Part shown: in pieces, positions 1 to 64,000 of the stretch
How positions within the stretch are numbered: position 1 is the stretch's first letter
Layout of the letters: every line of letters starts with the position of its first letter
Virus record (IMG/VR): IMGVR_UViG_3300025096_002805
From: an uncultured virus (IMG/VR IMGVR_UViG_3300025096_002805)
Taxonomy: Duplodnaviria; Heunggongvirae; Uroviricota; Caudoviricetes
DNA length: 64,000 bases
Reading direction: 5' to 3' (one strand)
Translations under genes and position numbers: made by a program
Notes under the pieces: generated by a model
Told to the model about the DNA's origin: nothing
The model's database searches: none
Seen by the model: the letters and a program-made list of their open reading frames with translations, nothing else

Positions 1-230
1 ATCTGATCCGCAGTCTTAGCCTTTGGTGACTTTTTCTCCTTTTCGGATCTTTTAAACATGTTTTTAAGTTTCTTCCACATAGTAAATATATATACACCAA
101 CATTATACCTCTTTGTCTCAAAAACGCCGTGAGAGGGCATTTACGGGCCATTAAAGGCTATATTTAGGACAAGTAATGAATAGATAAAAACCACCCCGAA
201 GGGTGGCTTGCAATAATATTATTTTAATTA

Positions 231-1445
231 TTAACTTACTTGAAAATCTGGATAAGCAGTATGGCCATGTTCTAAAAGATCTAACCCTTTAGCTTCTAGC
301 TCGCCATTTATTCTAACCCCTAATGCCTTTTTGATACTACCAAATACTAGCAAAGAAAACAAGAAAGAAAATAAGCTTATTACTAATGTTCCAAATAATT
401 GAATTAGTATTGAATGCTCTGAAGAAAATATGCCTACGGCAACCGTTCCCCATACGCCGCACACTCCATGAACAGCGATAGCACCGACTGGATCGTCAAT
501 CTTAATCACTCTCTCAATAAAAGAGGAAGCGAAGCACAATATAATACCGGCGATAGCCCCGATTGCGCATGCACTCCAAATGCTAACTACATCTGCCCCT
601 GCGGTTATACCCACTAATCCGGCTAGCACGCCATTCGTTGTCATAGTATAATCTGGCTTCTTTGATTTAAACCAAGAGAAAAGCATCGCAGATAGAGCAC
701 CGGCTGCAGCCGAGAGGGATGTCGTCACGCACACGAGGGATACAGAGGCGGGATCTGCGCTTAATACGCTACCTCCATTGAACCCATACCAACCAAACCA
801 TAGTAGGAAAACGCCAATAGCCACTAAAGGCATACTATGGCCCGGTAGAGCGTTTATTTTGCCGTCCTTATACTTATCTGCCCTAGGCCCTAAAATCCAA
901 GCACAAGCTAAAGCAGCAAACCCTCCGAAGGCATGCACGACACTACTACCTGCGAAATCATAAAATCCCATTTTATCTAGGAATCCTCCTCCCCATTTCC
1001 AAGCTCCAGCTATAGGATAAGCAACAGCAACTAATAAAGTAGCAAACAATAAGAAAGAAGATAGTTTTACCCTCTCCGCTACTGCTCCTGATACTATCGT
1101 TGCTCCTGTTGCTGCGAACATAGCTTGAAACAGAAAATCTGTCCAATATGTATAGTCAGCATATGTTTTTGTTAAGTTTGCTGTATCATCTGAAAAGCCG
1201 ATAGGCCCGCCTATGCTCAGCCAGCCATTAAATAGCTCACCGGGATACATTGTGTTAAAACCTATTAAAGCATAACTGATTAAACCAATACTAATAATAA
1301 AAAGATTCTTGAACAAAACATTAACTGTATTTTTCTGTCTTGTCAAGCCGACCTCTAAACTTGAGAAACCTAAATGCATAATAAATACCAACAAAGCTGA
1401 TATCAAAATCCAAAGGTTATCTATAATGAATTTTACGTCTTCCAT
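231..1445 (-). CDS. amtB: Ammonium transporter (Amt family)
   Basis: Multi-TM protein with Amt motifs ATIVSGAVAER, DFAGSSVVH, WFGWYGFN and DDPVGAIAVHG. Confidence 0.95.
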   Translation of the reverse strand: MEDVKFIIDNLWILISALLVFIMHLGFSSLEVGLTRQKNTVNVLFKNLFIISIGLISYALIGFNTMYPGELFNGWLSIGGPIGFSDDTANLTKTYADYTYWTDFLFQAMFAATGATIVSGAVAERVKLSSFLLFATLLVAVAYPIAGAWKWGGGFLDKMGFYDFAGSSVVHAFGGFAALACAWILGPRADKYKDGKINALPGHSMPLVAIGVFLLWFGWYGFNGGSVLSADPASVSLVCVTTSLSAAAGALSAMLFSWFKSKKPDYTMTTNGVLAGLVGITAGADVVSIWSACAIGAIAGIILCFASSFIERVIKIDDPVGAIAVHGVCGVWGTVAVGIFSSEHSILIQLFGTLVISLFSFLFSLLVFGSIKKALGVRINGELEAKGLDLLEHGHTAYPDFQVS

Positions 1446-1458
1446 ATCTAATTACTTT

Positions 1459-1474
1459 AGCATTTGGTATGCCA
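1459..1474 (-). promoter_or_regulatory. sigma54-like promoter of amt
   Basis: Minus strand TGGCATACCAAATGCT, i.e. GG-N10-GC, 13 nt before the ATG. Confidence 0.5.
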
Positions 1475-1600
1475 TTTAAAAAACCACGTAAATAGCAATA
1501 AAAACTAATGTCGACATGAAGGATTTTATACATGATGACAAAAAACCCCCCACCCGTTAAGGTGAGAGGTTTCGTATGCTCTCTGAACTATCGAGAACTT

Positions 1601-1897
1601 TTACTTGAGCTCAAAGGTAACGCCCTTCGTAACACCCAAGACAACGTTAGCGATCCAAGCATAAGCTGCTCCGCCGATCCAACCGCCGATACCTAGGGCA
1701 GCGACACTAGTTAGATCACCAGTAACAGCAGTACTAACCGCTTTAATTGCTGCGTCAACGTCCCCAAGACCTCCTGCTCCGACCAAGGCCAGAACCGGAA
1801 GAACTATGGCTGCAATGATGCCTGTAGCAACCCCTAGCAAACCCATAAAGTTTGCAAAAGGAATTACGCCAAGTGATTTGATTGTTAATTTCTTCAT
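1601..1897 (-). CDS. Small membrane protein
   Basis: 98 aa with two Gly/Ala-rich hydrophobic segments, followed by a terminator-like hairpin near 1545-1570. Confidence 0.7.
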   Translation of the reverse strand: MKKLTIKSLGVIPFANFMGLLGVATGIIAAIVLPVLALVGAGGLGDVDAAIKAVSTAVTGDLTSVAALGIGGWIGGAAYAWIANVVLGVTKGVTFELK

Positions 1898-1950
1898 ATT
1901 ATTATATAATGAATACTTATTTACACTAGTTTAATCTAGATAACTTCAGA

Positions 1951-2685
1951 TTAGAAGCTATATCTCACTCCGGCCAACCAAGAGTGCTCCGAGTCCGCCT
2001 TATAAGAAGCGAAATTGAAGTTAGCTACGTCAAAATCGTTGTCAACCCAAGAGAAAGTTACAAAAGGACTAAGGCCCCAAAGTAATTCTCCCGAATATGA
2101 AACGGTTGCAGCAGCTCTAAATGACTCATAGTCGTCCAGACTGTACCAGCTTACGTCAGGAGTGAGGTCCCAACCCACTACAGGCAAGGTCCAACTTGTT
2201 TCCGCTCCTACGGCGTAACCCTTTTGATCCAAATCAAAATCGTTAATCAACTTAACATAAGGTGAAACGATAGGATTGACCAAACTGACCTTAGCAGCAA
2301 TTTCCGTGCTGTCAGGTACTTTAGGTGTTCCGCTCTGGTGTCTCCAAATCTCACCACTAACTCTCAGGCCAAAGTTCTCAAATCCGACTGTTTTCCCGAC
2401 GGCCAAGTTCCAATGGGACTCAGAGATGTCTTCGTTCGGACCTGCCAACAAAGCTCCACCAGAAACATCTAGTGAAAGAGCAGTATCGGCAAACAATGCA
2501 TTTGGCTTGCTAAATTTAGCAGCGATATATGGGGTTTCCGTGACTCTCGGCACGCCGTTAACGTGTAGAGTGTCAATGTAACCAGCCTCCAAGCTAATAG
2601 AAGTAGAAGGCGTAGTTACGGGTTCCTCTGCATAACTAAGATGCAGACCGACGACAGATAACAATAATGTTACTAATTTCTTCAT
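1951..2685 (-). CDS. Outer-membrane beta-barrel protein (TorF/Gcw_chp-like putative porin)
   Basis: Signal peptide MKKLVTLLLSV, amphipathic strands and C-terminal GVRYSF. Confidence 0.7.
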   Translation of the reverse strand: MKKLVTLLLSVVGLHLSYAEEPVTTPSTSISLEAGYIDTLHVNGVPRVTETPYIAAKFSKPNALFADTALSLDVSGGALLAGPNEDISESHWNLAVGKTVGFENFGLRVSGEIWRHQSGTPKVPDSTEIAAKVSLVNPIVSPYVKLINDFDLDQKGYAVGAETSWTLPVVGWDLTPDVSWYSLDDYESFRAAATVSYSGELLWGLSPFVTFSWVDNDFDVANFNFASYKADSEHSWLAGVRYSF

Positions 2686-2856
2686 AATAAACAAAGGTTA
2701 TTCCAGTTAGAATAATTGTACAGTAATCTTACACATTTTTCAAGCTTTTTTTTAAAAAAAATTCTCCTTGCGCTAAGAGCGCAAAAGACTACCTTTTCTT
2801 TGGGTAAACTAATAAAAATAAATTAATATAAATAAAAAAATTTAAATATAAAACTA

Positions 2857-3729
2857 CTAATTAGATAGCCAATCCAATACATGAATAGTAGGCTTCCATT
2901 CAAGATTTTCTTTAATTTTCGATATATTTCCACGAACAGAAAAAGCTTCTATTTTTTTAGGAAGACGATCAATTTTTCCGCCTGTACCACAAATAGCTAG
3001 AGCTATATCGTTAATAGAGGTGCACTCACCGTAAGCGACGTTAAAAACATCACCATTATGTTCAGAATTGTACCCTCCTGCTAAAATAGTTGCATTTATA
3101 ACGTCATCAACATGTACAAAATCCCTTTCGTTCTCCCCTGAACCAAAAATTGTCAAAAATTTGTTATTTTTATGTTGTTTCTGAAGGATCGGTACAACTC
3201 CTTCTTTGGTTCCGGGGCCAAATACGTTAAAATATCTTAAACAGACAGTGTCTAAGCCATAATATTCAGAATATAGCTTGCAATATTTTTCTACTGTTAA
3301 TTTTTGAAGTCCGTAAGGGCTTAAAGGCTCCGTTGGAGAAGTTTCGCTATAAGAATCCAAGTCACTCTCACCATACACGGCGGAGCTAGAAGCAAAGACG
3401 AGGCGCTTAACTCCAACCTCTCTGCAAAGCTCTAACAAGTTGAGGGAACCAACAACATTTGTATTATGATACGAAATAACATTATTATGCGAAGCTTGTA
3501 AATCCTTTTTCGCGGCTAGATGATAGACAACGTCAATTCCTTCAATAATATTTCTTAATTTAGTAAGATGTGTATAATTGCAAATATCTGACCAAACATA
3601 TCTTTGTTCTGTTGCATGTTTTTCACTTATTTCACTATCTATGCTAATTACATCATGCCCCGCCTCATTTAGCCTTTTAACCAAATGTGTTCCTATAAAT
3701 CCTGTGCCGCCTGTGACTAAAGCTCTCAT
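2857..3729 (-). CDS. NAD-dependent epimerase/dehydratase (GalE-like)
   Basis: GGTGFIG, SSSAVYG, YGLQK and LRYFNVFG. Confidence 0.9.
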   Translation of the reverse strand: MRALVTGGTGFIGTHLVKRLNEAGHDVISIDSEISEKHATEQRYVWSDICNYTHLTKLRNIIEGIDVVYHLAAKKDLQASHNNVISYHNTNVVGSLNLLELCREVGVKRLVFASSSAVYGESDLDSYSETSPTEPLSPYGLQKLTVEKYCKLYSEYYGLDTVCLRYFNVFGPGTKEGVVPILQKQHKNNKFLTIFGSGENERDFVHVDDVINATILAGGYNSEHNGDVFNVAYGECTSINDIALAICGTGGKIDRLPKKIEAFSVRGNISKIKENLEWKPTIHVLDWLSN

Positions 3730-4352
3730 CTCCAATATTTATTTATAAACTCATCTTCTATATCACCTTGCTTGTCTTCATTCATAGAAAAATGACAAAA
3801 TTTAGCCTGTGTCGATTTCTCGCCACCATTCCAAAATCTCCAAAACCATTCTTCAGGAAAGAGCTTATGTTCGTAGTTCCCAATCTTAAGTATTAGGGTC
3901 ATGACGTTATCAACTTGAGTGCCAAATAAGTCTTTGTTCTCTATGTAGTTTTCCCACATAAAGTTATGCTTATCTGCGTTAAATTTCACAATACAATCAT
4001 TATAGCCCGAACAGCCAAGCTTTTCTCCTTTTACCATGTAAAGACTATCATCTAATTCAAATAATTCGTCTATATTGTCATGAATTACCACATCTAGGTC
4101 GATATTTATACAAGGCCCCCTTAACACTCCTTTTTTAAAGAGCGCCATTCGGTTCCACCAGTGACCTAGGCCTTCATGTGGGAGAGGTCGAACGTCTATA
4201 TGACTTTCTTGGTGTTGTTTTATGCCTTTTGGGTCGTCAGTAAAGCAAATAAAGTTAAAAAAGAAAGAAGTGTTCCTTTTTACCATTGAATACAGTTTGT
4301 TCACATATTCAGAAGAGTATTTATCTCCTGTCTTAAAACAAACTACGTTCAT
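3726..4352 (-). CDS. Putative glycosyltransferase (GT-A-like, phage type)
   Basis: GDKYSSEYVNKL, FICFTD and IDLDVVI (DxD). Confidence 0.6.
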   Translation of the reverse strand: MNVVCFKTGDKYSSEYVNKLYSMVKRNTSFFFNFICFTDDPKGIKQHQESHIDVRPLPHEGLGHWWNRMALFKKGVLRGPCINIDLDVVIHDNIDELFELDDSLYMVKGEKLGCSGYNDCIVKFNADKHNFMWENYIENKDLFGTQVDNVMTLILKIGNYEHKLFPEEWFWRFWNGGEKSTQAKFCHFSMNEDKQGDIEDEFINKYWR

Positions 4353-4588
4353 TAGTCAACTTTAGCGCTTTTCTTGGCCTCGGCCTCCTCTTTTGCCTGT
4401 AACGCTTCCGCTTCATCAATCTTTTTCTTTACCTCTAGGAGTTGCTCTTCAGTGGCATCGGAAACGAACGCCTTAGCCCTAGTTTTAGCTTCTTCCGTTA
4501 TCAGGTGATATACATGCGAAAAGGGGATATTATTTAAAATATCATTTCCTATTCTTTCTTCTAATTTTTTTGCTTCTTCTATTGTCAT
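4352..4588 (-). CDS. Hypothetical protein
   Basis: ORF translationally coupled to the downstream gene. Confidence 0.65.
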   Translation of the reverse strand: MTIEEAKKLEERIGNDILNNIPFSHVYHLITEEAKTRAKAFVSDATEEQLLEVKKKIDEAEALQAKEEAEAKKSAKVD

Positions 4589-4875
4589 AATTTATTTAAA
4601 TTTTTTTATATTTTTTTTGTATTGACACATAAGTTTTAATATTTCATCTATATGTTTTGGGTCTTGTGAACTTGTTAGCATGGAGGTCCGATACATAACC
4701 TGAGAGACGAACTGGTTCGTGTGCACCGATACCGCCCAAGTGTCCTCCTTTTTAATCGGAGTATTTGCCATTAATTATGCGGAAGTTACGGGCTTGGTGC
4801 GTTTCCTAAGGTATTTAGGTTTGACTAGAACCTTCTCTTTATATTCATCAAGAGTCTTAATTCCAAAAATTTTTG

Positions 4876-5373
4876 CTAAAATTCTACGTACCATGTGCTA
4901 TCCTTCTGTTCTTTCGTTAAATTCATGAATTTACCGTACATTGGTTCAAAAAATCTTGGTTGATTGCTTCCGTCAAAGAAAACGTTTATTGAATGAGCCG
5001 ACCTTGACGAGTTTTTGTAAAAAATAATTCCCGCTAGCACCGAGTCAGCGTTTGTCTCGTTCTTTTTACCTTTAGCGCGTTCTGAGAAGGTGTAGGGATT
5101 GGCTTCGGCATGTAAAAGCTTCAAATAAGTCTTAAAAGAGATTGACAAGTCCTCGCAATCAAAGTTTGGCTTCCAATCTGAGTTATTTATCCCTTTTCCG
5201 AAGTCAAAAATGGACAACCATGCCTTAAATCCCTTATAGGCTTCTCTTTCTACCCACTTTAAGTCCAGATAAGCGTAGTCTTTATCTGTAGTTGGGTCGT
5301 TTTTGTTATTTGGGAATTGGCGTGCTACTAAATCTTTAAGCAATTTATTATTGATTGTCCTTGCGTCATCCAT
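4876..5373 (-). CDS. Hypothetical protein, possible papain/transglutaminase-like fold
   Basis: FDCED...HSINV...FFEP suggests a Cys-His-acid triad. Confidence 0.4.
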   Translation of the reverse strand: MDDARTINNKLLKDLVARQFPNNKNDPTTDKDYAYLDLKWVEREAYKGFKAWLSIFDFGKGINNSDWKPNFDCEDLSISFKTYLKLLHAEANPYTFSERAKGKKNETNADSVLAGIIFYKNSSRSAHSINVFFDGSNQPRFFEPMYGKFMNLTKEQKDSTWYVEF

Positions 5374-5374
5374 T

Positions 5375-5563
5375 TTAATACATAATTATATCAGAGTCTT
5401 CGTCTTCCTTGGAGTATTCGGAGCTTTTTGCTTTTTTCCATTTAGATTGGCAAACCGCGTATCTTTGTTTAGAATCAGCAAACTCTTTAACCATTACGCC
5501 GTCTTCCATGCATCTAGTCAGATACTTCTTCTTCTTGTCTCCTTTGGGGGTTGGTATGGGCAT
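5375..5563 (-). CDS. Small hypothetical phage protein
   Basis: 62-aa ORF in an operon context. Confidence 0.6.
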   Translation of the reverse strand: MPIPTPKGDKKKKYLTRCMEDGVMVKEFADSKQRYAVCQSKWKKAKSSEYSKEDEDSDIIMY

Positions 5564-5580
5564 TATTTGTCCTTTCGTTT

Positions 5581-5739
5581 TTAGTCTTCTTCCTCACATT
5601 CTCCATGGCACGTATCTTCAAAACAGCTTGGGTTTGTGCAGTGCATAGCTCGCACCACCCGACCTTTTCTTGTTATAACCTTTTTCAAGTCTTTATCTAA
5701 AGCTTCTTCAAGTAGTTTGGGGTCTTCGTGAGGTATCAT
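5581..5739 (-). CDS. Small Cys/His-rich protein (52 aa, not in ORF track)
   Basis: Hand-translated MIPHEDPK...HCTNPSCFEDTCHGECEEED. Confidence 0.55.
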   Translation of the reverse strand: MIPHEDPKLLEEALDKDLKKVITRKGRVVRAMHCTNPSCFEDTCHGECEEED

Positions 5740-5956
5740 ATTAATGTTTACACACTGTATATATCACAAACGCTTTTTTTTAACAATCGGCCGCGGATTT
5801 TTTTCGATTCGTATATTGGAAACACCAGAGAGCTTCGGGGAGAATGAAAAATAGGCCACCCCCGCTCTCCTGCGCTTGTCAAGGCAAAAGTTTTTTCATA
5901 AATACCCCACTTTGTTGTTGACATATGTCCTAACCTGTGCTATCATTTTACCAGTT

Positions 5957-6157
5957 ATGAGGGATAAGATGAAGAACCAATACATCGATTGGCTCAACGC
6001 GCGCGACGCCCGCAGGGTTGTTGCTCCCGTTGAGGGACACGAGGGTTATCGCGTGGTCAGCGCGATGACGGTGCGCGACCTCCAGCAGGATGACTTCGCC
6101 TCACCGGTGGAGGAGGACTGCGGGTGGTTCGGTTACGAAGGTCTTTGCGAAGACTGA
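5957..6157 (+). CDS. Early small hypothetical protein
   Basis: ATG just after promoter 5918. Confidence 0.7.
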   Translation: MRDKMKNQYIDWLNARDARRVVAPVEGHEGYRVVSAMTVRDLQQDDFASPVEEDCGWFGYEGLCED

Positions 6158-6162
6158 CGCCG

Positions 6163-6236
6163 TAACTCACTGAGCTCCAACAACTTAGAGCTCACCACCT
6201 CCCCCCCGCCGCAAGTCATTGGTAATCAACGACTTA
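6163..6236. repeat. Paired-palindrome element 1 (core C-rich on +)
   Basis: taactcactg-agctc-caacaactta, 24 nt, caagtcattg-gtaat-caacgactta. Confidence 0.9.
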
Positions 6237-6309
6237 CGCATCGAAAAAAAAGTGAAAAAAAGTGAAAATAAAGCTTGCAATTTTCTGAGATTGTGCTATA
6301 CTATCTTCA

Positions 6310-6507
6310 GTGAGTGAGAGAAAGAACAACGAAATAAATAAGATGAATAAGAACAACGAAATAGTGAACCCTATCGACAATGGCCAAGTGATTACCAGCG
6401 AGGTGTTGGTGTCCTGCTGCGGATGCAACGAAGAGCTTCGCATCACCCGCGAAGAGGCTGACGAATGGACTGATACCGATTGGTTCATGTGCCACGAGTG
6501 CGAATAA
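6310..6507 (+). CDS. Early small Zn-ribbon protein
   Basis: CCGC...CHEC; GTG 7 nt after the -10 box. Confidence 0.7.
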   Translation: MSERKNNEINKMNKNNEIVNPIDNGQVITSEVLVSCCGCNEELRITREEADEWTDTDWFMCHECE

Positions 6508-6547
6508 AAGCTTGACTTTTACTGAATAATCTGATACCATATAGCAA

Positions 6548-6763
6548 GTGAGTACGAAAATGACAGCATACGAGATGACAAGCAAGATGATAAGGAAGCC
6601 GAAGCCTGATGCACTCAAGCGCCTTGAGGCAGCACAGGCACAAGCGCGTAAGCAGAAGCGCATGATTAAGGAAGCACTCGAAACAATCCGCTTGAATAAG
6701 CCATACAAGCGCAGTGAGGATGCACCGACCTTGAAAGAATGGAATGACAGTTGGATAGGATAA
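6548..6763 (+). CDS. Early small basic protein
   Basis: Has its own promoter at 6512. Confidence 0.7.
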   Translation: MSTKMTAYEMTSKMIRKPKPDALKRLEAAQAQARKQKRMIKEALETIRLNKPYKRSEDAPTLKEWNDSWIG

Positions 6764-6767
6764 TCAA

Positions 6768-7265
6768 ATGAAATACGGAAATCAAAACTATACAGTAGAG
6801 AAGATACTCATCGTGCTTGCTGTACTGTGGGGCATGGCTACCATATGCAAGGTAGCAGGGCAAGAGCATACCCATCGCACGCACACACTCACACGAGAGC
6901 ATAAGGTAGTAGCCATCACCATACTGGCAGAGGCAAGGGGTGAGGGCAACGCTGGTATGTATGCTGTGGCTGCTGTTATAGCACAGCGTTCCTTTGAGCG
7001 TAAGCGTACACCAGAGCAGGTATGTCTAAAGGCTTACCAGTTTAGCTGCTGGAATGGTAAGAAGGTGAAAGACCTTGAGCATCTACTCACGCTGCCACAG
7101 GGCAAGTACGCCATACTGTTAGCCAAGACAGTCAAGCACTTGAGCCGTAGCTATGTGGGCTATGCCAACCACTACCATGCCACATGGATGAAGAAGAAGC
7201 CCTACTGGGCCAAGGGCAAGAAGCCTGTCAAGGTGATAGGTCAGCACGCTTTCTATAAACTCTAA
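6768..7265 (+). CDS. Cell wall hydrolase, SleB/Hydrolase_2 family
   Basis: AEARGEG, YQFSCWN, HYHA, IGQHAFY and an N-terminal TM segment. Confidence 0.9.
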   Translation: MKYGNQNYTVEKILIVLAVLWGMATICKVAGQEHTHRTHTLTREHKVVAITILAEARGEGNAGMYAVAAVIAQRSFERKRTPEQVCLKAYQFSCWNGKKVKDLEHLLTLPQGKYAILLAKTVKHLSRSYVGYANHYHATWMKKKPYWAKGKKPVKVIGQHAFYKL

Positions 7266-7276
7266 TTCACATGCTC

Positions 7277-7351
7277 TAAGTAACTAACCGCCAACAACTT
7301 AGGGCTGCGCCCCCAGCCCCCGGCCGTAAGTCCTTAGTAATCAATAACTTA
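7277..7351. repeat. Paired-palindrome element 2 (C-rich on +)
   Basis: taagtaacta-accgc-caacaactta, 25 nt, taagtcctta-gtaat-caataactta. Confidence 0.9.
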
Positions 7352-7429
7352 CAACACGAAAAAAAAAGTGAAAAAAAGTGAAAATAATCCTTGACTTTAG
7401 GGGTAATCTATGGCATACTATATCCAGTT

Positions 7430-7588
7430 ATGAGAGATAAGAACATGAAAGAAAAAACGGTTAAGGTCAAGGGGCCTTGGGTTGATGGAGTGCAGACGGT
7501 CAAAGAGATCAGTCAAGAAGAGTGGACAAGTTACACGCCGCTAAACAGGCGCGTAAAAGGTGAATGGTTCAGAGTGGTAAAATGGTAA
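7430..7588 (+). CDS. Early small hypothetical protein
   Basis: ATG after promoter 7391. Confidence 0.65.
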   Translation: MRDKNMKEKTVKVKGPWVDGVQTVKEISQEEWTSYTPLNRRVKGEWFRVVKW

Positions 7589-7635
7589 AAAATAAAGCTT
7601 GACTTTTACTGAAAATCTGCTATAATAACTTTGTT

Positions 7636-7845
7636 ATGAGTGATAGAGAAAAACTACTAAAGCGATGGAGAAACCTTCCAGTAAACGAACGCGTGACTTG
7701 GGAGACTTTCAAGAGGCAACAAGCACCAAAAGTCATCCGTCAGTCAAGACCAGATGACGAGAAAATGCAACGAATGTTCGAGGCTGCTGAAGCAGTCGGA
7801 AGCGTACGGAACGATGAAATTTGGGACTTTGGCCCAGAATGCTAA
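7636..7845 (+). CDS. Early small hypothetical protein
   Basis: ATG after promoter 7599. Confidence 0.7.
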   Translation: MSDREKLLKRWRNLPVNERVTWETFKRQQAPKVIRQSRPDDEKMQRMFEAAEAVGSVRNDEIWDFGPEC

Positions 7846-7851
7846 AAAATC

Positions 7852-8016
7852 ATGAAGGAAGATAAATACGAAAAAACACTTGACCGCTTCTCCGGCAAGG
7901 TGCTAACCTGCGACATATGCGAAGCAGAAGACAGCGAAGAAAACGAAGTCAGGGAATGGGGTAACCCATACGACTGGGGCGTAATCTGCGAAGAGTGCGA
8001 CTGTCACGAAACATGA
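7852..8016 (+). CDS. Small Zn-ribbon protein (54 aa, not in ORF track)
   Basis: Hand-translated; CDIC...CEEC. Confidence 0.6.
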   Translation: MKEDKYEKTLDRFSGKVLTCDICEAEDSEENEVREWGNPYDWGVICEECDCHET

Positions 8017-8018
8017 TA

Positions 8019-8327
8019 ATGAAAAAAATTATCCTTTTTTTATTCTTATTCTCTGTTAGCTTAAATGCTGCTAGTTTAAAGATTGTGCCTGTTCAGCAAA
8101 AGACTTTGCCAAATGGTAATGCTTACGGATTGGAAAGTGGAGTATACTTTGAATTAACAGACTTGCATCCTTTTATAATGTATAAATTGCAATACTCTGA
8201 AGATTTAAAGACATGGAAAGACTTAGTTTGGCTTGGCACTCACAAGATAGCAATGACTTCGCCTTACTTCACTTGGAATCAGTTGCCGCCTAACCAATGT
8301 TTTTTTAGAATAGAAGAAGCTTGGTAA
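8019..8327 (+). CDS. Secreted hypothetical protein
   Basis: Signal peptide MKKIILFLFLFSVSLNA; tail YKLQYSEDLKTW...FFRI. Confidence 0.7.
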   Translation: MKKIILFLFLFSVSLNAASLKIVPVQQKTLPNGNAYGLESGVYFELTDLHPFIMYKLQYSEDLKTWKDLVWLGTHKIAMTSPYFTWNQLPPNQCFFRIEEAW

Positions 8328-8400
8328 ACCACTGAGCGCCAACAACTTACGCGCCGGGGGGGTTGGGCGCGAAGCTAAGTCCTTGATAGTCAATGACTTA
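8325..8400. repeat. Paired-palindrome element 3 (core inverted, G-rich on +)
   Basis: taaaccactg-agcgc-caacaactta, 26 nt, taagtccttg-atagt-caatgactta. Confidence 0.9.
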
Positions 8401-8464
8401 CGATACGAAAAAAAAGTGCAAAAAGGTGTTGACATCTTCGGCAAAGTGTGCTATCATATTCCCA

Positions 8465-8650
8465 GTGAGTGAGAGAAAAACAATGACTGAAATCTACGGA
8501 GCCAATTACGCCAAGTTTGTACGCCGCACCTTAAAGGTGACGAAGCATCCCTTTATCCCACGCGAAGAGCCAGTCAGCGAGGCGTTTGTACCACGAAAAA
8601 AAAGTGAAAAAAAAGTTGAAAAAGGGCTTGACTTTGTCCCTAAAGTGTGA
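8465..8650 (+). CDS. Early small hypothetical protein
   Basis: GTG after promoter 8429; its 3' end runs through the next promoter. Confidence 0.5.
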   Translation: MSERKTMTEIYGANYAKFVRRTLKVTKHPFIPREEPVSEAFVPRKKSEKKVEKGLDFVPKV

Positions 8651-8663
8651 TACCATTTTACCA

Positions 8664-8978
8664 GTGAGTGAGAGAAATAACATGAACCATTACTACATCA
8701 AGGATGAGGACGGATTGTTCCGTATGTTCGATGTGAGCCATGACGGGCTCGAGGACGCGATTGAGGTCGCCAACGAAATCGGCACAGATGTCATGCGTGA
8801 GCGTGACGGCGTGACCGAGCAGGTCTGGTCGTTTGAGGAGTCTGGCGAAACCGAGCCAGACGAGCCTTCCGACGGTTTCCATAGTGACGCGATGGCCGAT
8901 GCCGATGTGCTGGCCAGCGCGGGTTACGGAACTGACGAGGATTACGGTTGCTTCGACGACTACAACGACGGCTTTTGA
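8664..8978 (+). CDS. Early acidic protein
   Basis: Very Asp/Glu-rich, ends ASAGYGTDEDYG. Confidence 0.75.
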   Translation: MSERNNMNHYYIKDEDGLFRMFDVSHDGLEDAIEVANEIGTDVMRERDGVTEQVWSFEESGETEPDEPSDGFHSDAMADADVLASAGYGTDEDYGCFDDYNDGF

Positions 8979-8988
8979 GCCGTCGTGT

Positions 8989-9020
8989 GAGTGCTACGCT
9001 TTAAACGCAGCGTGACGCTC
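8989..9020 (+). repeat. Duplicated hairpin, copy 1
   Basis: 30 nt (8991-9020) identical to 12331-12360. Confidence 0.85.
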
Positions 9021-9030
9021 TTTTAAATTT

Positions 9031-9201
9031 ATGTCTCAAAACCATAATGAGACCATCCTCAAAAATCTTGAGGATTGGAAAAAGCAAAGGGCTGCAGCGG
9101 TCGTCGCAAAGGCGGAGCGGCAGCGGGTCAAAAAGGCAAGGCAGGAGCGCCAAACCTTCAATCGCGGATTCGGCTCAATTAGAGAGCTGTTAAGTCGTTG
9201 A
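9031..9201 (+). CDS. Small basic protein (56 aa, not in ORF track)
   Basis: Hand-translated MSQNHNETILK...RELLSR; the stop lies inside element 4. Confidence 0.6.
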   Translation: MSQNHNETILKNLEDWKKQRAAAVVAKAERQRVKKARQERQTFNRGFGSIRELLSR

Positions 9202-9264
9202 CTATCAACGACTTAGGTCCGGGGCCTCCCCCCGCGCCGCAAGTCGTTGGTAATCAGTAACTTA
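9191..9264. repeat. Paired-palindrome element 4 (C-rich on +)
   Basis: taagtcgttg-actat-caacgactta (perfect), 24 nt, caagtcgttg-gtaat-cagtaactta. Confidence 0.92.
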
Positions 9265-9338
9265 CGTATCGAAAAAAAAAGTAAAAAAAGTGAAAATAAG
9301 GCTTGACTTTTCCCGTTTTTTCTGATAGACTATATCAA

Positions 9339-9512
9339 GTGAGTGAGAGAAAGACAATGAACCTATTCAAGAAAAACCAAATGACGCTTAAGGAAATCGA
9401 ACGCTTTATGGATGCCAAGCGCAAGCGTGAAGCAGTACGGGAAAACCTTAAGAGAATCGGGAAAGCGGCTGAAATCGCAGTAGTGAGACAGCGTATGCCA
9501 AATATAGTTTAA
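9339..9512 (+). CDS. Early small basic protein
   Basis: After promoter 9303. Confidence 0.65.
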   Translation: MSERKTMNLFKKNQMTLKEIERFMDAKRKREAVRENLKRIGKAAEIAVVRQRMPNIV

Positions 9513-9556
9513 AATAAAGCTTGACTTTTAAGCTAAAATCTGATACGATATAACAA

Positions 9557-9850
9557 GTGAGTGAAAGAAAGAAAGAGATGAAAGAGAAAGAATACATAGA
9601 CTTCCTAAATGTCACCTTTAAGGTGAAACGAAATCCCAACTACAAGGGCAACCATTACCTTGCCACATGCAATTCAATCATGGGCAACACTTTCCCGCTT
9701 GGAACAACCAAGCAGGAGATGACTGACCAATTTCTTGAGCAGCAAGTCAACAACACGACTAAATACAAGGACATTATCCAAGTGGTTGAGATAGCCAAAT
9801 GTTTTGAGGATAGATCGCCCAAGGGAAGATTCCACAAAGATAACTACTAA
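9557..9850 (+). CDS. Early hypothetical protein
   Basis: After promoter 9521. Confidence 0.7.
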   Translation: MSERKKEMKEKEYIDFLNVTFKVKRNPNYKGNHYLATCNSIMGNTFPLGTTKQEMTDQFLEQQVNNTTKYKDIIQVVEIAKCFEDRSPKGRFHKDNY

Positions 9851-9892
9851 AAAGGCTTGACTTTCTCCTGAAAATCTGCTATACTAATTGAA

Positions 9893-10090
9893 GTGAGTGA
9901 GAAAACAAATACTAAAAACATTATGATAGAAAAAATAAAATGGTTGGTTAGTGACCTCGGGTTGAACGAATTCAATGCGTGGTTGTGGATAATAGGCGGC
10001 GCAGCATTAACGGCTGCGGTTCTAGTGCTGCTGTCAGGCGGCTTCGATGAGGTGTTCCGATACTGGAGAGTGTTCTTCTTAAATCTCTAA
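9893..10090 (+). CDS. Small membrane protein
   Basis: One TM segment; after promoter 9857. Confidence 0.65.
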   Translation: MSEKTNTKNIMIEKIKWLVSDLGLNEFNAWLWIIGGAALTAAVLVLLSGGFDEVFRYWRVFFLNL

Positions 10091-10434
10091 TGAAAGAAGA
10101 AGCACCCAAATTCAGTTCGTCGCCACTCTGGCCGGGATTTTCAATGACATTTAAGAACGGTTGGGAAATATCGGTTCAGTTTGGTAACGGACACTACTGC
10201 TCCAACAAAATGAAGGACAGTTCGTCTCGACAGAGTGAGACGGCGGAGGTCGCTATCTTCGCTCCAGACAAAGATGGTTTCCCCAGAGAGTGGTGGTCAT
10301 ACGACGAAACGCTTGACGATGTAGTCGAGCAGCCAGAAGAGAGTTATGTAAATGGTTGGTTGACAACCGATCAAGTTGCGAGTATAATTAATATAATAGC
10401 TAATAAAAATGAGAATAAATCCAATAGCAACTAA
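10090..10434 (+). CDS. Conserved phage hypothetical protein
   Basis: F.NGW.ISVQFG.GHYCSN...AEVAI. Confidence 0.7.
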   Translation: MKEEAPKFSSSPLWPGFSMTFKNGWEISVQFGNGHYCSNKMKDSSSRQSETAEVAIFAPDKDGFPREWWSYDETLDDVVEQPEESYVNGWLTTDQVASIINIIANKNENKSNSN

Positions 10435-10675
10435 CCAAACGGAAGTGCACTTCAACGAAAGACTCGTTGACGCAAGCAAGCGCGCTGTGTTCTTCTTTTC
10501 TTACGGTACGCCTGTCGCGGCCAAGGTTGGCACGACCTACTACAAGACAGAAGAGACATTCAGCAAGACAACTTCGCGTCATGTTAATCAATGGCTTGAA
10601 GACGTCAAATACGAAGTCAAGCCACAGAGCTGGTTTGCGAAGGCAACTTTAACAACTTTTCAGCCATGTAACTAA
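10409..10675 (+). CDS. Conserved phage hypothetical protein
   Basis: FSYGTPVAA...FSKTTSRHVNQW. Confidence 0.75.
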   Translation: MRINPIATNQTEVHFNERLVDASKRAVFFFSYGTPVAAKVGTTYYKTEETFSKTTSRHVNQWLEDVKYEVKPQSWFAKATLTTFQPCN

Positions 10676-10742
10676 CTGACCACCAACAACTTACGGGGCG
10701 GGGGGTTGTGCGCGGTGTAAGTCATTGATAGCCAAAGACTTA
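10669..10742. repeat. Paired-palindrome element 5 (G-rich on +)
   Basis: taactaactg-accac-caacaactta, 24 nt, taagtcattg-atagc-caaagactta. Confidence 0.9.
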
Positions 10743-10819
10743 CAGAACGAAAAGAAAAGAAAAAAAAATGAAAAAAAGGGTTGACAACTCCGGTGTTCTG
10801 TGTTATGCTATTCCCAGTT

Positions 10820-11053
10820 ATGAGAGATATGATTAGTTGTGAAGAGGTTTTCGAGGCCGATCCGCAGGCGCGGGCGGAGTTTGATGCGGTGTGCGACGAG
10901 TGGCTGAACGAGGCCATCGACGCGCAGGACGCCGAGGAGGATCTCGTCGAGTGCGAGGGCTGCGGCGAGCAGTGGTACGCGCATCAGGCGGGTGCGAACG
11001 GCCGCATCGAGTGGTGCCGGAAGTGCTACAAAAACGATCCTTACTACGTGTAA
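10820..11053 (+). CDS. Early acidic Zn-ribbon protein
   Basis: CEGC...CRKC; after promoter 10781. Confidence 0.7.
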   Translation: MRDMISCEEVFEADPQARAEFDAVCDEWLNEAIDAQDAEEDLVECEGCGEQWYAHQAGANGRIEWCRKCYKNDPYYV

Positions 11054-11124
11054 GGGTCTGATTGCCAACGACTTAGGACTTCACCCCCACCCCCCGACGT
11101 AAGTCATTGATACTCAGTGACTTG
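11051..11124. repeat. Paired-palindrome element 6 (C-rich on +)
   Basis: taagggtctg-attgc-caacgactta, 24 nt, taagtcattg-atact-cagtgacttg. Confidence 0.88.
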
Positions 11125-11229
11125 TGAATAGCTCTCTTATTTGAGTCCATATTTGCCTCGAAAAAGCTTTCGTTTTTCTTATATTAAGTCTTGACTTATT
11201 TCGCTTTTTGTGCTATACTCTTTTCAGTT

Positions 11230-11451
11230 ATGAGAGATAGAAAAAAGACGTTTACAGTATATTGGAAAGTGGACGACACCATCAACTTCAAAGCCTTCCC
11301 TATGGTGAAGGGTGAGCCTGACCATAGAGCGTTCAATGACGCAATTGACTTCGCTGGTGTCATAAGGAAAACAACTGTATTAGATGTTCGCATCGAATGC
11401 CGTAAACGTAACGACCGTGATGGCTGGGACATTGAACAAGTATGGCCTTGA
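11230..11451 (+). CDS. Early hypothetical protein
   Basis: After promoter 11191. Confidence 0.7.
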   Translation: MRDRKKTFTVYWKVDDTINFKAFPMVKGEPDHRAFNDAIDFAGVIRKTTVLDVRIECRKRNDRDGWDIEQVWP

Positions 11452-11484
11452 CTTTCAATCCAGTAAGTGTTATACTATTAAGAG

Positions 11485-11691
11485 ATGAGGAAATGGGTAC
11501 TAACTAGAATCGCACACTCAACTATCATTGTTGAATCTGAAACTGATCCCACCGATGACAAGTGGGACCTTGACACGAAGTATGGCAAGCAGTTTGATGA
11601 AGAGTATTACAATGACGGTCTTACCACATGGGAATGTGACACCGTAGAGAATGTGTATGGCGAAGGATACATGAAAAATCTTACCACATGA
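11485..11691 (+). CDS. Early hypothetical protein
   Basis: After promoter 11448. Confidence 0.7.
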   Translation: MRKWVLTRIAHSTIIVESETDPTDDKWDLDTKYGKQFDEEYYNDGLTTWECDTVENVYGEGYMKNLTT

Positions 11692-12041
11692 GAGTACAAG
11701 TTTATTACAACCTACACAAGAAGCGCCTCTCGGTTCGAAACAGAGGTAAAGTAATCAGACACGCCGACATTGTCCTTCTGGAAAATGTGAAGTTCCACGT
11801 TCAACCAGCAGGGCAAGCCAAGGTACGGAAGAACAAACGCAAAAATGTTCACGCTTACGTTGCTGGTGACTTGGCAAGCAAGCAAGGCTTTGGGAATGGT
11901 ACTGTCGAGGAGTTTGATCTTGTCAAGTACAATCCGTATAAGTATGACTTTTTTGTTGACGAAGAAGGAAATGAAATGCGAGACGTATACGAAAAGGCTT
12001 ACATTAAAAACAAAGAGATTTTTGTCAAGAAAAATGCTTGA
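11688..12041 (+). CDS. Conserved phage hypothetical protein
   Basis: VYYNLHK...RKNVHAYV.G...YNPYK. Confidence 0.8.
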   Translation: MRVQVYYNLHKKRLSVRNRGKVIRHADIVLLENVKFHVQPAGQAKVRKNKRKNVHAYVAGDLASKQGFGNGTVEEFDLVKYNPYKYDFFVDEEGNEMRDVYEKAYIKNKEIFVKKNA

Positions 12042-12070
12042 CATTAGCCGCAGTCTGTGGCATAATTAGA

Positions 12071-12310
12071 GTGTTGAAAGAGAAAAAAGAAAACAAAATG
12101 AAGAAGTTCCTAGTAAACTACATACCGGCTGTCCACGAAGGACAGGAGAACAAAGAAGACAAATCCTATTCCTACAGAGTAGAAATGGATGAACAATTCG
12201 CTAATCGTAGCGAGAAAGACGAGTCCGCTGGAATGGCAGCGAAAGACTCGGAGTCTGGCCTATGGAAGAGATTCCGTTGGGACAGAATCCAAAGTGCGGT
12301 GGCCATCTAG
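12071..12310 (+). CDS. Early hypothetical protein (start 12071 or 12098)
   Basis: After promoter 12038; ends WKRFRWDRI. Confidence 0.7.
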   Translation: MLKEKKENKMKKFLVNYIPAVHEGQENKEDKSYSYRVEMDEQFANRSEKDESAGMAAKDSESGLWKRFRWDRIQSAVAI

Positions 12311-12324
12311 CCACCAAACAAACC

Positions 12325-12524
12325 TTCTGGGTGCTACGCTTTAAACGCAGCGTGACGCTCGGGACAATTTTCGACCCGCGCCTCCTTAGAGGTTCGCGCT
12401 CAACAGCGCTACCTTTCCAGAACGCAATGAGTCTGGACGGCAACGCGTGAAGCCGTGGCGCGGTAACGAGAACGCACTCTCTCATAACACGACGCTAGTA
12501 GCCCCTTGCGAAAGCGAGGGGCTA
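12325..12524 (+). ncRNA. Candidate multi-hairpin non-coding RNA (includes hairpin copy 2)
   Basis: Several hand-folded stems with ACGC in their loops; ends in hairpin tagccccttgc-gaaa-gcgaggggcta. Confidence 0.45.
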
Positions 12525-12596
12525 TGTCGTTAACCACCAATGACTTGTGGCCGCGGCCTCCCCCCGCGCCGTAAGTCGTTGATAATCAATGAATTA
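12523..12596. repeat. Paired-palindrome element 7 (C-rich on +), at the convergence point
   Basis: tatgtcgtta-accac-caatgacttg, 24 nt, taagtcgttg-ataat-caatgaatta. Confidence 0.88.
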
Positions 12597-12599
12597 AGG

Positions 12600-12674
12600 T
12601 GGACGCGGGAGTCGGAATCGAACCGACGAGTAAGAGATTTGCAATCTCCCGCCTTACCACTTGGCTACCCCGCG
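12600..12674 (-). tRNA. tRNA-Cys(GCA)
   Basis: Cloverleaf with anticodon loop TTGCAAA, GGTTCGATTCC, U discriminator and CCA. Confidence 0.95.
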
Positions 12675-12688
12675 CACTGTAAATTAAT

Positions 12689-12773
12689 TCCGGGCACTGT
12701 GGCTGTTTCATGAGGCACCTGAACCTCGAGCCTGTATCAGGATCTCCCTGATCACCATGGCCACGTGCCCGGA
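12689..12773 (-). ncRNA. Three-way-junction RNA motif, copy A
   Basis: P1-CATGGTG-P2(GAGAT loop)-ACAGG-P3-ATGAAACA-P1; covaries with copy B. Confidence 0.7.
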
Positions 12774-12791
12774 GTATGGTTCAGAAAATGG

Positions 12792-12908
12792 TTATTTCTT
12801 CGGGTCTCGTTTCCTATCGTATGACCCTTTACCCTTCTTTGTTTTGTGCACGCGCTGCCCCGTGTTCCAATCGACCTGACGCCTAATTTTCTTTTTGGGC
12901 TCCTTCAT
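12792..12908 (-). CDS. arfA: ArfA-like ribosome rescue peptide (38 aa, not in ORF track)
   Basis: MKEPKKKIRRQVDWNTGQRVHKTKKGKGSYDRKRDPKK carries the ArfA signature QRV..KKGKGSYxRK. Confidence 0.7.
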   Translation of the reverse strand: MKEPKKKIRRQVDWNTGQRVHKTKKGKGSYDRKRDPKK

Positions 12909-12913
12909 GGTCT

Positions 12914-13369
12914 TCAGGCCTTCACGGCATCCCAGTCGCTCAAGTCCTCCGCCGCAATCGTCAACTCCTCGTGGATATTGAGTTCCGGCGTTCTCATCTT
13001 GTGCGTGTACAGTTCTTGCGTGTTCTGGAGTGAGGCAAGGAACCTGCTGGCCTCGTCCTTTGCGAGAACATCAGCTCCTGTCTTTTGTCCCTTGAGGTTA
13101 GCTGCGCCTACATCTTGGATGACCCGCGAGCGGCATATGTTGAGGACGGCTCTGTTGAACCGCGTCTCGTCTGTCCAGAACACCGCTAGTTTGTCGGTGC
13201 GCCAGTCAAGCTCGCCGTTGGTGGCCATCCAGTTCCAGAATGCCCAAAAGCGTTGGGTTATCTCCTGCTGGTTCTCGCCCTCCATGCCGATTATCAGGGA
13301 ATCTTCGTCGATTGCCTGCCGATAGTAGTTGATTTTTTCGTTAAACATAATGTTGCAAGCCTCTCTCAC
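12914..13369 (-). CDS. Early hypothetical protein
   Basis: After promoter 13381-13409. Confidence 0.75.
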   Translation of the reverse strand: MREACNIMFNEKINYYRQAIDEDSLIIGMEGENQQEITQRFWAFWNWMATNGELDWRTDKLAVFWTDETRFNRAVLNICRSRVIQDVGAANLKGQKTGADVLAKDEASRFLASLQNTQELYTHKMRTPELNIHEELTIAAEDLSDWDAVKA

Positions 13370-13533
13370 TTGCTGGGGAAAGTATAGCATAATTAACCCC
13401 ACTTGTCAAGCTCTTTTTCTACTCCCACCAGTCGTCCCCGGCGGAATACTTCGACCACCAGTAAACGAAAAACACGACAAGGATAAGAAAACAAATAGCC
13501 ATTCCTTAAAGATACAGCAAACTTGACTAATTG

Positions 13534-14166
13534 TCAATGTTTTTTGTAGTCAATGTTCTGGACTGACTCATCCCAACAGGCCCGACAGTCCGCGCACTCG
13601 TTGCCTTGGGTAGACGCTGGGCAAGAGAACCCTTCCCGCATAACGCCGCTTGTCGTCAGACCTAGGCTCTTTGCTAACTTGGTTGGTGGTTTGCCGTCCA
13701 TCATGTAAGCAGACAAACGAATGACAAGATTGTCGGGCTTACGGCCTAATGCTATCCACTCACGAACAAAACGATATTCCCTAGTCGGCAACCAAAACTT
13801 AATGTGAGGCAACCGCCTTGCAACTTCCGCAATCTTTTCGAGATGCCAAACACCTTGAACATCACCCGAATCATGCCAGCGAAAAAAGCCAGTCTTTTCC
13901 CTTTTGCCAATCATGAAAACCATCATGTCCACCCAATCAATTTGCTCTAATGCCTTGAGCCGCTTTTTCATCGCGGCCTTAACATTTGGGAAAACATAAC
14001 GCCCTTTTCGTGCGTAACAAAAAGAACAAATCGAATCAACAACCTGTGCCAACTTGGAGCCGGTAATACAATCCTCTGCCGGTGTGCTGTAACCAAACCC
14101 CGGCATCTTCGACGGCTTGGATAAGGAGCCGACCTTTCCTTCTGCGATTTTGACAGTAAGCTTCAT
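13534..14166 (-). CDS. GP88-family phage protein (Cys-rich)
   Basis: SKPSKMPG, CSFCYARKG, FRWHDSGD, CADCRACW. Confidence 0.8.
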   Translation of the reverse strand: MKLTVKIAEGKVGSLSKPSKMPGFGYSTPAEDCITGSKLAQVVDSICSFCYARKGRYVFPNVKAAMKKRLKALEQIDWVDMMVFMIGKREKTGFFRWHDSGDVQGVWHLEKIAEVARRLPHIKFWLPTREYRFVREWIALGRKPDNLVIRLSAYMMDGKPPTKLAKSLGLTTSGVMREGFSCPASTQGNECADCRACWDESVQNIDYKKH

Positions 14167-14201
14167 AACTGCGAAAAGTATAACACAAAAGAGGCCAAGT
14201 G

Positions 14202-14447
14202 TCAAGCAAAAATTAAATCCCAGCCTTCCGGGCTAATGCCCGTGTTGGCAAACTCTCTGTCCCCAGCGTCTAACGACTTCAAACACATGATAGGTTTCCC
14301 TTGGCTCAAATCCCAAAGTTCGTGACTGGGAATTGTTACGCTGTAAGGTTTACCTGTTTTGACGCAGGGGCCAGTGAAGGTGTAGGAGTGTTCTGGCTCG
14401 TAAGCCTCCGTGTAGGTGCAAGCACTTGTTTGTATGTATCGTCCCAT
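14202..14447 (-). CDS. Hypothetical protein
   Basis: DREF..TGISPEGW; has its own promoter. Confidence 0.7.
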   Translation of the reverse strand: MGRYIQTSACTYTEAYEPEHSYTFTGPCVKTGKPYSVTIPSHELWDLSQGKPIMCLKSLDAGDREFANTGISPEGWDLIFA

Positions 14448-14513
14448 AACTTCTTATAGCATACCACAATCTGAACCTCATGTCAAGCCTTTTCCTGTCA
14501 TGTTTTACCCCTG

Positions 14514-14588
14514 TAAGTCATTGAGTATCAATGACTTAGGGCCTGCGGCCTCCCCCCGCGCCGTAAGTTGTTGGGGTGTAATGAGTTA
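14514..14588. repeat. Paired-palindrome element 8 (C-rich on +)
   Basis: taagtcattg-agtat-caatgactta (perfect), 25 nt, taagttgttg-gggtg-taatgagtta. Confidence 0.9.
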
Positions 14589-14610
14589 CGCCCCCGCTTT
14601 CGCGGGGGCG
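14589..14610. terminator. GC hairpin abutting element 8
   Basis: cgcccccgc-tttc-gcgggggcg. Confidence 0.55.
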
Positions 14611-14700
14611 TTTACCTCAGACCGAATGAAAAAAACAACAAAAGGGGAGGCGGGTTGCCTTCGCGCCAGCGGGTCTTATTTGCCCGCCTCCCCAGTGACA

Positions 14701-15588
14701 TCAAGAGGCAACAAGTATATCGTCAGACTTGACCGAGGGCTTGCGGCTCAACTTTGAGTAGTAGCTCTTGTCTTTGGCGGCTCTCGTCAACTTCCTGAGA
14801 ATGCTCTCGTTGACCTTCTCTGCATACTCAAAACGCTCGTTCTGTACGGCGTTCGGGTTCTTCCCGCTGGACAAATGCTGAGTCGCAGCATTGTAAAGCG
14901 TGTAAAGATTCCGAGCTTCATCCTCTTTGTAAGTAGGATTCACCCAAATCTTGGTGATGTCCTGCCTCAAGGAATTACTCAGCACCTTGGAGTCTTGAAG
15001 ATTCTTCAAAATGTAATCTCCAATCGTGTTATCAATTTTGACCTCGCTCAAACGAGTGAAGTCAGAACCGACTGTCTCAAAGGCATCTATCGCACGGTCG
15101 ATAGCGTTTGACACGCCGCTCAAGTCCAGCTTGCTGGAATGCTTCTGATTGAAGCTGAAAGCAGAGCGTAATCCTTTCATGCCGTTCGTGCATATCTCGC
15201 GTAACATACCCAAGTCCAGACCTGCAAAACAGGAACGGTCATAAGAGTTACGCACCGTGACACGCATATCGAGCTTGTCGCCGACCTGTGGAATGAAGAT
15301 AGACTTGTCGGTGAAGTCGTATGTTCCGTACATCGTCGCGCCATCACGCGCCACGCGGATTTCCTTCGCGTATGTAATACCCTTGTCGGTGAGGACTTCC
15401 TCAACTGAATCAACGAGGGTCGAGTTAAGCAACAAGCCATACTTGTCACTTGTTACACCAAGCACCTTGCCTGTGTCTGTCCTGCGAGTCCCCCAGTATC
15501 CCGCTTTGTTACCGTCAGAAGTTTGAAGTTCTTCCATAACAACAGGGAACCGATACTCGCCGCTTGTAGGTCTGCTTGTTCTAGCCAT
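14701..15588 (-). CDS. DUF932 / TIGR03299-like phage-plasmid protein
   Basis: RTDTGKVLGV.SD.Y, RNSYD.S, REICTNG, LYNAAT. Confidence 0.8.
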   Translation of the reverse strand: MARTSRPTSGEYRFPVVMEELQTSDGNKAGYWGTRRTDTGKVLGVTSDKYGLLLNSTLVDSVEEVLTDKGITYAKEIRVARDGATMYGTYDFTDKSIFIPQVGDKLDMRVTVRNSYDRSCFAGLDLGMLREICTNGMKGLRSAFSFNQKHSSKLDLSGVSNAIDRAIDAFETVGSDFTRLSEVKIDNTIGDYILKNLQDSKVLSNSLRQDITKIWVNPTYKEDEARNLYTLYNAATQHLSSGKNPNAVQNERFEYAEKVNESILRKLTRAAKDKSYYSKLSRKPSVKSDDILVAS

Positions 15589-15634
15589 GTTCTTATCTTA
15601 ACACTTACTGGATTAAAAGTCAAGGCAAGAAACC

Positions 15635-16255
15635 TCAGGCCATAATGGCCTGAGATTTCCGTATGAACGCCTTCGCCTTCTGCTTTGCAGCATTAGTTTT
15701 CGCGCGAAGGGCCAAAGCTGGGCTTTTCGCCTCAATCCACTCCTCGAAAAGATTCACGCAATCGTCAAATGTGCGCTGGTCAATGTCAAGGGTACGATGC
15801 TCCGCTTGAGTGTTCAAGTTAAGCATGAGGTTTTTCCTCCCGTACTTCTTGGCGATGTACCGTTGAGCGTGCCACAAGGCGTTAATCACCTGTTGCTCGT
15901 TCTCGCCGGTATCCGTCTTGGCACTAGCCTTGAACACCACGATATCGCGCCAACCTAAACGGCTGAAGCTACCGCTATGATAACCGTCATTGGTTACCTT
16001 GTTCAAATACTTCATGGTGCTGTATCCAAGCTGATCGTTTGGATTCATTAAGCGACTATGAAGGTTGCGACTAGTCCTGCCTCCATAAGTGAAGAACCGA
16101 CCATTTTTGATCGTCGCCCACGCATAGAGATGAGCCTCAGAAGGAGAGGCTTGGAGGTCGTTACAGCCACGAACGGGTGTCCCGTAAGTTCTGGCATACT
16201 CATAACCCGTGTTGTTATACACACGGCCAACGCTGGATAATGAATTCGTATTCAT
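15635..16255 (-). CDS. Hypothetical protein, possible GIY-YIG-like N-terminus
   Basis: LYAW...TYGGRTSRNLHSRL. Confidence 0.4.
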   Translation of the reverse strand: MNTNSLSSVGRVYNNTGYEYARTYGTPVRGCNDLQASPSEAHLYAWATIKNGRFFTYGGRTSRNLHSRLMNPNDQLGYSTMKYLNKVTNDGYHSGSFSRLGWRDIVVFKASAKTDTGENEQQVINALWHAQRYIAKKYGRKNLMLNLNTQAEHRTLDIDQRTFDDCVNLFEEWIEAKSPALALRAKTNAAKQKAKAFIRKSQAIMA

Positions 16256-16371
16256 TTTGTAGTTTCGTATCTGGTTTTGATCGAGTTAGTTCCCCGATCA
16301 CTTTTAATAGTATAGCATCACCTGAATGGAAAGTCAACACTTTTTTTAAAGTTTTTTTAAATTTTAAAATA

Positions 16372-16509
16372 GCGAGCGGGGCAGTCCCTATCACATTTAA
16401 GGCCGCGGCTGGGAATCCGCTAGGCCACCCTTGGGAGCGACTTGTAGGCGACACGCGAAGTTCGCCACCATCTCTAGCCATGATTTTTTCAGTCGTTCCC
16501 GCGCTCACT
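16372..16509 (-). ncRNA. Candidate structured small RNA with its own promoter
   Basis: Paired 5'/3' ends and internal stems; an overlapping GTG ORF (16215-16508) is the alternative reading. Confidence 0.45.
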
Positions 16510-16581
16510 TCTATAATCTTACCATATACTGGCCCACGTGTCAACTAAAAAATGATTCGAAACCAACGCAACGGTCCATCC

Positions 16582-16704
16582 TAAGTCGTTGAGTATCAAT
16601 GACTTACGCGCGGGGGGGAGGTCGCGGCCGTAAGTCGTTGGGTATCAGTTACTTAGGGAATAGAAAGCGAAAAAAGTCATAAGTTATTGATATTAAATGA
16701 TTTA
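16582..16704. repeat. Paired-palindrome element 9 (G-rich on +) plus a third palindrome
   Basis: Palindromes at 16582-16606, 16631-16655 and 16680-16704, each separated by 24 nt. Confidence 0.9.
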
Positions 16705-16822
16705 CATCTCATTTCATTGCCTATTATTTGGAGTATTTTAAAAAAGTGGGCAAATTATTTGTTCTTATTATTATTAACTCATTTGATTATTTGTATATTT
16801 GTAATATTTAAGAAAAGTGGGC

Positions 16823-16850
16823 AAAAAAAAGACCCCGCCGAAGCGGGGTC
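16823..16850 (-). terminator. Intrinsic terminator
   Basis: gaccccgc-ttcg-gcggggtc followed by T8 on the minus strand. Confidence 0.85.
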
Positions 16851-16869
16851 ACTATGAGGGAAGGAGAGG

Positions 16870-16945
16870 GGAGACTCCGGTGTTTCACTAGGGTAACCTA
16901 CAAACCCTGTCCACGCATCTCGCGCAGCACCATGCCGAAGGCTCC
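16870..16945 (-). ncRNA. Three-way-junction RNA motif, copy B
   Basis: Same junction sequences as copy A with different, still-pairing stems. Confidence 0.7.
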
Positions 16946-16953
16946 TTACGCCG

Positions 16954-17166
16954 CTAGGTGCGGCGTTTGGTTTTCGCGCCGACCGAGGTCGTGCGACGGG
17001 CCGCTTTTGGCCCATTCATGACCGCTTTGAACGCGGCCTTGTTAACAGGCTCATATCGATGAGCGTGTTGATTGATGTTCACCAACTGCGTAGCAGTCAG
17101 TATCTTCAAGCTGCCGCCGGACTGGCGTTCAACTTCCAACTGATATGTATGATTGCGCATACCCAT
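16954..17166 (-). CDS. Small hypothetical protein
   Basis: Has its own promoter, 17215-17243. Confidence 0.65.
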   Translation of the reverse strand: MGMRNHTYQLEVERQSGGSLKILTATQLVNINQHAHRYEPVNKAAFKAVMNGPKAARRTTSVGAKTKRRT

Positions 17167-17239
17167 AATTTTTTCTTGTTTCGTTTGCGGGAACTGTTCC
17201 CTGACTACTTCTTAATTATACCAGTACCTGTGCTCAAAG

Positions 17240-18169
17240 TCAAGCAATTAGTTTCAAATAATCAAGTCCTTTTGCTGTTATGTTTCTTCCAGCAGTTGTT
17301 ATCTCCATCAAGGAATGCTTTTGCAAGTAGATTTCAAAATCTCTTTGTACTGCTTGCTTTGAAAGACCAGTTTTTGCAGACAAATTAGTAAGACTGCAAT
17401 CCTTGTGGTCTTTCAGAATGTTGAGCAACTGAATTTCCGTAATGTTCAAGCCAAGAGGGAAGATACTGAGAATCCCGCTCAATTCCTGCCAATCCTTCTG
17501 TTTGAATCCTGTAACCTTTTTCTGTTTGCAATAAGACTCAATCTTTTGAGCCATCTTTTGTGCTGCTCTCGCATTACCGCGCAAGACAGAGGCGATATCC
17601 TGTAATGTTTTTGAATCAATGTCAATGTCGAGGTTCAAATTAACAATCTGACCCATCTCATCCAAGGTGTACTCCTCCAAATCTACACGCTCAAGCCTGT
17701 CCATCAAGGCGTGAAATACGGATTGAGTCTCAGTTGTCGCAAACATGAATGACAGTCTGCGAAAGTCGAAGTCAACCGTATAGTCCTCGTATGAGAAGGT
17801 AGTAAGGTTATCTGGATTGGGATTCAGAATGGTCAACAATGCCATCGTCACATCCTTGGGAATCTCACTACATTCGTCGAACAAGATAGTAGCATCCCTG
17901 TCCTGCATGATTGGAATAACCAACTGATTAAAAAACTGCTTCACATTCTTAATCGTAGAACAGTTAATCTCAAAGTACCTCTTGGCATCGTCAATGCGCT
18001 TGAGCCTACGAGCAACTGCCTTGGCTAATGTCGTTTTGCCGCATCCTTTCGGTGCGACGAACATGAGATGAGGCATGACCTTGGTTTGTTTGAAACCATC
18101 GCAAAAGAAATTAAGAACTCGCTTTGCGTTGTCTTGACCAATGATGCTTGGGAAAAGAGTCGTATCCAT
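17240..18169 (-). CDS. ruvB: RuvB-like AAA+ ATPase
   Basis: IIGQ, PKGCGKTTLA, LFDE, ATTE, DRL, RGNAR and a C-terminal winged-helix region. Confidence 0.75.
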   Translation of the reverse strand: MDTTLFPSIIGQDNAKRVLNFFCDGFKQTKVMPHLMFVAPKGCGKTTLAKAVARRLKRIDDAKRYFEINCSTIKNVKQFFNQLVIPIMQDRDATILFDECSEIPKDVTMALLTILNPNPDNLTTFSYEDYTVDFDFRRLSFMFATTETQSVFHALMDRLERVDLEEYTLDEMGQIVNLNLDIDIDSKTLQDIASVLRGNARAAQKMAQKIESYCKQKKVTGFKQKDWQELSGILSIFPLGLNITEIQLLNILKDHKDCSLTNLSAKTGLSKQAVQRDFEIYLQKHSLMEITTAGRNITAKGLDYLKLIA

Positions 18170-18193
18170 GTGTTAATCTTACTGCTTACTTAA

Positions 18194-18457
18194 TTAAAAG
18201 TCAATGCTTTTGACCTGTACCTTGGCATCCTCCAAGTCAGTCTCCTTCACCTCGACAGGGGCAGCAGCAGAAACATTCGCATAATTAGATATGATACGAT
18301 TGCCTGTCTGGAGTCCAAGTTGCTCGGCGTACTTCCTACCTACCTGTACGATTGCGTCCTCGCGTAACACACGGTTCAATTCGCGTAGGTTGACTTCAAT
18401 AAGACTCGTCGCACCCTTCGTGCGTCCTGAGCCTTTCTTTCTAGTAGTTGTTGGCAT
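18194..18457 (-). CDS. Small hypothetical protein, basic N-terminus
   Basis: RKKGSGRTKGA; has its own promoter. Confidence 0.7.
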   Translation of the reverse strand: MPTTTRKKGSGRTKGATSLIEVNLRELNRVLREDAIVQVGRKYAEQLGLQTGNRIISNYANVSAAAPVEVKETDLEDAKVQVKSIDF

Positions 18458-18702
18458 CTCTTAATAATGCCACAATCTGATGCAAAAGTCAACATTAAAA
18501 TAAAAAAAAATGAATTAAAAAACTTATTTAAATTTTGTATTGATTTGACTATGTTTGATGATATTAGGTTTGATTGTAATTTTTTTAAAGTTTTTTTAAA
18601 AAATAATGATGTTTTAAGAATTTCCTTAAAAGTCATTGTTTTCGGGGCCGCTGCTAATATTTGGCATTAGTTCATTAGTATTTGGTATTAAACCATTCAC
18701 TA

Positions 18703-18895
18703 ATATTACGCCGAAAATCATTCACAAATAGAATAGCAAAATTTAATTAAATTTAATTAAAAATTATCTATGTAATTGTAGTAACGAGTTGGTAGATTTG
18801 CATAGTTATATATTTCGGGCAAAGTCATTCGCAAATAAGGCTTGACTTGTATTCAAGTTTGTGCATTATATTTCGCGCCGATTCATTCACAAATA
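18703..18895. repeat. Three 28-bp direct repeats in an AT-rich non-coding region
   Basis: ATATT(T/A)CG-N7-TCATTC(A/G)CAAATA at 18703, 18810 and 18868. Confidence 0.75.
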
Positions 18896-18970
18896 TGGTA
18901 GGTCGGGTGAGAGTCGAACTCACAACCAATAGCTTAAAAGGCTACTGCTCTACCATTGAGCTACCAACCT
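18896..18970 (-). tRNA. tRNA-Lys(UUU)
   Basis: Cloverleaf with loop CTTTTAA and CCA end. Confidence 0.95.
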
Positions 18971-19387
18971 ATAAAAAAATAAAAAAAATAATATGTTTGT
19001 TAATTTGTTGAGTAGTATTGAATAGTATAATAGAAAAAGGATTAAATGAATTAAATTAAATTTTTAAATTTTTTTAAAAGGGCGGCTATATTTGTAATTA
19101 TATCTTTGCGATACAACCTATCAAATTAAAAAAACTTATTTAAATTTAAATATAAGTTTGTATCTGTTCTCTCATTCGTATCTTCTCAATAATCAATGGT
19201 ATCAGTTACAAGTCCATGTCCATGTGAGTGTAGACATAGGCTCCAAGCACGACAAGTATAAGTAAAAAGTATATCAAATTGTATTCCGTATGTAATATGT
19301 GACAAAGTAAGGGGTTCATATATCAATAAGTAGTAAATCGTTGTGTATCAGTATATTAGTATATCAAAAAGTGAAGCAAAAGTCAAG

Positions 19388-22300
19388 TCATTTCTTATTT
19401 TGTATCCTTTCTAATTTGTATTCCATGTATGGGCTTGAAGAAGGTTTTAAATCCTTGTATGTAGCTTCTGCCTCCTTCTGATTTGCTGCCCAAAAATACA
19501 TATAACTCCACTCGTTACTTTTCTTTGGGCGACTCATTGCCGCGAACTGCTTCAAATTTCTGCCTTTTGCGTCGATAATCTTCACAACAACTCGCTTCTA
19601 ATATCATCTAACATACCACTAATTAGGTTAATCTTGTCTCGCATCTCCAGAACATCTAGCCCTCTTTGTCTGCTTTTCTTTAACATCTTTCGTAAAACAT
19701 TTTTAGCGTGATGCTCGTTCATGTCTCCGACTGCAATTACTTCTCCATCTTCTCTTTTCCAGTATTGTTCTGCTATCATCCTTTTCATTTCTTCTTACGC
19801 TCTTTCTTGCTTGTAGCCGCGCTTCTCTCGGTATTCAACTGCAAACGCTTCTCCGCTCGTTTCTCGGCTAACTTCCAGCGGCGTTTGGTTCTATCTGGAA
19901 CTTCATCTAACTGGTCTGACATCAAACTGGCAATTTCGCTGTATCGTTTGAGTGTTTTTGTGTCCTTTGCGTTGAGAATGGACTCTCGTATTGCTTGTAT
20001 TACCTTCATCTGCAAATCCACTTATTGTTTTCTTCATCAGAAGATTCAACACGATGACCTGTAATAGCCTCCAAGCATCTACAAATCGTACTATGACTCT
20101 GAGACAACCTTACCTCATCCATCACAAACTTTCTTATATCGTCAATATCCACTAACATCCTAGAACCATCAGAGGATAACTGGTAATCCATTAAATCTTT
20201 GTTAAGCATAATTAAATTTAATTAAATTTTTTTAAAAAAGTTCTTTTGGAGTGTTTAAGCTAATCTCTGACACATTCTTCTTTAACCAATCTCGTCTTTC
20301 TTGGTAGTCCTTGTGCATGAGGAAGCTGGTCACGACTCGTTTGGCTACTGTCTCTGGAATATCAACTATGACTTCTTTTTCCTCTTGAGTGTCGAAATGC
20401 CAACTGATAGGGATTTTTAACTTCATTGAAAGTTCGGAGGAACATTGGTATCGAAATCTTGGCAACATTGAGAATCATTCTCTTGATAGTTGAAATGCTT
20501 TTCGATTGAATCCTCGTCGAAACCGATTGTAAGGGCCATCGACATAATAATATCTTTAAACTCCTCAATGGTATTCGTTGCTGTTTCAAAGGAGCAGACC
20601 TTATCTCCTTTCTTAATTGTGATTTCGATTGTGTTATCGTCCTTGTCCACGGTATTGTTTGACATAATTTTTACTGTTTTTGTTCCAACTTGATTTGGTT
20701 TTTGCATTGACTCCTTTTCTTTTCTTCTTGTTCCCGCCGAAAGTAATTTTACTTGTTGATGTTTTCTTTACCATTTTCGTCTTTCAATATGAAGCTCAAA
20801 CCGTTGAGCCTATCGTAAATCTCTTGCAGTTGGTCACGATAATGTTTTTGTGTCCATCCATCGTTGTAGCCGCTTGTCGCTTCTGTAATCCACTTTTCGA
20901 TGGTTCCAAGTGTGTCTGCTTGAATGAAATTACTTGCTTGCATAAGGGATTTCTTTCACCTTGTTTCCTGTCATATCTTCAACTGTTTCTCGGACATAAT
21001 CAAGAATCTCAGAAAATTGAGTTAGACTGTATTTCCTTGGTATCTGTCCTTGCAAAGCATAGTTATGAGGTATTGGCGTATTGTTCCAGCGGGAAAACAT
21101 CGGCAATGTAATCTTCGCTTCTGCTTGGCAGTAGTCATAACTCTGCTTATGGTTGCCGCTACCGAAAGTCCTCGTCTTTAACTCATCCCGAAAGTAGACA
21201 GTAACAATACCTCTCGTTTGATTGTTGATTCTTACCGTGACGGCATCGTAAGGGAACTTTACAGTCTTTGTCCTTGCAATGACATTGTTAGGGTTGATGT
21301 TGGGGTTGGTATTAACCAGACCATTTTTTTCCCAATATACTTGTGAAGCTATCTTATCCATATACTTATCTTACCATGTACTTCACCTAATGTCAAGCAC
21401 CAAAACTTAAAAACTCTTTTTCTGTTAATTCTACAACTGCTTTGCCCAAGTACATCTGACCCATGTGTGTTTCCATCTCTAATCCATTTACTGTATATTC
21501 ATCCGAGTCCTTCTCTACTTGATTTAACCAAATATCCCATGCTGTCCTCCAGCTAACATAGGCAGTAAGGTTGTCGGTGAAGTAGTAGAAGGTATGTTTT
21601 TTCAAAACATTTTAATTCATTTTTAAAAATGGGGTCGGGGTAAAGCGAAGCACGACATTCGATGACTTTTCCTCATTAAGTAATTTGAGTTCTCCTTCAA
21701 ACTGCAATGACTCTGCCTCAACGGTGATGAAGTCAATTTGAAGATGATAGTTTTCCTTTTTGTGAGTTATGATGTGGGAATTATGTCCAGAAAAATGTAT
21801 ATTTGCGTCATTAAATAACTTTTTTTCTTTAACAAATTCCTCGTTATCAGACTCCAGTATCCTTATCTTGCCTTGCATCTCCTTCAATGATTGATTCAAT
21901 ATGCTGAATGTCGATAATTATCTCGTTAAGAGAATACTCTACATCGCGCTTTGTTTCCCCAAAAATGAATGATAAGTCAAGGGTTTCAAGACTACCAATC
22001 GCTTCTGCTAATATACTTAATGCTGATTGTTGCTTATCCATGATGAATTTTCTTTTGTATAATTGTTTCTAATGCTTTGAACTTGTATTTCGGTAAGTAT
22101 CCGACTTGTAGTTTGGTATTTGGTTTAACTGTTTCTTCCGCTGAGTAGTCCAAGAAACCTTCTTCACCAAGGTATGAGACTATGTTGCCTACTTCTTCCT
22201 CAGACGGTATATCCGCTCCATCCTTGCTAATGGATATGCAGACCTCTCTTGGGCTTCGTAGCCTCTGGACAATAATGTTCCAATTGAACAACTGAAGTCC

Positions 22301-24892
22301 CGTATGGTAATCTCCTTCTTTTGCTATCATTTCTCCAAACAATAAGACCAGTAGCGAGAGTTGCGTTTGTTCTGGTTCCTGTCCCAATACAGGCATCTTG
22401 CAATGTAGGAAGGCACTCGCTTCGCTTCGCATTGCTTGAGCCAATCTACCTCAATGTTCTTATACTGCTTCGCATCCTTTGTCTGGTCAAGGCCATAGAA
22501 CTGGAATAGGTGAGTGTCCATGCAAGTAACCTCGCACTCATTTGGAAACGCCATTTCCAGACCGAAACTGGTTTTCGCGTTACCCAATCCAAGAATCTTT
22601 TTCACCAGATGGTCGCGCCAATCAACCCAAGTCCTTTGACTACGGTTTAAAAAGTCATCAACATTGTTCCAAAACTTCTCCTTGAAGTCCATGATGAAGC
22701 GTGTTCTCTGGTTCTGAAAACCAACTCTTGACTTTTCAATCTTTTGAAACAACTTACTCTTATCGTTTTCCCAATGCTTAAAACGCTTAATAGCTTGGTA
22801 TCCTCTTACATTATTCTTCCATGTAGTATGGACGCTCATGTAAGCAAACAACCAACGCTGGTAATGTTCATCTTCATTCTTGGGGGCAACGCTCTGCCAA
22901 TACTCCATGTAGCGGCAAACATCCTCTGGCTTGATTGAGTCGAAAAACTCTTTTCCTTTTGTGGTAAGCATATCCTTCCCTTAATATACATAATTCTTAC
23001 TCACTTGTCAAGGCTTAATTTTAATGATTCCAAAAGTCTCCAAAGTAAGTAATGTACTGTTCCTCAATTTCTTCGTCTGCCATGTTGTCGTACCCTTTGC
23101 AACCTTCCATAAGAATAGAGTAGGTTGTATGCAAGTCAAGCAACTCAATTTCCCTTTTCGCCAGAGCATACTTCATTTCATCTATCGACATTAGTTCTCC
23201 TCCATGTAGTAGACTTTGTATGTATTGTCCATTTTCACGATAACATAATCGTGATGTTCCGCGAAGTCCTTCTGGTATGCCATTGCTTCGCCTTTTGTCT
23301 CAAAGAAAGCGTCAGGCACATCGGCGTTTGCGTCTATGACATAGTAATTGTGTGTTGCTTTCCAGCCTCCATCGTACTGTTCTTGAGCTTCCCATTCGTA
23401 TTGTATGGGAGTCGGAGGAATGTGCCTCCACTTCCATGTCCTGCAACCGCATGACAAGATTAGAATAACGAAAATCCAAATCCAATAGTCTCCTATCACT
23501 AATCCTAATTTTTTAAATAAGTTCATTTCTTTTCTTAAAAGAATAGACTTCCCGCATCGGACTGATGCCTTTGACTGTCCTTCTTCGTTTCATTTCTTGC
23601 CTGTTCAAAATTTCGTGTTATGATTCTGGCAAACTCATCCTGTATGTTTTTTGGAAAAGGCCAATCTGCATCAAGCAAGTAGAAAGCAATATCTTCTTTA
23701 ATTTTTTCCTCTAACTTTTTTGAATCCATTTTTTAAATTTTTTAAAAAGTGTGAACGAAGATAGGAGTGAAATCTCCGACATAAGAACTTACAACATTAA
23801 ACTCCATGTACTCATGGGATTCATCGTAAGTCATTCCGTCCCTCTCTATTAAAACGGTCATACATTTGTCATAGTCATATACCGCGCAACTTCCCGCTGC
23901 ATCGTAGCCAATGATTGCCGCATCATAACCATCTGCGAATAACGCCTCTGGATTAAGGTCTGCTATCTGTTCTTTTTTTGTTAATGCCGTCAAAGACTCA
24001 TCGCTCATTTTGTCTGTATCCATATCGCTGTAATAAGTGTCTGCGAATCTATGTTGTCCTCTCATCCTCTTGGTTTGGTTGGTGATGAAACTATATTGTT
24101 CTTGTTTTCGTTGCCGCATTTGTCGCAGTTGAATGTTAGCACATCTTTGCCGTAAGAATCTTCTTCTATTCCCGCAAAGCTAACTTCGTCAGCGTCTTTC
24201 CACTCAAGGCAATCCTCGCACCATACCCAATTTTTTAAATCTCCGAATGTCATTAGTGCGTAGCCTCCAAATTTTCTATATGCTCGATATGAAATTGACC
24301 AGCGGTAATATAATCTTTGGGTACATCTTTTTCCAATTTTTTTATCGCTTCTTCTTCTGCTTCCAAAACATTCTCCGCTTTTACAATATAAGTGAGATTC
24401 TTATCAACCGTTGTGATTTTAACTTCGTAGGTCATTGTTTCGTAGAATAATACTGGTCTTGTTGTGATTCGTGTTCTGGATGTGAAGATAGGTTCTTTGA
24501 GCAAATAATAAGAGACTGCTCATACTCATTCAATGCTTTCGCTATGACCGAGGCTAACTCATTGCTTCGTTTGCGTTCCTTCCTCTCGTATCCTTCTCCT
24601 ACGAAAATAGATTCTGGTTTAACATTTGAAGTTACCCAAATCTCCGCGCCTCGTTTTCTTTTTTCAACTGTCCAAATCATCCTATGTCATTAAATTTTGC
24701 TGTAATCTCGCTTTGTCCATTGCTGTTAGCTTTTTCAATAATATCCTCAAGGGAATCCTTTACCATTGTCCTTCCCCATCTAGTAGTGATGACGGTATTG
24801 TGGCTACCTTGTTCGATTGAAACAACCGTATCAAGATTAAAAAGTATATCTTCTTTTGTGTCTGAATTTGTTACTGTTATCAAATGTGCCAT
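19388..24892 (-). other. Run of about 20 small, often translationally coupled hypothetical phage genes
   Basis: Abutting 60-140 aa minus-strand ORFs with sigma70 promoters at about 21368-21396 and 23006. Confidence 0.75.
22327..22971 (-). CDS. HhH-family DNA glycosylase/AP lyase-like protein (Ogg2-like)
   Basis: LVKKILGLGNAKTSF...CMDTHL...Y..IE. Confidence 0.6.
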   Translation of the reverse strand: MLTTKGKEFFDSIKPEDVCRYMEYWQSVAPKNEDEHYQRWLFAYMSVHTTWKNNVRGYQAIKRFKHWENDKSKLFQKIEKSRVGFQNQRTRFIMDFKEKFWNNVDDFLNRSQRTWVDWRDHLVKKILGLGNAKTSFGLEMAFPNECEVTCMDTHLFQFYGLDQTKDAKQYKNIEVDWLKQCEAKRVPSYIARCLYWDRNQNKRNSRYWSYCLEK

Positions 24893-24915
24893 TTTAAAAT
24901 TTTAAAAAAAAAGAA

Positions 24916-24941
24916 AGTGGGGAGACAAAAGCCTCCCCACT
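24916..24941 (-). terminator. Intrinsic terminator after rIIB
   Basis: agtggggag / ctccccact stem with a T-run on the minus strand. Confidence 0.8.
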
Positions 24942-24953
24942 AGGATACGATTA

Positions 24954-25835
24954 CTACTTACTGAAACGACCTAGCTTATCCCGATTGGGTAGCTTTTGGG
25001 CCGTCTTGGGAACACTCGTTCCCAAAGTTGATTTCGCAGCATTGAATCCTGCATCGTAACCAGCATCGTAACCATCTTCGGACTCATCATCGTCCAAATC
25101 ATCATCGTAATCACCGTATTCGTCGCACAACGGTTCTTCCAGCTTGCGCTCAAACAAGGAGACTACCTTGTATTTGCAAGTGCGTAACTTTTGGCAGTCA
25201 CAATCAGTAGGAACCGAAACTACATCAGCAGGGTCGATTTCTACAACCATGAGGTTGCCGCCATTACCGTATCCCTTGGCATAGTCCAAGCTACCAGCAT
25301 GGAAACCGTCAGAACAACCAATATCTGCATTATCACAAACACCATTGCGCGACATTTCCAAGGTCTGACCAACTGTATTGTCGTATTTGCCACTATACCA
25401 ATCGGTAAAGTTGCTCTTAACTCCCTTGTAGGCAAGAAAATTACCGTCAGGGGTTAGTGGCATCGCCTTATGCTCAAGGAAGGAGTAAAGTTCCTGAGTC
25501 GCTCGCCTTGATGGGTTGCTCATCAGTTTGTCGAGAAACCTGACGAGTGGCTTATATGGCAAGCCTTTTCGCATGAAGTCGAGGATTCGACCAACAACAT
25601 GACCATGCACTTCTTCGTCTTTGTACCTCACAACACCAGAGGTTACAGATACATTGCCATCAGCATAATCTTCGACCGCTTTGCTTGTGTCAAAAAGTTG
25701 CTCCAATTTCTCCGAGTCCTCATCGCTGAGTGCTTGAGTTGCTTGATGGAAGGCAGGGTTAGTGCTGTCCATCGTGTACGCCTTACCGTTTACAACAACG
25801 GTTAGCGAGTTATCAGTTAGTATGTATGGTATCAT
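24954..25835 (-). CDS. rIIB: rIIB-like protein
   Basis: LM.NPS, LTPDGNFLAYKGV, CSDGFH, DPADVVSVP, KLRTCKY. Confidence 0.88.
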   Translation of the reverse strand: MIPYILTDNSLTVVVNGKAYTMDSTNPAFHQATQALSDEDSEKLEQLFDTSKAVEDYADGNVSVTSGVVRYKDEEVHGHVVGRILDFMRKGLPYKPLVRFLDKLMSNPSRRATQELYSFLEHKAMPLTPDGNFLAYKGVKSNFTDWYSGKYDNTVGQTLEMSRNGVCDNADIGCSDGFHAGSLDYAKGYGNGGNLMVVEIDPADVVSVPTDCDCQKLRTCKYKVVSLFERKLEEPLCDEYGDYDDDLDDDESEDGYDAGYDAGFNAAKSTLGTSVPKTAQKLPNRDKLGRFSK

Positions 25836-25871
25836 ATTCTTTTTACCTTATCTTCTTATCCTAATGTAAAC

Positions 25872-28172
25872 TTACTTGCTTGTCAAGTTCCAAGTTGAAT
25901 CAATTACATTCACATAATTAACGCAATCATAGACCCAATCCTTGCCGCTTCCGCCCCAACTCCGAAAATAATCATCGTCAATGCGAGCAAGCATGGGGTA
26001 CTTGTCCTTGCACCGAATTACGATTGATGCGTACTCGTTGTAAACCTCATCTCGGATTTCCTTGTCCTGCAAGTTAGCTTTTTGTAGCCAATCTCCAAGT
26101 GCGTTAATCATCTTTTCGAGTTCCTTCTTGTCTTTGTTGTGACTTTTTTCTTGAAAGAAAATGAACAAATCATTCAAGTCAGACTTTTCGTTTAAACCTA
26201 ACAGTTTCCAATCTGTCTCTTTGTCATGGTCTGTCATGGCGGCACAAAGGTTAGCCCAATGTCGGTCTATCTCTGATGCGCTAGAATGGTTTGACCTATG
26301 AGAGTAGCCTTCGTTGACACTCTGAGTAAATACTCGTTCAACAAGTTTACGATGTAATTCTTCGCCAAACTTCTGCTTGACTTGGTTAATTACCCAATCC
26401 TCAAGCTGAGTCCAATTCTTCTTACCTTTAACCTTGCCTATCTTTGAGCTTTTGAAAGCGTAGACCTTTGGCAATTTGATACCTAGTGCGTCACAAGCGT
26501 AGTTGACGCTTTTGGCATAGCGAATAGGATGGGATTCTACTGAGCCTCTAACTTGAATGTTGAATCTGTCAATCTCGACATAGATTCCATTCTTTACTGA
26601 GTCAACATCTATTGTTGACTCGGTGAAGTGTCTGCTCCTGAGAGCATCCCAATTACTGCCTTGCGAGGCATCTTCAATGTCGTACTCAAACTCCTTGGTA
26701 GTGTGCTTGCTGGACTTGACCCCACTCCCGCCAGTTGCGTTTGAACCGTAAATCTCTGATAGCTTTACTTTTGGCAAAGATGTTAGCTTGGTGAAACTCT
26801 TTGTCCCTGCCTTACTGTAAAACTCTGTCGCGGCTTGCTTATTTTTAAATGATAATAAAAATACTCGCTTGTAGAGGGTATCTTCTTCTGGTCTTGAGTC
26901 GTACTTTTTGACCAATGGATGTATGCGATTGGACAGACCCATGCCGTTAGTGGAATTAGCACGGTCATCAATGATAAGAATTGTGTCATCATCGCATAAG
27001 ACCGATTGGGTTTCGTCCATCTTGACTCTCTTGCTGTTTGAATACTGGTATGGTTCAGCAAATTGCCTGACTATCGCATCATCTTTTTTAGCAAAGGTGA
27101 AATGGTTATCACTCACCTTTTTACCATTCCAGAAAATTGTGTTATGGTCGATGACACTCCTGAGAACATGACCTAATCCTCCATGTTTAAACAGTTTCCC
27201 GTAAGTGGTTTTTGCTTCCCAAAGATTTTTACAGTCCTTCATTTCTTCTCCGACTTTCTTGGGGATTTGTTTGGAGACTGACTTCAATCTCTTGGTGATG
27301 GTGCGTTTGGTTTCGTCGGTGTACTGTAACGCTTCGCGGCTTGCCGAAATATCCAAGTCTCCAATCTCGAAATAGAGGCACAAAGATACCTCGTCAACTA
27401 GGGAATACTCATTAGTGCCATACGATAAGTCCAAAGCACTCGTACTTATAGGATAGGCTATATTGCCCATGACCGCAACTGAATTACCAGACTTTCTGAT
27501 AGTCCAATCGTCTGAGAACATTAACGACTCGGCATCTTCACCGTAGAAGTTTTCCTCATCTGCCCCTTCTATCTCTGGTCTAACTTTAAAATGAGAGAAA
27601 AGAGATAACGCTTTGTCTCTGAAAGCTGAGAAATCTCCTTCTTTTGCTGGTATGACAATCTCAATGCCATCTCTCTCATTAGTTTTTTCTGCTGCCATCT
27701 TTGAAATTTGACCAATCTGAGTATGGTCAATGAAGGCGTTGTAGGAAGTTTTTTCTCCCTTAACGAATGAGTTGATAACGAAATTATCCCCATAAGCGAA
27801 AGCACTCTTGCTGCCCAGACCTAATTGTCCGATTTGTTCGTTTGTCCCGCGCTTGGTGCTTTCACCGTACATGGCATAGATTTGACCAATCTCTTTTTCT
27901 GTCAAACCTCGACCATAATCTCGTACCTTGAAGTATGGGGAAAGTTGATTAGGTATAGTAACTTTGATTGGGGCATCAATCTTACCTACCTCTGTATGAG
28001 CGTCAACCGCATTACAAGAATACTCCCGAATTACTGCGAGTACCTTGTCTGAGTATAACTGGTTGCGTAATACATTGAAAATATGAGCAAGTCCCTCTTT
28101 CTTGATTCCAAAAGAATAAGACTTGAAATCTTGAGACTGCTTAACCGTGTTTTGTTTTGGCTTCGTAATCAT
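25872..28172 (-). CDS. rIIA: rIIA-like protein (GHKL N-terminal domain)
   Basis: LYSDKVLAVIREYSCNAVDAH, RDYGRGL, GLGSKSAFAY, SREALQY; adjacent to rIIB. Confidence 0.9.
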   Translation of the reverse strand: MITKPKQNTVKQSQDFKSYSFGIKKEGLAHIFNVLRNQLYSDKVLAVIREYSCNAVDAHTEVGKIDAPIKVTIPNQLSPYFKVRDYGRGLTEKEIGQIYAMYGESTKRGTNEQIGQLGLGSKSAFAYGDNFVINSFVKGEKTSYNAFIDHTQIGQISKMAAEKTNERDGIEIVIPAKEGDFSAFRDKALSLFSHFKVRPEIEGADEENFYGEDAESLMFSDDWTIRKSGNSVAVMGNIAYPISTSALDLSYGTNEYSLVDEVSLCLYFEIGDLDISASREALQYTDETKRTITKRLKSVSKQIPKKVGEEMKDCKNLWEAKTTYGKLFKHGGLGHVLRSVIDHNTIFWNGKKVSDNHFTFAKKDDAIVRQFAEPYQYSNSKRVKMDETQSVLCDDDTILIIDDRANSTNGMGLSNRIHPLVKKYDSRPEEDTLYKRVFLLSFKNKQAATEFYSKAGTKSFTKLTSLPKVKLSEIYGSNATGGSGVKSSKHTTKEFEYDIEDASQGSNWDALRSRHFTESTIDVDSVKNGIYVEIDRFNIQVRGSVESHPIRYAKSVNYACDALGIKLPKVYAFKSSKIGKVKGKKNWTQLEDWVINQVKQKFGEELHRKLVERVFTQSVNEGYSHRSNHSSASEIDRHWANLCAAMTDHDKETDWKLLGLNEKSDLNDLFIFFQEKSHNKDKKELEKMINALGDWLQKANLQDKEIRDEVYNEYASIVIRCKDKYPMLARIDDDYFRSWGGSGKDWVYDCVNYVNVIDSTWNLTSK

Positions 28173-28375
28173 AACCTTCTTACAGGATACATTACCCTGA
28201 GCAGTTTGTCAAGCATATTTTTTAAGAAGGTTCGATTTTAAATTTTTCTTTGTATTCCCTTGTGATTTTCCTCACATACTTTTCAGCGGCTTCTAGCCCT
28301 TCGTCTGTATGTGGGAACGCACCAAATAGTCGGTTGCCTCTTTTTGATAGAACCAAATAGACTTGATGGTTTTTT

Positions 28376-28702
28376 TTAGCCTTCTTTTTTGCCGCCATCT
28401 ACTCTTTTGAATTTTTTAAAAATCTTATCAGCTAGAAGTCTGTTAGTTCTTTCTTCAAGGTTATCAATTTCCTTTTCCTCTTTTTGAAGTCTGTTTAAGA
28501 TGAACTGCATTTCAAGGTTAAGTTGATGGTAAATGTCCTCTTTGTTTGGATGCCAGTCGGGATATTCCCCTGTATTGTTCATTAGTTGAATAACTTTGTC
28601 CATCTGGACTTCCCAAAAAGCAACACTATCTTCAATCATGTCGTGACTCTCTTGAAGTTGTTCTCTGACAGTCTTTTGAGGTTGTTGGTTTTTTTTATTC
28701 AT
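28376..28702 (-). CDS. Hypothetical coiled-coil protein
   Basis: ORF in an operon. Confidence 0.65.
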   Translation of the reverse strand: MNKKNQQPQKTVREQLQESHDMIEDSVAFWEVQMDKVIQLMNNTGEYPDWHPNKEDIYHQLNLEMQFILNRLQKEEKEIDNLEERTNRLLADKIFKKFKRVDGGKKEG

Positions 28703-28863
28703 TTAAAAGTTTTTTTAAAGCCTTGAGGTGAAAGACAACGAAAGAGTCTCCTATTGTCCTCTCTCCTTGGCCGCTACACAACCAATAATCGTTTAAGTTT
28801 TTATCATCTTTCTTCGCCGCAAGAATAATCTCGTCAATCAAATTATTTGCCGTTTCCATGTTA

Positions 28864-30226
28864 TTATTTGGCATTTTTTCTTTAGCAATTTCTTCTGCTA
28901 TCACTTTTCTTCCGGCATCGCTATCAAAGTTAATCTGATTCCTTCTCTCGGCTATCGAGGCTAGAATCCTTTCGTAGTAAATTACACTATCGTGATGGTT
29001 ATTTGGCATTTTTTCCTTCGCATCTGTTAAATTATTTGGCATTTTTTTATTCACATTTGTTCTACCTACGACTTCGCTCATCAAAGGCCAAGGTTGACTA
29101 GGCATCTATGTCCTCTCCATGTATAGAAATTTTAAATCTTTTTATATTGTATTCCATGTCGTTTACCCTTTCTTTTATCGTTTCTGCTAGGTGTTGTAGT
29201 TCGCGCAAACATGATAACACATCATCTTGAAATTGGTTAGGGTTGGCTTCTTCCTCTTCGCCTTCTACCTCTGTTACGACATTATTTGGCATTTTTTAAT
29301 TAGTAATTACGCTAACGCCTCTCTGTTGAACTGTTTCGGAGGCTTTTTTATTTGCGTACCTGACTGCTTCATCTATATTATTTGTCTCAAGTTGCTTGGA
29401 AACTAAAGCGGCAAGGAATGAGTCTCCCGCTCCCGACAAATCAAATACATCTACTTTTTCGGCGGGATAATAGTTGAAGCCTTTCTCTTTCATAATCATA
29501 CAACCTTGGTCGCCAAGCGTAACGATTAGTTTGTTAATCCACCCTTGGCAGTCAATCCTAGTTTTGATGGCTTCAAATTCTGGGCTGTTGATTTTAATAA
29601 AAGCTACATCCTTGCACCAAGTTCCTATGCATTTTTTTGTGTCCAGAAATGTATTCGTGTTATTTTTACAAAATTTCTCAATATCTGATTCAGAGAGAAA
29701 ACCTTTCCCATAGTCGCTAATTACTACAGCGTCATAATCTCTTATCTCTCTCTCGCTTATGATGCTATTATCAAGGGGAGCTATCTTACCCTCCCCTTCA
29801 TCAACTCTCAAGAAAGTATAATTAAGTTTAGAGTCAATATACCTAGTCTTTTTTATTACTTCTTGTTGTTGGATAAGATCTACATTAAACCCAAGAGACT
29901 CAAGATTTCTGGCTGTATTACCTGCCATGCCGGGAGTATTAACTGAGTCTTTTGGGGTAAAAACTGGAGCTGGCACATCTGGGCAAAGACGAGAGGCTCT
30001 GCCGTATATGAAAATATCGTCACAGCTTTCTCCTATTACTAATACTCTTTTATTTGGCATTTTCTTGTTCGTATTTTTCGTATTCTTCCACAACGGCGCG
30101 ACCCTCTTCTTTTGTTATACCAAATTTATGCCAATATTCCTCATACAAATCGTCATGAATATCCCCCCAACACTCAAGGACTCTCATTAGAAGTAACTTC
30201 CAGTCTATGTCGTTATTTGGCATTTT
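28864..30226. repeat. Six copies of TTATTTGGCATTTT
   Basis: Copies start at 28864, 28999, 29032, 29282, 30050 and 30213. Confidence 0.85.
29296..30060 (-). CDS. PfkB kinase, HldE/RfaE domain I-like (heptose-7-P kinase)
   Basis: RLCPDVPAPV, VISDYGKG, DLSGAGDSF. Confidence 0.85.
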   Translation of the reverse strand: MPNKRVLVIGESCDDIFIYGRASRLCPDVPAPVFTPKDSVNTPGMAGNTARNLESLGFNVDLIQQQEVIKKTRYIDSKLNYTFLRVDEGEGKIAPLDNSIISEREIRDYDAVVISDYGKGFLSESDIEKFCKNNTNTFLDTKKCIGTWCKDVAFIKINSPEFEAIKTRIDCQGWINKLIVTLGDQGCMIMKEKGFNYYPAEKVDVFDLSGAGDSFLAALVSKQLETNNIDEAVRYANKKASETVQQRGVSVITN

Positions 30227-30263
30227 CTTGTTCGCTTTTATCGCATATCGTCTTTGTGTCTTT

Positions 30264-30704
30264 TTATTGTAAATTTAATTGGCCAGTTATTTTATCAATT
30301 AGTCTTGTTGTTGATTTTCCTTTCGTAAGGCTTAGTAGCTTAACTGTCCCTCCGTTCTTTTCTACTGTAAGCCGCTCTCTTGTAGCCACAGGGCATTTCT
30401 TTTCCCAGTTACCAAGGTAGTCTCCGCCTTTTACATAAATATCTGGTTTTGTTGATTCTAAAAAATTACAAGCATCTGTTTCATCAAATATTCGAACCTC
30501 ATCTACCCATCTTATAGCTTCAAGAACAGCTTTCCTGTCTTTTTCATTATTTATGGGGCGAGTAGAGCCTTTTAACTCTCTGACTGATCGGTCACTGTTG
30601 CATCCAACAATAAGGTAGTCTCCAAGTTCTCTGGCTTCTCGCAAAAAAGAAACATGGCCAGCATGAATCAAGTCAAAACACCCGTTTGTTGCTATTGTTG
30701 TCAT
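30264..30704 (-). CDS. Heptose-1-P adenylyltransferase, HldE/RfaE domain II-like
   Basis: TNGCFDLIHAGH, NSDRSV, VKGGDY, STT. Confidence 0.9.
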   Translation of the reverse strand: MTTIATNGCFDLIHAGHVSFLREARELGDYLIVGCNSDRSVRELKGSTRPINNEKDRKAVLEAIRWVDEVRIFDETDACNFLESTKPDIYVKGGDYLGNWEKKCPVATRERLTVEKNGGTVKLLSLTKGKSTTRLIDKITGQLNLQ

Positions 30705-31063
30705 TTCTTTTTTCCTCCGTAATATTCTGTTGCGTGACCTTCTTTTACTAAGGTTTGATTATAGCTTGTCCCAGCACCAGACAGATTGAAAAGCTCCCCA
30801 AGTAGCCTGCCGTACTTGCCCTTCTTATCGATAGAAGTCTCTACAATAAATTCATTCTTCCCTTCCTTAATTAATTCCTTCAATCGAGCTTTAGCTGCGA
30901 GACCCCTTTTCTTCTCTGCTTTGTCTCTTGTGCGGCTCTCTGGTGCGTCTATGCCATACAGTCTAATGCGCTCCTTCTTGAAGGTACTGAACCCGCAATC
31001 AATTAGTGCGTCTACTGTGTCTCCGTCTACTACTCTTATTAATTTTGCTTTGTATTGATACAT
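30701..31063 (-). CDS. Thermonuclease (SNase) family
   Basis: VVDGDT, IRLYGIDAPE, GKYGRLL. Confidence 0.9.
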   Translation of the reverse strand: MYQYKAKLIRVVDGDTVDALIDCGFSTFKKERIRLYGIDAPESRTRDKAEKKRGLAAKARLKELIKEGKNEFIVETSIDKKGKYGRLLGELFNLSGAGTSYNQTLVKEGHATEYYGGKKK

Positions 31064-32028
31064 TGTAAAATACTTAACTCTGGTTTTTTGGTTAGTCTTA
31101 TAGTGCTTGCCCATCCTCCTTCGTTGCGTTTTTTAAGAACATCTTTATTAAAATGTTTTTGTATTATGTCGCCGCTAAATGCATTATGATTATCCTCACC
31201 ATGTAATTCCATTAAAATAATGCCAACTTTATTTAAAATAACCTCAAGATTAGGCTCTTTCAACAAGAAGGACTCTGCTCCTTCTATATCTACCTTCAGT
31301 AAGTCTATGTAGTCTATATCGTGACTGTTTATTATTTCTGGTAAATTTATTGTTTTTTTCTTAACTGACTCTTCGTAATCAGGCGTCCATGAGCTACCTT
31401 TCGGCTGGGAGATGCAGTTTGTGCCAGAATGGTTAAGAGGAGCTAAATGAAAGATTATATCTTGGTCGTTCGTGTCATGGAAGACTTTATTGATGAGCTT
31501 TATTTTGTGTTTATTTTTCTTGTTTATAATTGGTCCCATTGATGCTATCCTATCGTCCGCTTCAACTGCTATATATTTTTGAGCCTTATCGGAGCTAAAC
31601 AAAGCGAACCAACCACAATTAAAGCCAAGATCTACTATAGTATTTAGTTCGGGGATCTGATCTGCTCTACCGTACTCTTCGTGTAGGAATATCGGATTAT
31701 AGTCTCCTTCGACTTTGTTTATTTCTTTTAGTTCTGAGACAGAAAAATAATTAGATAACGACCATACTTTATCTCCTTGTATTAAGATTTCTGATATGCT
31801 CTTTTTATCTTTTTCAAGAATAAGTTTTAAATAGGGATAGCTTAAAAAATCAGAATGACGTACAAAATGAACATACTCGTTTGACATTGACTTAAAGGTA
31901 GCGTCGTATATAGGAGTAGCCTCCTCCGCAGGAGAATAGAGGCCTTTAACGCGAACTACAACGCCTTCTAGTGGTTCCTCTACAGAGAATCTGATAACCT
32001 CTTTTGATATGCTTTTGAACATTATCAT
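31039..32028 (-). CDS. FkbM-family methyltransferase
   Basis: VDLGFNCG, LLKVDIEGAE. Confidence 0.85.
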   Translation of the reverse strand: MIMFKSISKEVIRFSVEEPLEGVVVRVKGLYSPAEEATPIYDATFKSMSNEYVHFVRHSDFLSYPYLKLILEKDKKSISEILIQGDKVWSLSNYFSVSELKEINKVEGDYNPIFLHEEYGRADQIPELNTIVDLGFNCGWFALFSSDKAQKYIAVEADDRIASMGPIINKKNKHKIKLINKVFHDTNDQDIIFHLAPLNHSGTNCISQPKGSSWTPDYEESVKKKTINLPEIINSHDIDYIDLLKVDIEGAESFLLKEPNLEVILNKVGIILMELHGEDNHNAFSGDIIQKHFNKDVLKKRNEGGWASTIRLTKKPELSILQCINTKQN

Positions 32029-32031
32029 AAT

Positions 32032-33687
32032 CTATTTATAAACATAGTAATCCTCTAACACTACTGCGTCGAGTTCTGTAGAATCTAGCACCTTAGTGGC
32101 CTCTAGATATCTTGTCAGTATAGATCTGCCTCTACTGTTAAAGGAGGTGTTTACTAATACGGGTATATTTGTTATTTTTTCAAATTCGTTTAGTATCTCG
32201 TAAACGAATCCATTTTGGTCAGCCGAAAGTGTTTGTAGTCTAGATGTGCCGTCAATGTGGGTAACAGCAGGGAGCAGATTCCTGAATTCTTTTCTTACGG
32301 GAGGACTGTACGACATATACTTATAGTTTACGTTGCTAGAAGTCTCGAAATATGTGGAAGCTGACTCCTCCTTGCATATTGGGGCAAAGGGCCTGTACCA
32401 CTCCCTAAATTTAACCTTTTTATTGATAATATCTTTAGCTTGGTGGCTTCTTGGGTCAGCTAGTATACTTCTATTACCTAAAGCTCTTGGGCCAGTCTCA
32501 CTATTGCCACGGCAAATTCCGATAATCTTACCTTTTTCTAGCTCTTTTGCTATAAGTTGTGGTGTTGCTTTTTCCCAAGGCCTATGATCTAGTATATAAG
32601 GCAAGGTTTCTTTATCTAGAATCTCGCATCCAGTATACATAAGTTCTGGAGCAACTTCCTTTTTGAGGTAGTTAGCTATCATGCCATAAGACAGGCCGCT
32701 GTCACCCGGGGAACAGGGAACAAAGAAATTAGTATTTGGATGAGTTTTGCTTAGCTTTTCGTTTAGCAATACGTTTAGTGCTCCACCACCTGTAATGCAG
32801 ACATTTTTATGCTTTTTCTCGTCGAAAAATTTATAAAAACGTTTTAAAGTGCACTGCTCAAAGGCGAGTTGGGCGCAAAAAGCAAGATCGTAGGACTCTT
32901 TGCCCTGAAATTCGTCCACCTTGAGGTCCCCGAAGTTCTCCAAAAAATCAAGGTTCACTTCGTATGGATCTGACTCAAAATACGGCAAAATACGTCTCAT
33001 ATAATCCTCGCTTAACGAACCATAAGCAGATAAACCCATAACTTTACCTGCATTAGTAAGGTTAGATAGTAAAGGTCCGGGAGCTTTTTTGATTTCGGAA
33101 ATGAATCGTCCAAGGCTGGCGTACTTTGTAGGGAATGGTGTTAAATCATACTCGTTTATTTGATTAAGGTTTGGGTTTTCCTTACTCATTTCATAAACAC
33201 AAAATGAACCATCGTTACCGCTTCCATCATGACTAACAACTAAAGCCTCATCAAATCCACTGGAGTAAAAAGCTCCTGCTGCGTGAGCTCTGTGGTGCCA
33301 ACATAAGTCACCTTTGGACCCTTTAAGTTTCATTTTCTCAACGAACTCTTCGGAGTAGCTGCCATCTTGCACGTGAACTTCTTTAATGTCAAAAAAGTCA
33401 ACCATACATTTAGTAAGTTCTTCTGGCGTATACCACTCAAATAGCCCTACATCGAAACTAGGACGAAAGACCCCTCTTGACTCCAACAATTTCTTAAGGT
33501 AAATGCATATTTCTCCATACAGGCTCGTTTGGTCTTCAGCATCAATCGTCAGCATAAGATGGTTCAAGCGAAAGTGTCTGTTACCGAAGATTCTTTCGAG
33601 TTCTATGGTATAGAGGTTGCCGTCTACATAAACGGAGAGGTTCGCGTCATGCGCTCCACAAAAAAAACTAAAAATAGACTTATGCAT
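32032..33687 (-). CDS. Carbamoyltransferase (NodU/CmcH family)
   Basis: HDA, ELER, HHRAHA, GKVMGL, GPRALGNRS, LVNTSFN. Confidence 0.92.
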   Translation of the reverse strand: MHKSIFSFFCGAHDANLSVYVDGNLYTIELERIFGNRHFRLNHLMLTIDAEDQTSLYGEICIYLKKLLESRGVFRPSFDVGLFEWYTPEELTKCMVDFFDIKEVHVQDGSYSEEFVEKMKLKGSKGDLCWHHRAHAAGAFYSSGFDEALVVSHDGSGNDGSFCVYEMSKENPNLNQINEYDLTPFPTKYASLGRFISEIKKAPGPLLSNLTNAGKVMGLSAYGSLSEDYMRRILPYFESDPYEVNLDFLENFGDLKVDEFQGKESYDLAFCAQLAFEQCTLKRFYKFFDEKKHKNVCITGGGALNVLLNEKLSKTHPNTNFFVPCSPGDSGLSYGMIANYLKKEVAPELMYTGCEILDKETLPYILDHRPWEKATPQLIAKELEKGKIIGICRGNSETGPRALGNRSILADPRSHQAKDIINKKVKFREWYRPFAPICKEESASTYFETSSNVNYKYMSYSPPVRKEFRNLLPAVTHIDGTSRLQTLSADQNGFVYEILNEFEKITNIPVLVNTSFNSRGRSILTRYLEATKVLDSTELDAVVLEDYYVYK

Positions 33688-34045
33688 AGACCCTCACTTT
33701 CAAAACATCTGTTATATCTGCTACGAGTAAGTTGGTATAGTATCGCCAGCCGCCATCGAGAACAATAGCATAAATGTCCTGAGCGAACGCAAGGTCTTTG
33801 GCTAAATAAACGAATCTCGCCTTATCTATATCGACTTCCGCAGACTGATTCAAGGGAGTGTTTATTCTAATCCAGCCATTTCCGTTGTCGGATAAGTAGG
33901 GATCTGCAAACAGATTTAATTTATCGTAGGTAAGGATAAGGTCTCCTTTTACTGTGTTCATTTCAGCAATCAAAGTAGACAGTCCTTCTTTTGTTTTGAG
34001 TTTACTAAAGGTATCTTTAGTTGGAAGCTCTATTGTTTTATGCAT
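33680..34045 (-). CDS. Hypothetical protein
   Basis: ORF in an operon. Confidence 0.6.
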   Translation of the reverse strand: MHKTIELPTKDTFSKLKTKEGLSTLIAEMNTVKGDLILTYDKLNLFADPYLSDNGNGWIRINTPLNQSAEVDIDKARFVYLAKDLAFAQDIYAIVLDGGWRYYTNLLVADITDVLKVRVYA

Positions 34046-34986
34046 TCTAGTATTTTCTCCTTTACCATGTCGAACGATATCCTCCTTCGGCATTCAAACT
34101 TTTTGTTTCTTGGGCAGTAAGACCAGTTCTGAGTTATTTCATCAAAGGAATTTAAATCTTCATCATTTAAACAGCCGTGACAAACCGACTCGTTCTGAGC
34201 CCTAAAGCAATCAAACTCGTTTTCCTTATGGGTAGAGCCACTAACCATAACGACCTTCTTTCCTAGAGCCCAAGCAAGCCAACTAAGGCCAGAGCTGAGA
34301 CCAATAAAGAATTCGCAGTTTATTAGTTGTTTTACCCTCTTTGCTATCGGAAAACGACCAGTCTCATTAATAGCTTTTTTAGGCATAAAGTTGAAATCAT
34401 TTGGTACGCCCCATGATGATTCTGCGTCTATACATAAAACTTTATACCCTTTAGTTTTTAGAAACCTGACTACTTTGTCCCACCCCTGCTCGTGCCACAG
34501 CTTGCATTTGCTTGTACTTTGTACTGAGATGCAGACATACTTAGACTTTGGGACCGTATACCCCTCAGACCCCTTAATAGAAATTGTTGGTGTTATTGGC
34601 TTATAGGGCAAGTGTAATTGGTCGCATATCTGTTTCTGAATATTAACTTTTTTATTTAAAAAAAAGTTTACCTTTTTCAGGTCATCTATTTGGCCTAGGT
34701 TAGCTTTAACTATTTGGTCTCTCCAATTGACGTTAAATTCTCCGTCTGGCCCTTTACCTAGAAGCTCTGGTAGTCCGTTTGGGTGGCTTTCTTTGGTTAC
34801 GTGAAACTGATGTATGGTTTGGCAAGGAAGAAACCTAACTTTATCCTCAATATCTTCGAACAGTTCTGCCCATCTTGTTTTTATGAATAATTTTTTACCT
34901 GTAAGCTTGTGGTATTCGTAGCAATAAGGCGACCACGCTATGTTGTCGCCTAATGATTGAGAAACAAATTCTATAATCTCTGCCAT
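34030..34986 (-). CDS. Aah/TibC-like protein O-heptosyltransferase (GT9-like, Cys cluster)
   Basis: SLGDNIAW, FIGLSSGLSWLAW, CHGC...CPR...FEC. Confidence 0.8.
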   Translation of the reverse strand: MAEIIEFVSQSLGDNIAWSPYCYEYHKLTGKKLFIKTRWAELFEDIEDKVRFLPCQTIHQFHVTKESHPNGLPELLGKGPDGEFNVNWRDQIVKANLGQIDDLKKVNFFLNKKVNIQKQICDQLHLPYKPITPTISIKGSEGYTVPKSKYVCISVQSTSKCKLWHEQGWDKVVRFLKTKGYKVLCIDAESSWGVPNDFNFMPKKAINETGRFPIAKRVKQLINCEFFIGLSSGLSWLAWALGKKVVMVSGSTHKENEFDCFRAQNESVCHGCLNDEDLNSFDEITQNWSYCPRNKKFECRRRISFDMVKEKILECIKQ

Positions 34987-34987
34987 T

Positions 34988-35587
34988 TTACTTAAAGTGA
35001 GGCCCAAAAACCCAACCCCGTAGGCAGTACTTTTCCCCTTTAGTAACGGGGGTGACTCCGTTTAGCATCCAAGAAGGGAAAAACACGCTTGCTCCAATTT
35101 CTTTTTGTGCGTAACATGGTGTCCCGTAATTATGAATCAAATGATCTCCCCCTTCGTAATCTTCCTCTTTACTAAGTGAGACATAAAAGCTTATTTTTCT
35201 GTATTGTTTGAAGTTGGGGTTGAAGTTATCTCCTATATCTATTCTTGGCGCGTCCGAGTCTCTGGTCTCTCCGGAATATTTAACTAATTCAAGACCCTCT
35301 GAGAAACCAGTGATGTTAAAGTCCCAAGAACTATTTGCTTCCATTGCATAAGAAGAGAGCTTCTCGTACAACCAAAGATTATCTGGAGAAAAGTCTATGC
35401 GGGTAGATTGGTTGTGTTTATCTTGGTTGGTATGCTCTTGACCGGATAGGCTTAAGGAGCTAGAGTGATCTCTTATGACTTTGAGGCATTCATCCTCAGA
35501 AAGCCCTTTGGGAAAGAAATAATAGTCATTAAGCCTTAGCTCATCGCCGAGCTTATCTAATTTGTTTATGTCGCATAAGTAATACAT
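34988..35587 (-). CDS. 2OG-Fe(II) oxygenase-like protein
   Basis: RKIS..DYEGG..FPSW..VTPVTKG; the His ligands appear substituted (RID, NGV). Confidence 0.7.
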   Translation of the reverse strand: MYYLCDINKLDKLGDELRLNDYYFFPKGLSEDECLKVIRDHSSSLSLSGQEHTNQDKHNQSTRIDFSPDNLWLYEKLSSYAMEANSSWDFNITGFSEGLELVKYSGETRDSDAPRIDIGDNFNPNFKQYRKISFYVSLSKEEDYEGGDHLIHNYGTPCYAQKEIGASVFFPSWMLNGVTPVTKGEKYCLRGWVFGPHFK

Positions 35588-35787
35588 TATTCTTTTTCTG
35601 CTAGTTTTGCTACATCTTTAGCAAGCTCATTGGTAATTCTTTCATGATTCTTTTCTATTGCGTCCTTTTTCCATAGAGGTAGCCCATCGTATAGCTTTTC
35701 ATAGGCTGCTTGATATCTTCTTGCAAGCTCTGAGTTTTTTTTCTTTCTTGGCATATAAGATTATTATAGCAAAACCTTAATGAAAGG

Positions 35788-36831
35788 TCAATTATAATCG
35801 TTCATTGTCTTTTCATATTGTATCCAATTATCCTCGCAGTTCCAGTTTCCGTCTTCGTCTAGTGTTGGTCTACTAAAGTCTAATTTGGCTTTGTCTGTTG
35901 CGCTAAAGCCATGGACTTTTTGATAACTGTCTTCTTTTTTAGAGGTAATATCAGGTTTTGTTATGTTGACGGGTCCTTTCGCCATCTTCACCGAAGCGGT
36001 TTCAGCTCCTTTTTTGTTCAAAAAACACGTATCGAACGTATCTTTCCCTGTCCAATTTCCGTCGTCATGCTGCTCGTCTGATCCACCTAGCCTGCCAACC
36101 GTATCGTACCAAGGTTCTGGTAAAATGACTTTTTCATTATATTTACCACCGTTCCAGTTAATGACCCCTTTTCTGTATATTCTTGAGAAGAAAAATCTCA
36201 GCTGTATATTTGGTCTTTGAAATAAATGATGGTTAATTATACTTTCTACTGGTTGCACGAAGCATTCGTCGTAGTATTTTCTTAATTTTAAGAAAGCGGA
36301 ACAATAATAATCCATCAAGTAAGGAGGCCCAAAAGCGACCCAGTTATTGAGGTTTACAGTGCGCACGGGACCATTTGGATAGACATGATGCCAGTAAGGT
36401 AAGCTTATGGAGTCGTGTTCTACGATTTCCATGTCTGGATATGAACTGGAGGTTTCGGCTCTTACTATGACATCGTAGTCTCCTTCTGACGCAAACAGGT
36501 TAGCTCTCCATATTTTATAGAGAGTTGAGTAAGGTCTTCCGTTCTTATGCGCAAAATCTATTGCATCGGTAAAATATTCAGGTGACTCTACGTATTCTTG
36601 GTTTATTGACGCAAAGCTCTTTAAGAAAGCACTTTGGTTTTCTACTTCTAGCTTTACTGGATTGTACGCCTTTTTAAAGGCTTCTATGGTGTCTCCTTCT
36701 TGGTATACGTTTTCTTCGTCCCATAAACTAGCGTAAACGTCTGCGTCATGCTTTTCTATAAGTTCCTGCCAATACCTTTGATTTTGTCTTATATAGTACG
36801 GTATGCCCGCAAAACATATTGCTACCTTCAT
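35788..36831 (-). CDS. Hypothetical protein, possible glycan-modifying enzyme
   Basis: MKVAICFAG...YDVIVRA; located in the glycosylation island. Confidence 0.55.
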   Translation of the reverse strand: MKVAICFAGIPYYIRQNQRYWQELIEKHDADVYASLWDEENVYQEGDTIEAFKKAYNPVKLEVENQSAFLKSFASINQEYVESPEYFTDAIDFAHKNGRPYSTLYKIWRANLFASEGDYDVIVRAETSSSYPDMEIVEHDSISLPYWHHVYPNGPVRTVNLNNWVAFGPPYLMDYYCSAFLKLRKYYDECFVQPVESIINHHLFQRPNIQLRFFFSRIYRKGVINWNGGKYNEKVILPEPWYDTVGRLGGSDEQHDDGNWTGKDTFDTCFLNKKGAETASVKMAKGPVNITKPDITSKKEDSYQKVHGFSATDKAKLDFSRPTLDEDGNWNCEDNWIQYEKTMNDYN

Positions 36832-36833
36832 AT

Positions 36834-38432
36834 TTATTTATAAAAGATATCCTTGATTTTCTCAAAAACAGTATTCGGATCTGGGTGACACAGTGGTTCA
36901 TCAAAAGACTCAAAGCAAAACTGGTCTTGCGTTGCAAAGCAGCCAAAATCAGTTTTTAGAGTCGCATTTTTAAAGAATTTTTCAGGGTCTACGCTGTAAG
37001 ATATATCGGAGCCGCAAAACCTAGTGCAACTGCCGGGGACATGAATACTCTTATACTTTTGAGATCCGTGCCTGTACGGCATAATAAACTCTGGGTGATA
37101 CTGAGCCCCTATTAAGACTATCCAAGTGTCCGTGGTTCCGGCTATGTGCAGCGGCGCTGTGTCTGTGGTTACGAGAACTTTACATTGGTTTATCATGTGG
37201 TATTGATCTTCTAATGAATTGTTAGTTGCCGTAAGATCTAGTACGCCTGAAAGGTCAACTTCTTCTGTGTGATTTGGGGTAAATTTATCTGGACACTCCC
37301 AGTTCGTGTTAGTTACCCAGTTGCTATCATTGTTATTTGGTTCGAATTTTGGACGTCCTGCGACGGCAACTTTTATACCACTCTCCTTTAGGAGTCTGAA
37401 TAGTTTGTTCCATTTGTCGAAACTCCAGAATCTTAAGGGGGAGGACGAGTTAACAGAGCACACCACATAGTCTTCAAGGTGGGAGTATTCTTTATTTTTT
37501 ATGGGGTTAGTTGGGTAATACCTCATGCTCTTTTCTTTGTTTGTCAAAGAGAAGCCAGCGAAATTAGCGGCCCTGCCTACATGATCATAGCAGGTATACT
37601 TAAACATAATATTAGTTTCCTTGGCTTCTTGAGGTTTTAGTATAAGCTGATCGTAGAGGTCTTCGTTCTCCGTCGGCGGCACTTTTCGTCCGTGGTATCC
37701 GTTGCTTGATTGAGAGAAAGCAGCTTTGGTATGTTGCTTATCGGAGTGATCTATTAACTCTTTGGTGTGTATAAATATTTTATCTACGTTAGGATGGTTG
37801 AAAAATACTTGAGGTCTTTTGGTTACAACCCAAACCTTTCTGCCTATAGCGTTTGAAATTTTTCTTATCGTCGGTTCAGCTAAGAAAACGTCTCCGATTC
37901 CCCCAGTATAAGCTAAGAATATAACAAAAGGCTTCTCCTTAAATTTGTTTTCTTTTAAATATTTAAAAAAGTTAGTGAAAATTAACTCCGCGCTTCCTTT
38001 TTTTAGACTAGTAGGGTATTTCCCGCTTTGTCTAAACTTCTTGAGTTCTTCTGAATTATAAAAGTTGCAAATGTGAGAATAGTTTACGTGAAATTGGTTT
38101 ATCATTAAAGGTGGGCACGTTTTGTTTACACATCCAACTTCCATCCTTATATACTGACTGTATAGAAAAGAGTCGTTTCCAATCCAGAAAGGGCCTGAGA
38201 TGTTACAGGTGTTTCCTCGGCTATCTTTATTCCATCCATCGAAGATACTCCTTTCGATTAGCTCGTTCTCTTCGTTAAAAAAAGAAATAGATAAAGGGAA
38301 CTCTGGTTCCCCGTTCAATTGCAAATGTATTGTGTTCTCTTTTAGCGGTGCGCCGTCTTGAAGTTCCACTTCCACTAGTTCCGAGTCCGGTGGGGTTTTT
38401 GCTTTTTCATAAAATGTTGGCTGATAGGTCAT
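36834..38432 (-). CDS. GT9-family glycosyltransferase with N-terminal extension
   Basis: GIGDV..AEPTIR, TTDTAPLHIAG. Confidence 0.8.
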   Translation of the reverse strand: MTYQPTFYEKAKTPPDSELVEVELQDGAPLKENTIHLQLNGEPEFPLSISFFNEENELIERSIFDGWNKDSRGNTCNISGPFWIGNDSFLYSQYIRMEVGCVNKTCPPLMINQFHVNYSHICNFYNSEELKKFRQSGKYPTSLKKGSAELIFTNFFKYLKENKFKEKPFVIFLAYTGGIGDVFLAEPTIRKISNAIGRKVWVVTKRPQVFFNHPNVDKIFIHTKELIDHSDKQHTKAAFSQSSNGYHGRKVPPTENEDLYDQLILKPQEAKETNIMFKYTCYDHVGRAANFAGFSLTNKEKSMRYYPTNPIKNKEYSHLEDYVVCSVNSSSPLRFWSFDKWNKLFRLLKESGIKVAVAGRPKFEPNNNDSNWVTNTNWECPDKFTPNHTEEVDLSGVLDLTATNNSLEDQYHMINQCKVLVTTDTAPLHIAGTTDTWIVLIGAQYHPEFIMPYRHGSQKYKSIHVPGSCTRFCGSDISYSVDPEKFFKNATLKTDFGCFATQDQFCFESFDEPLCHPDPNTVFEKIKDIFYK

Positions 38433-39850
38433 TTATATATTTCTTTTACTTTTTCGAAAACAGCATCTACTTCCGGGTGGCAGTAAGGTTTATCAAAGGC
38501 CTTAAGGCATTCGGCATCCGCACTGGCGTAGCTATCAAAGCCAATTGCTGCGGCAGCAGGGTGCCTCTTATTTTTAAAGAATTTATTAGGGTCCATGCTA
38601 TAACTTATATCGGAACCACAGAACCTAGTGCAACCTCCAGAAAGATAAAAAGCTTTATATTTTTGAGACCCATGTCTATGCGGCATAATAACATCTGGAG
38701 CTATATGACAGCCCACAGTAACGATCCAAGTATCTGTCGCACCAGCTATGTGTAAAGGCACTGTATCTGTTGTTATTAAGAGTTTGGATTCGTTTATTAT
38801 GTGGTAGTTGTCTTCAAAGGATAAATTTGTAAGATCTAAGACTTTGGAAAAGTCTAGTTCCTCTGTGTGGTTTGCATTAAAGAACTCTAAATCGTTTCTT
38901 TTTTTATTGTCTCCTGTAAAGCCTATTACCGCAACCTTTATTCCTTGCTGACCTAGCAATCTAAACAATTTGTTCCACTTATCAAAGCTCCAAAACCTCA
39001 AGGGGGAGGATTCATAAACCGCGCATACTACATAATCTTCTAGGTGTGGATATCGATATTTTCTTTCTGGTTGATATGGGTAATACTTAATTGTCCTTTC
39101 GTTCTCTCTCAAGGAAAAGCCAGCAGCGAAGGCATAACGCATTACATGATTACCCGCTGCCCACCTATAGATGAGACCACTTGAAGCGGGAGAGAGTTTA
39201 AGCCTATCGAAAAGCTCTAATTTCTCAAAAGGCGATGAGTAATTTTCTTCTTCAGGTAAGAATATTTTATCTACGTTCGGGTGGTTTAAAAAAATTTCAG
39301 GCCTCTTTGTGGTAACGCAGACTTTCTTGCTTAAAGCCTCTGAAATCTTTCTTATTGTTGGTTCTGCGCAAAGAACATCTCCTTGCCCGTGTCCGTAGTT
39401 CAAGGCTATAATAAAGGGCTTGGTTGCGGGCTTGTTTTTTTTAAAATAATCTGATGGGCTGCTAAAAACTAATTCAGCGCTTCCTCTCTTTAGGCTGTCT
39501 GGGATCTCTCCTGTTTCTTTTATTTTATCGAGCTCGTCTGAATCATAAAAATTAGAAAGATGATGGAGGTTTATATATTTTTGATCTACTATTAAAGAGT
39601 CGATCTCGTCTCCTTGCGTAGCTTCTATTCTTAAAAATCTCTCATATAGAAATTCTTTCTGAAAGAACCAAGCCCTGCCTACATTTTCTTTAGGTGTGTT
39701 TTGTTTATCGTAAGTATATCGACAAAGCAGTCTTCTTTTTTTATCTTGATTAAAAATAGAAACCGTGAGAGCCTCCCGGTTAACCTCCCTAGGCTTATCA
39801 AAACTTATAGTTATTTGAGTACTTTTAGCTTCAAGAAGGCTTATCTTCAT
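38429..39850 (-). CDS. GT9-family glycosyltransferase, tandem paralog
   Basis: GQGDV..AEPTIR, TTDTVPLHIAG; shares blocks with its neighbour. Confidence 0.8.
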   Translation of the reverse strand: MKISLLEAKSTQITISFDKPREVNREALTVSIFNQDKKRRLLCRYTYDKQNTPKENVGRAWFFQKEFLYERFLRIEATQGDEIDSLIVDQKYINLHHLSNFYDSDELDKIKETGEIPDSLKRGSAELVFSSPSDYFKKNKPATKPFIIALNYGHGQGDVLCAEPTIRKISEALSKKVCVTTKRPEIFLNHPNVDKIFLPEEENYSSPFEKLELFDRLKLSPASSGLIYRWAAGNHVMRYAFAAGFSLRENERTIKYYPYQPERKYRYPHLEDYVVCAVYESSPLRFWSFDKWNKLFRLLGQQGIKVAVIGFTGDNKKRNDLEFFNANHTEELDFSKVLDLTNLSFEDNYHIINESKLLITTDTVPLHIAGATDTWIVTVGCHIAPDVIMPHRHGSQKYKAFYLSGGCTRFCGSDISYSMDPNKFFKNKRHPAAAAIGFDSYASADAECLKAFDKPYCHPEVDAVFEKVKEIYK

Positions 39851-40064
39851 TTGTTTTAAAAATTTCGTCGTAGTTTTCTCTAAAAGAGATTCTGTCTGAA
39901 GTCCTATCTGCGTCACCCTTACCTGCGGCACCAACCATGCCGCCTGCCTTTACGTGCTTATATGTTTCGTTATCATAAGTTTCGCTATGGTTCCTTTTGG
40001 TCGAAACTTTTTTTCCATCTTTTACATAATGGTCTCTTGGTTTTTTTTTAGTTTTTTTACTCAT
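39831..40064 (-). CDS. Small hypothetical protein
   Basis: AGKGD..R....F.ENYD.IF phage motif. Confidence 0.65.
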   Translation of the reverse strand: MSKKTKKKPRDHYVKDGKKVSTKRNHSETYDNETYKHVKAGGMVGAAGKGDADRTSDRISFRENYDEIFKTNEDKPS

Positions 40065-40918
40065 ATTAATTCTTTGATTTCGTCTATGGTAAATTGTTCT
40101 GTTTCGTCTGAAGATGGACCGCTCTCTAAAATTCTTTCATGGAAATTTTCCCCTTTGCCTAAACCTGTTTGAATTACTACTAGGGCCTCGCCTTCTGGGA
40201 GATATTTAGAAGCCATCGCTTCAAGTAAATTGGATATGCTCATTGACTTCATCTCGGGAAGATGCGGGGCACAGTTCTCAGCGTTACGCATGCAATCAAA
40301 AATTAAGTCAACTGCTTGATCTATCGTCCAGAAGAATCTTGTAGCCTCTGGTTCTGAAACCGTAACCGGTTTCCCTTGTTCGAGCAGTTCTTTCCATTTA
40401 CAAAGAACAGATCCAGTTGAGTATAAAACGTTTCCATACCTAACCGTTCTGAATTGTATTTCTGGATAGTCCTTCTCAAATTGAGCGAAGGCCCTCTCCA
40501 TAATGAGTTTAGAGGCTCCATAGACTCCTCTAACTTGGGCGGCTTTATCTGTGCTTATTCCTACTACAAATTCTACACCAATGTCTACCGCATGCTCTAG
40601 TACATTTAGAGAACCTAAAACATTAGAAAGAGCACATTCCCTTGCTTGAGATTCCGCTAAACCAACGTGCTTAAACGCGGCCAAATGGAATATACCTTGA
40701 ATATCTTTGAACCTTTTAAGGGCAAACTTGTCTGATATATCTCCTGTATAGTATTCTATATCCGGGAACTTTTGTTTAGTTTTTATTAATTCCCCTTCGT
40801 TTCTGGCTACTATAGTTACTCTGCCGTGCATACTGAGGATTCTGCTTATCAGCTCTTGGCCCAAGAAGCCACTCCCTCCTGTAACTAAATAATTCTTACC
40901 TTCTTCTATTTTAATCAT
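40061..40918 (-). CDS. Nucleotide-sugar 4,6-dehydratase (PseB/CapD-like)
   Basis: GGSGFLG, AAFKHV, STDKA, YGASK, RYGNV, TRF. Confidence 0.9.
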   Translation of the reverse strand: MIKIEEGKNYLVTGGSGFLGQELISRILSMHGRVTIVARNEGELIKTKQKFPDIEYYTGDISDKFALKRFKDIQGIFHLAAFKHVGLAESQARECALSNVLGSLNVLEHAVDIGVEFVVGISTDKAAQVRGVYGASKLIMERAFAQFEKDYPEIQFRTVRYGNVLYSTGSVLCKWKELLEQGKPVTVSEPEATRFFWTIDQAVDLIFDCMRNAENCAPHLPEMKSMSISNLLEAMASKYLPEGEALVVIQTGLGKGENFHERILESGPSSDETEQFTIDEIKELI

Positions 40919-40926
40919 TTTTAAAT

Positions 40927-41003
40927 TGGAGCCACCTCTTGGATTCGAACCAAGGCGCTTCCGATTACAAATCGGATGCTCTGCCGGACTGAGCTAAGGT
41001 GGC
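40927..41003 (-). tRNA. tRNA-Thr(UGU)
   Basis: Cloverleaf with loop TTTGTAA and CCA. Confidence 0.93.
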
Positions 41004-42668
41004 GCTAATAAGGCCCATAAGTAAGTGGGCTTCTACTTTCTTAGTCAATATATCCCAACTTCTTTCCCTAGGAACCCAAACTAAATTAATTTTATCTCCT
41101 ATTTGGTTTCTCATTTTCCAAGTTCTGGTAAAGCTTCTTACTGATTTATCAATAATTTCATGATATTCTTCAAAATTTTGTTCATTTAATAGGGCCTCAT
41201 CGTCTATGAAATAGTAGAAATCCCTATTGTTTCTTATACATTCCTCAGCGTCATCCCTCCTAAACACTAAGAATATATCAGGATCCCAAGGCCAGCTATT
41301 AAAGACTCTAGAAAACACGCTTTTGTGCCCGCGAAGACAAAATTGTTCAGATAATTTTTTAATAAAGTCAACAGTGGTATAGTCGTTAGAGCCGCCCCAA
41401 TACGAAACAATACGAAAGGAGGTCTTCGTGTCTTCCAGTTTTTCTATTGACTCGTAATCTATCATGTTTTTACCAACTGTATGCTTGTACCAGTCTGAGC
41501 CTGTCCATTCGCTAGTCCTAATCTCTTTGAGGCACTTCTCCTGCTGGCTAACATACTGATCTAGTAATATTTGTTTTCTGTTCGTTGGTAGTTTTGTCTT
41601 TGAGTTCTTATATATATGAATTTTATCATTAGGAAAGACGTCTTTAACTATATCAAAAGTTTCTATATGTTGCATGTGTCCATACTCTCCGTGTTGGTTA
41701 TGCGTGACTACCATTTCCCAATTTGTTTCTTTATTTATTTTATTTAAAAAATCTCTAAAGAAAGGCTTTCTTGGAAAAGTGTTCAAACTTGGAGTAATCA
41801 CTCCTAAACACTCAAAATAACTAACTCCCGCTTTTTTTAAACAGTCTTTTAGCTCTTTAAATCTAGTTTGGTTCTTGTTGTGCCCATACCAAACATTATA
41901 ATCCATTGAAGATGTAAGGCAAACTACTTTGGTGTCCCTACCGTTTTCCATCAACCAGTCTCCAAAAAAAATAGCTTCATCGTCTGGGTGAGCTATGATT
42001 AATAGTTTTGTTGGCTTCGGAGGTAAGCAGACCCCTTTCCAGCAAAAGGTTTTTTCTGATACTATTTCTAAATGGTCAAGGGTATTATCTCTTCCTTCTT
42101 TTATATCTTCTGGTACAAGGCTCCATTTGTAGCCAAAATCTCCCGGTTCGTTTGTTTTATCTCTGTTTGCGATAACCTCTCCGAAAGTATTAAAACCCTC
42201 TGGCCCCATCAGGTCTATATAGTCGCCCCACTTATTGTTAATTGAATATTCAATTAGCTTGATCCACATCCATTTACCAATACCTATCTTCTTGAATTGT
42301 TTTGTGTCGTATAAGGGAGAGTTGCAATAAACATAGTTCCCCCATTTCAAAACAAAATGATAAGCGATTCCACAGCTAAAGCAATGTAGTATACCTCTGT
42401 CGTGCAGGCTCTGAAGCTCTTCTTCTCCGTACCAATCTCCCCAACTCCAGCCGTTACAGTCCGCCCAGAGATCCATAAACTCCCTGCATTCTTTTGGGTC
42501 AAATCTTACGGGTTCATATTTTATTTCGGGGTGAGATTTCGAAACTTTTGCTAAGGCTCGCTTGGTTGCATAAGAACAAGGTTTAGAAAGGGATGATAGG
42601 TATTTTTCAAAATTAGAAAACCTACTGGTCTGGATTATAAGTGGAGAGCTTTTATCCAGTACTCGCAT
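40965..42668 (-). CDS. Multidomain protein with PIG-L/LmbE deacetylase domain
   Basis: AHPDDE, THN..GEYGH.QH. Confidence 0.8.
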   Translation of the reverse strand: MRVLDKSSPLIIQTSRFSNFEKYLSSLSKPCSYATKRALAKVSKSHPEIKYEPVRFDPKECREFMDLWADCNGWSWGDWYGEEELQSLHDRGILHCFSCGIAYHFVLKWGNYVYCNSPLYDTKQFKKIGIGKWMWIKLIEYSINNKWGDYIDLMGPEGFNTFGEVIANRDKTNEPGDFGYKWSLVPEDIKEGRDNTLDHLEIVSEKTFCWKGVCLPPKPTKLLIIAHPDDEAIFFGDWLMENGRDTKVVCLTSSMDYNVWYGHNKNQTRFKELKDCLKKAGVSYFECLGVITPSLNTFPRKPFFRDFLNKINKETNWEMVVTHNQHGEYGHMQHIETFDIVKDVFPNDKIHIYKNSKTKLPTNRKQILLDQYVSQQEKCLKEIRTSEWTGSDWYKHTVGKNMIDYESIEKLEDTKTSFRIVSYWGGSNDYTTVDFIKKLSEQFCLRGHKSVFSRVFNSWPWDPDIFLVFRRDDAEECIRNNRDFYYFIDDEALLNEQNFEEYHEIIDKSVRSFTRTWKMRNQIGDKINLVWVPRERSWDILTKKVEAHLLMGLISATLAQSGRASDL

Positions 42669-43339
42669 TATACAAAATAGTCTTGAGGAAATTCTAAAGA
42701 AACATTTTCCTCGTCAAGACTCTCTATCCAGCCAGTAACGATATATTTTTCTTCTCCCTCTCCGGGAGGATTGCCTCTATGATGATGCGTCCAAAACGCT
42801 GGGAATAGAGCAGATACACCAGCCTTTGGTTTGACTTTGACATCTTGAAACATAAATTCTGTTTCCCCTCCTTTCTTAACGTCATTTAGATACCAAATGA
42901 AAGCCATTTGTCTATCTTTCATGGTGGGGTCTTCGTTAGTTTGCTCATGATGCCAAGCATAATACCCCCCACCGTCTGAATATTTTTGTATTTGCATATG
43001 AGGATTTCCACACCGAACTGCTCCAAATCTGCCTTGAGCTGTTCTGACGAGGCAAAGTTTGCTAGAATACTCGGATTTCATGGTTCTCCAAGGATATTTT
43101 GAGAGATACTCGACTAAAGAGTGCAATAACTCTTCTCTGAGGTAGTCGTATATGTAAGCCCAGTCTTTGTCGTCTAGCTGTTCGTGGATCATCAAGTCCG
43201 TTGACCTTTTGATTGAATGGTTCAACCCGCTGCCAGAAATACCCTCACCTTTGTCTTGGGATTCCTCGAACTTATTTATGATTTTATCGCATACCTTAGT
43301 TGGCAGCGATTTTTCCCTTGTGTAAATTAGGTTACTCAT
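42668..43339 (-). CDS. 2OG-Fe(II) oxygenase
   Basis: WHHE, YLNDV..GGET, THHHRG, KYIVTGW. Confidence 0.88.
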   Translation of the reverse strand: MSNLIYTREKSLPTKVCDKIINKFEESQDKGEGISGSGLNHSIKRSTDLMIHEQLDDKDWAYIYDYLREELLHSLVEYLSKYPWRTMKSEYSSKLCLVRTAQGRFGAVRCGNPHMQIQKYSDGGGYYAWHHEQTNEDPTMKDRQMAFIWYLNDVKKGGETEFMFQDVKVKPKAGVSALFPAFWTHHHRGNPPGEGEEKYIVTGWIESLDEENVSLEFPQDYFV

Positions 43340-43340
43340 A

Positions 43341-43832
43341 TTAAAACTCCTTCTCTAATCCATAATACATATCTGGAATGTCGTCGTTTAACCTTAGGGG
43401 ATTAAAGTTTAAGTTGGAAAAGTCAAAAGAAGAGCTCCCTTCGAAATATACTTTTAGGTTACAATTAAACTCGTTCACTTTCTCTGTGCAATACTTTTTT
43501 ACCAATTCAAAGTCCACGGCTTTGTCCTCTTTTCCCTTCGCTACTAGGATAACATCTTTGTTGGCTAGATGGTTGTCGAAAATGCGAATTAACTTATCGT
43601 CTTTCCAGAACTCTACCTTCCATTGCTCTATTTCTTCAAAGAAATGGCTTCCCCATGTACCAGTTGTGACCGTCATATCCCCTATGAACTCATACTCTTC
43701 AAAGGAATTTCTTCTTCTAAACCATTTTATATAATAGTCAGAAGATTCTTCACTGTCACTCTTGATGGAGACTTTCGCTTCTCCGGCAAAAGAAACAACT
43801 GCGTAGTCTTCTTCTGTGAGGCTTACTCTCAT
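43341..43832 (-). CDS. Hypothetical protein
   Basis: ORF in an operon. Confidence 0.6.
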   Translation of the reverse strand: MRVSLTEEDYAVVSFAGEAKVSIKSDSEESSDYYIKWFRRRNSFEEYEFIGDMTVTTGTWGSHFFEEIEQWKVEFWKDDKLIRIFDNHLANKDVILVAKGKEDKAVDFELVKKYCTEKVNEFNCNLKVYFEGSSSFDFSNLNFNPLRLNDDIPDMYYGLEKEF

Positions 43833-43902
43833 TACCAAAACCAGACCATGTAATCTTCCTCGCACTCCTCGGGAAGAATATCATAATTTTTTCTTTTCAT
43901 GC

Positions 43903-44205
43903 TTAGTTATTGAGGTTTTTGTCCTCTTTTTCTAATTGCGTTATAGTCTTTTTAAATACTTTAGACAATTTCCATTCGCCAAAAAGCATAAAGCTTGTTT
44001 CAGTCGCTTGCTCCATTAAATATATCTTGTACTCATCTCGTTCCTTTTTTGTTAAATACGGAGGCCGTGAAGTGCTTGAGTGTTTAGATGCTGCCTTTGT
44101 TTGCGGATAGGATATAAATTTAAGGGCGTAATTATAGCTAGACCACCCTACTAGATATGCTAAGGATAAGCTGGTTACGGCTAAAAGTATCTTATGTTTA
44201 ATCAT
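43903..44205 (-). CDS. Membrane-anchored hypothetical protein
   Basis: N-terminal hydrophobic segment. Confidence 0.6.
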   Translation of the reverse strand: MIKHKILLAVTSLSLAYLVGWSSYNYALKFISYPQTKAASKHSSTSRPPYLTKKERDEYKIYLMEQATETSFMLFGEWKLSKVFKKTITQLEKEDKNLNN

Positions 44206-44660
44206 TAATATTTGTAATTATAACTCCACTCAGTCCCTTCAAGGTCTTTTTGATAGTCTACAGTCAATTCTTCTCCTTTTTCTATTTTTCTAATAGTTTC
44301 AAAAGAGTTCTCCCTTTCCATATCTAAGTTTAAGTTAGGTTCAGTTGAGGCATTAAGAAATTGTGTTATATGAAACATTTCCAGATCAGCAGGGTGAACA
44401 AAAAGACCTCTGTTGGATAACAAGTTATAGTCTAAGAGCATCTGCTGGACTGGTTCGTCAAGTTTACTTATTTCGTGACTGGTAAGTCTGATGGTACCAC
44501 CAAAGAAATGATGATTCGGGGTAAACCAAGGACAAACCCCTGAGGGAATGTCCTTGATTGCAAATACCCCTACTCCGTGAGTTTTAGAAGGTTGGATCTT
44601 GCAATAAGCTTGATGCCTTAACCTTCCTAACACTTTACTTCTAAACACATGAGGACTCAT
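44205..44660 (-). CDS. SET-domain protein
   Basis: HGVGVFAIKDI, FLNAS.EPN, GEELTVDY. Confidence 0.85.
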   Translation of the reverse strand: MSPHVFRSKVLGRLRHQAYCKIQPSKTHGVGVFAIKDIPSGVCPWFTPNHHFFGGTIRLTSHEISKLDEPVQQMLLDYNLLSNRGLFVHPADLEMFHITQFLNASTEPNLNLDMERENSFETIRKIEKGEELTVDYQKDLEGTEWSYNYKY

Positions 44661-44674
44661 TCTGAGAATATATA

Positions 44675-44751
44675 TGGTACCCCGAGCTGGACTCGAACCG
44701 GCAACCCTCTGCTTAGAAGGCAGATGCTCTATCCAATTGAGCTATCGGGGC
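44675..44751 (-). tRNA. tRNA-Arg(UCU)
   Basis: Cloverleaf with loop CTTCTAA and CCA. Confidence 0.95.
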
Positions 44752-45205
44752 AACGCTTATGTAACTAGCCTTGGCCTATCTTCTTCTCCTTCTTCTTTTG
44801 GTGGCCAAACGCCGTCAAATTCAATAGAGTTAAGCTCTACAAGTTTTTCTCTAGTCTTTTTAAAGAAGGTAAGCTTGCCCGGGCTACCTTGGTAACAGTC
44901 GATATTTTTAACCTCGTCAAACGCTTTCTTGCGGTCTGAGGTGATTAACTTAACGTGCGTTGCGCCTCTGGGGATTGGGCTAAGCTGTCTTTTTAAGGGC
45001 ATATGCTAAATTTTTAAATACGTCTTCGTATTCTTCTTTTACTTTAACTGTCTCTCTCCTGAGTTGTATAATTGTGCTAGTTGAGTCGATATGCGGATAG
45101 AAGGCTTGAACTTTCTGCGCATTAATCGCTACTACTCTCTCATGGTGGCTACCTTTGAAAGCGTTAGAGCTTGTTCCTAGTATTTCTGTGAATTCTACAA
45201 ACATC

Positions 45206-45601
45206 TTATGTAATGCTGAATGATTTTTGTTCTACTGGTTCTCTATACACTCTATAACTGTCGCTGTCTTCGTGGTAGGTGCTTGTTTCTATGAATTTGA
45301 CGTCGCTGACTACGGCTTTAAGCATGTGAGGCATAAATCTATCTAACGTGAAAACTTCTCCTTGCGAAAGGGAAACTTCGTACTTTTTAGTTGTCTCAGT
45401 ATCGATAATATCTATGTCTAACTGACCTTCAAGTATGTAAAAGCTCTCATGTTTCTTGGCGTGGAAGTGCATTGAGGTGCCATGTCCTTTTTTAATAAAG
45501 AGAATCTTACCGCAATAATTCTCGTACATGTTATTTACAAGCCAGATTTCATGGCCCCAGTCTTTGTTTACTATCTTTGGTTTGCTTAAGGCATCCATCA
45601 C
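45206..45601 (-). CDS. Cupin-domain protein
   Basis: K.WG.E, SMHFH..K.ESFY, E.ST...DSYR. Confidence 0.8.
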   Translation of the reverse strand: MMDALSKPKIVNKDWGHEIWLVNNMYENYCGKILFIKKGHGTSMHFHAKKHESFYILEGQLDIDIIDTETTKKYEVSLSQGEVFTLDRFMPHMLKAVVSDVKFIETSTYHEDSDSYRVYREPVEQKSFSIT

Positions 45602-45687
45602 AATATACCTTCATTTTACCTTTAACTTGTATCCATGTCAAGTTTATTTCTTCAAAGGTCTTTTTACATTTAGCGCAATCTGTCATC

Positions 45688-45900
45688 TTATAGATCAGCT
45701 TCCCCGATATCAATAAAATAGAGAAGTCTGTATATTTTTTCTCTACCTACTGTGTCTCCGACTAAATCTAATGGTATCTCCATATTCAGATCTCGGTTGG
45801 GGGTAAGTAGCCATTCGGCTACCTCGTTGTCTGGCATTATTTCGCAGCATTCGTTTACAACGTTAACGAACTCGATTAAATTATTTTTTTCTATATTCAC
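45688..45900 (-). CDS. MbcA/Xre antitoxin C-terminal-like protein
   Basis: WLLTPNRDL....PLDL....GRE. Confidence 0.55.
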   Translation of the reverse strand: MNIEKNNLIEFVNVVNECCEIMPDNEVAEWLLTPNRDLNMEIPLDLVGDTVGREKIYRLLYFIDIGEADL

Positions 45901-46598
45901 CTAGCGTCGCGCCTCTTTCTCCATTCATCGTATTGTCTGCGGCGTTCGTTTTGGTCTATGTCTGATTTGATTTTGTATTGTCCCGACTGTAAAGACTCAA
46001 GTCTTTTCATAATATACTCTTTTTTTTCTTGGTCGTCTATTCTGCTGATATATTCAAGTCCTTTTTCGACAATGCGCGGATCAATTTGTGGTTTACGGGA
46101 GGGGACTTGCACTATATGGGCTTTTGCTGGAGCGGGAGCTGACTTTTTCTCTTCTTTCTTGCTACTCTCTTTACCTCTTGAAGATCTGGAGGAGCTTCTC
46201 TCCATTAATACTTTTTTTACTGGAGCTTTCGTTACCATCGTGGGTAGGCCATTATTTTCAAAAGACATCAATTCTTCACTTCCGTTGTTCGATACTAAAG
46301 CAGAATTTTTATTTATCTTTTTTAATTCTACGTTGTATTGTTTTTCGTTTATTGCAAGAGATACAAATTTATCGGGTTCTCCAGATTTTCTTAGTACTAA
46401 ATGAACTTTTCTAATGCCTCTGAAATGCGTCAATCCTGTTAAATATAAGGCGGGCTTCAAAATCTCAGATGCAGGAGGCAAGATAGGCCTTGTTAACTCA
46501 GCCGTTAATTCAAAAGCATTTCTTTCAGTTATCCCGTCGTACAGATTACTTTCTGCAAAAGCAGAAACCGCAAACAATAGTGGTAATAGTCTTTTCAT
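45897..46598 (-). CDS. Secreted hypothetical protein
   Basis: Signal peptide; NLY..I..RNAF.L...LTG pattern recalled from Verrucomicrobia proteins. Confidence 0.65.
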   Translation of the reverse strand: MKRLLPLLFAVSAFAESNLYDGITERNAFELTAELTRPILPPASEILKPALYLTGLTHFRGIRKVHLVLRKSGEPDKFVSLAINEKQYNVELKKINKNSALVSNNGSEELMSFENNGLPTMVTKAPVKKVLMERSSSRSSRGKESSKKEEKKSAPAPAKAHIVQVPSRKPQIDPRIVEKGLEYISRIDDQEKKEYIMKRLESLQSGQYKIKSDIDQNERRRQYDEWRKRRDAR

Positions 46599-46619
46599 TG
46601 TTCTAAATCTTAGTTATAA

Positions 46620-47009
46620 TTACACCCATGGATGTAAAAGAGGTTTATCGGTTACGTCCAAGAAGCCGCTTCCGCCTTCAAGGTCGTTGTCTCCCCTGCG
46701 GGCAATTAGGTGGCAATGAGCGTGAAAAACTGTTTGCCCCGCTTCCTTGCCGCAGTTCCAGCCAACGTTAAAGCCTTTTACTTTAGGGTCTTGGTCTAAT
46801 ATACGTTTTCGTTGAAAAGTTATAAGTTCATGGATACTTTCTCTTTCTTCGTCTGTTAAATCAAAGTAAGTCAGTACATGACGGCGAGGGACAAAAAGAG
46901 TATGGTATTCTGTTACCGGATAGGCGTCCAGAAAAGACGCGGCATACTCGTTTTTATCCATTACAAACTGCGAATCAAGGTCGCAAAAGGGGCATTCTTT
47001 AACGTTCAT
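46620..47009 (-). CDS. HIT-family hydrolase
   Basis: CPFC, AGQTVFHAHCH. Confidence 0.92.
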   Translation of the reverse strand: MNVKECPFCDLDSQFVMDKNEYAASFLDAYPVTEYHTLFVPRRHVLTYFDLTDEERESIHELITFQRKRILDQDPKVKGFNVGWNCGKEAGQTVFHAHCHLIARRGDNDLEGGSGFLDVTDKPLLHPWV

Positions 47010-47016
47010 TCTTAAA

Positions 47017-47997
47017 TTACCATTGATCATTCCAATACCACCCCCATGAATCTCTTCTGCCGTAACGGACATAAGCATCATATGAGCCTTCATGTCCCGC
47101 ATTCGTTTTGCGCATTTGTCTTGATAGCCCATGAACCCAAGGAAACCATGTATATTTCTGAGCCTTGAAGTTTTCTATTTTGGTGGTGGATCTATCTTTT
47201 AACCATTTTACGTCTACGCTGCCATATGCCCTTCTTATTCCGTACTTGAAATTAGAACCATCAATGTAATATTTACCTTGCGCAGTTTTTGTCCGCTCGT
47301 CCAGCCATCTTTTGGTTTCGACATGACCATCTGCGAAAGCTAATGCTGTTCCGTCAATGTGGTACTTACCCGGAACGTCCATGTCGTATACTTTATGGGT
47401 AGGAGGGCCTTCGTTCATAACTACCCGAAAGCAACCAGCGTTTATAAATTCAAATGGCATTTCTATAAAAGTAAAAATATTAGAAGGTTTTTCTATGTCG
47501 GCTTGTTTATGATATATTTTCCATTCTTTATCATTTTCCACTGGCCAGCCAGACCACCCTCCCACGTGGATATTCATGCTATAGCTCCTATGACGCGGGA
47601 AGATCTGTCTTAACTCACCGGCCTTGTTTGTTATTCTGATCATATCCTTGTCCGCTGGGCATTTAAATACCCCAACAGAATGGCCCACGTAAGGATAAAG
47701 GGGAGATTTTTTTAGAAATTGCGCTTTATTTAGATATTGAGAAAGATTCAAACTACCGGGTGCCCATGTATACTTCGAACATCTTTCATATTTCCAAGAA
47801 CTTGAATATAATATTTTGTCACCGTGGTCATCGCTGAAAATCATGTGACCCATTTGTAGCTGTTTTTGATTATTGATGCATGCTACTCTTTGTGCGACTG
47901 ATTTAGACTTAGCAATTGCTGGCAACAAAAGCGCCGCTAGAAGAGCGATGATAGCGATTACCATTAGTAATTCAACTAAAGTAAATCCTTTTCTCAT
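47017..47997 (-). CDS. Prepilin-type N-terminal cleavage/methylation protein with H-X9-DG motif
   Basis: [28 protein letters not shown].....FADGHVE. Confidence 0.9.
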
Positions 47998-48968
47998 TGG
48001 TATGGTTTCCATGTAGGGTGACTACCCCAGCTATCGTTCCAATACCAGCCCCATGAGTCATATACTTTACCATCAATAGTTCGATGATTGCCAGTTCTAT
48101 TATACCGCCCTATACCTCCTAGGCCTCCTCCATACCATTCGTGAGTATTAGGGTCTGGCACAATTGCTCTTTCTCTAAGCCATGCGAGGTCTCGATTATT
48201 TGGACTTACTATTTTATCTGTATTAGTAGTTGGGTCCATTGCGTCAGATGATATATTTATTGTGTCTTCTTCGAGCCATCTTTTAAATTCTACATGCGCA
48301 TCTACGAAAGAAATAACAGAACCGTTATTGTGATAAACTCCCGGCCAGTCTTGAGAGAAAAAACTTTCACCATTTTTAAGCGTTGGCGCTACTCTAAAGT
48401 TGCCAGCGTTAATAGATTGAGGCGGCATTTCAATAAAGGTAAATAACTGGCTAGCGTTGTGTACATCATCGTAAGTATGATGAATTTTGTATTGGGTATC
48501 TGATAACCAAGGCCATCCTGACCAACCACCAACAAAAAGATTTATACTATAAGAGCGAGGCCTGTTGACTATTTTAGGTTTGAGTGTGTCAGATATAGGC
48601 CCGGGTATGCGAACGGTTGACTTGTCGCCGGGACAATGATATATACCCATACCAGCATAAGGTTTTAAAGGCGAATAGAAGAGAGGTCTGTCAGTTTGAC
48701 CCCATGCACCGTTACCGCTCATGCTATCAGCAACCCACGCCCACATTCCTGAGGGCTCACCAGCCCATGCTGATGCATATGGAAATCTATTTTCGTGATC
48801 TGCTGCAAACTCTACGTAAGCAAGGTTGAGTTGACGCTGGTTGTTTATGCATGCGGCCTGCCAGCCTGTTTGCTTAGCCGAGCTCAATGCGGGGAGCAGA
48901 AGGGCCGCTAAGATTGCGATAATAGCTATGACAACTAGTAGCTCAATTAATGTAAACGCTTGTTTCAT
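47994..48968 (-). CDS. Prepilin-type N-terminal cleavage/methylation protein, paralog
   Basis: [29 protein letters not shown].....FVDAHVE. Confidence 0.9.
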
Positions 48969-49534
48969 TCATCCTTTATTTTAACTGTTCCATATTCGTA
49001 AGAGTAAGGGTCAAGCCTAGCCTTCACTTTATTGATTAGTTTGGTTAAAATTTTAAAAATGAAAAAATAAAATTTATATTTAAAAGTCTTTTCATGTTCG
49101 TCCTGCTTACTCCTCGCTGCCTCCCACTTCCTGTTCTCTAATTCGATTTCTTTTGCAGTTCTATGTATTTTAAATTCATATAAACGTTTTGCGTCAAGTT
49201 TTCCTTTGCGAAAGACAAACACAAACTCTGCCCAGTGGACATTGCCTTCTTTGTCCTTTATATGATCGTAAAAATCAACTTCTCCCGTATAGGTCGTGGG
49301 TATCCATTTACTTCCTTTAACTTCTTGGAGGACCGCGTCTCTATCGTTCTTGTAAAGCTTTTGTTTGTAGAGCTTGTAGATCGCCAGTTCGTTATCCAAG
49401 GATTTAGTTTGGAAAACGACTCCTGAGATAGAGCCTGCGAAGCTCTTTGTCGTCTTAAGTAACTTCTCTTCCTCTTTGGTTAGTAAGCCTTTCAAGTAAG
49501 ACTTCGGTATTACTATTTCATCAAACATTCCCAT
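48965..49534 (-). CDS. Conserved phage hypothetical protein
   Basis: MGMFD...FQTKSLD. Confidence 0.7.
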
Positions 49535-49736
49535 CGGTATCCTTTTTCTTATACACTACTCCGCATCCATCTGAGCTGGTCGTTATTGTTTCTTTTACTA
49601 TTAAAGTCGCCCTGTCTGACAGGAACTGCTCCCTTTCTAGCATTTTATCTACTTCAGTTAAGGCTTCGTATTCATTTGCGTTTCTAACCTCTATGTTGCA
49701 AACACAGGTTATAGTGGCTCTTCTTTCCATTTTAAA

Positions 49737-50102
49737 CTACGGCTTATTGTATCTATTTGGTTCTTTTTTCTTCAACCATTTTATTGATTTTACTTCATAG
49801 CCAGCAGATTTTACAATTTTGCGAATTTCAGTAGGGTGTACTTCTGGACCCCAATACTCTAAAAGAATGATCTCTTTTTTAGTAATCATTTCTAAATTTT
49901 TAACTTTTTTAGTTTTCTTGAATCCTATTTTAATACCAACGGCACAAGAGGGACAGACCATACCGGGAATCAAAACCTCTACATCTGGGTCGACTGCTTT
50001 GTTTCCAAAAGTTGGATACGCTCCCGATAGAGAGGTAACTAGCAGCCAGCCCATTAATAGGCCAACAATTGCAATTATTAGTGTTTTTCTGTTAGCTCGC
50101 AT
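49737..50102 (-). CDS. Exported heavy-metal-associated (HMA) domain protein
   Basis: N-terminal TM segment, GMVCPSC, AGY. Confidence 0.8.
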   Translation of the reverse strand: MRANRKTLIIAIVGLLMGWLLVTSLSGAYPTFGNKAVDPDVEVLIPGMVCPSCAVGIKIGFKKTKKVKNLEMITKKEIILLEYWGPEVHPTEIRKIVKSAGYEVKSIKWLKKKEPNRYNKP

Positions 50103-50278
50103 TTTATTCTCCTGTTTTGAAAATTTTCATTAATTGGTTAAGCTCTCTTCGGAAATCATCTGCCATTTCGACCTTTATAGCGTCTTCGTCTTCCATTATG
50201 GGCATATCTTTTACGATTTTATCGTACTTTCTTATAAGCTTCTTTATGAAAGAATAGCACTTTCTCGGCTTTGACCTG

Positions 50279-50755
50279 TCAAATTCTGAGATATTCATTT
50301 AAATGTTCCTTTTCTAGACCTGCGTCTCTTTTGAGATTGATAGCAAAGGCTGTTTTAATCTCATGGCCGTTTTTAACAGCTCCTTTGGGTTTAATGTCGT
50401 TAACCAGTATCCTAGCTCCAGATGTTATGTCGAAAATAATCTGATCGTACTTTATGCCTAGGAAGTCTAAGGCTTTAACGGTGTGATCTTTGTGTCTTTT
50501 TGATCTGGCGGTGGTTAGCACGACTTTATCTTGTTTGGGGATGTTTTTTAAAAACTTTTTGCTGGAAGGTAGTGCGATCTCTTGTCTGAATGACTTTGGG
50601 CCAAACTGATTTATGATGCTATCTAAACTTTCATTAGATGTGCTTTTTAGCAAGGTCCCGTCTAAGTCAAAGAACCATGTTTTGCCAAGCTTGTCTTGAA
50701 TTTCTTTATTTTCTTGAACTCTTATCTCTGTGGAGACTTTTTCCGCTGACATCAT
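50279..50755 (-). CDS. HAD-family phosphatase-like protein
   Basis: FDLDGTL, TTAR, RILVND. Confidence 0.8.
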   Translation of the reverse strand: MMSAEKVSTEIRVQENKEIQDKLGKTWFFDLDGTLLKSTSNESLDSIINQFGPKSFRQEIALPSSKKFLKNIPKQDKVVLTTARSKRHKDHTVKALDFLGIKYDQIIFDITSGARILVNDIKPKGAVKNGHEIKTAFAINLKRDAGLEKEHLNEYLRI

Positions 50756-50806
50756 TCTTATATTTTATATTATATACTGTTATTACACTTGGGTCAAGCT
50801 AAAAAG

Positions 50807-50830
50807 AAGAGGGGGGCCGAAGCCCCCCTT
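50807..50830 (-). terminator. Intrinsic terminator
   Basis: G-rich/C-rich stem with TTCG loop and a T-rich tail on the minus strand. Confidence 0.75.
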
Positions 50831-51015
50831 TGGTATTACTTTATTACAATATCGCCCCCGCGTGACTCGGGTCGCCTTATTATAACCATTCCAACTTTGC
50901 TCCTCGGTATGTTCAACTTCCAATTTACTTCTGGAGTGGATTCATTAGCTCTATCAGCTATCCTGTGGGGAATATAATATGGCTTATGGTATTGTATGAT
51001 AAGATTGTCACTCTT

Positions 51016-51546
51016 TCATTGTGGCCTATTTCCTCTGCCTCCCCGACGAGAGCCTCTGCTCCTGTCAGAGCCGGGTTTACGGCCTCTCTTGCGGCTTTCA
51101 GCTTTCTTTTCTCCATCTTTAGGAGAGCGCTTAGCTGCGGCCTTCTTTCTCCACTCTGCTGTAGCCTTACGAGCTACTGCTCTTTCCTTCTCGTCTAGCT
51201 TACCGTCTTTGTTCTTATCGAACTTCTTGACAAGGTCTTCGCGTGAAGGCCTACGACTTGATCCCTTAGCCCCTGAAACATAACTCTTTCTTAGGGCTGC
51301 TAGTTTCTCCTTGGCTTGCTTTTCTGTAATCTTACCAGCCTTGACGCCATCTTTGATTTTCTTGGCAGCAAGAGCGTGCCTCTTCTTTCTAACTTCTGCT
51401 GGGTTAGCTTTCTTAGGCGCTGGCTTAACTTTAACTTTATCTACTCTGTTAGTTTTGCTGTGACTGCCGTGATGGTCAGCTTGAGCTATACTAACACCTC
51501 CTAGCAGCAAGGCTGCTACAATAATTAGTTTAATATACTTTGTCAT
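51016..51546 (-). CDS. Secreted basic protein with EF-hand-like loop
   Basis: Signal peptide; FDKNKDGKLDEKE. Confidence 0.75.
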   Translation of the reverse strand: MTKYIKLIIVAALLLGGVSIAQADHHGSHSKTNRVDKVKVKPAPKKANPAEVRKKRHALAAKKIKDGVKAGKITEKQAKEKLAALRKSYVSGAKGSSRRPSREDLVKKFDKNKDGKLDEKERAVARKATAEWRKKAAAKRSPKDGEKKAESRKRGRKPGSDRSRGSRRGGRGNRPQ

Positions 51547-51554
51547 AATAATTC

Positions 51555-52094
51555 TTATGGTTTTGGGTCGTTTCCGTCGATGACTTCGTCGCGCTTATTT
51601 TTAAACTCTTCACGAATCTCTTTTATGCGAGCATGAACTTCTTTGCGATGGCTTTTCATTGTTTCCATCCATTCTTTCCTAGAAGCAGTCATTTGCTCTC
51701 TTAGGGCCTTTTTCTCGTCGTCTGTGGCGTCTTTCCACTTACTCTTATCGAAACCGGCCCATTGCTTTTTAGCAGCCTCTTTGAAGGACTCGCGCAGTTC
51801 TTTAATCTTGGCGTCATCTCTTACGAGTCTACCAAAGCCGCCATCTTTTTTCTTGCGGTCTCCAACCTTGTGGCCTTTTTTCTTGGCATCGCCACGATGC
51901 TTCTTGCGCTTCTCAAAAGCAGCCTTAAGGCGCTCTTTAACTTTAGCTGGATCAAATTTCTTGCCACCGCGCTCGGGCTTCTCCTTTTCAGGTTTATCTG
52001 GTTTAGGCGCAGGCTTAGGGACCTGAGCTGAAACTGTTAACGCTGACGCCATAACAGCAACCAGCCCAATCTTAAGAATTCTTTTAATGAACAT
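51555..52094 (-). CDS. Secreted highly charged helical protein (Spy/CpxP/ZraP-like composition)
   Basis: Signal peptide and K/E/R-rich helices. Confidence 0.7.
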   Translation of the reverse strand: MFIKRILKIGLVAVMASALTVSAQVPKPAPKPDKPEKEKPERGGKKFDPAKVKERLKAAFEKRKKHRGDAKKKGHKVGDRKKKDGGFGRLVRDDAKIKELRESFKEAAKKQWAGFDKSKWKDATDDEKKALREQMTASRKEWMETMKSHRKEVHARIKEIREEFKNKRDEVIDGNDPKP

Positions 52095-52108
52095 AATGTA
52101 TATTACAC

Positions 52109-52124
52109 TGCAATTATCGTGCCA
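52109..52124 (-). promoter_or_regulatory. sigma54 consensus promoter
   Basis: Minus strand TGGCACGATAATTGCA. Confidence 0.7.
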
Positions 52125-52349
52125 AACATAGAGACGTTTATTCCTAGTGTTTTGTTACTTTTTTATTTATTTAAAAAAATATTGGGGAATAGAGCCCGAC
52201 TCATTGGGGAGTATTACCCTTATTTTCTTCTTTAACGAGTTCTTTTTCCTTTTCAAATTTTTGGGCCTCTTTTACAAATGACATATAAATAAAGAAGACT
52301 CCTAAAACAATAGGAACAACTATTAAGAGTGCTAGGGGGCTTGGTTCCA

Positions 52350-54326
52350 TCAATTTATTTCGCAATTGCCTCCAGCACACGCCAAGTTGGTTTGTAGGGT
52401 CGTTTCGTCATGTGTTTCTTGTAGAGCTGTATAGTCTACTTTAGACATAGAGGACGACAGTCTGTTGAAAGTCTTCTCGTCTTTTTCTGTCGAAACCCTC
52501 TCCATTGGAGCTTGTTTAAAATCCTTATCTCCAGTAGCAGCCAGCAAAGAAACGGCAGCAAAGAAATCTCTGTTCTTAAAAAGGTACTCGGCAACCTTGT
52601 CCCATTCGTCTTTCTCCACGAGGATCGTGCAGCTAACTGAATGGGTAGTTTTCTTTTTGTTATGTTTGGTTGTCCCGGGAAGAACCCAATTTTCTTGAGT
52701 TGATTTTATGTGATTGAGATGCTTAATTGCATCAAGGTCTTTCTTGGTTAATGCGCCGTTCGTGATTTCGATTGGAAAGGTGACAACGTCATCCGTCTTA
52801 TTCGCACTCCAAACGCTTTCCTCGCAGAGCTTATCATTATACAACTTAAAATACTGATACACATTATCAATTTTATTGCACTGTACGCGCCTAAAATACT
52901 TATGACTATGGTGAGGGTGAATGCCTGACGCAGAACCGAGAACCAAGCTAGACGTTCCTTCTGGTTTGACACAAGTGACTCTGGCTGCTGGCCTAATGTT
53001 AATTTTTTTCGCCCATTTTTCATTTGTGTTAACTGCTATTTCTGAACATTCCTTTTGGTATTTAGGGTTAAGTAAGGTCTTGGGGTTGTCCATTATTCCT
53101 GTTATTGATACACCAAGAAGAGCTTCTTCTTCTGTAAGCTCTCTGGAGGCGTTTCTGAGGTAGTGAAAGTCTGTATAGCCTGCTTGAAGTGTTCCTACTA
53201 AAGCAGCAGCCCAAGCGTGCTCTCTAAACTCTTTGGGAGTATGGGTCTTAGCTCCATTTACGGAAGTGAGATTACAAAACTGAACACCGCACCTTCCGTC
53301 CTTAGTTACCGGAATAAAGCCTATCTCTCGACAAGGGTTAGAAAGCATGTCTTCATGATCCGCAAAAATAAACCCCGGCTCACCGAACTCTTTAGCGCTG
53401 TTTAAAACCTTCTTGAAGTCTTCTTCTGTAACTTTTTTTCTCAAAAATAAGATTGAGTTATTGCTTCTGGCTCTCTGTGGGTTGTCTTCAAACCAGTTTC
53501 CTGTTTTAGAGTTCATCATGTCCTCATCGTCGGCGTCAAAGACAACGGAGGTCGCGGCACGGCGAATGCCTCCACTAAGAACCGCATCAGCGCAATGCAT
53601 TAGAATGTCGTAAGCATTTATTGGTTCTAGCCTTAACTGGCTTTTATTTTCGATGAGCTCGTCTAGCAACTTCTTGATCTTTATGTGAGCTGCTTTTAAT
53701 CCACTATAGCCGGGAGCTTTCCCTCCTCCAGTTTTGAGCCTCGCTCCTTTTCTCCGAATCTTAGAGTAATCGAATACAACCTTTCTGCCTGTAAAGGGAG
53801 TCTGTTTAAAGAAACTGTCAAGTAAAACTTCGATACTATCCGCCCAGCCCTCTATGCTGTCTTCAACAGAATACGTCATGACGATTCCCGTCTTATTTTC
53901 CGCGCTAACTAAGTCAGGAAGTCTGCTGAGATATTTCTTGGTAATTCCAAAATCAACTCCACACCCGCAAAGAAGTAGATAGAAACATTCGGCGAAAGAC
54001 CTAATTGAATCCATGTGTCTGCAAGAGCAATTAAAAATTCTTGCATTATGGGCTAGGACTGCTGGTCCTGCAAATTGCATAGACCTCATGGAAGGGATTA
54101 TCTTCTTTTCTCTTACTAGAGTGAAAGCTTTCTTGATTTCCTCTTTGTCTTCATCTGGTAAAAAGTTATATTTTTCTAGGTGCATCCCCTCTACTCTGGA
54201 GACCGCCTCATCCCACGTTTCTCTTCGTTTGTTTTTGTCGCTATAGCGAGCGTATTTGCTTGTAAAAATAAAATTTGAAATTTCCTCTAATCCGTTAATC
54301 TGGGGCTTACTATTTTGTGTGTGCAT
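52350..54326 (-). CDS. nrdJ: Class II (AdoCbl) ribonucleotide reductase
   Basis: FNC, GGIRR, NPCREI, TCVKPEGT, C-terminal CAGGNC. Confidence 0.88.
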   Translation of the reverse strand: MHTQNSKPQINGLEEISNFIFTSKYARYSDKNKRRETWDEAVSRVEGMHLEKYNFLPDEDKEEIKKAFTLVREKKIIPSMRSMQFAGPAVLAHNARIFNCSCRHMDSIRSFAECFYLLLCGCGVDFGITKKYLSRLPDLVSAENKTGIVMTYSVEDSIEGWADSIEVLLDSFFKQTPFTGRKVVFDYSKIRRKGARLKTGGGKAPGYSGLKAAHIKIKKLLDELIENKSQLRLEPINAYDILMHCADAVLSGGIRRAATSVVFDADDEDMMNSKTGNWFEDNPQRARSNNSILFLRKKVTEEDFKKVLNSAKEFGEPGFIFADHEDMLSNPCREIGFIPVTKDGRCGVQFCNLTSVNGAKTHTPKEFREHAWAAALVGTLQAGYTDFHYLRNASRELTEEEALLGVSITGIMDNPKTLLNPKYQKECSEIAVNTNEKWAKKINIRPAARVTCVKPEGTSSLVLGSASGIHPHHSHKYFRRVQCNKIDNVYQYFKLYNDKLCEESVWSANKTDDVVTFPIEITNGALTKKDLDAIKHLNHIKSTQENWVLPGTTKHNKKKTTHSVSCTILVEKDEWDKVAEYLFKNRDFFAAVSLLAATGDKDFKQAPMERVSTEKDEKTFNRLSSSMSKVDYTALQETHDETTLQTNLACAGGNCEIN

Positions 54327-54371
54327 CTCTTTAAGAAGGTTCTATCATTATTACACTAACTTGGCCTTAGG

Positions 54372-56969
54372 TCAAGATATATCTTTTAATTCGGACAGTT
54401 TTGTGAAGATTTTTTGACTTTGGATGCCAATGTTATCGATAAAAACCGCATCTTCTTTTTTGAGTCCTTTGATTATCACTATATCTTCCTTGGCGGGAAC
54501 CCTGCCTCCGTTAATTAGGGCGCTTTCGTCTATCTTTCGGTTAAATTGTAAAGCAGTTATTACTCCTGTCTCGTCAGAATTAGTTAGCCTCATGTAGGTG
54601 GAGCCTTTTTTAGACTTCCCCTTATAGTAATCATCAATAGTAGAAACAAATGTGACTTTCTCTCCTGCTCTTTTATCATTAACCTCTCTAATGCTCTGTA
54701 ATCCCGGCACACTCTCTTTAAACACCTTTCTGAGTGAGTTTGCGTGAGAATAGCCCAAGAGCTTTTTCTCATAATACCAGTTGGCTAAGCTCTCGGATTT
54801 ACTATTTTGGTTGTAAATTTCTTTATAAGGTGTGTATTTTCTCTTAATTGTCTCAAATCTTGAGCCTTTTATGTAAACTTTTCCGTCTTCGTCTTGTCTG
54901 TCAACTAAGCTTTTAATAATTTTAATTAAATCAAAATCAAATTTATCGCCTAGGCTGTAGGTTATTCTCTTCTCTCTTTGTGTTAATATGTTCCATAGTT
55001 GGGCTTCCAGCACTATCTTGGTTCTGGTCTGTGAGAAACCTTCGAAAGCTCCGGCTTGGATTAAGGCAGACAGTACGCCTATCCCGACCTTAGCTTCGCT
55101 GGCAGCTTGAAACACCTCGAACTTGTTTGAAAATTCTGCTCTAAAATTATTTAGCTTTTCTATGGTCTTGTCTGAAATTCCTTTTATAGAAGTCAACCCG
55201 TACCTTATGTTCTCTCCTTCAATGCAGAAGTCCATCTTAGACTTGGTAATATGGGGAGGTAGCAGCTTTATGTCAAATAGGGATAGCTCTACTTGTATCT
55301 TGTTTATTTCCGATAGGGGGTCTGGTTCGTGTTTCGTCATCTTCAAGAGAGACAAAAAGAATTCCTTAGGATACTTAAATTTCAAATAAGTTGTGATGGC
55401 TGCTAAGGCAGCATAACAAATCGAATGAGACTTATTGAAAGAATAGTTTGCGGAATCTTCTAGCACTTTCCACAGTACATCGCCTACGTCTACTTGCCCT
55501 TTGGTTCCTGTCCATTCAGATGAAAGCCTGTTTTCGTCTACTTTCTGTCTAATCTTTTTCTTCCACTGCCTGACTTCTTTAACTTTCTTCTTACCTACTA
55601 TTCGCCTTAAGATTTCCGCTTCATCTAGTGTGAAGCCTATCTTATGGGCCATCTGCATTAACTGCTCTTGGTAGAGGGCTACTCCCCCGGTTCCCTTAAG
55701 GATCTCGTCAAACAGAGGGTGTATGGGCTCGTAAGCGTCGTGGTTTGCGTAGTCAGCGTATTGTTTAACGAACGCAAGGGCTCCGGGCCTTCCTAGGGCT
55801 AATACGGCGCTAAGCTCTTCTAGGTTCTTAGGTCTTACTTCCTGACAGACTCTAAAGTTAGTGTCTGCTTCTATTTGGAATAGTCCGTGAGGAGTTTTTA
55901 AGTCCTGCAAGTCTCTATATATACTTAGGTCGTTAAGGTCTATTTCCGTAGCCTTTAATCCAACTTGCTGACAGACATCATTAACAACCGACACACTTCT
56001 GAGGCCTAGTATATCCAACTTGACGTTGAATAAAGAAACCCAATTCATATCATAGGACGATACCACGGCCTTGTCGCTGGTTAGTTCCACTGGGCAGCTA
56101 TCTTCTAGTTGGTCGTAAGATAGCAAGACGCCAGAAGCATGGACGCTCTTGTTTTTAATTAAGCCGCGAAGTTTTAGGGCTGTTCTGTACGCTTCTTTAT
56201 TTTCTTTTTCGTCGCACCAATCTTTAAATTCTGATACTTCTTCGTATGCTTCCTCTAGGTCCTTTACTTGACCAAAGATTTTGGGAATGTGGCTAGAGAC
56301 TGTGTTCATCTCTGTCTCGCTCTTACCTGCTATAATCTTTCCGCATTCTTTAATAAGAAGCTTGCCGCTAAGTTTATTAAGGGTGAGAATCTTTGCCGTC
56401 TTGCCTCTAAACTTGTCGTCGATATAATCTAATACTCTGTGCCTATTATAATAGCAAACATCATTATCAATATCGACCATAAGATTTCCGTCAAGATACG
56501 TGATCCCGTCTACGACCTTTTTCTTTGCCCGAATCTTTGAAATGAATCTCTCGAAAAATAAGTTATATTTAATTGGGTCTAGGTTAGTGATGCCTAGCAA
56601 AAATAAGACAAAACTTCCAGCAGCAGAACCACGGCCCAAGCCAATAGGGATATCGCTTTTTTTGCAAAAGTTAATAACATCCCAAGTGAGGAGCATGTAG
56701 TCGATAAAGCCAAGCTCTTTCATCGTCTTGATCTCAAGTTCTGTCCTGTCCGTATATCTCTCGGCAAGTTTGGGGTCTAGTTCCCCGCTCAAGATTTTCT
56801 CTTCGTACCCTACGTAGCAAAGCTTGCGGAGTATCTGGTAGTTGTCGTCCTCGTCGCTAACCTCAAGCTTCTCTTTAGCTTCGTCACTAATCTCAAAGGA
56901 GGGAAGTCTTACGCCGTGAAGCGACAAGTCTGTGTTTTTAAACTTTTTTAAAAATGTATTTGGTGTCAT
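54372..56969 (-). CDS. dnaE: DNA polymerase III alpha catalytic region, lacking PHP domain
   Basis: GRGSAAGS, DIDND, HASG, KLDILGL, YQEQ, YSFNKSH. Confidence 0.92.
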   Translation of the reverse strand: MTPNTFLKKFKNTDLSLHGVRLPSFEISDEAKEKLEVSDEDDNYQILRKLCYVGYEEKILSGELDPKLAERYTDRTELEIKTMKELGFIDYMLLTWDVINFCKKSDIPIGLGRGSAAGSFVLFLLGITNLDPIKYNLFFERFISKIRAKKKVVDGITYLDGNLMVDIDNDVCYYNRHRVLDYIDDKFRGKTAKILTLNKLSGKLLIKECGKIIAGKSETEMNTVSSHIPKIFGQVKDLEEAYEEVSEFKDWCDEKENKEAYRTALKLRGLIKNKSVHASGVLLSYDQLEDSCPVELTSDKAVVSSYDMNWVSLFNVKLDILGLRSVSVVNDVCQQVGLKATEIDLNDLSIYRDLQDLKTPHGLFQIEADTNFRVCQEVRPKNLEELSAVLALGRPGALAFVKQYADYANHDAYEPIHPLFDEILKGTGGVALYQEQLMQMAHKIGFTLDEAEILRRIVGKKKVKEVRQWKKKIRQKVDENRLSSEWTGTKGQVDVGDVLWKVLEDSANYSFNKSHSICYAALAAITTYLKFKYPKEFFLSLLKMTKHEPDPLSEINKIQVELSLFDIKLLPPHITKSKMDFCIEGENIRYGLTSIKGISDKTIEKLNNFRAEFSNKFEVFQAASEAKVGIGVLSALIQAGAFEGFSQTRTKIVLEAQLWNILTQREKRITYSLGDKFDFDLIKIIKSLVDRQDEDGKVYIKGSRFETIKRKYTPYKEIYNQNSKSESLANWYYEKKLLGYSHANSLRKVFKESVPGLQSIREVNDKRAGEKVTFVSTIDDYYKGKSKKGSTYMRLTNSDETGVITALQFNRKIDESALINGGRVPAKEDIVIIKGLKKEDAVFIDNIGIQSQKIFTKLSELKDIS

Positions 56970-57604
56970 AGTTCTAGCGAGTACTTTAAGCGGTTCCAGA
57001 CTTTTACGTTAAGCTCTAGATCGACAAGGGCGTTATGTAGGTTTTGGTAATCGTGCTCTATATCAAATTCTTTGCCTAAAGCTGTTAAATTAGATCTAAT
57101 CCCTTTTCTTCTTGTATTATATATTCTGTATTGATATTCTGCGAAATCTTCTTCTGGCTTATATGGTATATCCATCTTAATGCCTCTGGCTATACAATTA
57201 GTATCAATAGTCTTTGATACAAGGTGTTTATAATCCTTGCCTGCTATTTTATAAAGTTCTTTTATTAAATAAATATCAAAACCAAGTATATTATGCCCAA
57301 CTATATAGTCTGCTTCATCTAGCCATTTTATAATTGTGGGTAAGGTTTGCTTAACATTCTTACCAACTTTATTTACATAATCTTCATCATAGCGAGTGAT
57401 GCGAGCAGCATCTTCACTAATCTTGAAGTCGGTGTCCCACTTAATGTAATAATCTTTTTCATCAAGTTTTTTTGTGCCGTCCGTCTTAATCATTGATACC
57501 TGCCAAGTTACGTTGTGACAGAAGTTCAAGCAGAGATTGTATGTCTCGCAGTCAATGAAGATTAGTTTTTTATCTTTTCTAAATCTAAGTAAGTGTTCGT
57601 CCAT
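56966..57604 (-). CDS. DEDDh 3'-5' exonuclease (DnaQ-like)
   Basis: DCET, GHN...FD, HNALVD. Confidence 0.9.
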   Translation of the reverse strand: MDEHLLRFRKDKKLIFIDCETYNLCLNFCHNVTWQVSMIKTDGTKKLDEKDYYIKWDTDFKISEDAARITRYDEDYVNKVGKNVKQTLPTIIKWLDEADYIVGHNILGFDIYLIKELYKIAGKDYKHLVSKTIDTNCIARGIKMDIPYKPEEDFAEYQYRIYNTRRKGIRSNLTALGKEFDIEHDYQNLHNALVDLELNVKVWNRLKYSLEL

Positions 57605-57640
57605 ATATATAGTCCACTGTTAAATTAATCCTCCCGCGGA

Positions 57641-58420
57641 TTATTTTTTGCTTTTTGCATTTTTTTGTTGCTCTTTCCAGCTTTCAAAACTAAACTCGTT
57701 GGAGCAGAGGTGATCAAACTTAGGATTGTCTAAGGTGGATCGATTGTTGATGCACCTAAAAGTAAGATAAGCTTTGAAGTCGTCTTTGTTCTCGTAGTAA
57801 ATCGACTTCACAGCAAGTGACTGCATTTCGTTTTCTTTGCAATACGTTTTAACTTTCTTATTTATAATATAATCAAAAGGTAAATCATTGTCTTCTATAA
57901 AAAATACAGGTTTAGTAAACTCAAACTTTGGAAAGCAAACTGAAAAGGTCATTGAATTTTTAAACAAAAATGAGTCGTAAAAGGGAACGCATAGCTGAAG
58001 GCTCTTGTCGTCCCAGTGCTTCGCAAGAATTGAAAAGTCTGCTCTTGGCTGGTAATAGAATCCGTCGCACGCCGCATAGCTAGATATCTTGATAAGCTTT
58101 TTGTATCCTTCGCTGTTTTTAGCTAAAATAACAAATTTACATTCTGTGTCAAGGGAATCCTTACTTTTGTCTGTGCTGTCATTGCATATAGACAGCCTCA
58201 GGCCAAAGGTTAAGTTTATGCCGCTGTTTTCAAAATTTTTATAAGCCTCTAGGTAGCCGCTCATAGTGTCCTCCACTAAAAATACGGACTCCAGTTTGTT
58301 TCTCTTGGCTATTTCGACTATCGAAGAAGGGTAGTTGCTTCTCTTTTCCTCTAGGTCTTCCAAAGAGAGAATCGATCTGCCGATACTATAGTGAGATTTG
58401 AATAAAGGAATAGATTTCAT
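57641..58420 (-). CDS. Stand-alone PHP domain (DnaE N-terminal part)
   Basis: SHYSI, LAKN.EGY..L..ISS, FYYQPR. Confidence 0.85.
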   Translation of the reverse strand: MKSIPLFKSHYSIGRSILSLEDLEEKRSNYPSSIVEIAKRNKLESVFLVEDTMSGYLEAYKNFENSGINLTFGLRLSICNDSTDKSKDSLDTECKFVILAKNSEGYKKLIKISSYAACDGFYYQPRADFSILAKHWDDKSLQLCVPFYDSFLFKNSMTFSVCFPKFEFTKPVFFIEDNDLPFDYIINKKVKTYCKENEMQSLAVKSIYYENKDDFKAYLTFRCINNRSTLDNPKFDHLCSNEFSFESWKEQQKNAKSKK

Positions 58421-58424
58421 CTTC

Positions 58425-59405
58425 TTAAAGGGCAACGCTTATTTTATGGAGAAAATAATCATTCAAGCGTTCGTTTTCTTTTTCGTCGTAGCTCCTTTCT
58501 CCGCTAATGGAGTTCTCCTTCCAAAAAAACTTACATATTTTGCCGTGAAACATCCACGCTCTATCTGGGTGAGACTTTTTATCCCAATTTGTTACTAGAG
58601 ACGGGCCGCTGTCCCGGTTTTTTAAATCTTCAAAAAATTCATCTATTTTATCAACTGAGTTAAGCTGATCACCGTTTTCTATATGGATAGCTCTCATATT
58701 ATCAAAATAATCTGCATATTTACCTTTCCAAAGTAGCACATTTATAACAGACTCATCACTAAAGAACTCGTTCTGGTTCCTAAATATTTCTTTATCTGTT
58801 AAAATTTTACGAGCCTCTTCCCAGAAAGGCTTTGAGTCTTTATTGTAGTAAAAAAAGCATGACGACCTATAATGCTCCCTTTTGTAACCTAATTTATCGA
58901 TGCCTAGATTTTTAATTAGCCACCATTCCAGTGTTTTCTCCTCTTTGTAGCCTTCTTTTGTGTGTGGGTTGCCTTTCCCTCCAAACATCATCAACTCCCA
59001 CAGATATCTTGGTAATATGGGATAGTTTGTTGATTTCTCTCTGCCAGTTAAAAACGCAGAGTCAATATCTCTTGTTGGAAACGTGTCTACGTCTAAATAC
59101 AAAAACTCGTCAATTAGATTTGTTTCCAGTGAGTCAGCAACAATGGAAGCTTTCAAAAAACAGGAATACATGGTCTTATCCCATCCGTCTTTAATTAAAT
59201 CGTTTTTCCCAGTAGACTCGTACTCAAGTAAGTTGGGGTCATCAACTCTTTTCCAAATAACGTTTTTAAAAGACTCGGTAGGTAGAAAGTTAACGGTATA
59301 CGCTAGAACCTTGTTCTCGGAAAATTTATCCAAGAGTCTAAGTACGTTCCTCATCAAGTAATAGTACTTTTCGTCGCAAAACAAGACATAACCTTTGTTA
59401 CTCAT
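58425..59405 (-). CDS. Putative glycosyltransferase (GT-A)
   Basis: YLDVD, DESVINV. Confidence 0.6.
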   Translation of the reverse strand: MSNKGYVLFCDEKYYYLMRNVLRLLDKFSENKVLAYTVNFLPTESFKNVIWKRVDDPNLLEYESTGKNDLIKDGWDKTMYSCFLKASIVADSLETNLIDEFLYLDVDTFPTRDIDSAFLTGREKSTNYPILPRYLWELMMFGGKGNPHTKEGYKEEKTLEWWLIKNLGIDKLGYKREHYRSSCFFYYNKDSKPFWEEARKILTDKEIFRNQNEFFSDESVINVLLWKGKYADYFDNMRAIHIENGDQLNSVDKIDEFFEDLKNRDSGPSLVTNWDKKSHPDRAWMFHGKICKFFWKENSISGERSYDEKENERLNDYFLHKISVAL

Positions 59406-59446
59406 ATTCCTCCCTAAGGATAGCCTATACTGAGGCTAAAGTCAAG

Positions 59447-60421
59447 TCAAAAACCGGAGAAATCAAAAGCTGTTTTACCTTGGGGAGGGTTTCCTGTCCA
59501 GACTGGGCAACCATCGTAGTTCTTCTCTACTATTTCGTATTTATGGTCGGCCTTTAATTCATCTTTATTAAAAGCACTTCTGTATATCTTTCCAGAGTCC
59601 TTGTCTACTAGGGAGTAAAAAGTACTTGGCTTTCTAACTGGACATATCCACTTTCCGGGCTTGTCGCTGCCGCAGAGCCACCTATATTTCCTGCTATTTT
59701 TAGCTAAGTTATCAAGGGCTTTGTCTTCATCGTAGTTAGAAAGTAGATCGGCAAGTTCTGAGAGGAACATTTCAAAGCCTTCTAACTCGTCCTCTGAGAG
59801 TTTGGGGGCGACTTGCTCTGGGTTATCTGGGAACCTTAGAAATAAAAACTTAACGTTAGGTATTACCCCGTCGCTCTTAAAGGTAGCAAGGGAATACATT
59901 AGAGCTTGATAATTCGCATTTATTTCTTCTTTACTGAATTTGCTTTTGCTACTCTTGTAGTCCCAAATATCTATTCCATTTTTATAAAAAGCTTTTTTAT
60001 CAATGAAGCCATTAATAACGAAGTTATCCCCTTCTATTTCAAAATGCTCCTCTTCTTTGAGGCTTTTGCTGCCTTTACAAAAAAAGTTATGATTAAACCC
60101 TACATAAAGCATTTGATAAATAAGAGATAGATTGTCTTTGTCATTGACGTTTAAACGTTTAGTGTGTTTTGTTAGCAGTTTATTTACCGGCTTGCATCTA
60201 AGTATTGCTGTTGGGTTTTTCTTAAGTTTATTAAAGTATTTCTTTTTATGCCTCGGTTTTAGCAGTAATTCGAAGATCAAATGGACAATGGTTCCCCTAG
60301 ATGCTCCGTCGTTGGTCGTGTCAGGAACCTTTAAGAAATACTTAGAGTAGAATAGCCAACTACACGTATCTAGTGTTTTTATCTTGCTTGCGCTAAGACG
60401 TATTTTATCATTTTTAGACAT
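59447..60421 (-). CDS. PD-(D/E)XK exonuclease (RecB/Cas4-like)
   Basis: LSAS, RGT.VH, GFID, DYKSS, Q...Y. Confidence 0.85.
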   Translation of the reverse strand: MSKNDKIRLSASKIKTLDTCSWLFYSKYFLKVPDTTNDGASRGTIVHLIFELLLKPRHKKKYFNKLKKNPTAILRCKPVNKLLTKHTKRLNVNDKDNLSLIYQMLYVGFNHNFFCKGSKSLKEEEHFEIEGDNFVINGFIDKKAFYKNGIDIWDYKSSKSKFSKEEINANYQALMYSLATFKSDGVIPNVKFLFLRFPDNPEQVAPKLSEDELEGFEMFLSELADLLSNYDEDKALDNLAKNSRKYRWLCGSDKPGKWICPVRKPSTFYSLVDKDSGKIYRSAFNKDELKADHKYEIVEKNYDGCPVWTGNPPQGKTAFDFSGF

Positions 60422-61358
60422 TAAAAAAGTTTTTAAAAAGAGCAGGCTCTTTAATGTGCATTTCGTTGAAGTCGTTGTGCCCCTCCGGAAGCTTTATTGT
60501 TATCTGGTTTTCATCAAAGAATTTCAATAGTTTTTTCCTAGCATGGTAAGCTCCTTTGTTTCCTGCGCTGCTATTATTTGAATCATTATTGAAGGATAGG
60601 AATATTCTGTCTGGGTCTAGCCTAGTAAGCAGGCTCAGGGTATCTGGTGACAGACTAACCCCAAAGGTGACTATGCAGTTTTTTATCCCATGCTCCCACA
60701 GTGACAGCATGTCTCCTATGCTCTCAACTAGTACGGCCTCCTTGCTTTTTCTTATTATTTCGTGGTTAATTATTAAAGGGAATCGCCACTTAGACTTATC
60801 TCCTATTAGCTTCCATTTGGGTCTGAAGAACTTCGCGTCATCACCCTGATCTGGTTTTAAGTCTCTCCCTGCAAACCCTATTATTTGTTTTTTGTTGTTG
60901 AATATCGGGAATACATATCTGTAGGCCATCTTCCCAGAAAAAGTAGTACCGCCTTGGAAAAGGTCTAAGGTGTCGGCGCTTATACCTCTTTTAAGCCAAT
61001 AAGAATGGTCTTGGACTAGTTTGTAGAGGAGTTCGTTTTTGAAGACTTTAGTTTGAACTACTTTCGGCTCAATCTTTCTTATCTCTCTGTCTGCGTTGAG
61101 TCCTCTGTCTGACATCCATTTGGTTGTGTCAGATTTAGATTTTAAGCGCAATGTTAGCCTAACCAAATCCTCTAAACTGCCGCCAATATCTTGTCGGAAG
61201 TCCTTCCAGACTCCGTCAGCTTTCCTTATGCTTAGTACCGTTGCGCTACTCGAGTCCCTGTAGAGAGGTTTAGTTCTGAAATACTTGCCTTGGTCGCTGA
61301 GGCTATAACCAATCTCAGTTAAAATTTCTCTTATTTGATCAACGTCTAGGTTACTCAT
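60414..61358 (-). CDS. DNA primase (Toprim)
   Basis: FPI, GFAGR, VESIGD, DFNEM; adjacent to the helicase. Confidence 0.8.
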   Translation of the reverse strand: MSNLDVDQIREILTEIGYSLSDQGKYFRTKPLYRDSSSATVLSIRKADGVWKDFRQDIGGSLEDLVRLTLRLKSKSDTTKWMSDRGLNADREIRKIEPKVVQTKVFKNELLYKLVQDHSYWLKRGISADTLDLFQGGTTFSGKMAYRYVFPIFNNKKQIIGFAGRDLKPDQGDDAKFFRPKWKLIGDKSKWRFPLIINHEIIRKSKEAVLVESIGDMLSLWEHGIKNCIVTFGVSLSPDTLSLLTRLDPDRIFLSFNNDSNNSSAGNKGAYHARKKLLKFFDENQITIKLPEGHNDFNEMHIKEPALFKNFFNV

Positions 61359-62818
61359 AGTAGCTCGCTTCTATTTGGCTCTTCGTCATTAAGGGTGGCT
61401 TGGAGTGCGCCAGCCTCAACCATATTTTCAAGGGTTCCGTTTTCCGTAACTTGAAAATTGTCAATACTGTAATTAATAAAATTAGGAACATACTTATACC
61501 TATTTCCTTCGGCTACTCTAACTAAGTCGTGATGACCTTGAGCCTCTCTGCCTTGGAATCGAGTTGCCAGAGGGATTAGCTTGTGCGTCCCGAATTCCGG
61601 CCCTTCTTGGGAAATCTCTTCGGGAGTCTTCCTTCTAAAGATAGCTACAAAAGACGCAAACCACTGTAGTCGGTCTGATTGTGCAATCGCGCTGCTGTCG
61701 TCATTTCCGCTTTCGGCGGACCTGTTTAGCTGGCAAGCCGTAAGTAGTGGTATGTCTAGTTCTAATGTCAGTTCTTTTAGCGAGTTTACTTTCTCTCCTA
61801 TTAATTCATATTCTTTTTTGTTGAAGTCTTTTTCTCCTGTAAGTTTTATGTAATCATAAACAACCACGCAATCGTTGCCTCTGCCCACCTCTGAGTAGTA
61901 CCACCTTCTTATGATGGAGCATATTTCTTCTATTGGCTTTCCTGCGACAGTCATATGCTTAACTTTTTCTTGAGCTAGTTTAAGTTTGTCTTTATTTTCG
62001 TTAAACTTTTTAACCATCTCCTCGTCCTTTTTCCACATTCCTGTTTCTAGGTGCCAAACTGATATACCGGTAGCAGACGAAGCAATACGGAACTGTACGT
62101 CAACTGTCGTCATCTCTGTGTCAAGTATTAAGGCAGGGCAATTGTTCATGACCGACATTCTAGTGGCCAAGTGGGAAAGGATAGTGGATTTGCCGTGTTT
62201 TGGCCTGCTCACCCATGCGTATATGTTCCCCTTTCTAATCCCCCCAAACATCCTATTGAAGTTTCTGTAAGGGGTCTTGAGCCCCATCTCTTCTTTAGGG
62301 TCATTGGCTCTCTCTTGAATTAAGTCTTCTATGCCTCCAAAAAGATCTTCTGGTTCGTTAAGTTTCGAATAGTTTTGAATTTTTTCATTGTAGATTTGGT
62401 CTGCTTCGCTTATAATAGAGTCAGCGTCTCTGTGACCGTTAGTTTTAACAAATGTTTTAAGTTTATCTGCTGTTCCATCTATGTCGCGCCTAATCCTTAT
62501 CTTGCAAAGCTCCTGACAAGCTTCTACAACAGCGCTCTTGTTGATTTGGGTGAAGGATATATCTTCAATGTAGTTGAAGATGTCTACCTCGTTCTTAAAC
62601 GAAACTCCTAGGTTCTTTATTTGGTGAGCGAGGAGTGTTTTATCTAATTTCTTACCCGAAGATAGAATATCCTTGATGGTGGAGTATATGATGTAGTGCT
62701 CTTTAGATACGAAGTCGGACGCGTCTATGAACCTATCTACATCGAAAAAGACATTTGGGTGCTTTATTAAGCCCCCTAATACATGTCGTTCTATCTTGAG
62801 AGAAGAAATGTTAGACAT
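61355..62818 (-). CDS. dnaB: Replicative DnaB-like helicase
   Basis: RPKHGKS, DTEM, YDYI, QLNR. Confidence 0.9.
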   Translation of the reverse strand: MSNISSLKIERHVLGGLIKHPNVFFDVDRFIDASDFVSKEHYIIYSTIKDILSSGKKLDKTLLAHQIKNLGVSFKNEVDIFNYIEDISFTQINKSAVVEACQELCKIRIRRDIDGTADKLKTFVKTNGHRDADSIISEADQIYNEKIQNYSKLNEPEDLFGGIEDLIQERANDPKEEMGLKTPYRNFNRMFGGIRKGNIYAWVSRPKHGKSTILSHLATRMSVMNNCPALILDTEMTTVDVQFRIASSATGISVWHLETGMWKKDEEMVKKFNENKDKLKLAQEKVKHMTVAGKPIEEICSIIRRWYYSEVGRGNDCVVVYDYIKLTGEKDFNKKEYELIGEKVNSLKELTLELDIPLLTACQLNRSAESGNDDSSAIAQSDRLQWFASFVAIFRRKTPEEISQEGPEFGTHKLIPLATRFQGREAQGHHDLVRVAEGNRYKYVPNFINYSIDNFQVTENGTLENMVEAGALQATLNDEEPNRSELL

Positions 62819-62852
62819 TCAGCTCTTATTCTAAGCTAAACTGAATAAAAAA

Positions 62853-63170
62853 TCAAGAACAAAAATCGTCTTCGTCGTTCCAGTCCTCTTCTTTGTATTC
62901 ACTGTCGTCTTCTTCTTCTTCTGGGGGCGGGGGAGGGGCTTCTCCACAAAGCTGACTTTTAATTGTCTCTGCATTGAGTTCGTGTACACCTTGGAGCCAA
63001 TACTCAGCGCCCTTTTGTAGGGCCATCATATTTAACTCGTTATCAAACTGGGCGTAATACCTTGGCGACCCCTTGTCATCAAAGGTAAAAAGCAAAAACC
63101 CCCCATAAGAAAACTCATTTAGTTGGCTAAGTAGCTTTTCTGGAATATTAAACCTATTAAATTCCTCCAT
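62853..63170 (-). CDS. Hypothetical protein with acidic tail
   Basis: ORF in an operon. Confidence 0.7.
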   Translation of the reverse strand: MEEFNRFNIPEKLLSQLNEFSYGGFLLFTFDDKGSPRYYAQFDNELNMMALQKGAEYWLQGVHELNAETIKSQLCGEAPPPPPEEEEDDSEYKEEDWNDEDDFCS

Positions 63171-63184
63171 ATGATTATATTACA

Positions 63185-63601
63185 CTATAAATCCACTTTA
63201 AATTTATTTTTAAAAAATTGTTTTGATAAAGAATCTACCTCATCGTGGTTTATTTCTATTAGGTTATAGGAGTTTGACTCCAACCATTCCAATTTTTTAA
63301 AGTCTCTATCAATGGACTTAAGGTAATTAACCCTTGAGTTTGCGTGAAAAAACTTGTTATAGTTGCCATGTTGAGCTCCGTTTACCTCAATGGCTATTTT
63401 TTTAGTAGCGTTTAGTATGTCTACTTTCATTCTGCTGCCATACACAGGGAACTCTTCGTAGACAATACAGGTTCTCCAGTACTTCTTTAAAAACTGCTTT
63501 ACATTATACTGTAGGTTGGACCGGCTTGACTCATCCCATTTGATTAAGTATTTGTTTACGTTCCTTTTCTCAAGGCGACCATATGTATTCAAGAGTCTCA
63601 T
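63185..63601 (-). CDS. Vsr/DUF559-like endonuclease
   Basis: EEFP, VD, AIEVNGAQH, D..K..W. Confidence 0.75.
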   Translation of the reverse strand: MRLLNTYGRLEKRNVNKYLIKWDESSRSNLQYNVKQFLKKYWRTCIVYEEFPVYGSRMKVDILNATKKIAIEVNGAQHGNYNKFFHANSRVNYLKSIDRDFKKLEWLESNSYNLIEINHDEVDSLSKQFFKNKFKVDL

Positions 63602-63768
63602 TTCCACTTACAGTAGCGTGGGTTCTCTGCTCTTTTGCGGCGCATGTAGTCTCTTTTTTGTTCTCTGCGTTTTTCCGCATTTTCTAGGTCATATTTTTTT
63701 TGAGCGCGGCGAACTGCCTCTTTCCCTTTTTGGGTTTTTCTGTATTTCTCTTGGCTGTCCTTTTTCAT
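63598..63768 (-). CDS. Small basic protein (56 aa, not in ORF track)
   Basis: Hand-translated; ATGA overlap with the next gene. Confidence 0.6.
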   Translation of the reverse strand: MKKDSQEKYRKTQKGKEAVRRAQKKYDLENAEKRREQKRDYMRRKRAENPRYCKWK

Positions 63769-64000
63769 CTCTCGTCCACTGGGAGCAGTAACTCTTCGCG
63801 GATTATTTTTCGGTTTTTTGAGCTAAGGGAAGCTAATCTGAAATTACTTGACGTATTTGCGCGAACTTTTTATTGATGAATGCAACGGCGTCGCAATCGG
63901 CTGCGTTCCTTTGCCGAAGGGATTTGATCTGGTATTCAATGTGCCTCTTCATCTCGGACCGAACATGATCCCGCATAAGGATCTTATCATGCTTGACTTT

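Follow-up and report, generated by a model that had tools for sequence, protein, structure and literature searches.

The early region of an uncultured marine phage that encodes a DnaE-type polymerase and rIIA/B is punctuated by nine units, each built of 25-bp palindromes around a G/C-run core, in a design that is common to related phages and that probably shapes early promoters and eases the swapping of gene cassettes. Judged from sequence, there is about an even chance that the palindromes are double-stranded DNA sites for a bending protein of the IHF/HU type, serving both as upstream architecture of the early promoters and as homology for cassette shuffling. Within the window, the whole 64-kb stretch of DNA analysed, all nine units are confined to the GC-richer early region (5900..16704, or 5.9-16.7 kb), where GC content is 0.43-0.50 vs 0.36-0.42 in the rest, 37 promoter-like sites occur vs 13.2 expected, and 4 of 28 small ORFs have a Pfam family. 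The consensus TAAGTCRTTG-N5-CAAYGACTTA given in the preliminary description is matched 15 times in the window at up to 3 mismatches, where shuffled sequences lead one to expect 0.02 (none of 100 shuffles attained 15); all 15 matches lie within 6163-16704, in agreement with the statement that paired units are found nowhere else. Every unit has a second palindrome (at most 4 mismatches) 49-51 bp from the first, start to start.

Unit 1 (6163..6236) comprises a distal palindrome at 6163 (3 mismatches), a C7 core and a proximal palindrome at 6212 (1 mismatch); unit 2 (7277..7351) has its distal palindrome at 7277 (4), a C5+C5 core and its proximal one at 7327 (3). The distal palindrome of unit 3 (8325..8400), at 8325 (4), supplies with its TAA the stop codon of ORF 7995-8327, and is followed by a G7 core of inverted type and a proximal palindrome at 8376 (1). 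Unit 4 (9191..9264) pairs a perfect palindrome at 9191 with one at 9240 (3) around a core containing GGCCTCCCCCCGCGCCG, and unit 5 (10669..10742) has a distal palindrome at 10669 (4), an inverted G6 core and a proximal palindrome at 10718 (1). The TAA of the distal palindrome of unit 6 (11051..11124; 11051, 4 mismatches; C5+C6 core; proximal 11100, 2) likewise doubles as a stop codon, that of ORF 10781-11053. Unit 7 (12523..12596; palindromes at 12523 and 12572) lies between the early blocks of the + and - strands, which converge on it, and abuts a tRNA-Cys gene (12600-12674, - strand); such a unit/tRNA junction is also present in the relative G003. Unit 8 (14514..14588) has a perfect promoter-proximal palindrome at 14514 and another at 14564 (3). 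Unit 9 (16582..16704), which closes the early region on the right, has palindromes at 16582 (0) and 16631 (2), with a G7 run in the core between them, and an AT-rich second spacer leads to the third palindrome reported earlier, at 16680 (3). While the nine pairs stand, the word palindrome is generous for the left copy in units 1, 2, 3, 5 and 6, because that copy is degenerate (3-4 mismatches, mainly in the left arm). The distal palindrome is degenerate in 6/9 units, and the better-kept one is promoter-proximal in 7/8 units here and, family-wide, in 55 vs 27 cases with 9 ties.

The proposed tie of the units to early promoters is real. As described earlier, a strong sigma70-type promoter follows all units but unit 7 (8/9, scoring 9-11 of 12), each of the eight with TG before the -10 and with a gap of 27-66 bp between palindrome and -35. 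On the + strand these are TTGCAA-16-TATACT (unit 1; 6275..6302; gap of 38 bp filled by phased A-tracts), TTGACT-17-CATACT (unit 2; 7391..7419; 39 bp), TTGACA-17-TATCAT (unit 3; 8429..8457; 28 bp, one A-tract module less than in units 1, 2, 4 and 5), TTGACT-17-TAGACT (unit 4; 9303..9331; 38 bp), TTGACA-17-TATGCT (unit 5; 10781..10809; 38 bp) and TTGACT-17-TATACT (unit 6; 11191..11219; 66 bp, without an A-tract); on the - strand they are TTGACA-17-TATGCT (unit 8; 14458..14486; 27 bp) and TTGACA-17-TAAGAT (unit 9; 16516..16544; 37 bp). The A-tract said to intervene holds for units 1-5 and is absent from the gaps of the other units. Across the family, -35 gaps cluster at about 17, 29, 39 and 49 bp with a periodicity peak at 10.5-11.5 bp (R 0.46-0.48, n = 67), the Rayleigh p-values of which are inflated because the copies share kinship. 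Against a promoter role, 99/238 family pairs have, within 130 bp, a promoter that points away and scores at least 9/12, and 139/238 have none.

The preliminary description also held that every unit contains at least one exact IHF consensus, and indeed 11 of the 13 window matches to WATCAANNNNTTR fall inside the units (719 bases). To follow the conservation pattern, 477 non-redundant palindromes were drawn from IMG/VR loci and the window, and a second set was made up of 77 partners picked blind by the modal spacing. In both, the arms hold the specified positions of WATCARNNNNTTR with more variation at N, as would suit sites for IHF. Among the 477, position 1 is Y (T460/C17), positions 2-3 are AA, 9-11 TGA, the centre W (A200/T206), 16-17 CA, 18 R (A419/G57), 23-24 TT and 25 R (A454/G20), while 4-7 and 19-22 are variable. 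At A5, T11, T12 and R13 the blind partners carry 1.5-1.7 bits, as against 0.3-0.5 at N7 and N10; the weakest specified positions are the first two, W (0.34 bits) and A (0.21 bits). Two N positions are also kept, G at 0.85 and A at 1.12 bits, and these are not predicted by the IHF consensus. Known IHF sites, moreover, are asymmetric rather than mirror pairs, and with an IHF footprint of about 35 bp, the 25-bp distance between the half-sites of Stenotrophomonas phage DLP6 is too short for two dimers. These departures, together with the mirror symmetry typical of homodimeric regulators, would be accommodated if another sequence-specific double-stranded DNA-binding protein, of phage or host, read TCAAYGASTTA half-sites, perhaps as an early-promoter activator or shut-off repressor, the likeness to IHF being partly coincidence; the DLP6 half-sites, direct and 25 bp apart, would suit a small protein. 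A small L5-gp82-like ORF (11688-12041) lies inside the array in 5/5 complete relatives, but its protein is modelled as a beta-rich fold for which PDB gave no match at E <= 0.001, it was not found in DLP6, and no DNA-binding Pfam domain was detected in any of the 28 early ORFs. Arrays also occur across different lineages, among them the record G006 (23 sites, without a DnaE, PolA or PolB match) and the T4-like DLP6; as the motif spans differing replication machinery, a shared phage-encoded binder would need to have been transferred together with its sites. On the whole, a different binding protein, whether of phage or host, is considered unlikely, if still worth weighing.

Favoured instead is a bending protein of the host, from the IHF/HU family, most likely bound as one dimer per palindrome in either orientation; each 25-bp palindrome is read as two overlapping IHF-type sites in mirror arrangement (YAANNNNTTGATW / WATCARNNNNTTR). 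The HU/IHF domain PF00216 was found in 0/5 of the records G001-G005, four of which are 90-100% complete (the control matched 9/14), which points to a host protein. A stiff G/C-run core would be gripped between the two sites, which stand a fixed distance ahead of the UP-like A-tracts belonging to the strong sigma70 early promoters, with the centre of the proximal site near -86 or -76; the resulting bend may wrap upstream DNA toward RNA polymerase and set each early promoter apart from the preceding unit. The near-fixed 49-51 bp spacing, earlier taken to suggest two bends, holds within the lineage of the window, but relatives have 41/42, 48-53 or 58 bp (41-58 bp overall), and there is therefore no universal two-bend geometry. 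Nor does the core, earlier suggested to be presented to another protein, offer a fixed C-rich face, and its reading by such a protein is not supported by the present results. Although GGCCTCCCCCCGCGCCG is indeed identical in units 4, 7 and 8 (exact copies at 9223, 12555 and 14547 only), units 3, 5 and 9 have the C/G run the other way round, a point missed earlier, and both orientations relative to the promoter are found, 5 C-rich to 3 G-rich here and 43 to 34, with 14 ties, among 91 promoter-oriented units of the family.

That the units would act as double-stranded DNA, and not in RNA, is suggested by how the palindromes vary. Their sequence is kept and their pairing is not: about 1/5 of the mirrored cells are non-Watson-Crick, and in the 477 palindromes pair 4/22 is uncompensated (G-G 58 and C-C 49 vs C-G 71), as is pair 7/19 (A-C 48 vs A-T 31). 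Mismatches are balanced without G-U bias in the sense direction; G-U-type vs A-C-type counts are 63/72 in distal and 52/38 in proximal palindromes of the 91 promoter-oriented units. Hairpins at the 3' ends of early transcripts, acting as terminators, attenuators, RNase sites or stabilisers, would nevertheless account for the placement of units 1-6, which begin at the upstream stop codon or within 11 nt of it; with no other terminator between, these units might also help to end transcripts. The proximal palindrome forms a hairpin in 7/9 predicted folds, within each of units 4 and 9 the two palindromes pair with one another, and fold z-scores reach -5.5, -3.0 and -5.0 for units 4, 8 and 9. Relatives with 58-bp spacing have a clean GACCCC-tetraloop-GGGGTC core, and the stem-loops of the promoter-early stem-loop (PeSL) cassettes of T4-type phages end transcription in reporter assays (Arbiol et al. 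2010, PMC2839356; Comeau et al. 2014, PMC4122927). However, the nine folds have no structure in common (five z-scores of -1.2 to -1.8, one of -2.2, three of -3.0 or below), neither a hairpin with T-run nor a following U-run was scored at any of the nine units, and Rfam gave no match at them; in short, the units lack an RNA signature. The degenerate distal palindromes, the two core orientations and the non-palindromic half-sites of DLP6 also speak against hairpins, as does the separate terminator that precedes unit 9 and, by eye, unit 8; that of unit 9 (16821..16850, - strand) is a canonical hairpin with T-run lying upstream of the unit in - strand transcription, which places the unit between terminator and promoter. 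A function in RNA is accordingly held to be distinctly improbable.

The tie of the units to gene cassettes was likewise borne out. A scan of relatives located the same arrays in complete relatives of 140-170 kb; homologues of 11/28 early ORFs are found in the arrays of relatives with order and orientation changed, so that gene shuffling between relatives is evident, and DNA homology between arrays is mostly limited to the units and the promoter-leader segments. Unit, promoter and leader together make a repeat of about 160 bp, and this homology could allow general recombination to reorder, delete and invert the cassettes of early genes. In metagenome contigs, one promoter repeat is joined to another over the span of entire cassettes, from 6297 to 7415 (2 runs) and from 7624 to 9587 (3 runs). 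The units could instead be dedicated recombination sites, akin to integron attC, at which an unrecognised recombinase moves the cassettes that they bound, and cores that flip between units otherwise alike and a 4.7-kb repeat in G002 (99.6% identical) that begins 12 bp past a unit would fit that proposal. It is disfavoured, and regarded as very unlikely: tyrosine or serine recombinase domains were found in 0/5 complete relatives (controls matched 14/14 and 12/14), and Pfam gave no recombinase domain in any of the 28 early ORFs. Population joints with the better support fall within the promoter and leader repeats, outside the units, those at unit edges having sides of only about 25 nt and possibly stemming from other phages; single genes, too, change cassette, and between palindromic flanks general recombination would be enough to invert a segment, with no need of a dedicated enzyme.

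Several known systems invite comparison. The IHF-stimulated sigma70 promoters lambda pL, Mu Pe and ilvPG have an upstream IHF-type site about 75-90 bp from a strong sigma70 start, with an A/T-rich, UP-like region between site and promoter. Those sites are single, asymmetric and experimentally tested, whereas the predicted sites here are mirror-symmetric, paired and repeated nine times. Among 185,579 species genomes, only 6 of 107 distinct exact sites were paired, all six on MAG contigs. The preliminary description recognised no described system of this architecture, and the paired-unit element is indeed absent from the literature searched: keywords retrieved no paper describing such an element, and a text search for the motif matched only the DLP6 paper (PMC5349666). 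The half-site does appear there, however, and the PeSL kind of cassette has been published. The DLP6 authors list the half-site under PHIRE as 'phage promoters in groups of two' and interpret the motif itself as a promoter (PMC5349666). The DLP6 half-site AATCAACGACTTA, which fits WATCAANNNNTTR, precedes gene clusters, is usually paired and has a GC hairpin and a sigma70-type promoter beside it. In the genome, TCAACGACTTA is non-palindromic, with 21 forward and 3 reverse copies; 17/24 belong to seven direct pairs (25-26 bp apart) or to a single triplet, and a TTTACT-N17-TATAAT promoter follows about 21-23 bp downstream of the promoter-proximal copy. DLP6 has direct repeats in place of mirror palindromes, and its GC hairpin separates the sites from the -35 rather than from each other. 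BIME/RIP elements of E. coli and Correia elements of Neisseria are likewise repeated intergenic mosaics of an IHF site and GC-rich dyads, often at gene ends and linked to recombination, the Correia elements also to promoters (PMC3184786). Unlike the phage early-region units, they are bacterial chromosomal elements, and in BIMEs a single central IHF site has GC-rich REP palindromes on either side, the inverse of the present arrangement (PMC3184786). PeSLs share with the units an early promoter that is strong, sigma70-like and preceded by AT-rich DNA, a GC element of G-run/C-run tracts, clustering in a plastic region of small ORFans, and gene content shuffled among relatives with repeat-to-repeat deletions; terminator activity and mini-circles have been demonstrated for them (Arbiol et al. 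2010, PMC2839356; Comeau et al. 2014, PMC4122927). They are single stem-loops without IHF-type palindromes, whereas here two kept 25-bp palindromes flank the GC element upstream of A-tracts, in a phage that is not T4-type (DnaE polymerase, with no PolB match in its relatives). By this comparison, the array resembles the published general kind of PeSL cassettes while differing in its paired IHF-type palindromes around a GC core.

The paired palindromes were confined to the early region of the window. A search with the 25-bp palindrome pattern (TAAGTCRTTG-N5-CAAYGACTTA), allowing up to three mismatches, returned 15 matches, all within 6163-16704, where shuffled sequences would be expected to yield 0.02. 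With up to four mismatches allowed, the nine units reported in the preliminary description (starting at 6163, 7277, 8325, 9191, 10669, 11051, 12523, 14514, and 16582) were recovered, each with a palindrome pair at a start-to-start distance of 49-51 bp around a GC core; the third palindrome of unit 9 was found 49 bp beyond the second. The left palindrome is degenerate (3-4 mismatches) in units 1, 2, 3, 5, and 6. As reported previously, the core 17-mer GGCCTCCCCCCGCGCCG is restricted to units 4, 7, and 8, and every unit contains at least one exact match to the IHF consensus WATCAANNNNTTR. Of the 13 such matches that the 64 kb contains, 11 fall within the 719 unit bases. In units 3, 5, and 9, the C6-7 run of the core is inverted and reads as G, a point missed at that stage. 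A run of at least five G or C is present in all nine cores, and a short GC dyad was recognized by eye in approximately six. One-base length variants of the G7 runs of units 3 (8356) and 9 (16612) were observed in contigs of three and two runs, respectively; these would shift the palindrome spacing by 1 bp, homopolymer errors being possible.

The block carrying the array has a GC content of 0.43-0.50 (6-18 kb), compared to 0.36-0.42 elsewhere in the window, and its 37 matches to sigma70-type promoters exceed the expected 13.2. Its genes are directed rightward from 5.9 to 12.3 kb and leftward from 16.5 to 12.9 kb, and thus converge at unit 7 and a tRNA-Cys gene (12600-12674, - strand) that abuts it; this unit/tRNA junction is kept in the related virus record G003 (74.8% over 123 nt). 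All units but unit 7 were confirmed to precede a strong promoter (scores of 9-11 of 12, with TG before the -10 in each of the eight). The A-tracts described between unit and promoter were found for units 1-5, where they lie approximately 10-11 bp apart, but not for the other units. The gaps from palindrome to -35 in the eight units are 38, 39, 28, 38, 38, 66, 27, and 37 bp, that of unit 3 being shorter than those of units 1, 2, 4, and 5 by one A-tract module; in seven of the eight, conservation is better in the palindrome nearer the promoter. A stop codon lies inside units 1-6 or no more than 11 nt before their start, and a distinct hairpin and T-run resembling a terminator was found upstream of unit 9 and, by eye, of unit 8.

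Other repeats were also observed. In at least eight early genes, the stretch from the -10 to the start codon contains the leader CAGTGAGTGAGAGAAA or CAGTTATGAGAGATA (e.g., at 6309, 8464, 9338, and 9556), and this early-promoter leader (families D2, D10, and D13) is conserved in relatives too. A 30-nt repeat, GTGCTACGCTTTAAACGCAGCGTGACGCTC, occurs twice (8991-9020 and 12321-12350), each time directly past a gene end; a site within the first copy (8995-9014) was identified as terminator-like in the terminator scan. The motif TTATTTGGCATTTT was found seven times outside the early region (18658, 28843-30246, and 63670; families D6 and D16) and may be a later-class promoter or operator. None of the 24 metagenome runs listed for the early region is RNA.

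The genes of the window include those for rIIA/rIIB, a clamp loader, RNR, primase, and a DnaB-type helicase. A T4-like phage was considered at first from PHROG matches to rIIA/B and the clamp loader, but this was ruled out by the DnaE-type polymerase; none of six related records has a PolB match. The polymerase is apparently split (54372-58435, - strand) into an N-terminal part (57641-58435) and a main part (54372-56969), with an exonuclease-subunit gene (56966-57604) between them. Megablast of positions 6000-17000 against phages gave no match, and thus no close cultured relative, and blastn of one unit gave only five weak, irrelevant matches. The rIIB protein has 1838 relatives at E <= 1e-20, and the early region is present in marine metagenome runs of 17 studies. 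Record G001 overlaps the window at 30462-64000 only and is devoid of the palindromes. The five records rated 90-100% complete by CheckV (138-170 kb) carry 12-23 sites each, located in a single region of 10-13 kb in four of them and in two clusters in G002; these site regions are GC-richer than their flanks and, in G003 and G005, adjoin the clamp-loader gene, as in the window. DnaE is common to four of the five (44-58% identity). G006, with 23 sites, has no DnaE, PolA, or PolB match. A direct repeat of 4.7 kb, 99.6% identical, was observed in G002 (142979-147652 and 18608-23281; loci L258 and L259/L257); it starts 12 bp past a palindrome unit and reaches almost to the contig end.

The unit is shared by related phages. 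In a scan of IMG/VR, the exact palindrome was found in 108 stretches, and 238 pairs were retained after removal of duplicates. Their spacings are 50 (69 pairs), 42 (39), 41 (28), 58 (19), 52 (18), 48 (17), 49 (16), 51 (11), and 53 bp (11), with a few others. The near-fixed spacing described earlier consequently does not hold as a general rule, being rigid within but not across lineages, and universal helical phasing of the two palindromes was ruled out by the spread of 41-58 bp. A promoter is recognizable within 130 bp in only 99 of the 238 pairs. Family gaps to the -35 cluster at approximately 17, 29, 39, and 49 bp with a periodicity peak at 10.5-11.5 bp (R ~0.47, n = 67), the nominal p-values of which are inflated because the palindrome copies are related. 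A half-site, TCAACGACTTA, is present in the T4-like Stenotrophomonas phage DLP6 as 21 forward and 3 reverse copies; 17 of the 24 belong to one triplet and to seven direct pairs, whose members lie 25-26 bp apart, and seven are single. Each pair precedes a GC hairpin and a TTTACT-N17-TATAAT promoter, and the DLP6 paper lists these as PHIRE "phage promoters ... in groups of two" (PMC5349666). Literature searches recovered the motif in this paper alone, and a keyword search gave no description of the element.

The positions kept among 477 palindromes are Y1 A2 A3, T9 G10 A11, W13, C16 A17 R18, and T23 T24 R25, the variable ones being 4-7 and 19-22. The arms match the IHF consensus WATCARNNNNTTR, and variation is concentrated at its N positions. 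As selection by the search pattern could bias conservation, a set of 77 partner palindromes picked blind at the modal spacing was also taken. In this set, A5, T11, T12, and R13 are the most informative positions (1.5-1.7 bits) and N7 and N10 the least (0.3-0.5 bits); despite being unspecified, N8 (G) still reaches 0.85 bits and N9 (A) 1.12 bits, and W (0.34 bits) and the first A (0.21 bits) are only weakly kept. The fit to the IHF consensus is good but not exclusive. IHF sites are asymmetric, with an A/T-rich element 5' of the core, whereas here the mirror arm, and no A-tract, occupies the 5' side of each arm. An HU/IHF domain was detected in none of five related records (G001-G005), and with this a host protein would be the simpler reading for the binder. 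A small but real chance is given to another DNA-binding protein reading the palindromes. The only early ORF with a homolog inside the array of all five complete relatives is L5-gp82-like (PF25735; 11688-12041, + strand); an atlas search returned its own Pfam family alone, and its AF2 model is beta-rich (pLDDT 79.4) with no Foldseek PDB match at E <= 0.001, which speaks neither for nor against this protein as the binder. None of the Pfam families assigned to the 28 early ORFs is known for DNA binding or as a recombinase.

A role of the units as RNA was weighed against recognition as DNA. The predicted RNA folds of the nine units have z-scores of <=-3.0 in three, -2.2 in one, and -1.2 to -1.8 in five, and they share no common structure. 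Mirrored positions of the 477 palindromes are poorly compensated: at 4/22, G-G (58) and C-C (49) compare with C-G (71), and at 7/19, A-C (48) with A-T (31). Mismatches of the G-U and A-C types are balanced (63/72 in distal and 52/38 in proximal palindromes of 91 units with a one-sided promoter). None of the 20 terminator-like sites (hairpin and T-run) in 5500-17500 lies at a unit, and Rfam returned no family at the units, but only the tRNA-Cys and a sub-threshold match to rsmX. Relative to the promoter, the core is C-rich in five and G-rich in three units of the window (43:34 in the family, with 14 ties). The DLP6 half-sites are direct repeats and form no palindrome, which shows that the half-site works without one. 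Together, these features favor the palindromes being read as double-stranded DNA, and an RNA role is considered quite improbable.

Pfam families are represented in only four of the 28 small early ORFs (Hydrolase_2, L5-gp82-like, GP88, and DUF932). Eleven of the 28 have homologs in the arrays of relatives, where their orders and orientations differ; the DUF932 cassette is inverted relative to its neighbor in G005, and three genes of one G005 block are spread over three cassettes of the window. DNA homology between arrays lies mostly within the units and the promoter-leader segments. The mapped metagenome data consisted of contigs of four runs, from which starts, ends, and true depth are unreadable. 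Among them, joints linking one promoter repeat to another and spanning entire cassettes were found at 6297 to 7415 (two runs, sides of 43-54 nt) and at 7624 to 9587 (three runs); joints at unit edges (6159 to 8376 and 11128 to 16582) have sides of only 23-32 nt, possibly from units of other phages, and are not taken as evidence. No co-occurring recombinase or IHF/HU-like gene was found: the tyrosine and serine recombinase domains that an attC-type site would require (PF00589 and PF00239) were absent from all five complete relatives, in searches whose controls were detected, and from the early ORFs of the window, and the HU/IHF domain was absent from G001-G005. A dedicated recombination site, which the shuffled cassettes might call to mind, is regarded as highly improbable. 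Given the lack of a recombinase domain, the promoter-repeat joints, and the shuffled genes, the shuffling appears to proceed by general recombination between repeated stretches of regulatory DNA, a process proposed for promoter-early stem-loop cassettes (PeSLs) (PMC2839356, PMC4122927). Inversion of the core, or of a cassette, would be permitted by the palindromic flanks.

Contig depth on the left flank (5001-5961) was about half that of the early block (12735-16903) in three runs (19.4/34.5, 17.5/31.4, and 4.4/8), and two runs have contigs that stop exactly at 5961. This could reflect a T5-type terminal repeat, in which the early region would occur twice per genome, or a mix of strains; no drop in depth is seen on the right flank, and the figures are explained equally well by a strain mix.

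In bacteria, the exact palindrome was found in 116 species-genome stretches, representing 107 distinct sites, of which six are paired, all on MAG contigs. The phage-type TTGA...TCAA centre is present in 21 of the 101 single sites, and 36 are tips of longer dyads; their contexts include positions after tmRNA or tRNA genes, inside IS with DDE transposase, and upstream of argS. Single exact copies were observed directly 3' of tmRNA genes in Rhodoferax/Albidiferax MAGs (L146 and L181), within a multi-copy element of a member of the Verrucomicrobiae (L142), where the copy precedes a DDE transposase, and approximately 50 bp upstream of an argS promoter in Akkermansia (L205). The first impression from the 116 stretches, that of a universal host site, was dropped, as single sites are mixed in centre and context. 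They were judged to be a heterogeneous collection of hairpins and sites, some of which a palindromic pattern would produce by chance, and to provide no evidence for the binder. The 107 sites form no described host repeat family, and the objection that the array belongs to one therefore does not apply.

The most likely reading, held with middling confidence, is that the units serve as a double-stranded architectural module upstream of early promoters that also provides homology for recombination. Paired IHF-type bending sites would flank a stiff GC core ahead of each early promoter, and the same module would double as the homology on which recombination acts. A broader proposal, thought rather unlikely, regards the unit as a self-contained and orientation-free "promoter boundary" module passed horizontally among unrelated phage lineages; many abundant marine phages would then depend in common on host IHF, or on a universal bending protein, and the unit would be a recombinase-free counterpart of the integron, serving anti-host and take-over genes, its palindromic flanks letting ordinary recombination invert, excise, and re-insert cassettes. 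The arrays flag the genes that are expressed first and change fastest within an uncultured clade of marine phages. Docking of a host bending protein on the palindromes, if it occurs, would give many phages a shared host factor for early expression; the palindrome would then serve as a simple metagenome flag for early regions and host-takeover genes, and the modules would explain the exchange of such genes between phages.

Two known systems invite comparison. In BIME/RIP elements, GC-rich REP palindromes surround a central IHF site and are dispersed in the bacterial chromosome (PMC3184786); the arrangement here is the opposite, and paired units account for only six of the 107 distinct exact bacterial sites. 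PeSLs include a stem-loop, in many cases built from a G-run and then a C-run, with a role in terminating or attenuating transcription, and occur in hyperplastic ORFan regions of T4-type myoviruses, relatives of which differ by repeat indels and exchanges (PMC2839356, PMC4122927). Like PeSLs, the units are associated with early promoters (eight of nine units, A-tracts in units 1-5, and stop codons near units 1-6) and lie in a plastic ORFan region with gene exchange at repeats (4/28 with Pfam families, 11/28 shuffled, and promoter-repeat joints). Unlike PeSLs, they are carried by a phage that is not T4-type (DnaE-type polymerase; PolB in 0/6), and for this reason, and because the stem-loop function is putative here, they are not strict members of that class; by analogy, the units would work like PeSLs to which IHF-type palindromes have been added.

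Follow-up and report, generated by a model that had tools for sequence, protein, structure and literature searches.

An uncatalogued family of three-way-junction RNAs, present in two copies in DNA of an uncultured virus and found mainly in tailed phages and prophages

The window analyzed here, that is, the whole 64,000-nucleotide stretch of DNA from an uncultured virus (IMGVR_UViG_3300025096_002805), harbors two copies of a structured RNA element, A and B, which lie where the initial annotation had placed them and, with all of the features described below, on the minus strand. Copy A, whose coordinates were checked letter by letter, is located at 12690-12772 and follows the order P1-J1/2-P2-ACA-P3-J3/1-P1'. 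The 5' strand of its P1 stem (CCGGGCACGUGGC, 12760-12772) is paired with 12690-12703 (GCCAC-A-GUGCCCGG), giving CCGGGCAC-GUGGC opposite GCCAC-A-GUGCCCGG, a longer stem than the initial annotation had written. There follow J1/2 (CAUGGUG, 12753-12759; family consensus N-AUGGUR), the P2 hairpin AUCAGG[GAGAU]CCUGAU (12736-12752, loop 12742-12746), and a segment at 12704-12735 that comprises ACA (12733-12735), P3 and J3/1 (UCAUGAAACA, 12704-12713). In the register of the family, P3 pairs GGC (12730-12732) with GCC (12714-12716). As had been noted, copy A precedes a tRNA-Cys(GCA), which is found 15 nt downstream at 12600-12674.

Copy B, likewise checked, occupies 16870-16945. The 5' strand of P1 (GGAG-C-CUUCGG, 16935-16945) pairs with 16870-16880 (CCGGAG-U-CUCC), J1/2 is again CAUGGUG (16928-16934), and the P2 hairpin CUGCGC[GAGAU]GCGUGG (16911-16927, loop 16917-16921) includes one U-G pair. 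The remaining part, at 16881-16910, consists of ACA (16908-16910), P3 (GGG at 16905-16907 with CCC at 16891-16893) and J3/1 (UAGUGAAACA, 16881-16890). A C/U-rich single-stranded tail (CCUCUCCUUCCCUCAUAGU, 16851-16869) connects copy B to the terminator that the initial annotation had placed after it, a strong intrinsic one located 19 nt downstream, which reads GACCCCGC-UUCG-GCGGGGUC followed by U8 (16823-16850, hairpin 16850-16831). Pyrimidine-rich tails after P1 also recur in other family members. Both copies had been said to follow a small gene, which was confirmed: upstream of copy B a 70-aa ORF without a match in Pfam or PHROG (16954-17166) ends in a TAG (16954-16956) 8 nt before P1, and upstream of copy A there are a doubtful 38-aa ORF and a 162-aa ORF. 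A near-consensus sigma70-like promoter, TTGACT-17-TATAAT, at 17215-17243 would drive a unit made up of the 70-aa ORF, copy B and the terminator. Copy B and its ORF are found together on a metatranscriptome contig that spans 16858-17147 with 0 differences, a contig being an assembly that carries neither transcript ends nor abundance and that may stem from DNA carry-over.

A search of the window for the shared pattern CATGGTG..ACAGG..TGAAACA gives two occurrences and no more, and these are not due to chance, since none was present in any of 100 dinucleotide shuffles. Covariance model R1, built from 41 examples, also matches copy A (66.8 bits, E 3.6e-15) and copy B (69.3 bits, E 8.1e-16) and nothing else in the window. 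The elements have a G+C content of 58-60%, compared with 40.7% for the window. The fold energy of copy A is distinctive (z = -3.18, with 0/200 shuffles folding equally well), whereas that of copy B is not (z = +0.69, with 148/200 shuffles folding at least as well), so that fold energy by itself supports copy A only; the case for copy B is made by homology and covariation.

Across the family, P1 is a long closing stem of 5-19 bp that varies in sequence and has no conserved sequence at its base. It is followed by J1/2, which reads N-AUGGUR, and by P2, a fixed 6-bp stem with a GNRA-like pentaloop, GAGAN or rarely GAAAU. Next come ACA and P3, a variable hairpin, most often with GG at its start and CC at its end, and then J3/1, (R-U)-GAAACA. 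The roughly 20 invariant nucleotides are concentrated in the multi-helix junction, while the stems are free to vary, and the junction strands N-AUGGUR, ACA and (RU)GAAACA are present in 84/84 unique members. As a cross-check on this invariance, a scan in which one motif was unconstrained returned that motif all the same: N-ATGGT(G/A) for J1/2, GAGAN for the loop, and GAAACA, with one exception (GAAAUA), for the last. What had been noticed in two copies, the conservation of the junction motifs and the P2 loop, is accordingly a property of the family, in which N-AUGGUR, GAGAN, ACA and GAAACA are invariant.

The initial annotation had further described three stems that change in sequence and still pair. 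Family covariation bears this out for P1, in which 10/10 pairs covary, and for P2, which is 99.2-99.3% paired and in which 6/6 pairs vary on both sides, but P3 had been drawn in the wrong register. In the family, the GG of ACAGG pairs with a conserved CC just 5' of R-U-GAAACA, giving GGC/GCC in copy A and GGG/CCC in copy B; the GAGG/CCUC (A) and UAGG/CCUA (B) pairings fall outside this conserved register, and GAGG/CCUC in copy A represents a thermodynamic alternative. For a set of 93 distinct metagenome sequences, pairing holds in 89.5% of cells, as against 52.9% after shuffling. The covariation scores of three sequence sets (0.741, 0.811 and 0.865) compare with 0.201-0.217 for shuffled sets, of which 0/500 reach them, and with at most 0.195 for slid partners. 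RNAalifold independently recovers the same three helices. In the P2 stem of the 93 metagenome sequences, each pair has just 0-2 non-pairs and G-U pairs are common, which together assign the fold to the strand on which the element is described here. Contingency tables, covering a few positions only, revealed no loop-junction covariation and no pseudoknot or ring-closing partner. With strand-specific covariation over about 200 independent sequences, the view that this is a functional structured RNA is supported.

A covariance model search, which had been suggested at the outset, found the family in viral contigs, in genome loci and in metagenome loci. A first viral scan gave 53 R1 matches (E <= 0.01) among 100 loci searched (120 fetched), and a second gave 22 strong matches (>= 54.9 bits) among 100 searched (118 fetched). 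Of 39 bacterial or archaeal genome loci, 28 contained a match; for metagenome loci the figure was 98 out of 100 searched, from 122 fetched. Hosts include Verrucomicrobia, Spirochaetota, Acidobacteria, Streptomyces, Nocardia, Myxococcales, Flavobacteriales and Planctomycetota, among others, and the spread is patchy, with the element in 4/121 genomes of one order and 1/121 of one family. A single copy, mid-operon, is present in each of three complete phage genomes. Several scattered and tandem copies occur in bacterial chromosomes, and tandem copies were seen at loci L376, L464 and L503. To speak of a two-copy motif was hence too narrow. That copies A and B belong to an uncatalogued family of 70-105-nt three-way-junction RNAs is nearly certain, as is the family's occurrence chiefly in tailed phages and prophages, whose hosts come from many bacterial groups. 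No account of the family turned up in literature searches.

The absence of a known class, as had been claimed, is supported by a comparison against the 4227 models of Rfam 15, judged by each family's gathering score. Over the whole window this threshold returned 4 tRNAs only, with no known family over either copy. At E <= 10 across 12400-17300, copy A had no match and copy B had only chance-level, terminator-driven ones (rsmX, 23 bits against 56; istR, 17.8 against 45), while two other members gave mir-1304 (13.3 bits), Methylobacterium-1 on the opposite strand (15.5 bits) and nothing else. The 26 carrier loci compared with Rfam yielded tRNAs only, and scanning about 3 kb around the element in these loci revealed no hammerhead, twister or other ribozyme. 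The hammerhead is a three-way junction defined by the core strands CUGANGA and GAAA together with a UH cleavage site; the core of the element, N-AUGGUR/GAGAN/ACA/GAAACA, differs, and the hammerhead model does not match at E <= 10. HDV-like and theta ribozymes form a nested double pseudoknot, with the segment that follows the first hairpin base-paired to sequence upstream of the outer stem. Inspection of copies A and B, a weak test, found no complement of ACAGG upstream of P1, and the HDV-family models gave no match at E <= 10, nor did the covariance models for twister-sister, pistol, hatchet and twister. An ordinary intrinsic terminator was rejected, a U-tract following P1 in just 11/71 members and after neither window copy. 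So was a tRNA or tRNA-like RNA, which neither ARAGORN nor the Rfam tRNA model calls at either copy, the P2 loop being 5 nt and P1 5-19 bp. Integron attC sites carry R''/R' core boxes at the stem base. An attC or other folded single-stranded recombination site was set aside, given the unconserved base of P1 and the lack of a recurring integrase in the flanks.

As a rule the element comes right after the stop codon of a gene on its own strand, P1 starting 3-13 nt beyond that codon in 30/46 cases. By a crude longest-ORF gene call on 47 loci, the upstream neighbor is co-oriented in 35, the downstream neighbor in 27, and gene ends converge in 13. The upstream genes are diverse, encoding RusA, a replication initiator, an SSB-like protein, a major head protein, a methyltransferase and HNH, and the element often lies in a replication/recombination gene module. 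When 356 flanking ORFs (49 loci and the window) were compared all against all, no protein family spanned more than 5 loci; the widest covers 5, all close relatives, and neither an integrase nor any other protein recurs in these flanks. A tRNA lies directly 3' of the element in five lineages (4-15 nt downstream) and directly 5' in one. P1 runs into a U-run in 11/71 members, though in neither window copy; a terminator follows within 90 nt in 4/71, compared with 7/177 control stretches, and is also present after relatives of copy A. Individual loci vary further. At L412 the element lies 3' of the upstream gene's ordinary terminator-like hairpin, at L391 an L28-like ORF lies about 70 nt downstream of it, and in one carrier phage a Ro60-like TROVE protein is encoded 1.2 kb away, with no TROVE gene nearby in any other lineage compared. 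In two clean complete genomes the element sits mid-block in long co-directional gene runs, away from GC-skew extremes and strand switches. In one terminase clade it lies in frame inside the large-terminase gene (TerL), where it derives from a single old insertion and has persisted, with compensatory changes in P2, while the protein diverged to about 60% identity. Ribosomes must melt the fold within this ORF, which is awkward for any RNA-level role.

Our best guess, put forward tentatively and with less than even confidence, is that the element is an autonomous and stable RNA domain whose binding partner is a conserved host component. Starting from the family, fold, strand, contexts, missing partner gene and patchy distribution observed, we infer its maturation, its stability, its action in trans and its bound partner. 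The domain would need no dedicated protein and would be transcribed as a passenger of its carrier phage transcript, mostly in the 3' untranslated stretch after a gene but sometimes next to tRNAs, ahead of a terminator or within an ORF. RNase P cleavage at adjoining tRNAs, termination or exonuclease trimming could strip off its flanks, after which the long P1 and the compact junction may allow it to survive as a small stable RNA. The GNRA-like loop would dock onto the junction, whose invariant nucleotides would form one specific surface or pocket for a molecule conserved across bacterial phyla, be it a host protein, an RNA end or a small molecule, and this molecule would be titrated or redirected for the benefit of the phage. 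In favor of such an RNA domain, the contexts vary and the RNA alone is constant; the covarying, strand-specific fold, the lack of a shared flanking protein, the patchy spread over many hosts, the metatranscriptome contig and the high G+C content also count for it. Against it, most loci have no nearby terminator or tRNA that would free the RNA, the close spacing from the preceding stop codon would suit a cis role on the mRNA just as well, copies occur in frame in TerL, and no loop-junction covariation defining a pocket was found.

A cis role of this kind, in which the element, as a mechanically robust fold, stalls 3'-to-5' exonucleases or acts as an RNase processing signal, so that the upstream mRNA ends in it and is protected by it, is unlikely; such an element would be a bacterial-virus counterpart of exonuclease-resistant viral RNAs. 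The short distance (<=13 nt) from the stop codon to P1 in 30/46 cases, the excess of upstream over downstream co-orientation (35/47 against 27/47) and the 13/47 convergent ends speak for it, as do tandem copies; tRNAs 4-15 nt downstream in five lineages, terminators after copy B and the relatives of copy A, and the U-run after P1 (11/71) would each leave the element at the RNA terminus. However, a plain hairpin suffices for such protection, so that the 20 invariant junction nucleotides need another reason; a copy inside TerL would shield only a stop-less half mRNA, the L412 copy follows a terminator-like hairpin, and no pseudoknot or ring-closing covariation was found. The element could also be a new class of small self-cleaving ribozyme that cuts the polycistronic or tRNA-containing transcripts carrying it and whose active site would be the invariant junction. 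Like known small ribozymes, the element is phage-rich, sporadic, spread over many phyla and multi-copy in some genomes; it has freely varying stems around a multi-helix junction that holds about 20 invariant nucleotides, varied gene neighbors, tandem copies and adjacent tRNAs, and no partner protein. We nevertheless regard a ribozyme as unlikely. Efficient self-cleavage in TerL would destroy the mRNA of an essential gene that has retained the element in frame since a single insertion, which weakens this explanation; known ribozyme models do not match at E <= 10, the 26 loci scanned have no other ribozyme in the surrounding 3 kb or so, and, as a slight further point, a search with a permuted pattern returned 24 loci, none of them with a circularly permuted form.

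Other explanations are appreciably less probable. The element might be a protein-independent processive antiterminator or anti-pausing RNA acting on the RNA polymerase from which it emerges, as do HK022 put and Bacillus EAR. The put RNA binds the zinc-binding domain of the beta' subunit, and the presumed target, RNA polymerase, is universal. Operon-internal, co-oriented positions in early replication/recombination blocks, the lack of a partner protein, strong promoters upstream of both window copies and the order promoter, small ORF, element and terminator (19 nt) around copy B are all in keeping with this mechanism, which is improbable nonetheless. Terminators are not enriched downstream (4/71 against 7/177), 11/71 members have a U-run after their own P1, 13/47 convergent ends leave nothing downstream to read into, and each of 3 complete phage genomes has one mid-operon copy. 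In PMC9378689, put RNAs are described as about 70 nt long, two per genome, and folded into a V-shaped pair of stem-loops that has a triplex but lacks a closing stem; the length, the two stem-loops and the two copies speak for the analogy, the fold against it; a put-type antiterminator was rejected on the covarying closing stem P1 as well as on the terminator counts. There is also a slim chance that the element functions as folded single-stranded DNA, for example as a lagging-strand priming or initiation site or another replication or packaging signal, given its frequency in replication/recombination modules, its tolerance within an ORF, its usual single copy per phage genome and the strand specificity that a lagging-strand role would also produce. 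In two complete genomes, however, it lies mid-block in co-directional runs, off GC-skew extremes and strand switches; bacterial chromosomes contain scattered and tandem copies; and tRNA genes adjoin it directly (0-15 nt), which suggests co-transcription and processing. A GNRA-type loop and an A-rich junction are typical RNA tertiary motifs, and the element carries both; its presence in an RNA-library contig is a weak additional point against DNA. Finally, a ligand-sensing aptamer that controls a neighboring gene in cis is very improbable, despite the aptamer-like three-way junction with its invariant nucleotides and GNRA-type loop, the P1 and U-run of 11/71 members, which could form a ligand-stabilized terminator, and the position about 70 nt upstream of the L28-like ORF at L391. 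No downstream gene family or expression platform recurs consistently, and Rfam riboswitch models do not match. Its placement, mostly 3' of co-oriented genes with diverse neighbors and no shared flanking protein family, and sometimes inside an ORF or between tRNAs, is not that of a riboswitch.

Among known systems, the small ribozymes of phages (hammerhead, twister, pistol, hatchet and the HDV-like theta ribozymes located beside phage tRNAs) resemble the element in their size of 70-100 nt, in a multi-helix junction with few invariant nucleotides and covarying stems, and in a sporadic, phage-rich spread over many phyla with occasional tRNA adjacency and tandem copies and no partner gene; the element differs in its core sequence, in the lack of permuted forms among the 24 loci returned and in its retention in an essential ORF. 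With HK022 putL and putR it shares a length of about 70 nt, protein-independence and the phage early region. The window copies are likewise two in number, each downstream of a promoter, and copy B lies between a small ORF and a terminator as putR does. In contrast to put, the element is a covarying, P1-closed three-way junction with many copies at gene ends. The flavivirus xrRNA blocks a 5'-to-3' eukaryotic exonuclease by means of a ring-forming pseudoknot. Both RNAs have a conserved three-way junction, a 3' UTR site after a stop codon and tandem copies, but the element has bacterial hosts, no likeness in sequence and no visible pseudoknot covariation. In the c-di-GMP-I (GEMM-I) riboswitch, P1 closes two side-by-side hairpins, the first GNRA-capped, around a purine-rich junction. 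This and other three-way-junction aptamers match the element in P1 and hairpin layout, GNRA-type loop and purine-rich junction, but the element has no score with any Rfam riboswitch model and lacks 5'-UTR placement, expression platform and gene association. Lastly, although no YrlA or tRNA model matches and neither its arm lengths nor its loops are tRNA-like, the element shares with bacterial and phage Y RNAs (YrlA) and with the small stable RNAs of phage tRNA clusters a long closing stem formed from both ends and, in one carrier phage, a Ro60-like TROVE protein encoded nearby, and would by analogy be a non-coding RNA that is co-located and co-processed with phage tRNAs.

Both copies of the element lie on the minus strand of the window, copy A at 12772-12690 and copy B at 16945-16870, and both were checked letter by letter. 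They share one order of parts: P1, CAUGGUG, a 6-bp P2 with a GAGAU loop, ACAGG, a second hairpin region, R-U-GAAACA, and the 3' strand of P1. The pattern CATGGTG-N(10-40)-ACAGG-N(10-40)-TGAAACA is found exactly twice in the 64 kb and was absent from all 100 dinucleotide shuffles, and R1, a covariance model of the family, matches only copies B and A in the window (69.3 and 66.8 bits, respectively), so the shared two-copy motif described in the initial annotation is real. Its drawing of the stems has to be amended in two places. The P1 stem of copy A is indeed present and is longer than was drawn, with 13 nt paired to 14 nt around a single bulged A, and the register proposed for P3 was wrong, as P3 in the family runs from the GG of ACAGG to a closing CC. 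Folding energy is supportive for copy A (z = -3.18) and gives no support for copy B (z = +0.69, with 148 of 200 shuffles equal or better), and the case for copy B therefore rests on comparative evidence.

This comparative evidence comes from a large family. Three pattern scans of viral contigs returned at least 118, 120, and 120 loci, many of which are chance matches, and the core, with properly paired P2 and P1, recurs in these contigs with entirely different stem sequences. An alignment of 41 examples (A1), made with plain MAFFT, gave the model R1, which has 87 positions and 20 pairs. Among the matches listed for the 100 loci searched in each case, R1 finds 53 members in the second viral scan (42.8-84.4 bits) and 22 strong ones in the first (at least 54.9 bits, the next best scoring 23 bits). 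With a stricter 21-base pattern, 39 loci were drawn from contigs of one genome per species, and 28 of these hold 31 matches; the same pattern fetched at least 122 metagenome loci, and 98 of the 100 searched match. A model search of viral metagenomes, as had been proposed, thus extends the motif to many relatives beyond the two copies.

The fold was counted as 10 pairs in P1, 6 in P2, and 4 in P3, in three sets of sequences. In A1, which is free of any model, 83.7% of cells are paired, against 53.5% after shuffling, and the covariation is 0.741, against 0.213 for shuffles and 0.195 for the best slid register. The sets from genomes (A2, 31 sequences) and metagenomes (A5, 93 distinct sequences) were aligned to the model, so that their counts lean towards it; they give 88.0% paired against 53.7% with covariation of 0.811 against 0.217 (best slid register 0.158), and 89.5% against 52.9% with 0.865 against 0.201 (best slid register 0.149), respectively. 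None of 500 shuffles reached the observed pairing or covariation in any of the three sets. Two-sided changes are found in all 10 pairs of P1 and all 6 of P2, so the compensatory stems first seen between two copies are general to the family. P2 is paired in 97.8-99.3% of cases, and since its non-pairs are nearly absent while G-U pairs are frequent, the structure belongs to the strand on which the element is read here. In P3 the third pair alternates between G-C and C-G, and the helix tolerates inserts, its segment ranging from 12 to 37 nt. RNAalifold independently recovers the three helices and adds two invariant pairs (G-C and U-A), by which P2 would extend into AUGGUG and ACA and leave a bulged G.

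Each scan fixed some of the motifs, and the scans were cross-checked against one another, each with a motif left free. When J1/2 is free it returns N-ATGGT(G/A), the free loop returns GAGAN (N being U in 59, A in 11, G in 9, and C in 5 of 84), and the free J3/1 returns GAAACA with one GAAAUA exception. Model searches of genomes and metagenomes add AUGAUG or AUGCUG in J1/2, ACU or ACC in place of ACA, CCC or GCC at the start of P3, and one GAAAU loop. Taken with these variants, the GAGAN consensus identifies the loop as a GNRA-type tetraloop with one extra nucleotide. Conservation is only partial at the R-U before GAAACA, which is replaced by GA, CG, UU, AA, or CC in some members. Because of this, and because the loop-closing pair is often C-G, a reading of AUGAAACA and GGAG as a start codon and Shine-Dalgarno sequence was rejected. 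No convincing partner emerged when covariation between loop and junction was sought at N1 of J1/2, N5 of the loop, and the closing pairs; the sole correlation, N1 = A with CAC before GAAACA, is confined to a single lineage.

The carriers are diverse. Contigs derive from marine, freshwater, soil, peat, and sediment sources, and the carrier genomes and metagenome-assembled genomes (MAGs) are labelled Verrucomicrobia, Spirochaetota, Acidobacteria, Streptomyces, Nocardia, Myxococcales, Nannocystaceae, Flavobacteriales, Planctomycetota, Gemmatimonadota, Omnitrophota, and Chthoniobacter, together with one Bathyarchaeota MAG contig. Cultivable bacteria among the carriers are Streptomyces sp. N35, Nocardia suismassiliense, and Luteolibacter pohnpeiensis. 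Occurrence is sporadic: the element is found in 4 of 121 genomes of one order of Verrucomicrobia, and in the sampled family of Streptomyces sp. N35 (G003) it is found in 1 of 121, namely the centre genome itself, the other 120 giving no match; both samplings scored 36 candidates per genome and may miss weak copies. Single genomes can hold 3-5 copies, tandem copies occur at three loci (L376, L464, and L503), and two copies 1.4 kb apart share one metagenome contig. G003 has three, at 4185-4271 and 68885-68972 of contig C187 and at 22774-22861 of C232; the two on C187 (69.6 kb) are co-oriented and near the contig's two ends, and the ORFs of this contig are without Pfam matches. A Spirochaetota MAG (G005) holds at least five copies with similar P1 and P2 (L388, L392, L394, L361, and L411), including a degenerate one with loop GACGU and ACGGG, and an inverted partial copy lies about 330 nt downstream of that in L388. 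Three short contigs of Luteolibacter pohnpeiensis (G002; C6, C51, and C52, loci L405, L410, and L408), of 0.8-1.6 kb, start with the variant AAUGGUG, ACAGCC, which suggests that the assembly was broken by a repeated prophage-like region.

Three complete phage genomes carry a single copy each, in the middle of long co-directional gene blocks and off the GC-skew extremes in G127 and G128 (G129 is unclear), and a placement at the origin of replication is accordingly unsupported by skew or gene blocks in those two. The record nearest to the window, a 47-kb fragment (G001), has no match, and a blastn search of cultured phages with a 4.9-kb region returned tRNA matches only. A 64-nt member used as query gave short matches in cultured phages, one of them in Microcystis phage Mae-JY24 (PP438416.1; L415:1479-1565). 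This only cultured-phage candidate, in an unannotated stretch near the genome end, was rejected as a member on its 23-bit score and divergent junction (GACUAGA, UUGAACA).

The genes around the element are diverse. Of 46 cases with an upstream ORF of at least 50 codons, 30 have its stop codon no more than 13 nt from P1; six of these cases belong to one lineage. Stop usage is even (TGA 17, TAA 15, and TAG 14) and the gap varies between -2 and 49 nt, on which grounds a stimulator of stop-codon read-through or frameshifting was rejected. Upstream genes include those for RusA, a replication initiator, an SSB-like protein, the major head protein, a DNA methyltransferase, and HNH, and genes of replication, recombination, and nucleotide metabolism dominate the wider surroundings. 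A crude gene call by longest ORF gives a co-oriented upstream neighbour in 35 of 47 loci, a co-oriented downstream one in 27 of 47, and convergent ends in 13 of 47. Terminators within 90 nt downstream are not enriched (4/71, versus 7/177 control stretches), and a T-run follows P1 in 11 of 71. A tRNA is found 4-15 nt downstream in five lineages (copy A of the window, the L119 group, L181, L196, and L318) and lies directly upstream in L380. No conserved flanking protein was found beyond close relatives. A TROVE-domain (Ro60-like) protein encoded 1.2 kb downstream of the element in phage G127 (L270:3832-5043) is a single case, and Rfam finds no YrlA or Y RNA in that locus. In two Verrucomicrobia loci (L412 and L414), the idea of an independent sRNA gene was dropped after a promoter scan gave no sigma70-like promoter; L412 has a terminator-like hairpin just upstream of the element. 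In a Verrucomicrobia MAG (L391:2987-3200), about 70 nt separate the element from a downstream ORF that starts MARICELTGKRPMKGS and looks like ribosomal protein L28, with smpB nearby.

The window (40.7% G+C) places its copies in a phage early region, with genes for a clamp-loader/RuvB-like ATPase, a DUF932 protein, and a GP88-family protein. As annotated, tRNA-Cys follows copy A, after 15 nt, and a strong terminator follows copy B, after 19 nt. The four tRNA genes of the window, all on the minus strand, are at 12600-12674, 18896-18970, 40927-41003, and 44675-44751 (Cys-GCA, Lys-UUU, Thr-UGU, and Arg-UCU). Near-consensus sigma70-like promoters recur on this strand at about one per gene (17 promoter-like sites, versus 4.4 expected); seven TG-extended ones of the TTGACA-17-TATACT type lie in 13381-17243 and create the repeated 'TTG-M-T..' pseudo-ORF starts of the ORF list. 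Copy B ends a short unit made up of a promoter (17243-17215), a 70-aa ORF, the element, a C/U-rich tail, and the terminator. Past this terminator, an AT-rich spacer (about 16733-16835, minus) has TTGCCCACTTTT twice, each followed by a TTAAA-like sequence; these repeats could be phage-specific promoters or iterons. A metatranscriptome contig spans 16858-17147 with zero differences, although as an assembled contig it gives no ends, strand, or abundance and may reflect DNA carry-over. Copy A is covered by none of the assembled contigs of four RNA runs, which contain only 5-10% of the sampled words of 12500-17200. Between a 162-aa gene and copy A lies a very basic 38-aa ORF (MKEPKKKIRRQ...; 12792-12908, minus). 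Two relatives of copy A (L250 and L274) are without this spacer; there the element is close behind the homologous gene, and a terminator takes the place of tRNA-Cys after it.

In one marine-type phage group the element is found within a gene. The ORF of the large terminase, TerL (L251:1553-3517, minus; proteins P0001-P0020, P0060, and P0073), contains it in frame, in the acidic linker that joins the ATPase half to the nuclease half, and there it is translated as ...G-M-V-S-G-E-I-P-E-Q...C-E-T-P... The ORF was identified by its N-terminal half, which is 27-28% identical to annotated terminases. Among the best 120 homologues, 105 are full length; 20 of these have the peptide signature and 85 are without the whole segment. 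A quick maximum-likelihood tree, with the linker masked, was made from 60 rows, comprising 18 that carry the insertion and every second row that lacks it; four rows in which the masking pattern failed were left out. The 18 insertion-bearing rows form one clade with one change (SH-aLRT support 96), with P0016, which is without the segment, as sister. This points to one old insertion into TerL, and a recurrent mobile insertion was rejected. The element has persisted while the proteins diverged to about 60% identity, with P2 changes that are compensatory in the RNA yet alter the protein, such as UCUGGG/CCCAGA versus UCCGAG/CUCGGA. The clade provides strong evidence of selection on the nucleic-acid fold, and it is awkward for models in which the element destroys or ends its carrier transcript.

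What the RNA does has to be read from this pattern. Only the RNA itself is constant, as neighbour, gene side, and partner protein are not fixed and the hosts are diverse, and this favours a self-contained RNA domain. Our tentative preference is for a stable domain that presents a binding surface for a component conserved in all bacteria, where everything from stability onward is inferred. The GNRA-like loop and invariant junction would build the specific surface, and tRNA processing, termination, or exonuclease trimming would free the domain from its carrier transcripts or leave it behind. Proximity to stop codons, together with features that would define an RNA 3' end, could also be explained by a cis-acting 3'-end protector or processing signal, which we consider rather unlikely. 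A new self-cleaving ribozyme would account for the distribution of the family, but the terminase clade retains the element, and a search for circular permutation returned 24 loci that were all ordinary members with a chance upstream GAAACA or chance matches in coding sequence; we regard this explanation as unlikely.

An aptamer-only RNA 'sponge', with neither expression platform nor protein partner, whose junction pocket soaks up a molecule shared by all bacteria and relevant in infection, is a doubtful reading. Candidate targets are a nucleotide second messenger used in anti-phage immunity and the free tRNA 3' end. UGGUG in J1/2 is the complement of CACCA, with which tRNAs commonly end, but three genomic members have AUGAUG or AUGCUG, and pairing with the CCA end is retained only within this sponge reading. 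If true, the sponge would be an RNA counterpart of the phage protein sponges that act against signalling-based defence, and would explain why the element works whichever transcript carries it and whatever the phylum, often beside phage tRNA genes. An antiterminator resembling put or EAR is very unlikely, as is a signal formed by folded single-stranded DNA, and a riboswitch appears more improbable still. To return to the preferred self-contained domain, there is no dedicated protein, and hosts range from Streptomyces to Verrucomicrobia to those of marine phages, so the RNA should have either its own activity or a target universal in bacteria. Either would be a new RNA-only function in phage biology. 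The size of 70-100 nt suits immediate biochemical and structural work, and the terminase clade is a natural experiment in RNA-level selection within an ORF.

The profile of the element, a compact RNA in which around 20 junction nucleotides are invariant, covariation is very strong, and environmental examples number in the hundreds across phyla, is one that has earlier yielded new classes of ribozymes, riboswitches, and RNA-protein complexes. Rfam 15 at gathering thresholds finds only four tRNAs in the whole window; with permissive filters and E up to 10 it places nothing over copy A and, over copy B, only chance-level matches driven by the terminator. Two other members gave noise only, 26 carrier loci gave tRNAs only, and ARAGORN does not call the element as a tRNA. 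The initial proposal of no known class therefore agrees with Rfam 15, and the part of its interpretation upheld by this and by covariation is a functional structured RNA. No description of the family was found in the literature, where a motif listed only in a supplement could be missed. As it matches nothing catalogued, we rate the element, on sequence grounds, as new at the family level. The units of the UG27 ncRNA arrays described in a 2026 preprint are about 150 nt and carry other motifs. The HK022 put RNA (PMC9378689) is V-shaped, has two stem-loops and a triplex, and lacks a closing stem, whereas the element is a three-way junction closed by P1.

Follow-up and report, generated by a model that had tools for sequence, protein, structure and literature searches.

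A 38-residue phage peptide with a C-terminal half homologous to part of the ribosome rescue factor ArfA and headed by a distinct WNTG module

The uncultured Caudoviricetes virus IMGVR_UViG_3300025096_002805 carries a real gene for a very basic peptide of 38 amino acids on the minus strand (12792..12908) of the stretch of DNA analysed here, which has a length of 64,000 nucleotides and is referred to as the window. The C-terminal half of the peptide is homologous to ArfA of E. coli, and its N-terminal half is a head of its own, conserved in a subfamily that we designate WNTG. Based on the comparisons described below, we consider it probable that the peptide is a phage-borne, release-factor-dependent ribosome rescue factor that would be made without gating by tmRNA.

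The reading frame and its relation to ArfA

The frame extends from an ATG (12906-12908) to a TAA (12792-12794), and its translation, MKEPKKKIRRQVDWNTGQRVHKTKKGKGSYDRKRDPKK, contains the motif QRVHKTKKGKGSYDRK quoted in a preliminary description of this DNA. In line with that description, which had pointed to a short basic ORF of 38 residues at this place, 16 of the 38 residues are K or R as counted from the sequence. The product can be divided into residues 1-17, MKEPKKKIRRQVDWNTG (12858..12908, minus strand), representing a basic head peculiar to the subfamily (R9 and G17 invariant; W14, N15 and T16 at least 90% conserved), and residues 18-38, QRVHKTKKGKGSYDRKRDPKK (12795..12857, minus strand), which correspond to the half homologous to Q27-N47 of E. 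coli ArfA.

With the Pfam family ArfA (PF03889) the peptide scores 26.3 bits (E 4.9e-6), above the gathering cut-off of 25.5, the match being limited to residues 18-34 (profile positions 25-41 of 44). When 1.84 billion representatives were searched exhaustively with phmmer, 29 short metagenomic relatives were retrieved at E<=1e-3, the best of which (E 6.1e-9) is 74% identical over residues 2-35. When the codons for residues 8-33 (26 codons) of nine homologous genes were compared with those of the window, 9-13 synonymous and 6-11 non-synonymous differences were counted, which is the pattern of a translated gene. Moreover, contigs from three further marine DNA runs cover the frame without any difference. 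The Pfam score, the 29 relatives, the codon pattern and the identical contigs from elsewhere thus identify the frame as more than a chance occurrence.

It is accordingly very improbable that the frame has no function, either as a chance ORF or as the decaying remnant of a transferred arfA-like fragment. Its extreme shortness and its weak ribosome-binding site would fit such an origin, as would the lack of RNA cover in the one RNA run that partially covers the window. However, this run contains 0.11 of the window words, and its contigs span 13313-13450 and part of the tRNA, outside the ORF, and are therefore evidence for its expression neither way. In contrast, a frame of this kind would not be expected to have full-length relatives with E values down to 6e-9, to conserve its amino acid sequence amid synonymous change, to recur identically in three other metagenome runs, or to coincide exactly in its borders with an insertion relative to sister phages.

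To delimit the resemblance to ArfA, we compared an alignment of 23 WNTG subfamily sequences with a canonical ArfA alignment of six enterobacterial and five viral sequences, including E. coli arfA. In hhalign, the two aligned at 96.5% (E 7.8e-10), with only Q18-K38 of the peptide pairing with Q27-R48 of ArfA. Correspondingly, a search of the PDB chains with the subfamily profile retrieved six ArfA sequences (E 5.6e-5 to 2.6e-4) over ArfA residues 27-47. Only ArfA chains scored below E 1, and the next match was one capsid protein at E 2.5. The similarity to ArfA, for which the preliminary description had proposed an HMM search, hence extends beyond the motif and comprises residues 18-38; the likeness to BrfA that was to be sought in the same way did not emerge, as no BrfA chain was retrieved from all PDB chains at E<=10. 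The peptide matched no NCBIfam family, and in PHROGs only phrog_37108 at E 0.54. In a protein atlas it adjoins clusters of ArfA-domain proteins of 35-40 amino acids (scores 0.90-0.92).

Within the shared half, Q18, R19, V20 and H21 align with Q27, R28, V29 and E30 of ArfA. They are followed by the tail K24-K25-G26-K27-G28-S29-Y30 and DRKRDPKK, which includes the KGKGS motif of ArfA. In ArfA, residues Q27-E30 add a strand to the beta-sheet of RF2 formed by domains 2/4, the tail bearing KGKGS occupies the empty mRNA channel, the ordered part comprises 46-48 residues, and truncation to 40 residues abolishes activity (PMC8012679). The C-terminus of the peptide is the equivalent of ArfA residue 47, near the end of the ordered part in the structures. 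Since Q18-K38 aligns through this position, the phage peptide retains the sequence of the strand, and the full ordered tail.

The N-terminal part is different. Nothing ahead of Q18 was aligned with ArfA by hhalign, and residues 1-17 of the peptide are unrelated to residues 1-26 of ArfA, which position and activate RF2 by means of a helix (15-24), A18 and F25 (PMC8012679). Neither H6, G9, A18 nor F25, all invariant among the 11 canonical sequences, has a counterpart in the peptide; T16 takes the aligned position of F25. In place of the RF2-activating region of ArfA, the peptide has the head KKIRRQVDWNTG. The earlier designation "ArfA-like" therefore holds for residues 18-38, as seen with Pfam, hhalign and the PDB profile, and has to be replaced for residues 1-17 by a WNTG module of their own.

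Transcription unit and setting in the phage genome

A promoter of host type, close to the consensus, precedes the unit in which the peptide is the second cistron. This sigma-70-type promoter, TTGACA-17-TATACT (13381..13409, minus strand; 11/12 match, TG extension), would drive a 144-aa gene, the peptide, a structured RNA element and tRNA-Cys. The 144-aa gene (12914..13348, minus strand) begins at ATG 13348 as judged by homology, the ORF list giving GTG 13402, and ends with a TGA (12914-12916). By reading of the sequence, the latter is separated from the peptide ATG by the five nucleotides AGACC (12909..12913, minus strand), and the Shine-Dalgarno-like purines in front of the ATG are weak. Given its own TAA and its position as second cistron, the peptide would be made whenever the promoter fires, and not only when trans-translation is saturated.

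The placement of the ORF upstream of RNA motif A and tRNA-Cys on the same strand was also recovered as first described. RNA motif A (12676..12791, minus strand), identified by folding and sister comparison, is a conserved structured element of 116 nt that follows directly after the peptide stop, with a folding energy of -44.2 kcal/mol and a z score of -3.57. It is made up of an outer stem CCGGGCACGUGGC/GCCACAGUGCCCGG with inner hairpins. The element matches no Rfam family, its core was found only in this phage clade (three sister contigs; L001 3436-3552, L003 3433-3552), and the three sequences, being so few, display almost no covariation. The last gene of the unit is tRNA-Cys(GCA) (12600..12674, minus strand; ARAGORN; Rfam tRNA 61.1 bits). 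As the sister phages L001-L003 have a GC-rich terminator hairpin at exactly this position, the tRNA appears to have been inserted or substituted recently at this end of the unit.

In these three IMG/VR relatives the neighbouring 144-aa protein is 71-75% identical, but there is no ORF at the site of the peptide: the RNA element lies directly 3′ of the 144-aa gene and is followed by the terminator. They carry instead a 39-aa WNTG gene, 58% identical, approximately 1.5 kb upstream, ahead of genes for an 81-aa protein and a GP88-like protein. Its GTG is located 7-9 nt after the -10 box of its own TTGACA-type promoter, so that the mRNA looks leaderless. At this upstream position the window contains no WNTG copy. 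The gene is thus kept in the phage clade despite its differing position. The identity of the peptides is lower than that of the flanking genes, which hints at replacement by a homologue rather than movement of the gene.

A comparable arrangement of promoters was observed at early genes of this phage group, with the promoter placed 7-10 nt before the start codon (window 14177-14205 and 14458-14486, both minus strand; L001 ~1717-1760; L003 ~2000-2040), for example as TATACT-N10-ATG or TATGAT-N9-GTG. This suggests that early mRNAs of this phage group may be leaderless or near-leaderless. In addition, a 25-bp palindrome, TAAGTCnTTGATnnTCAAnGACTTA, punctuates the early-gene cassettes. It is present at 11 places in the window between 6212 and 16704 (0 expected in shuffles), including 8376-8400, 9191-9215, 12572-12596 next to the unit described here, 14514-14538 and 16582-16606, often just upstream of TTGACA-type promoters, and it also occurs in the WNTG-bearing contig L167 (1053-1081). 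The palindrome is a candidate operator or hairpin between early-gene cassettes.

The window as a whole is part of a large phage; its products include RIIA, DnaB, a Pol III alpha-type polymerase and a class II ribonucleotide reductase, together with four tRNAs. Comparison of 65 ORFs of the window with Pfam, and searches of its DNA with ARAGORN and Rfam, revealed neither a tmRNA nor SmpB nor a phage-encoded release factor. The same DNA is found across many marine metagenome runs, and 19 of them contain at least half of the sampled words (six of these being possible sources of the window). The phage also harbors a full-length Amt ammonium-transporter gene (231-1445, minus strand). Relatives of this Amt that are 81-98% identical and 350-415 aa in length are common in marine metagenomes, one cluster having 202 members on 69 contigs; relatives of cellular length, one of them named Latescibacterota, are only 67-71% identical. 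A cluster of sugar-nucleotide and envelope-modification genes (29296-43339, minus strand) comprises three GT9 heptosyltransferase-like genes, a carbamoyltransferase, epimerases/dehydratases, a PIG-L deacetylase, a cytidylyltransferase and a PfkB kinase, with a tRNA-Thr embedded at 40927-41003.

The WNTG subfamily and its non-stop wiring

The consensus of the 29 relatives is K.PR..V.WNTG.RVHKPKKGKGSY.RK. In the alignment of 23 sequences, R9, G17, R19, G26, K27, G28, S29 and R32 are invariant, and W14, N15, T16, K22, K24, K25 and Y30 are conserved to at least 90%. Because the conserved positions include R9, W14, N15, T16 and G17, the head is under selection as well. All of the 30 subfamily sequences scanned match PF03889 at E<=0.01. 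The IMG names of 23 members from 10 clusters were looked up: two are called "stalled ribosome alternative rescue factor ArfA", three "hypothetical protein", and the rest are nameless.

A strict WNTG pattern detected 10 loci in IMG/VR and, in one genome each of 185,579 species, four loci (L120-L123), all in Verrucomicrobiota MAGs, one of which is titled Limisphaerales. The subfamily profile was present in one of 401 sampled Verrucomicrobiota genomes, which was the query's own source genome. Most of the subfamily is thus of viral or metagenomic origin, and cellular members are rare. The four chromosomal genes encode 39-aa peptides with a GTG start and a TGA stop followed by a terminator. At the two loci examined, L120 and L123, the neighbour is a PSD1/DUF1553 gene, with a thioredoxin gene also nearby at L120, and these surroundings are a non-prophage setting. 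RF-1-domain matches were obtained in all four MAGs. Three of them have an RF2-like frame bearing the SPF motif, the frames found in the fourth (G005) being limited to one of RF1 length and a small one, and small ArfB-like frames are present in three of the four.

The tail motif is spread more widely. A back-translated KxKKGKGSY pattern matched at least 116 loci in IMG/VR (L004-L119), which we classed with our own regular expressions by the residues before the motif. Among the matches listed, 75 are NPxAK-type, 13 long GPKxKERK-type, five WNTG-type, five canonical ArfA-like, four EELQxY-type and 14 others, and the canonical ArfA-like ones are 47-54 aa in length with their own stops. The motif hence stands in at least five differing N-terminal contexts among these matches. 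It was also noted within longer viral proteins, namely one class of 125 aa whose members end in ...GNYTKP..RKR.F..IKAGGKGGAPGQWS and another of 150-195 aa with F.GPK.KERK..AP.TK. The spread of KxKKGKGSY over these contexts suggests a reused module that may dock to the ribosome.

The strongest functional clue is the wiring of the sister genes. For both arfA and brfA it has been described that the message ends before the stop codon and that product is made only when trans-translation is saturated (PMC8012679). Four of the 10 IMG/VR sister genes (L163, L164, L169 and L171) likewise have a hairpin and a U-tract in frame, downstream of the KGKGSY motif and ahead of the stop codon. In L169 and L171 a simple scanner called intrinsic terminators inside the frame, with 9-bp stems followed by T-runs approximately 30 nt before the stop. 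RNAfold revealed GGUGGU-UUCG-GCCGCC and U7, ending 2 nt before the TAA, in L163 (same contig as L020), and CAGGAGGAA...UUCCUCCUG followed by UUUUAUU, 24 nt before the TAG, in L164 (same contig as L034). The scanner missed these in-frame hairpins of L020/L163 and L034/L164, both of which are followed by T-runs in RNAfold, probably because the stem extends into A/T runs and too few T are left. Of the remaining sister genes, L170 has the hairpin and lacks the T-run, in L167 the TGA overlaps the 3′ end of the terminator stem, and L165, L166, L168 and L172 have plain stops. Moreover, several metagenomic members end in Phe-rich tails that resemble translated U-tracts, such as ...PDFFVAFFG and ...SDFFIAII. 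That roughly two lineages of the subfamily have the non-stop layout is an argument for WNTG peptides being back-up rescue factors.

In contrast, the copy in the window has its TAA, and no hairpin with U-tract was detected in frame; it is thus devoid of the non-stop wiring. This agrees with the preliminary description, which had noted the stop codon of the ORF itself (TAA 12792-12794) and had deduced production without tmRNA control, a deduction that holds with the non-stop element absent here and present in four of the 10 sister genes.

Possible mode of action and comparison with known rescue factors

By analogy with ArfA, the K/R-rich tail K22-K38 including KKGKGSY would thread into the mRNA entry channel, which would be vacant only where a ribosome has stalled on a truncated message, at its 3′ end. 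Q18-R19-V20-H21 would form a short strand joining the beta-sheet of RF2 domains 2/4, as does Q27-E30 of ArfA, and the WNTG head might stand in for the N-terminal helix of ArfA in holding the release factor active. The active release factor would then hydrolyse the peptidyl-tRNA, and the ribosome would be recycled. The phage could profit from more free ribosomes while messages are degraded during infection, and from release without tmRNA tagging. The further suggestion of a link to host RNase or tRNase defences is conjectural, and the peptide may instead be the mimic proposed beside it. The homology of residues 18-38 to ArfA, the conserved family, the retention of the gene in the clade, the sister wiring and the chromosomal homologues all support the reading as a back-up rescue factor. 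Against it speak the head, of which residues 1-17 cannot be aligned with ArfA 1-26, and the weak Shine-Dalgarno sequence. A precedent that likewise counts against active rescue is the variant ArfA(A18T), which shows that RF2 can be recruited without being activated.

The peptide might, alternatively, plug the channel: it would dock in the empty mRNA channel and perhaps recruit RF2, and hydrolysis would not be triggered. Such a decoy would be a competitor of tmRNA-SmpB, ArfA or ArfB and might, for instance, spare phage nascent chains from tags or hold host ribosomes. The idea draws on the absence of the RF2-activating N-terminus of ArfA, on ArfA(A18T), which binds and recruits RF2 and yet gives no release (PMC8012679), and on the ungated production of the window copy. 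We nevertheless regard it as unlikely, considering that sister genes wired to yield product only upon failure of trans-translation suit a back-up factor and not a blocker, that chromosomal copies are kept in four bacterial MAGs, where a blocker of rescue would be costly, and that a simple plug would need none of the strong conservation of the head (R9, W14, N15, T16, G17). Still less likely is a different partner, with the WNTG head engaging RF1, both release factors as in ArfT, or another hydrolase. This would be in line with a head unrelated to the RF2-specific contacts of ArfA, in which F25 aligns with T16, and with ArfT, a factor of similar size with its own stop codon that uses RF1 or RF2 (PMC6299226). 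The conservation of the QRV strand, which pairs with the RF2 sheet in ArfA, argues in the opposite direction, and the engagement of another partner is in any case a variant of the rescue reading.

Release-factor-dependent rescue therefore remains our preferred interpretation of the peptide. A broader version of it, which we put forward tentatively as a possibility that we do not expect to hold in full, would see KxKKGKGSY as a transferable sensor for the empty channel, fused by phages to no fewer than five unrelated heads; WNTG would then contact a release factor, perhaps RF1 or both factors, in a manner so far undescribed, and the ungated copy would provide rescue without tmRNA tagging.

Among known factors, E. 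coli ArfA (YhdL; PF03889; PDB 5MDV, 5MGP, 5U4I, 5H5U) is a small basic peptide with the QRV strand, KKGKGSY and the RK tail, and it has the non-stop layout in common with the sister genes. However, it is made as 72 aa (52-55 mature) compared to 38 aa here, and the peptide is phage-borne, occurs outside the beta/gamma-proteobacteria, has its own stop codon and lacks an in-frame hairpin. ArfT of Francisella tularensis (40 aa) resembles the peptide in its size, its own stop, the lack of RNase III or terminator gating and a basic C-terminal tail, which in this factor, compared here by its description only, reads KKGGSTNKK and not KKGKGSY; its authors hold it to be of independent origin (PMC6299226). 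BrfA of Bacillus subtilis (PDB 6SZS) is an RF2-dependent rescue peptide translated from an mRNA that ends before the stop, and its N-terminus contacts RF2 otherwise than that of ArfA (PMC8012679); likeness in sequence to it was not found with the subfamily profile among all PDB chains at E<=10. The closest cellular counterparts are the Limisphaerales/Verrucomicrobiota peptides L120-L123, which are 53-59% identical and share the WNTG head, a KPKKGKGSY tail and an own stop, but are cellular, start with GTG, have a TGA followed by a terminator and end their tails in HKETTP.

Phage-borne PF03889 genes are already annotated in two isolated phages, namely gp30 of pelagiphage HTVC027P, which is transcribed in infection (PMC12753301), and g10 of Citromicrobium phage RXM (PMC8953757), both known by annotation alone. 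Full-text searches of the literature revealed neither functional work on a phage ArfA nor any account of the WNTG head. In a collection of isolated phages, neither megablast of 11000-15000 nor tblastn of the peptide gave a match, the low-complexity filter probably hiding K-rich peptides. Similarly, tblastn with a 57-aa sister (P0012) gave chance-level matches only (E 3-10), and with a 54-aa canonical-type viral ArfA none. These results say nothing on the absence of such peptides from isolated phages.

Taken together, a channel sensor of the ArfA type with a different head is found not only in a marine phage clade and many further viral contigs but also in a narrow lineage of Verrucomicrobiota. 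With its 38 residues the peptide is accessible to chemical synthesis, and a reconstituted system could show directly which release factor it uses or whether it blocks rescue. Should it be active, the freeing of stalled ribosomes would be a bottleneck that phages tackle themselves, ArfA-like factors would evolve by retaining the sensor and swapping the effector part, and the tmRNA gate could be retained or lost inside one subfamily.
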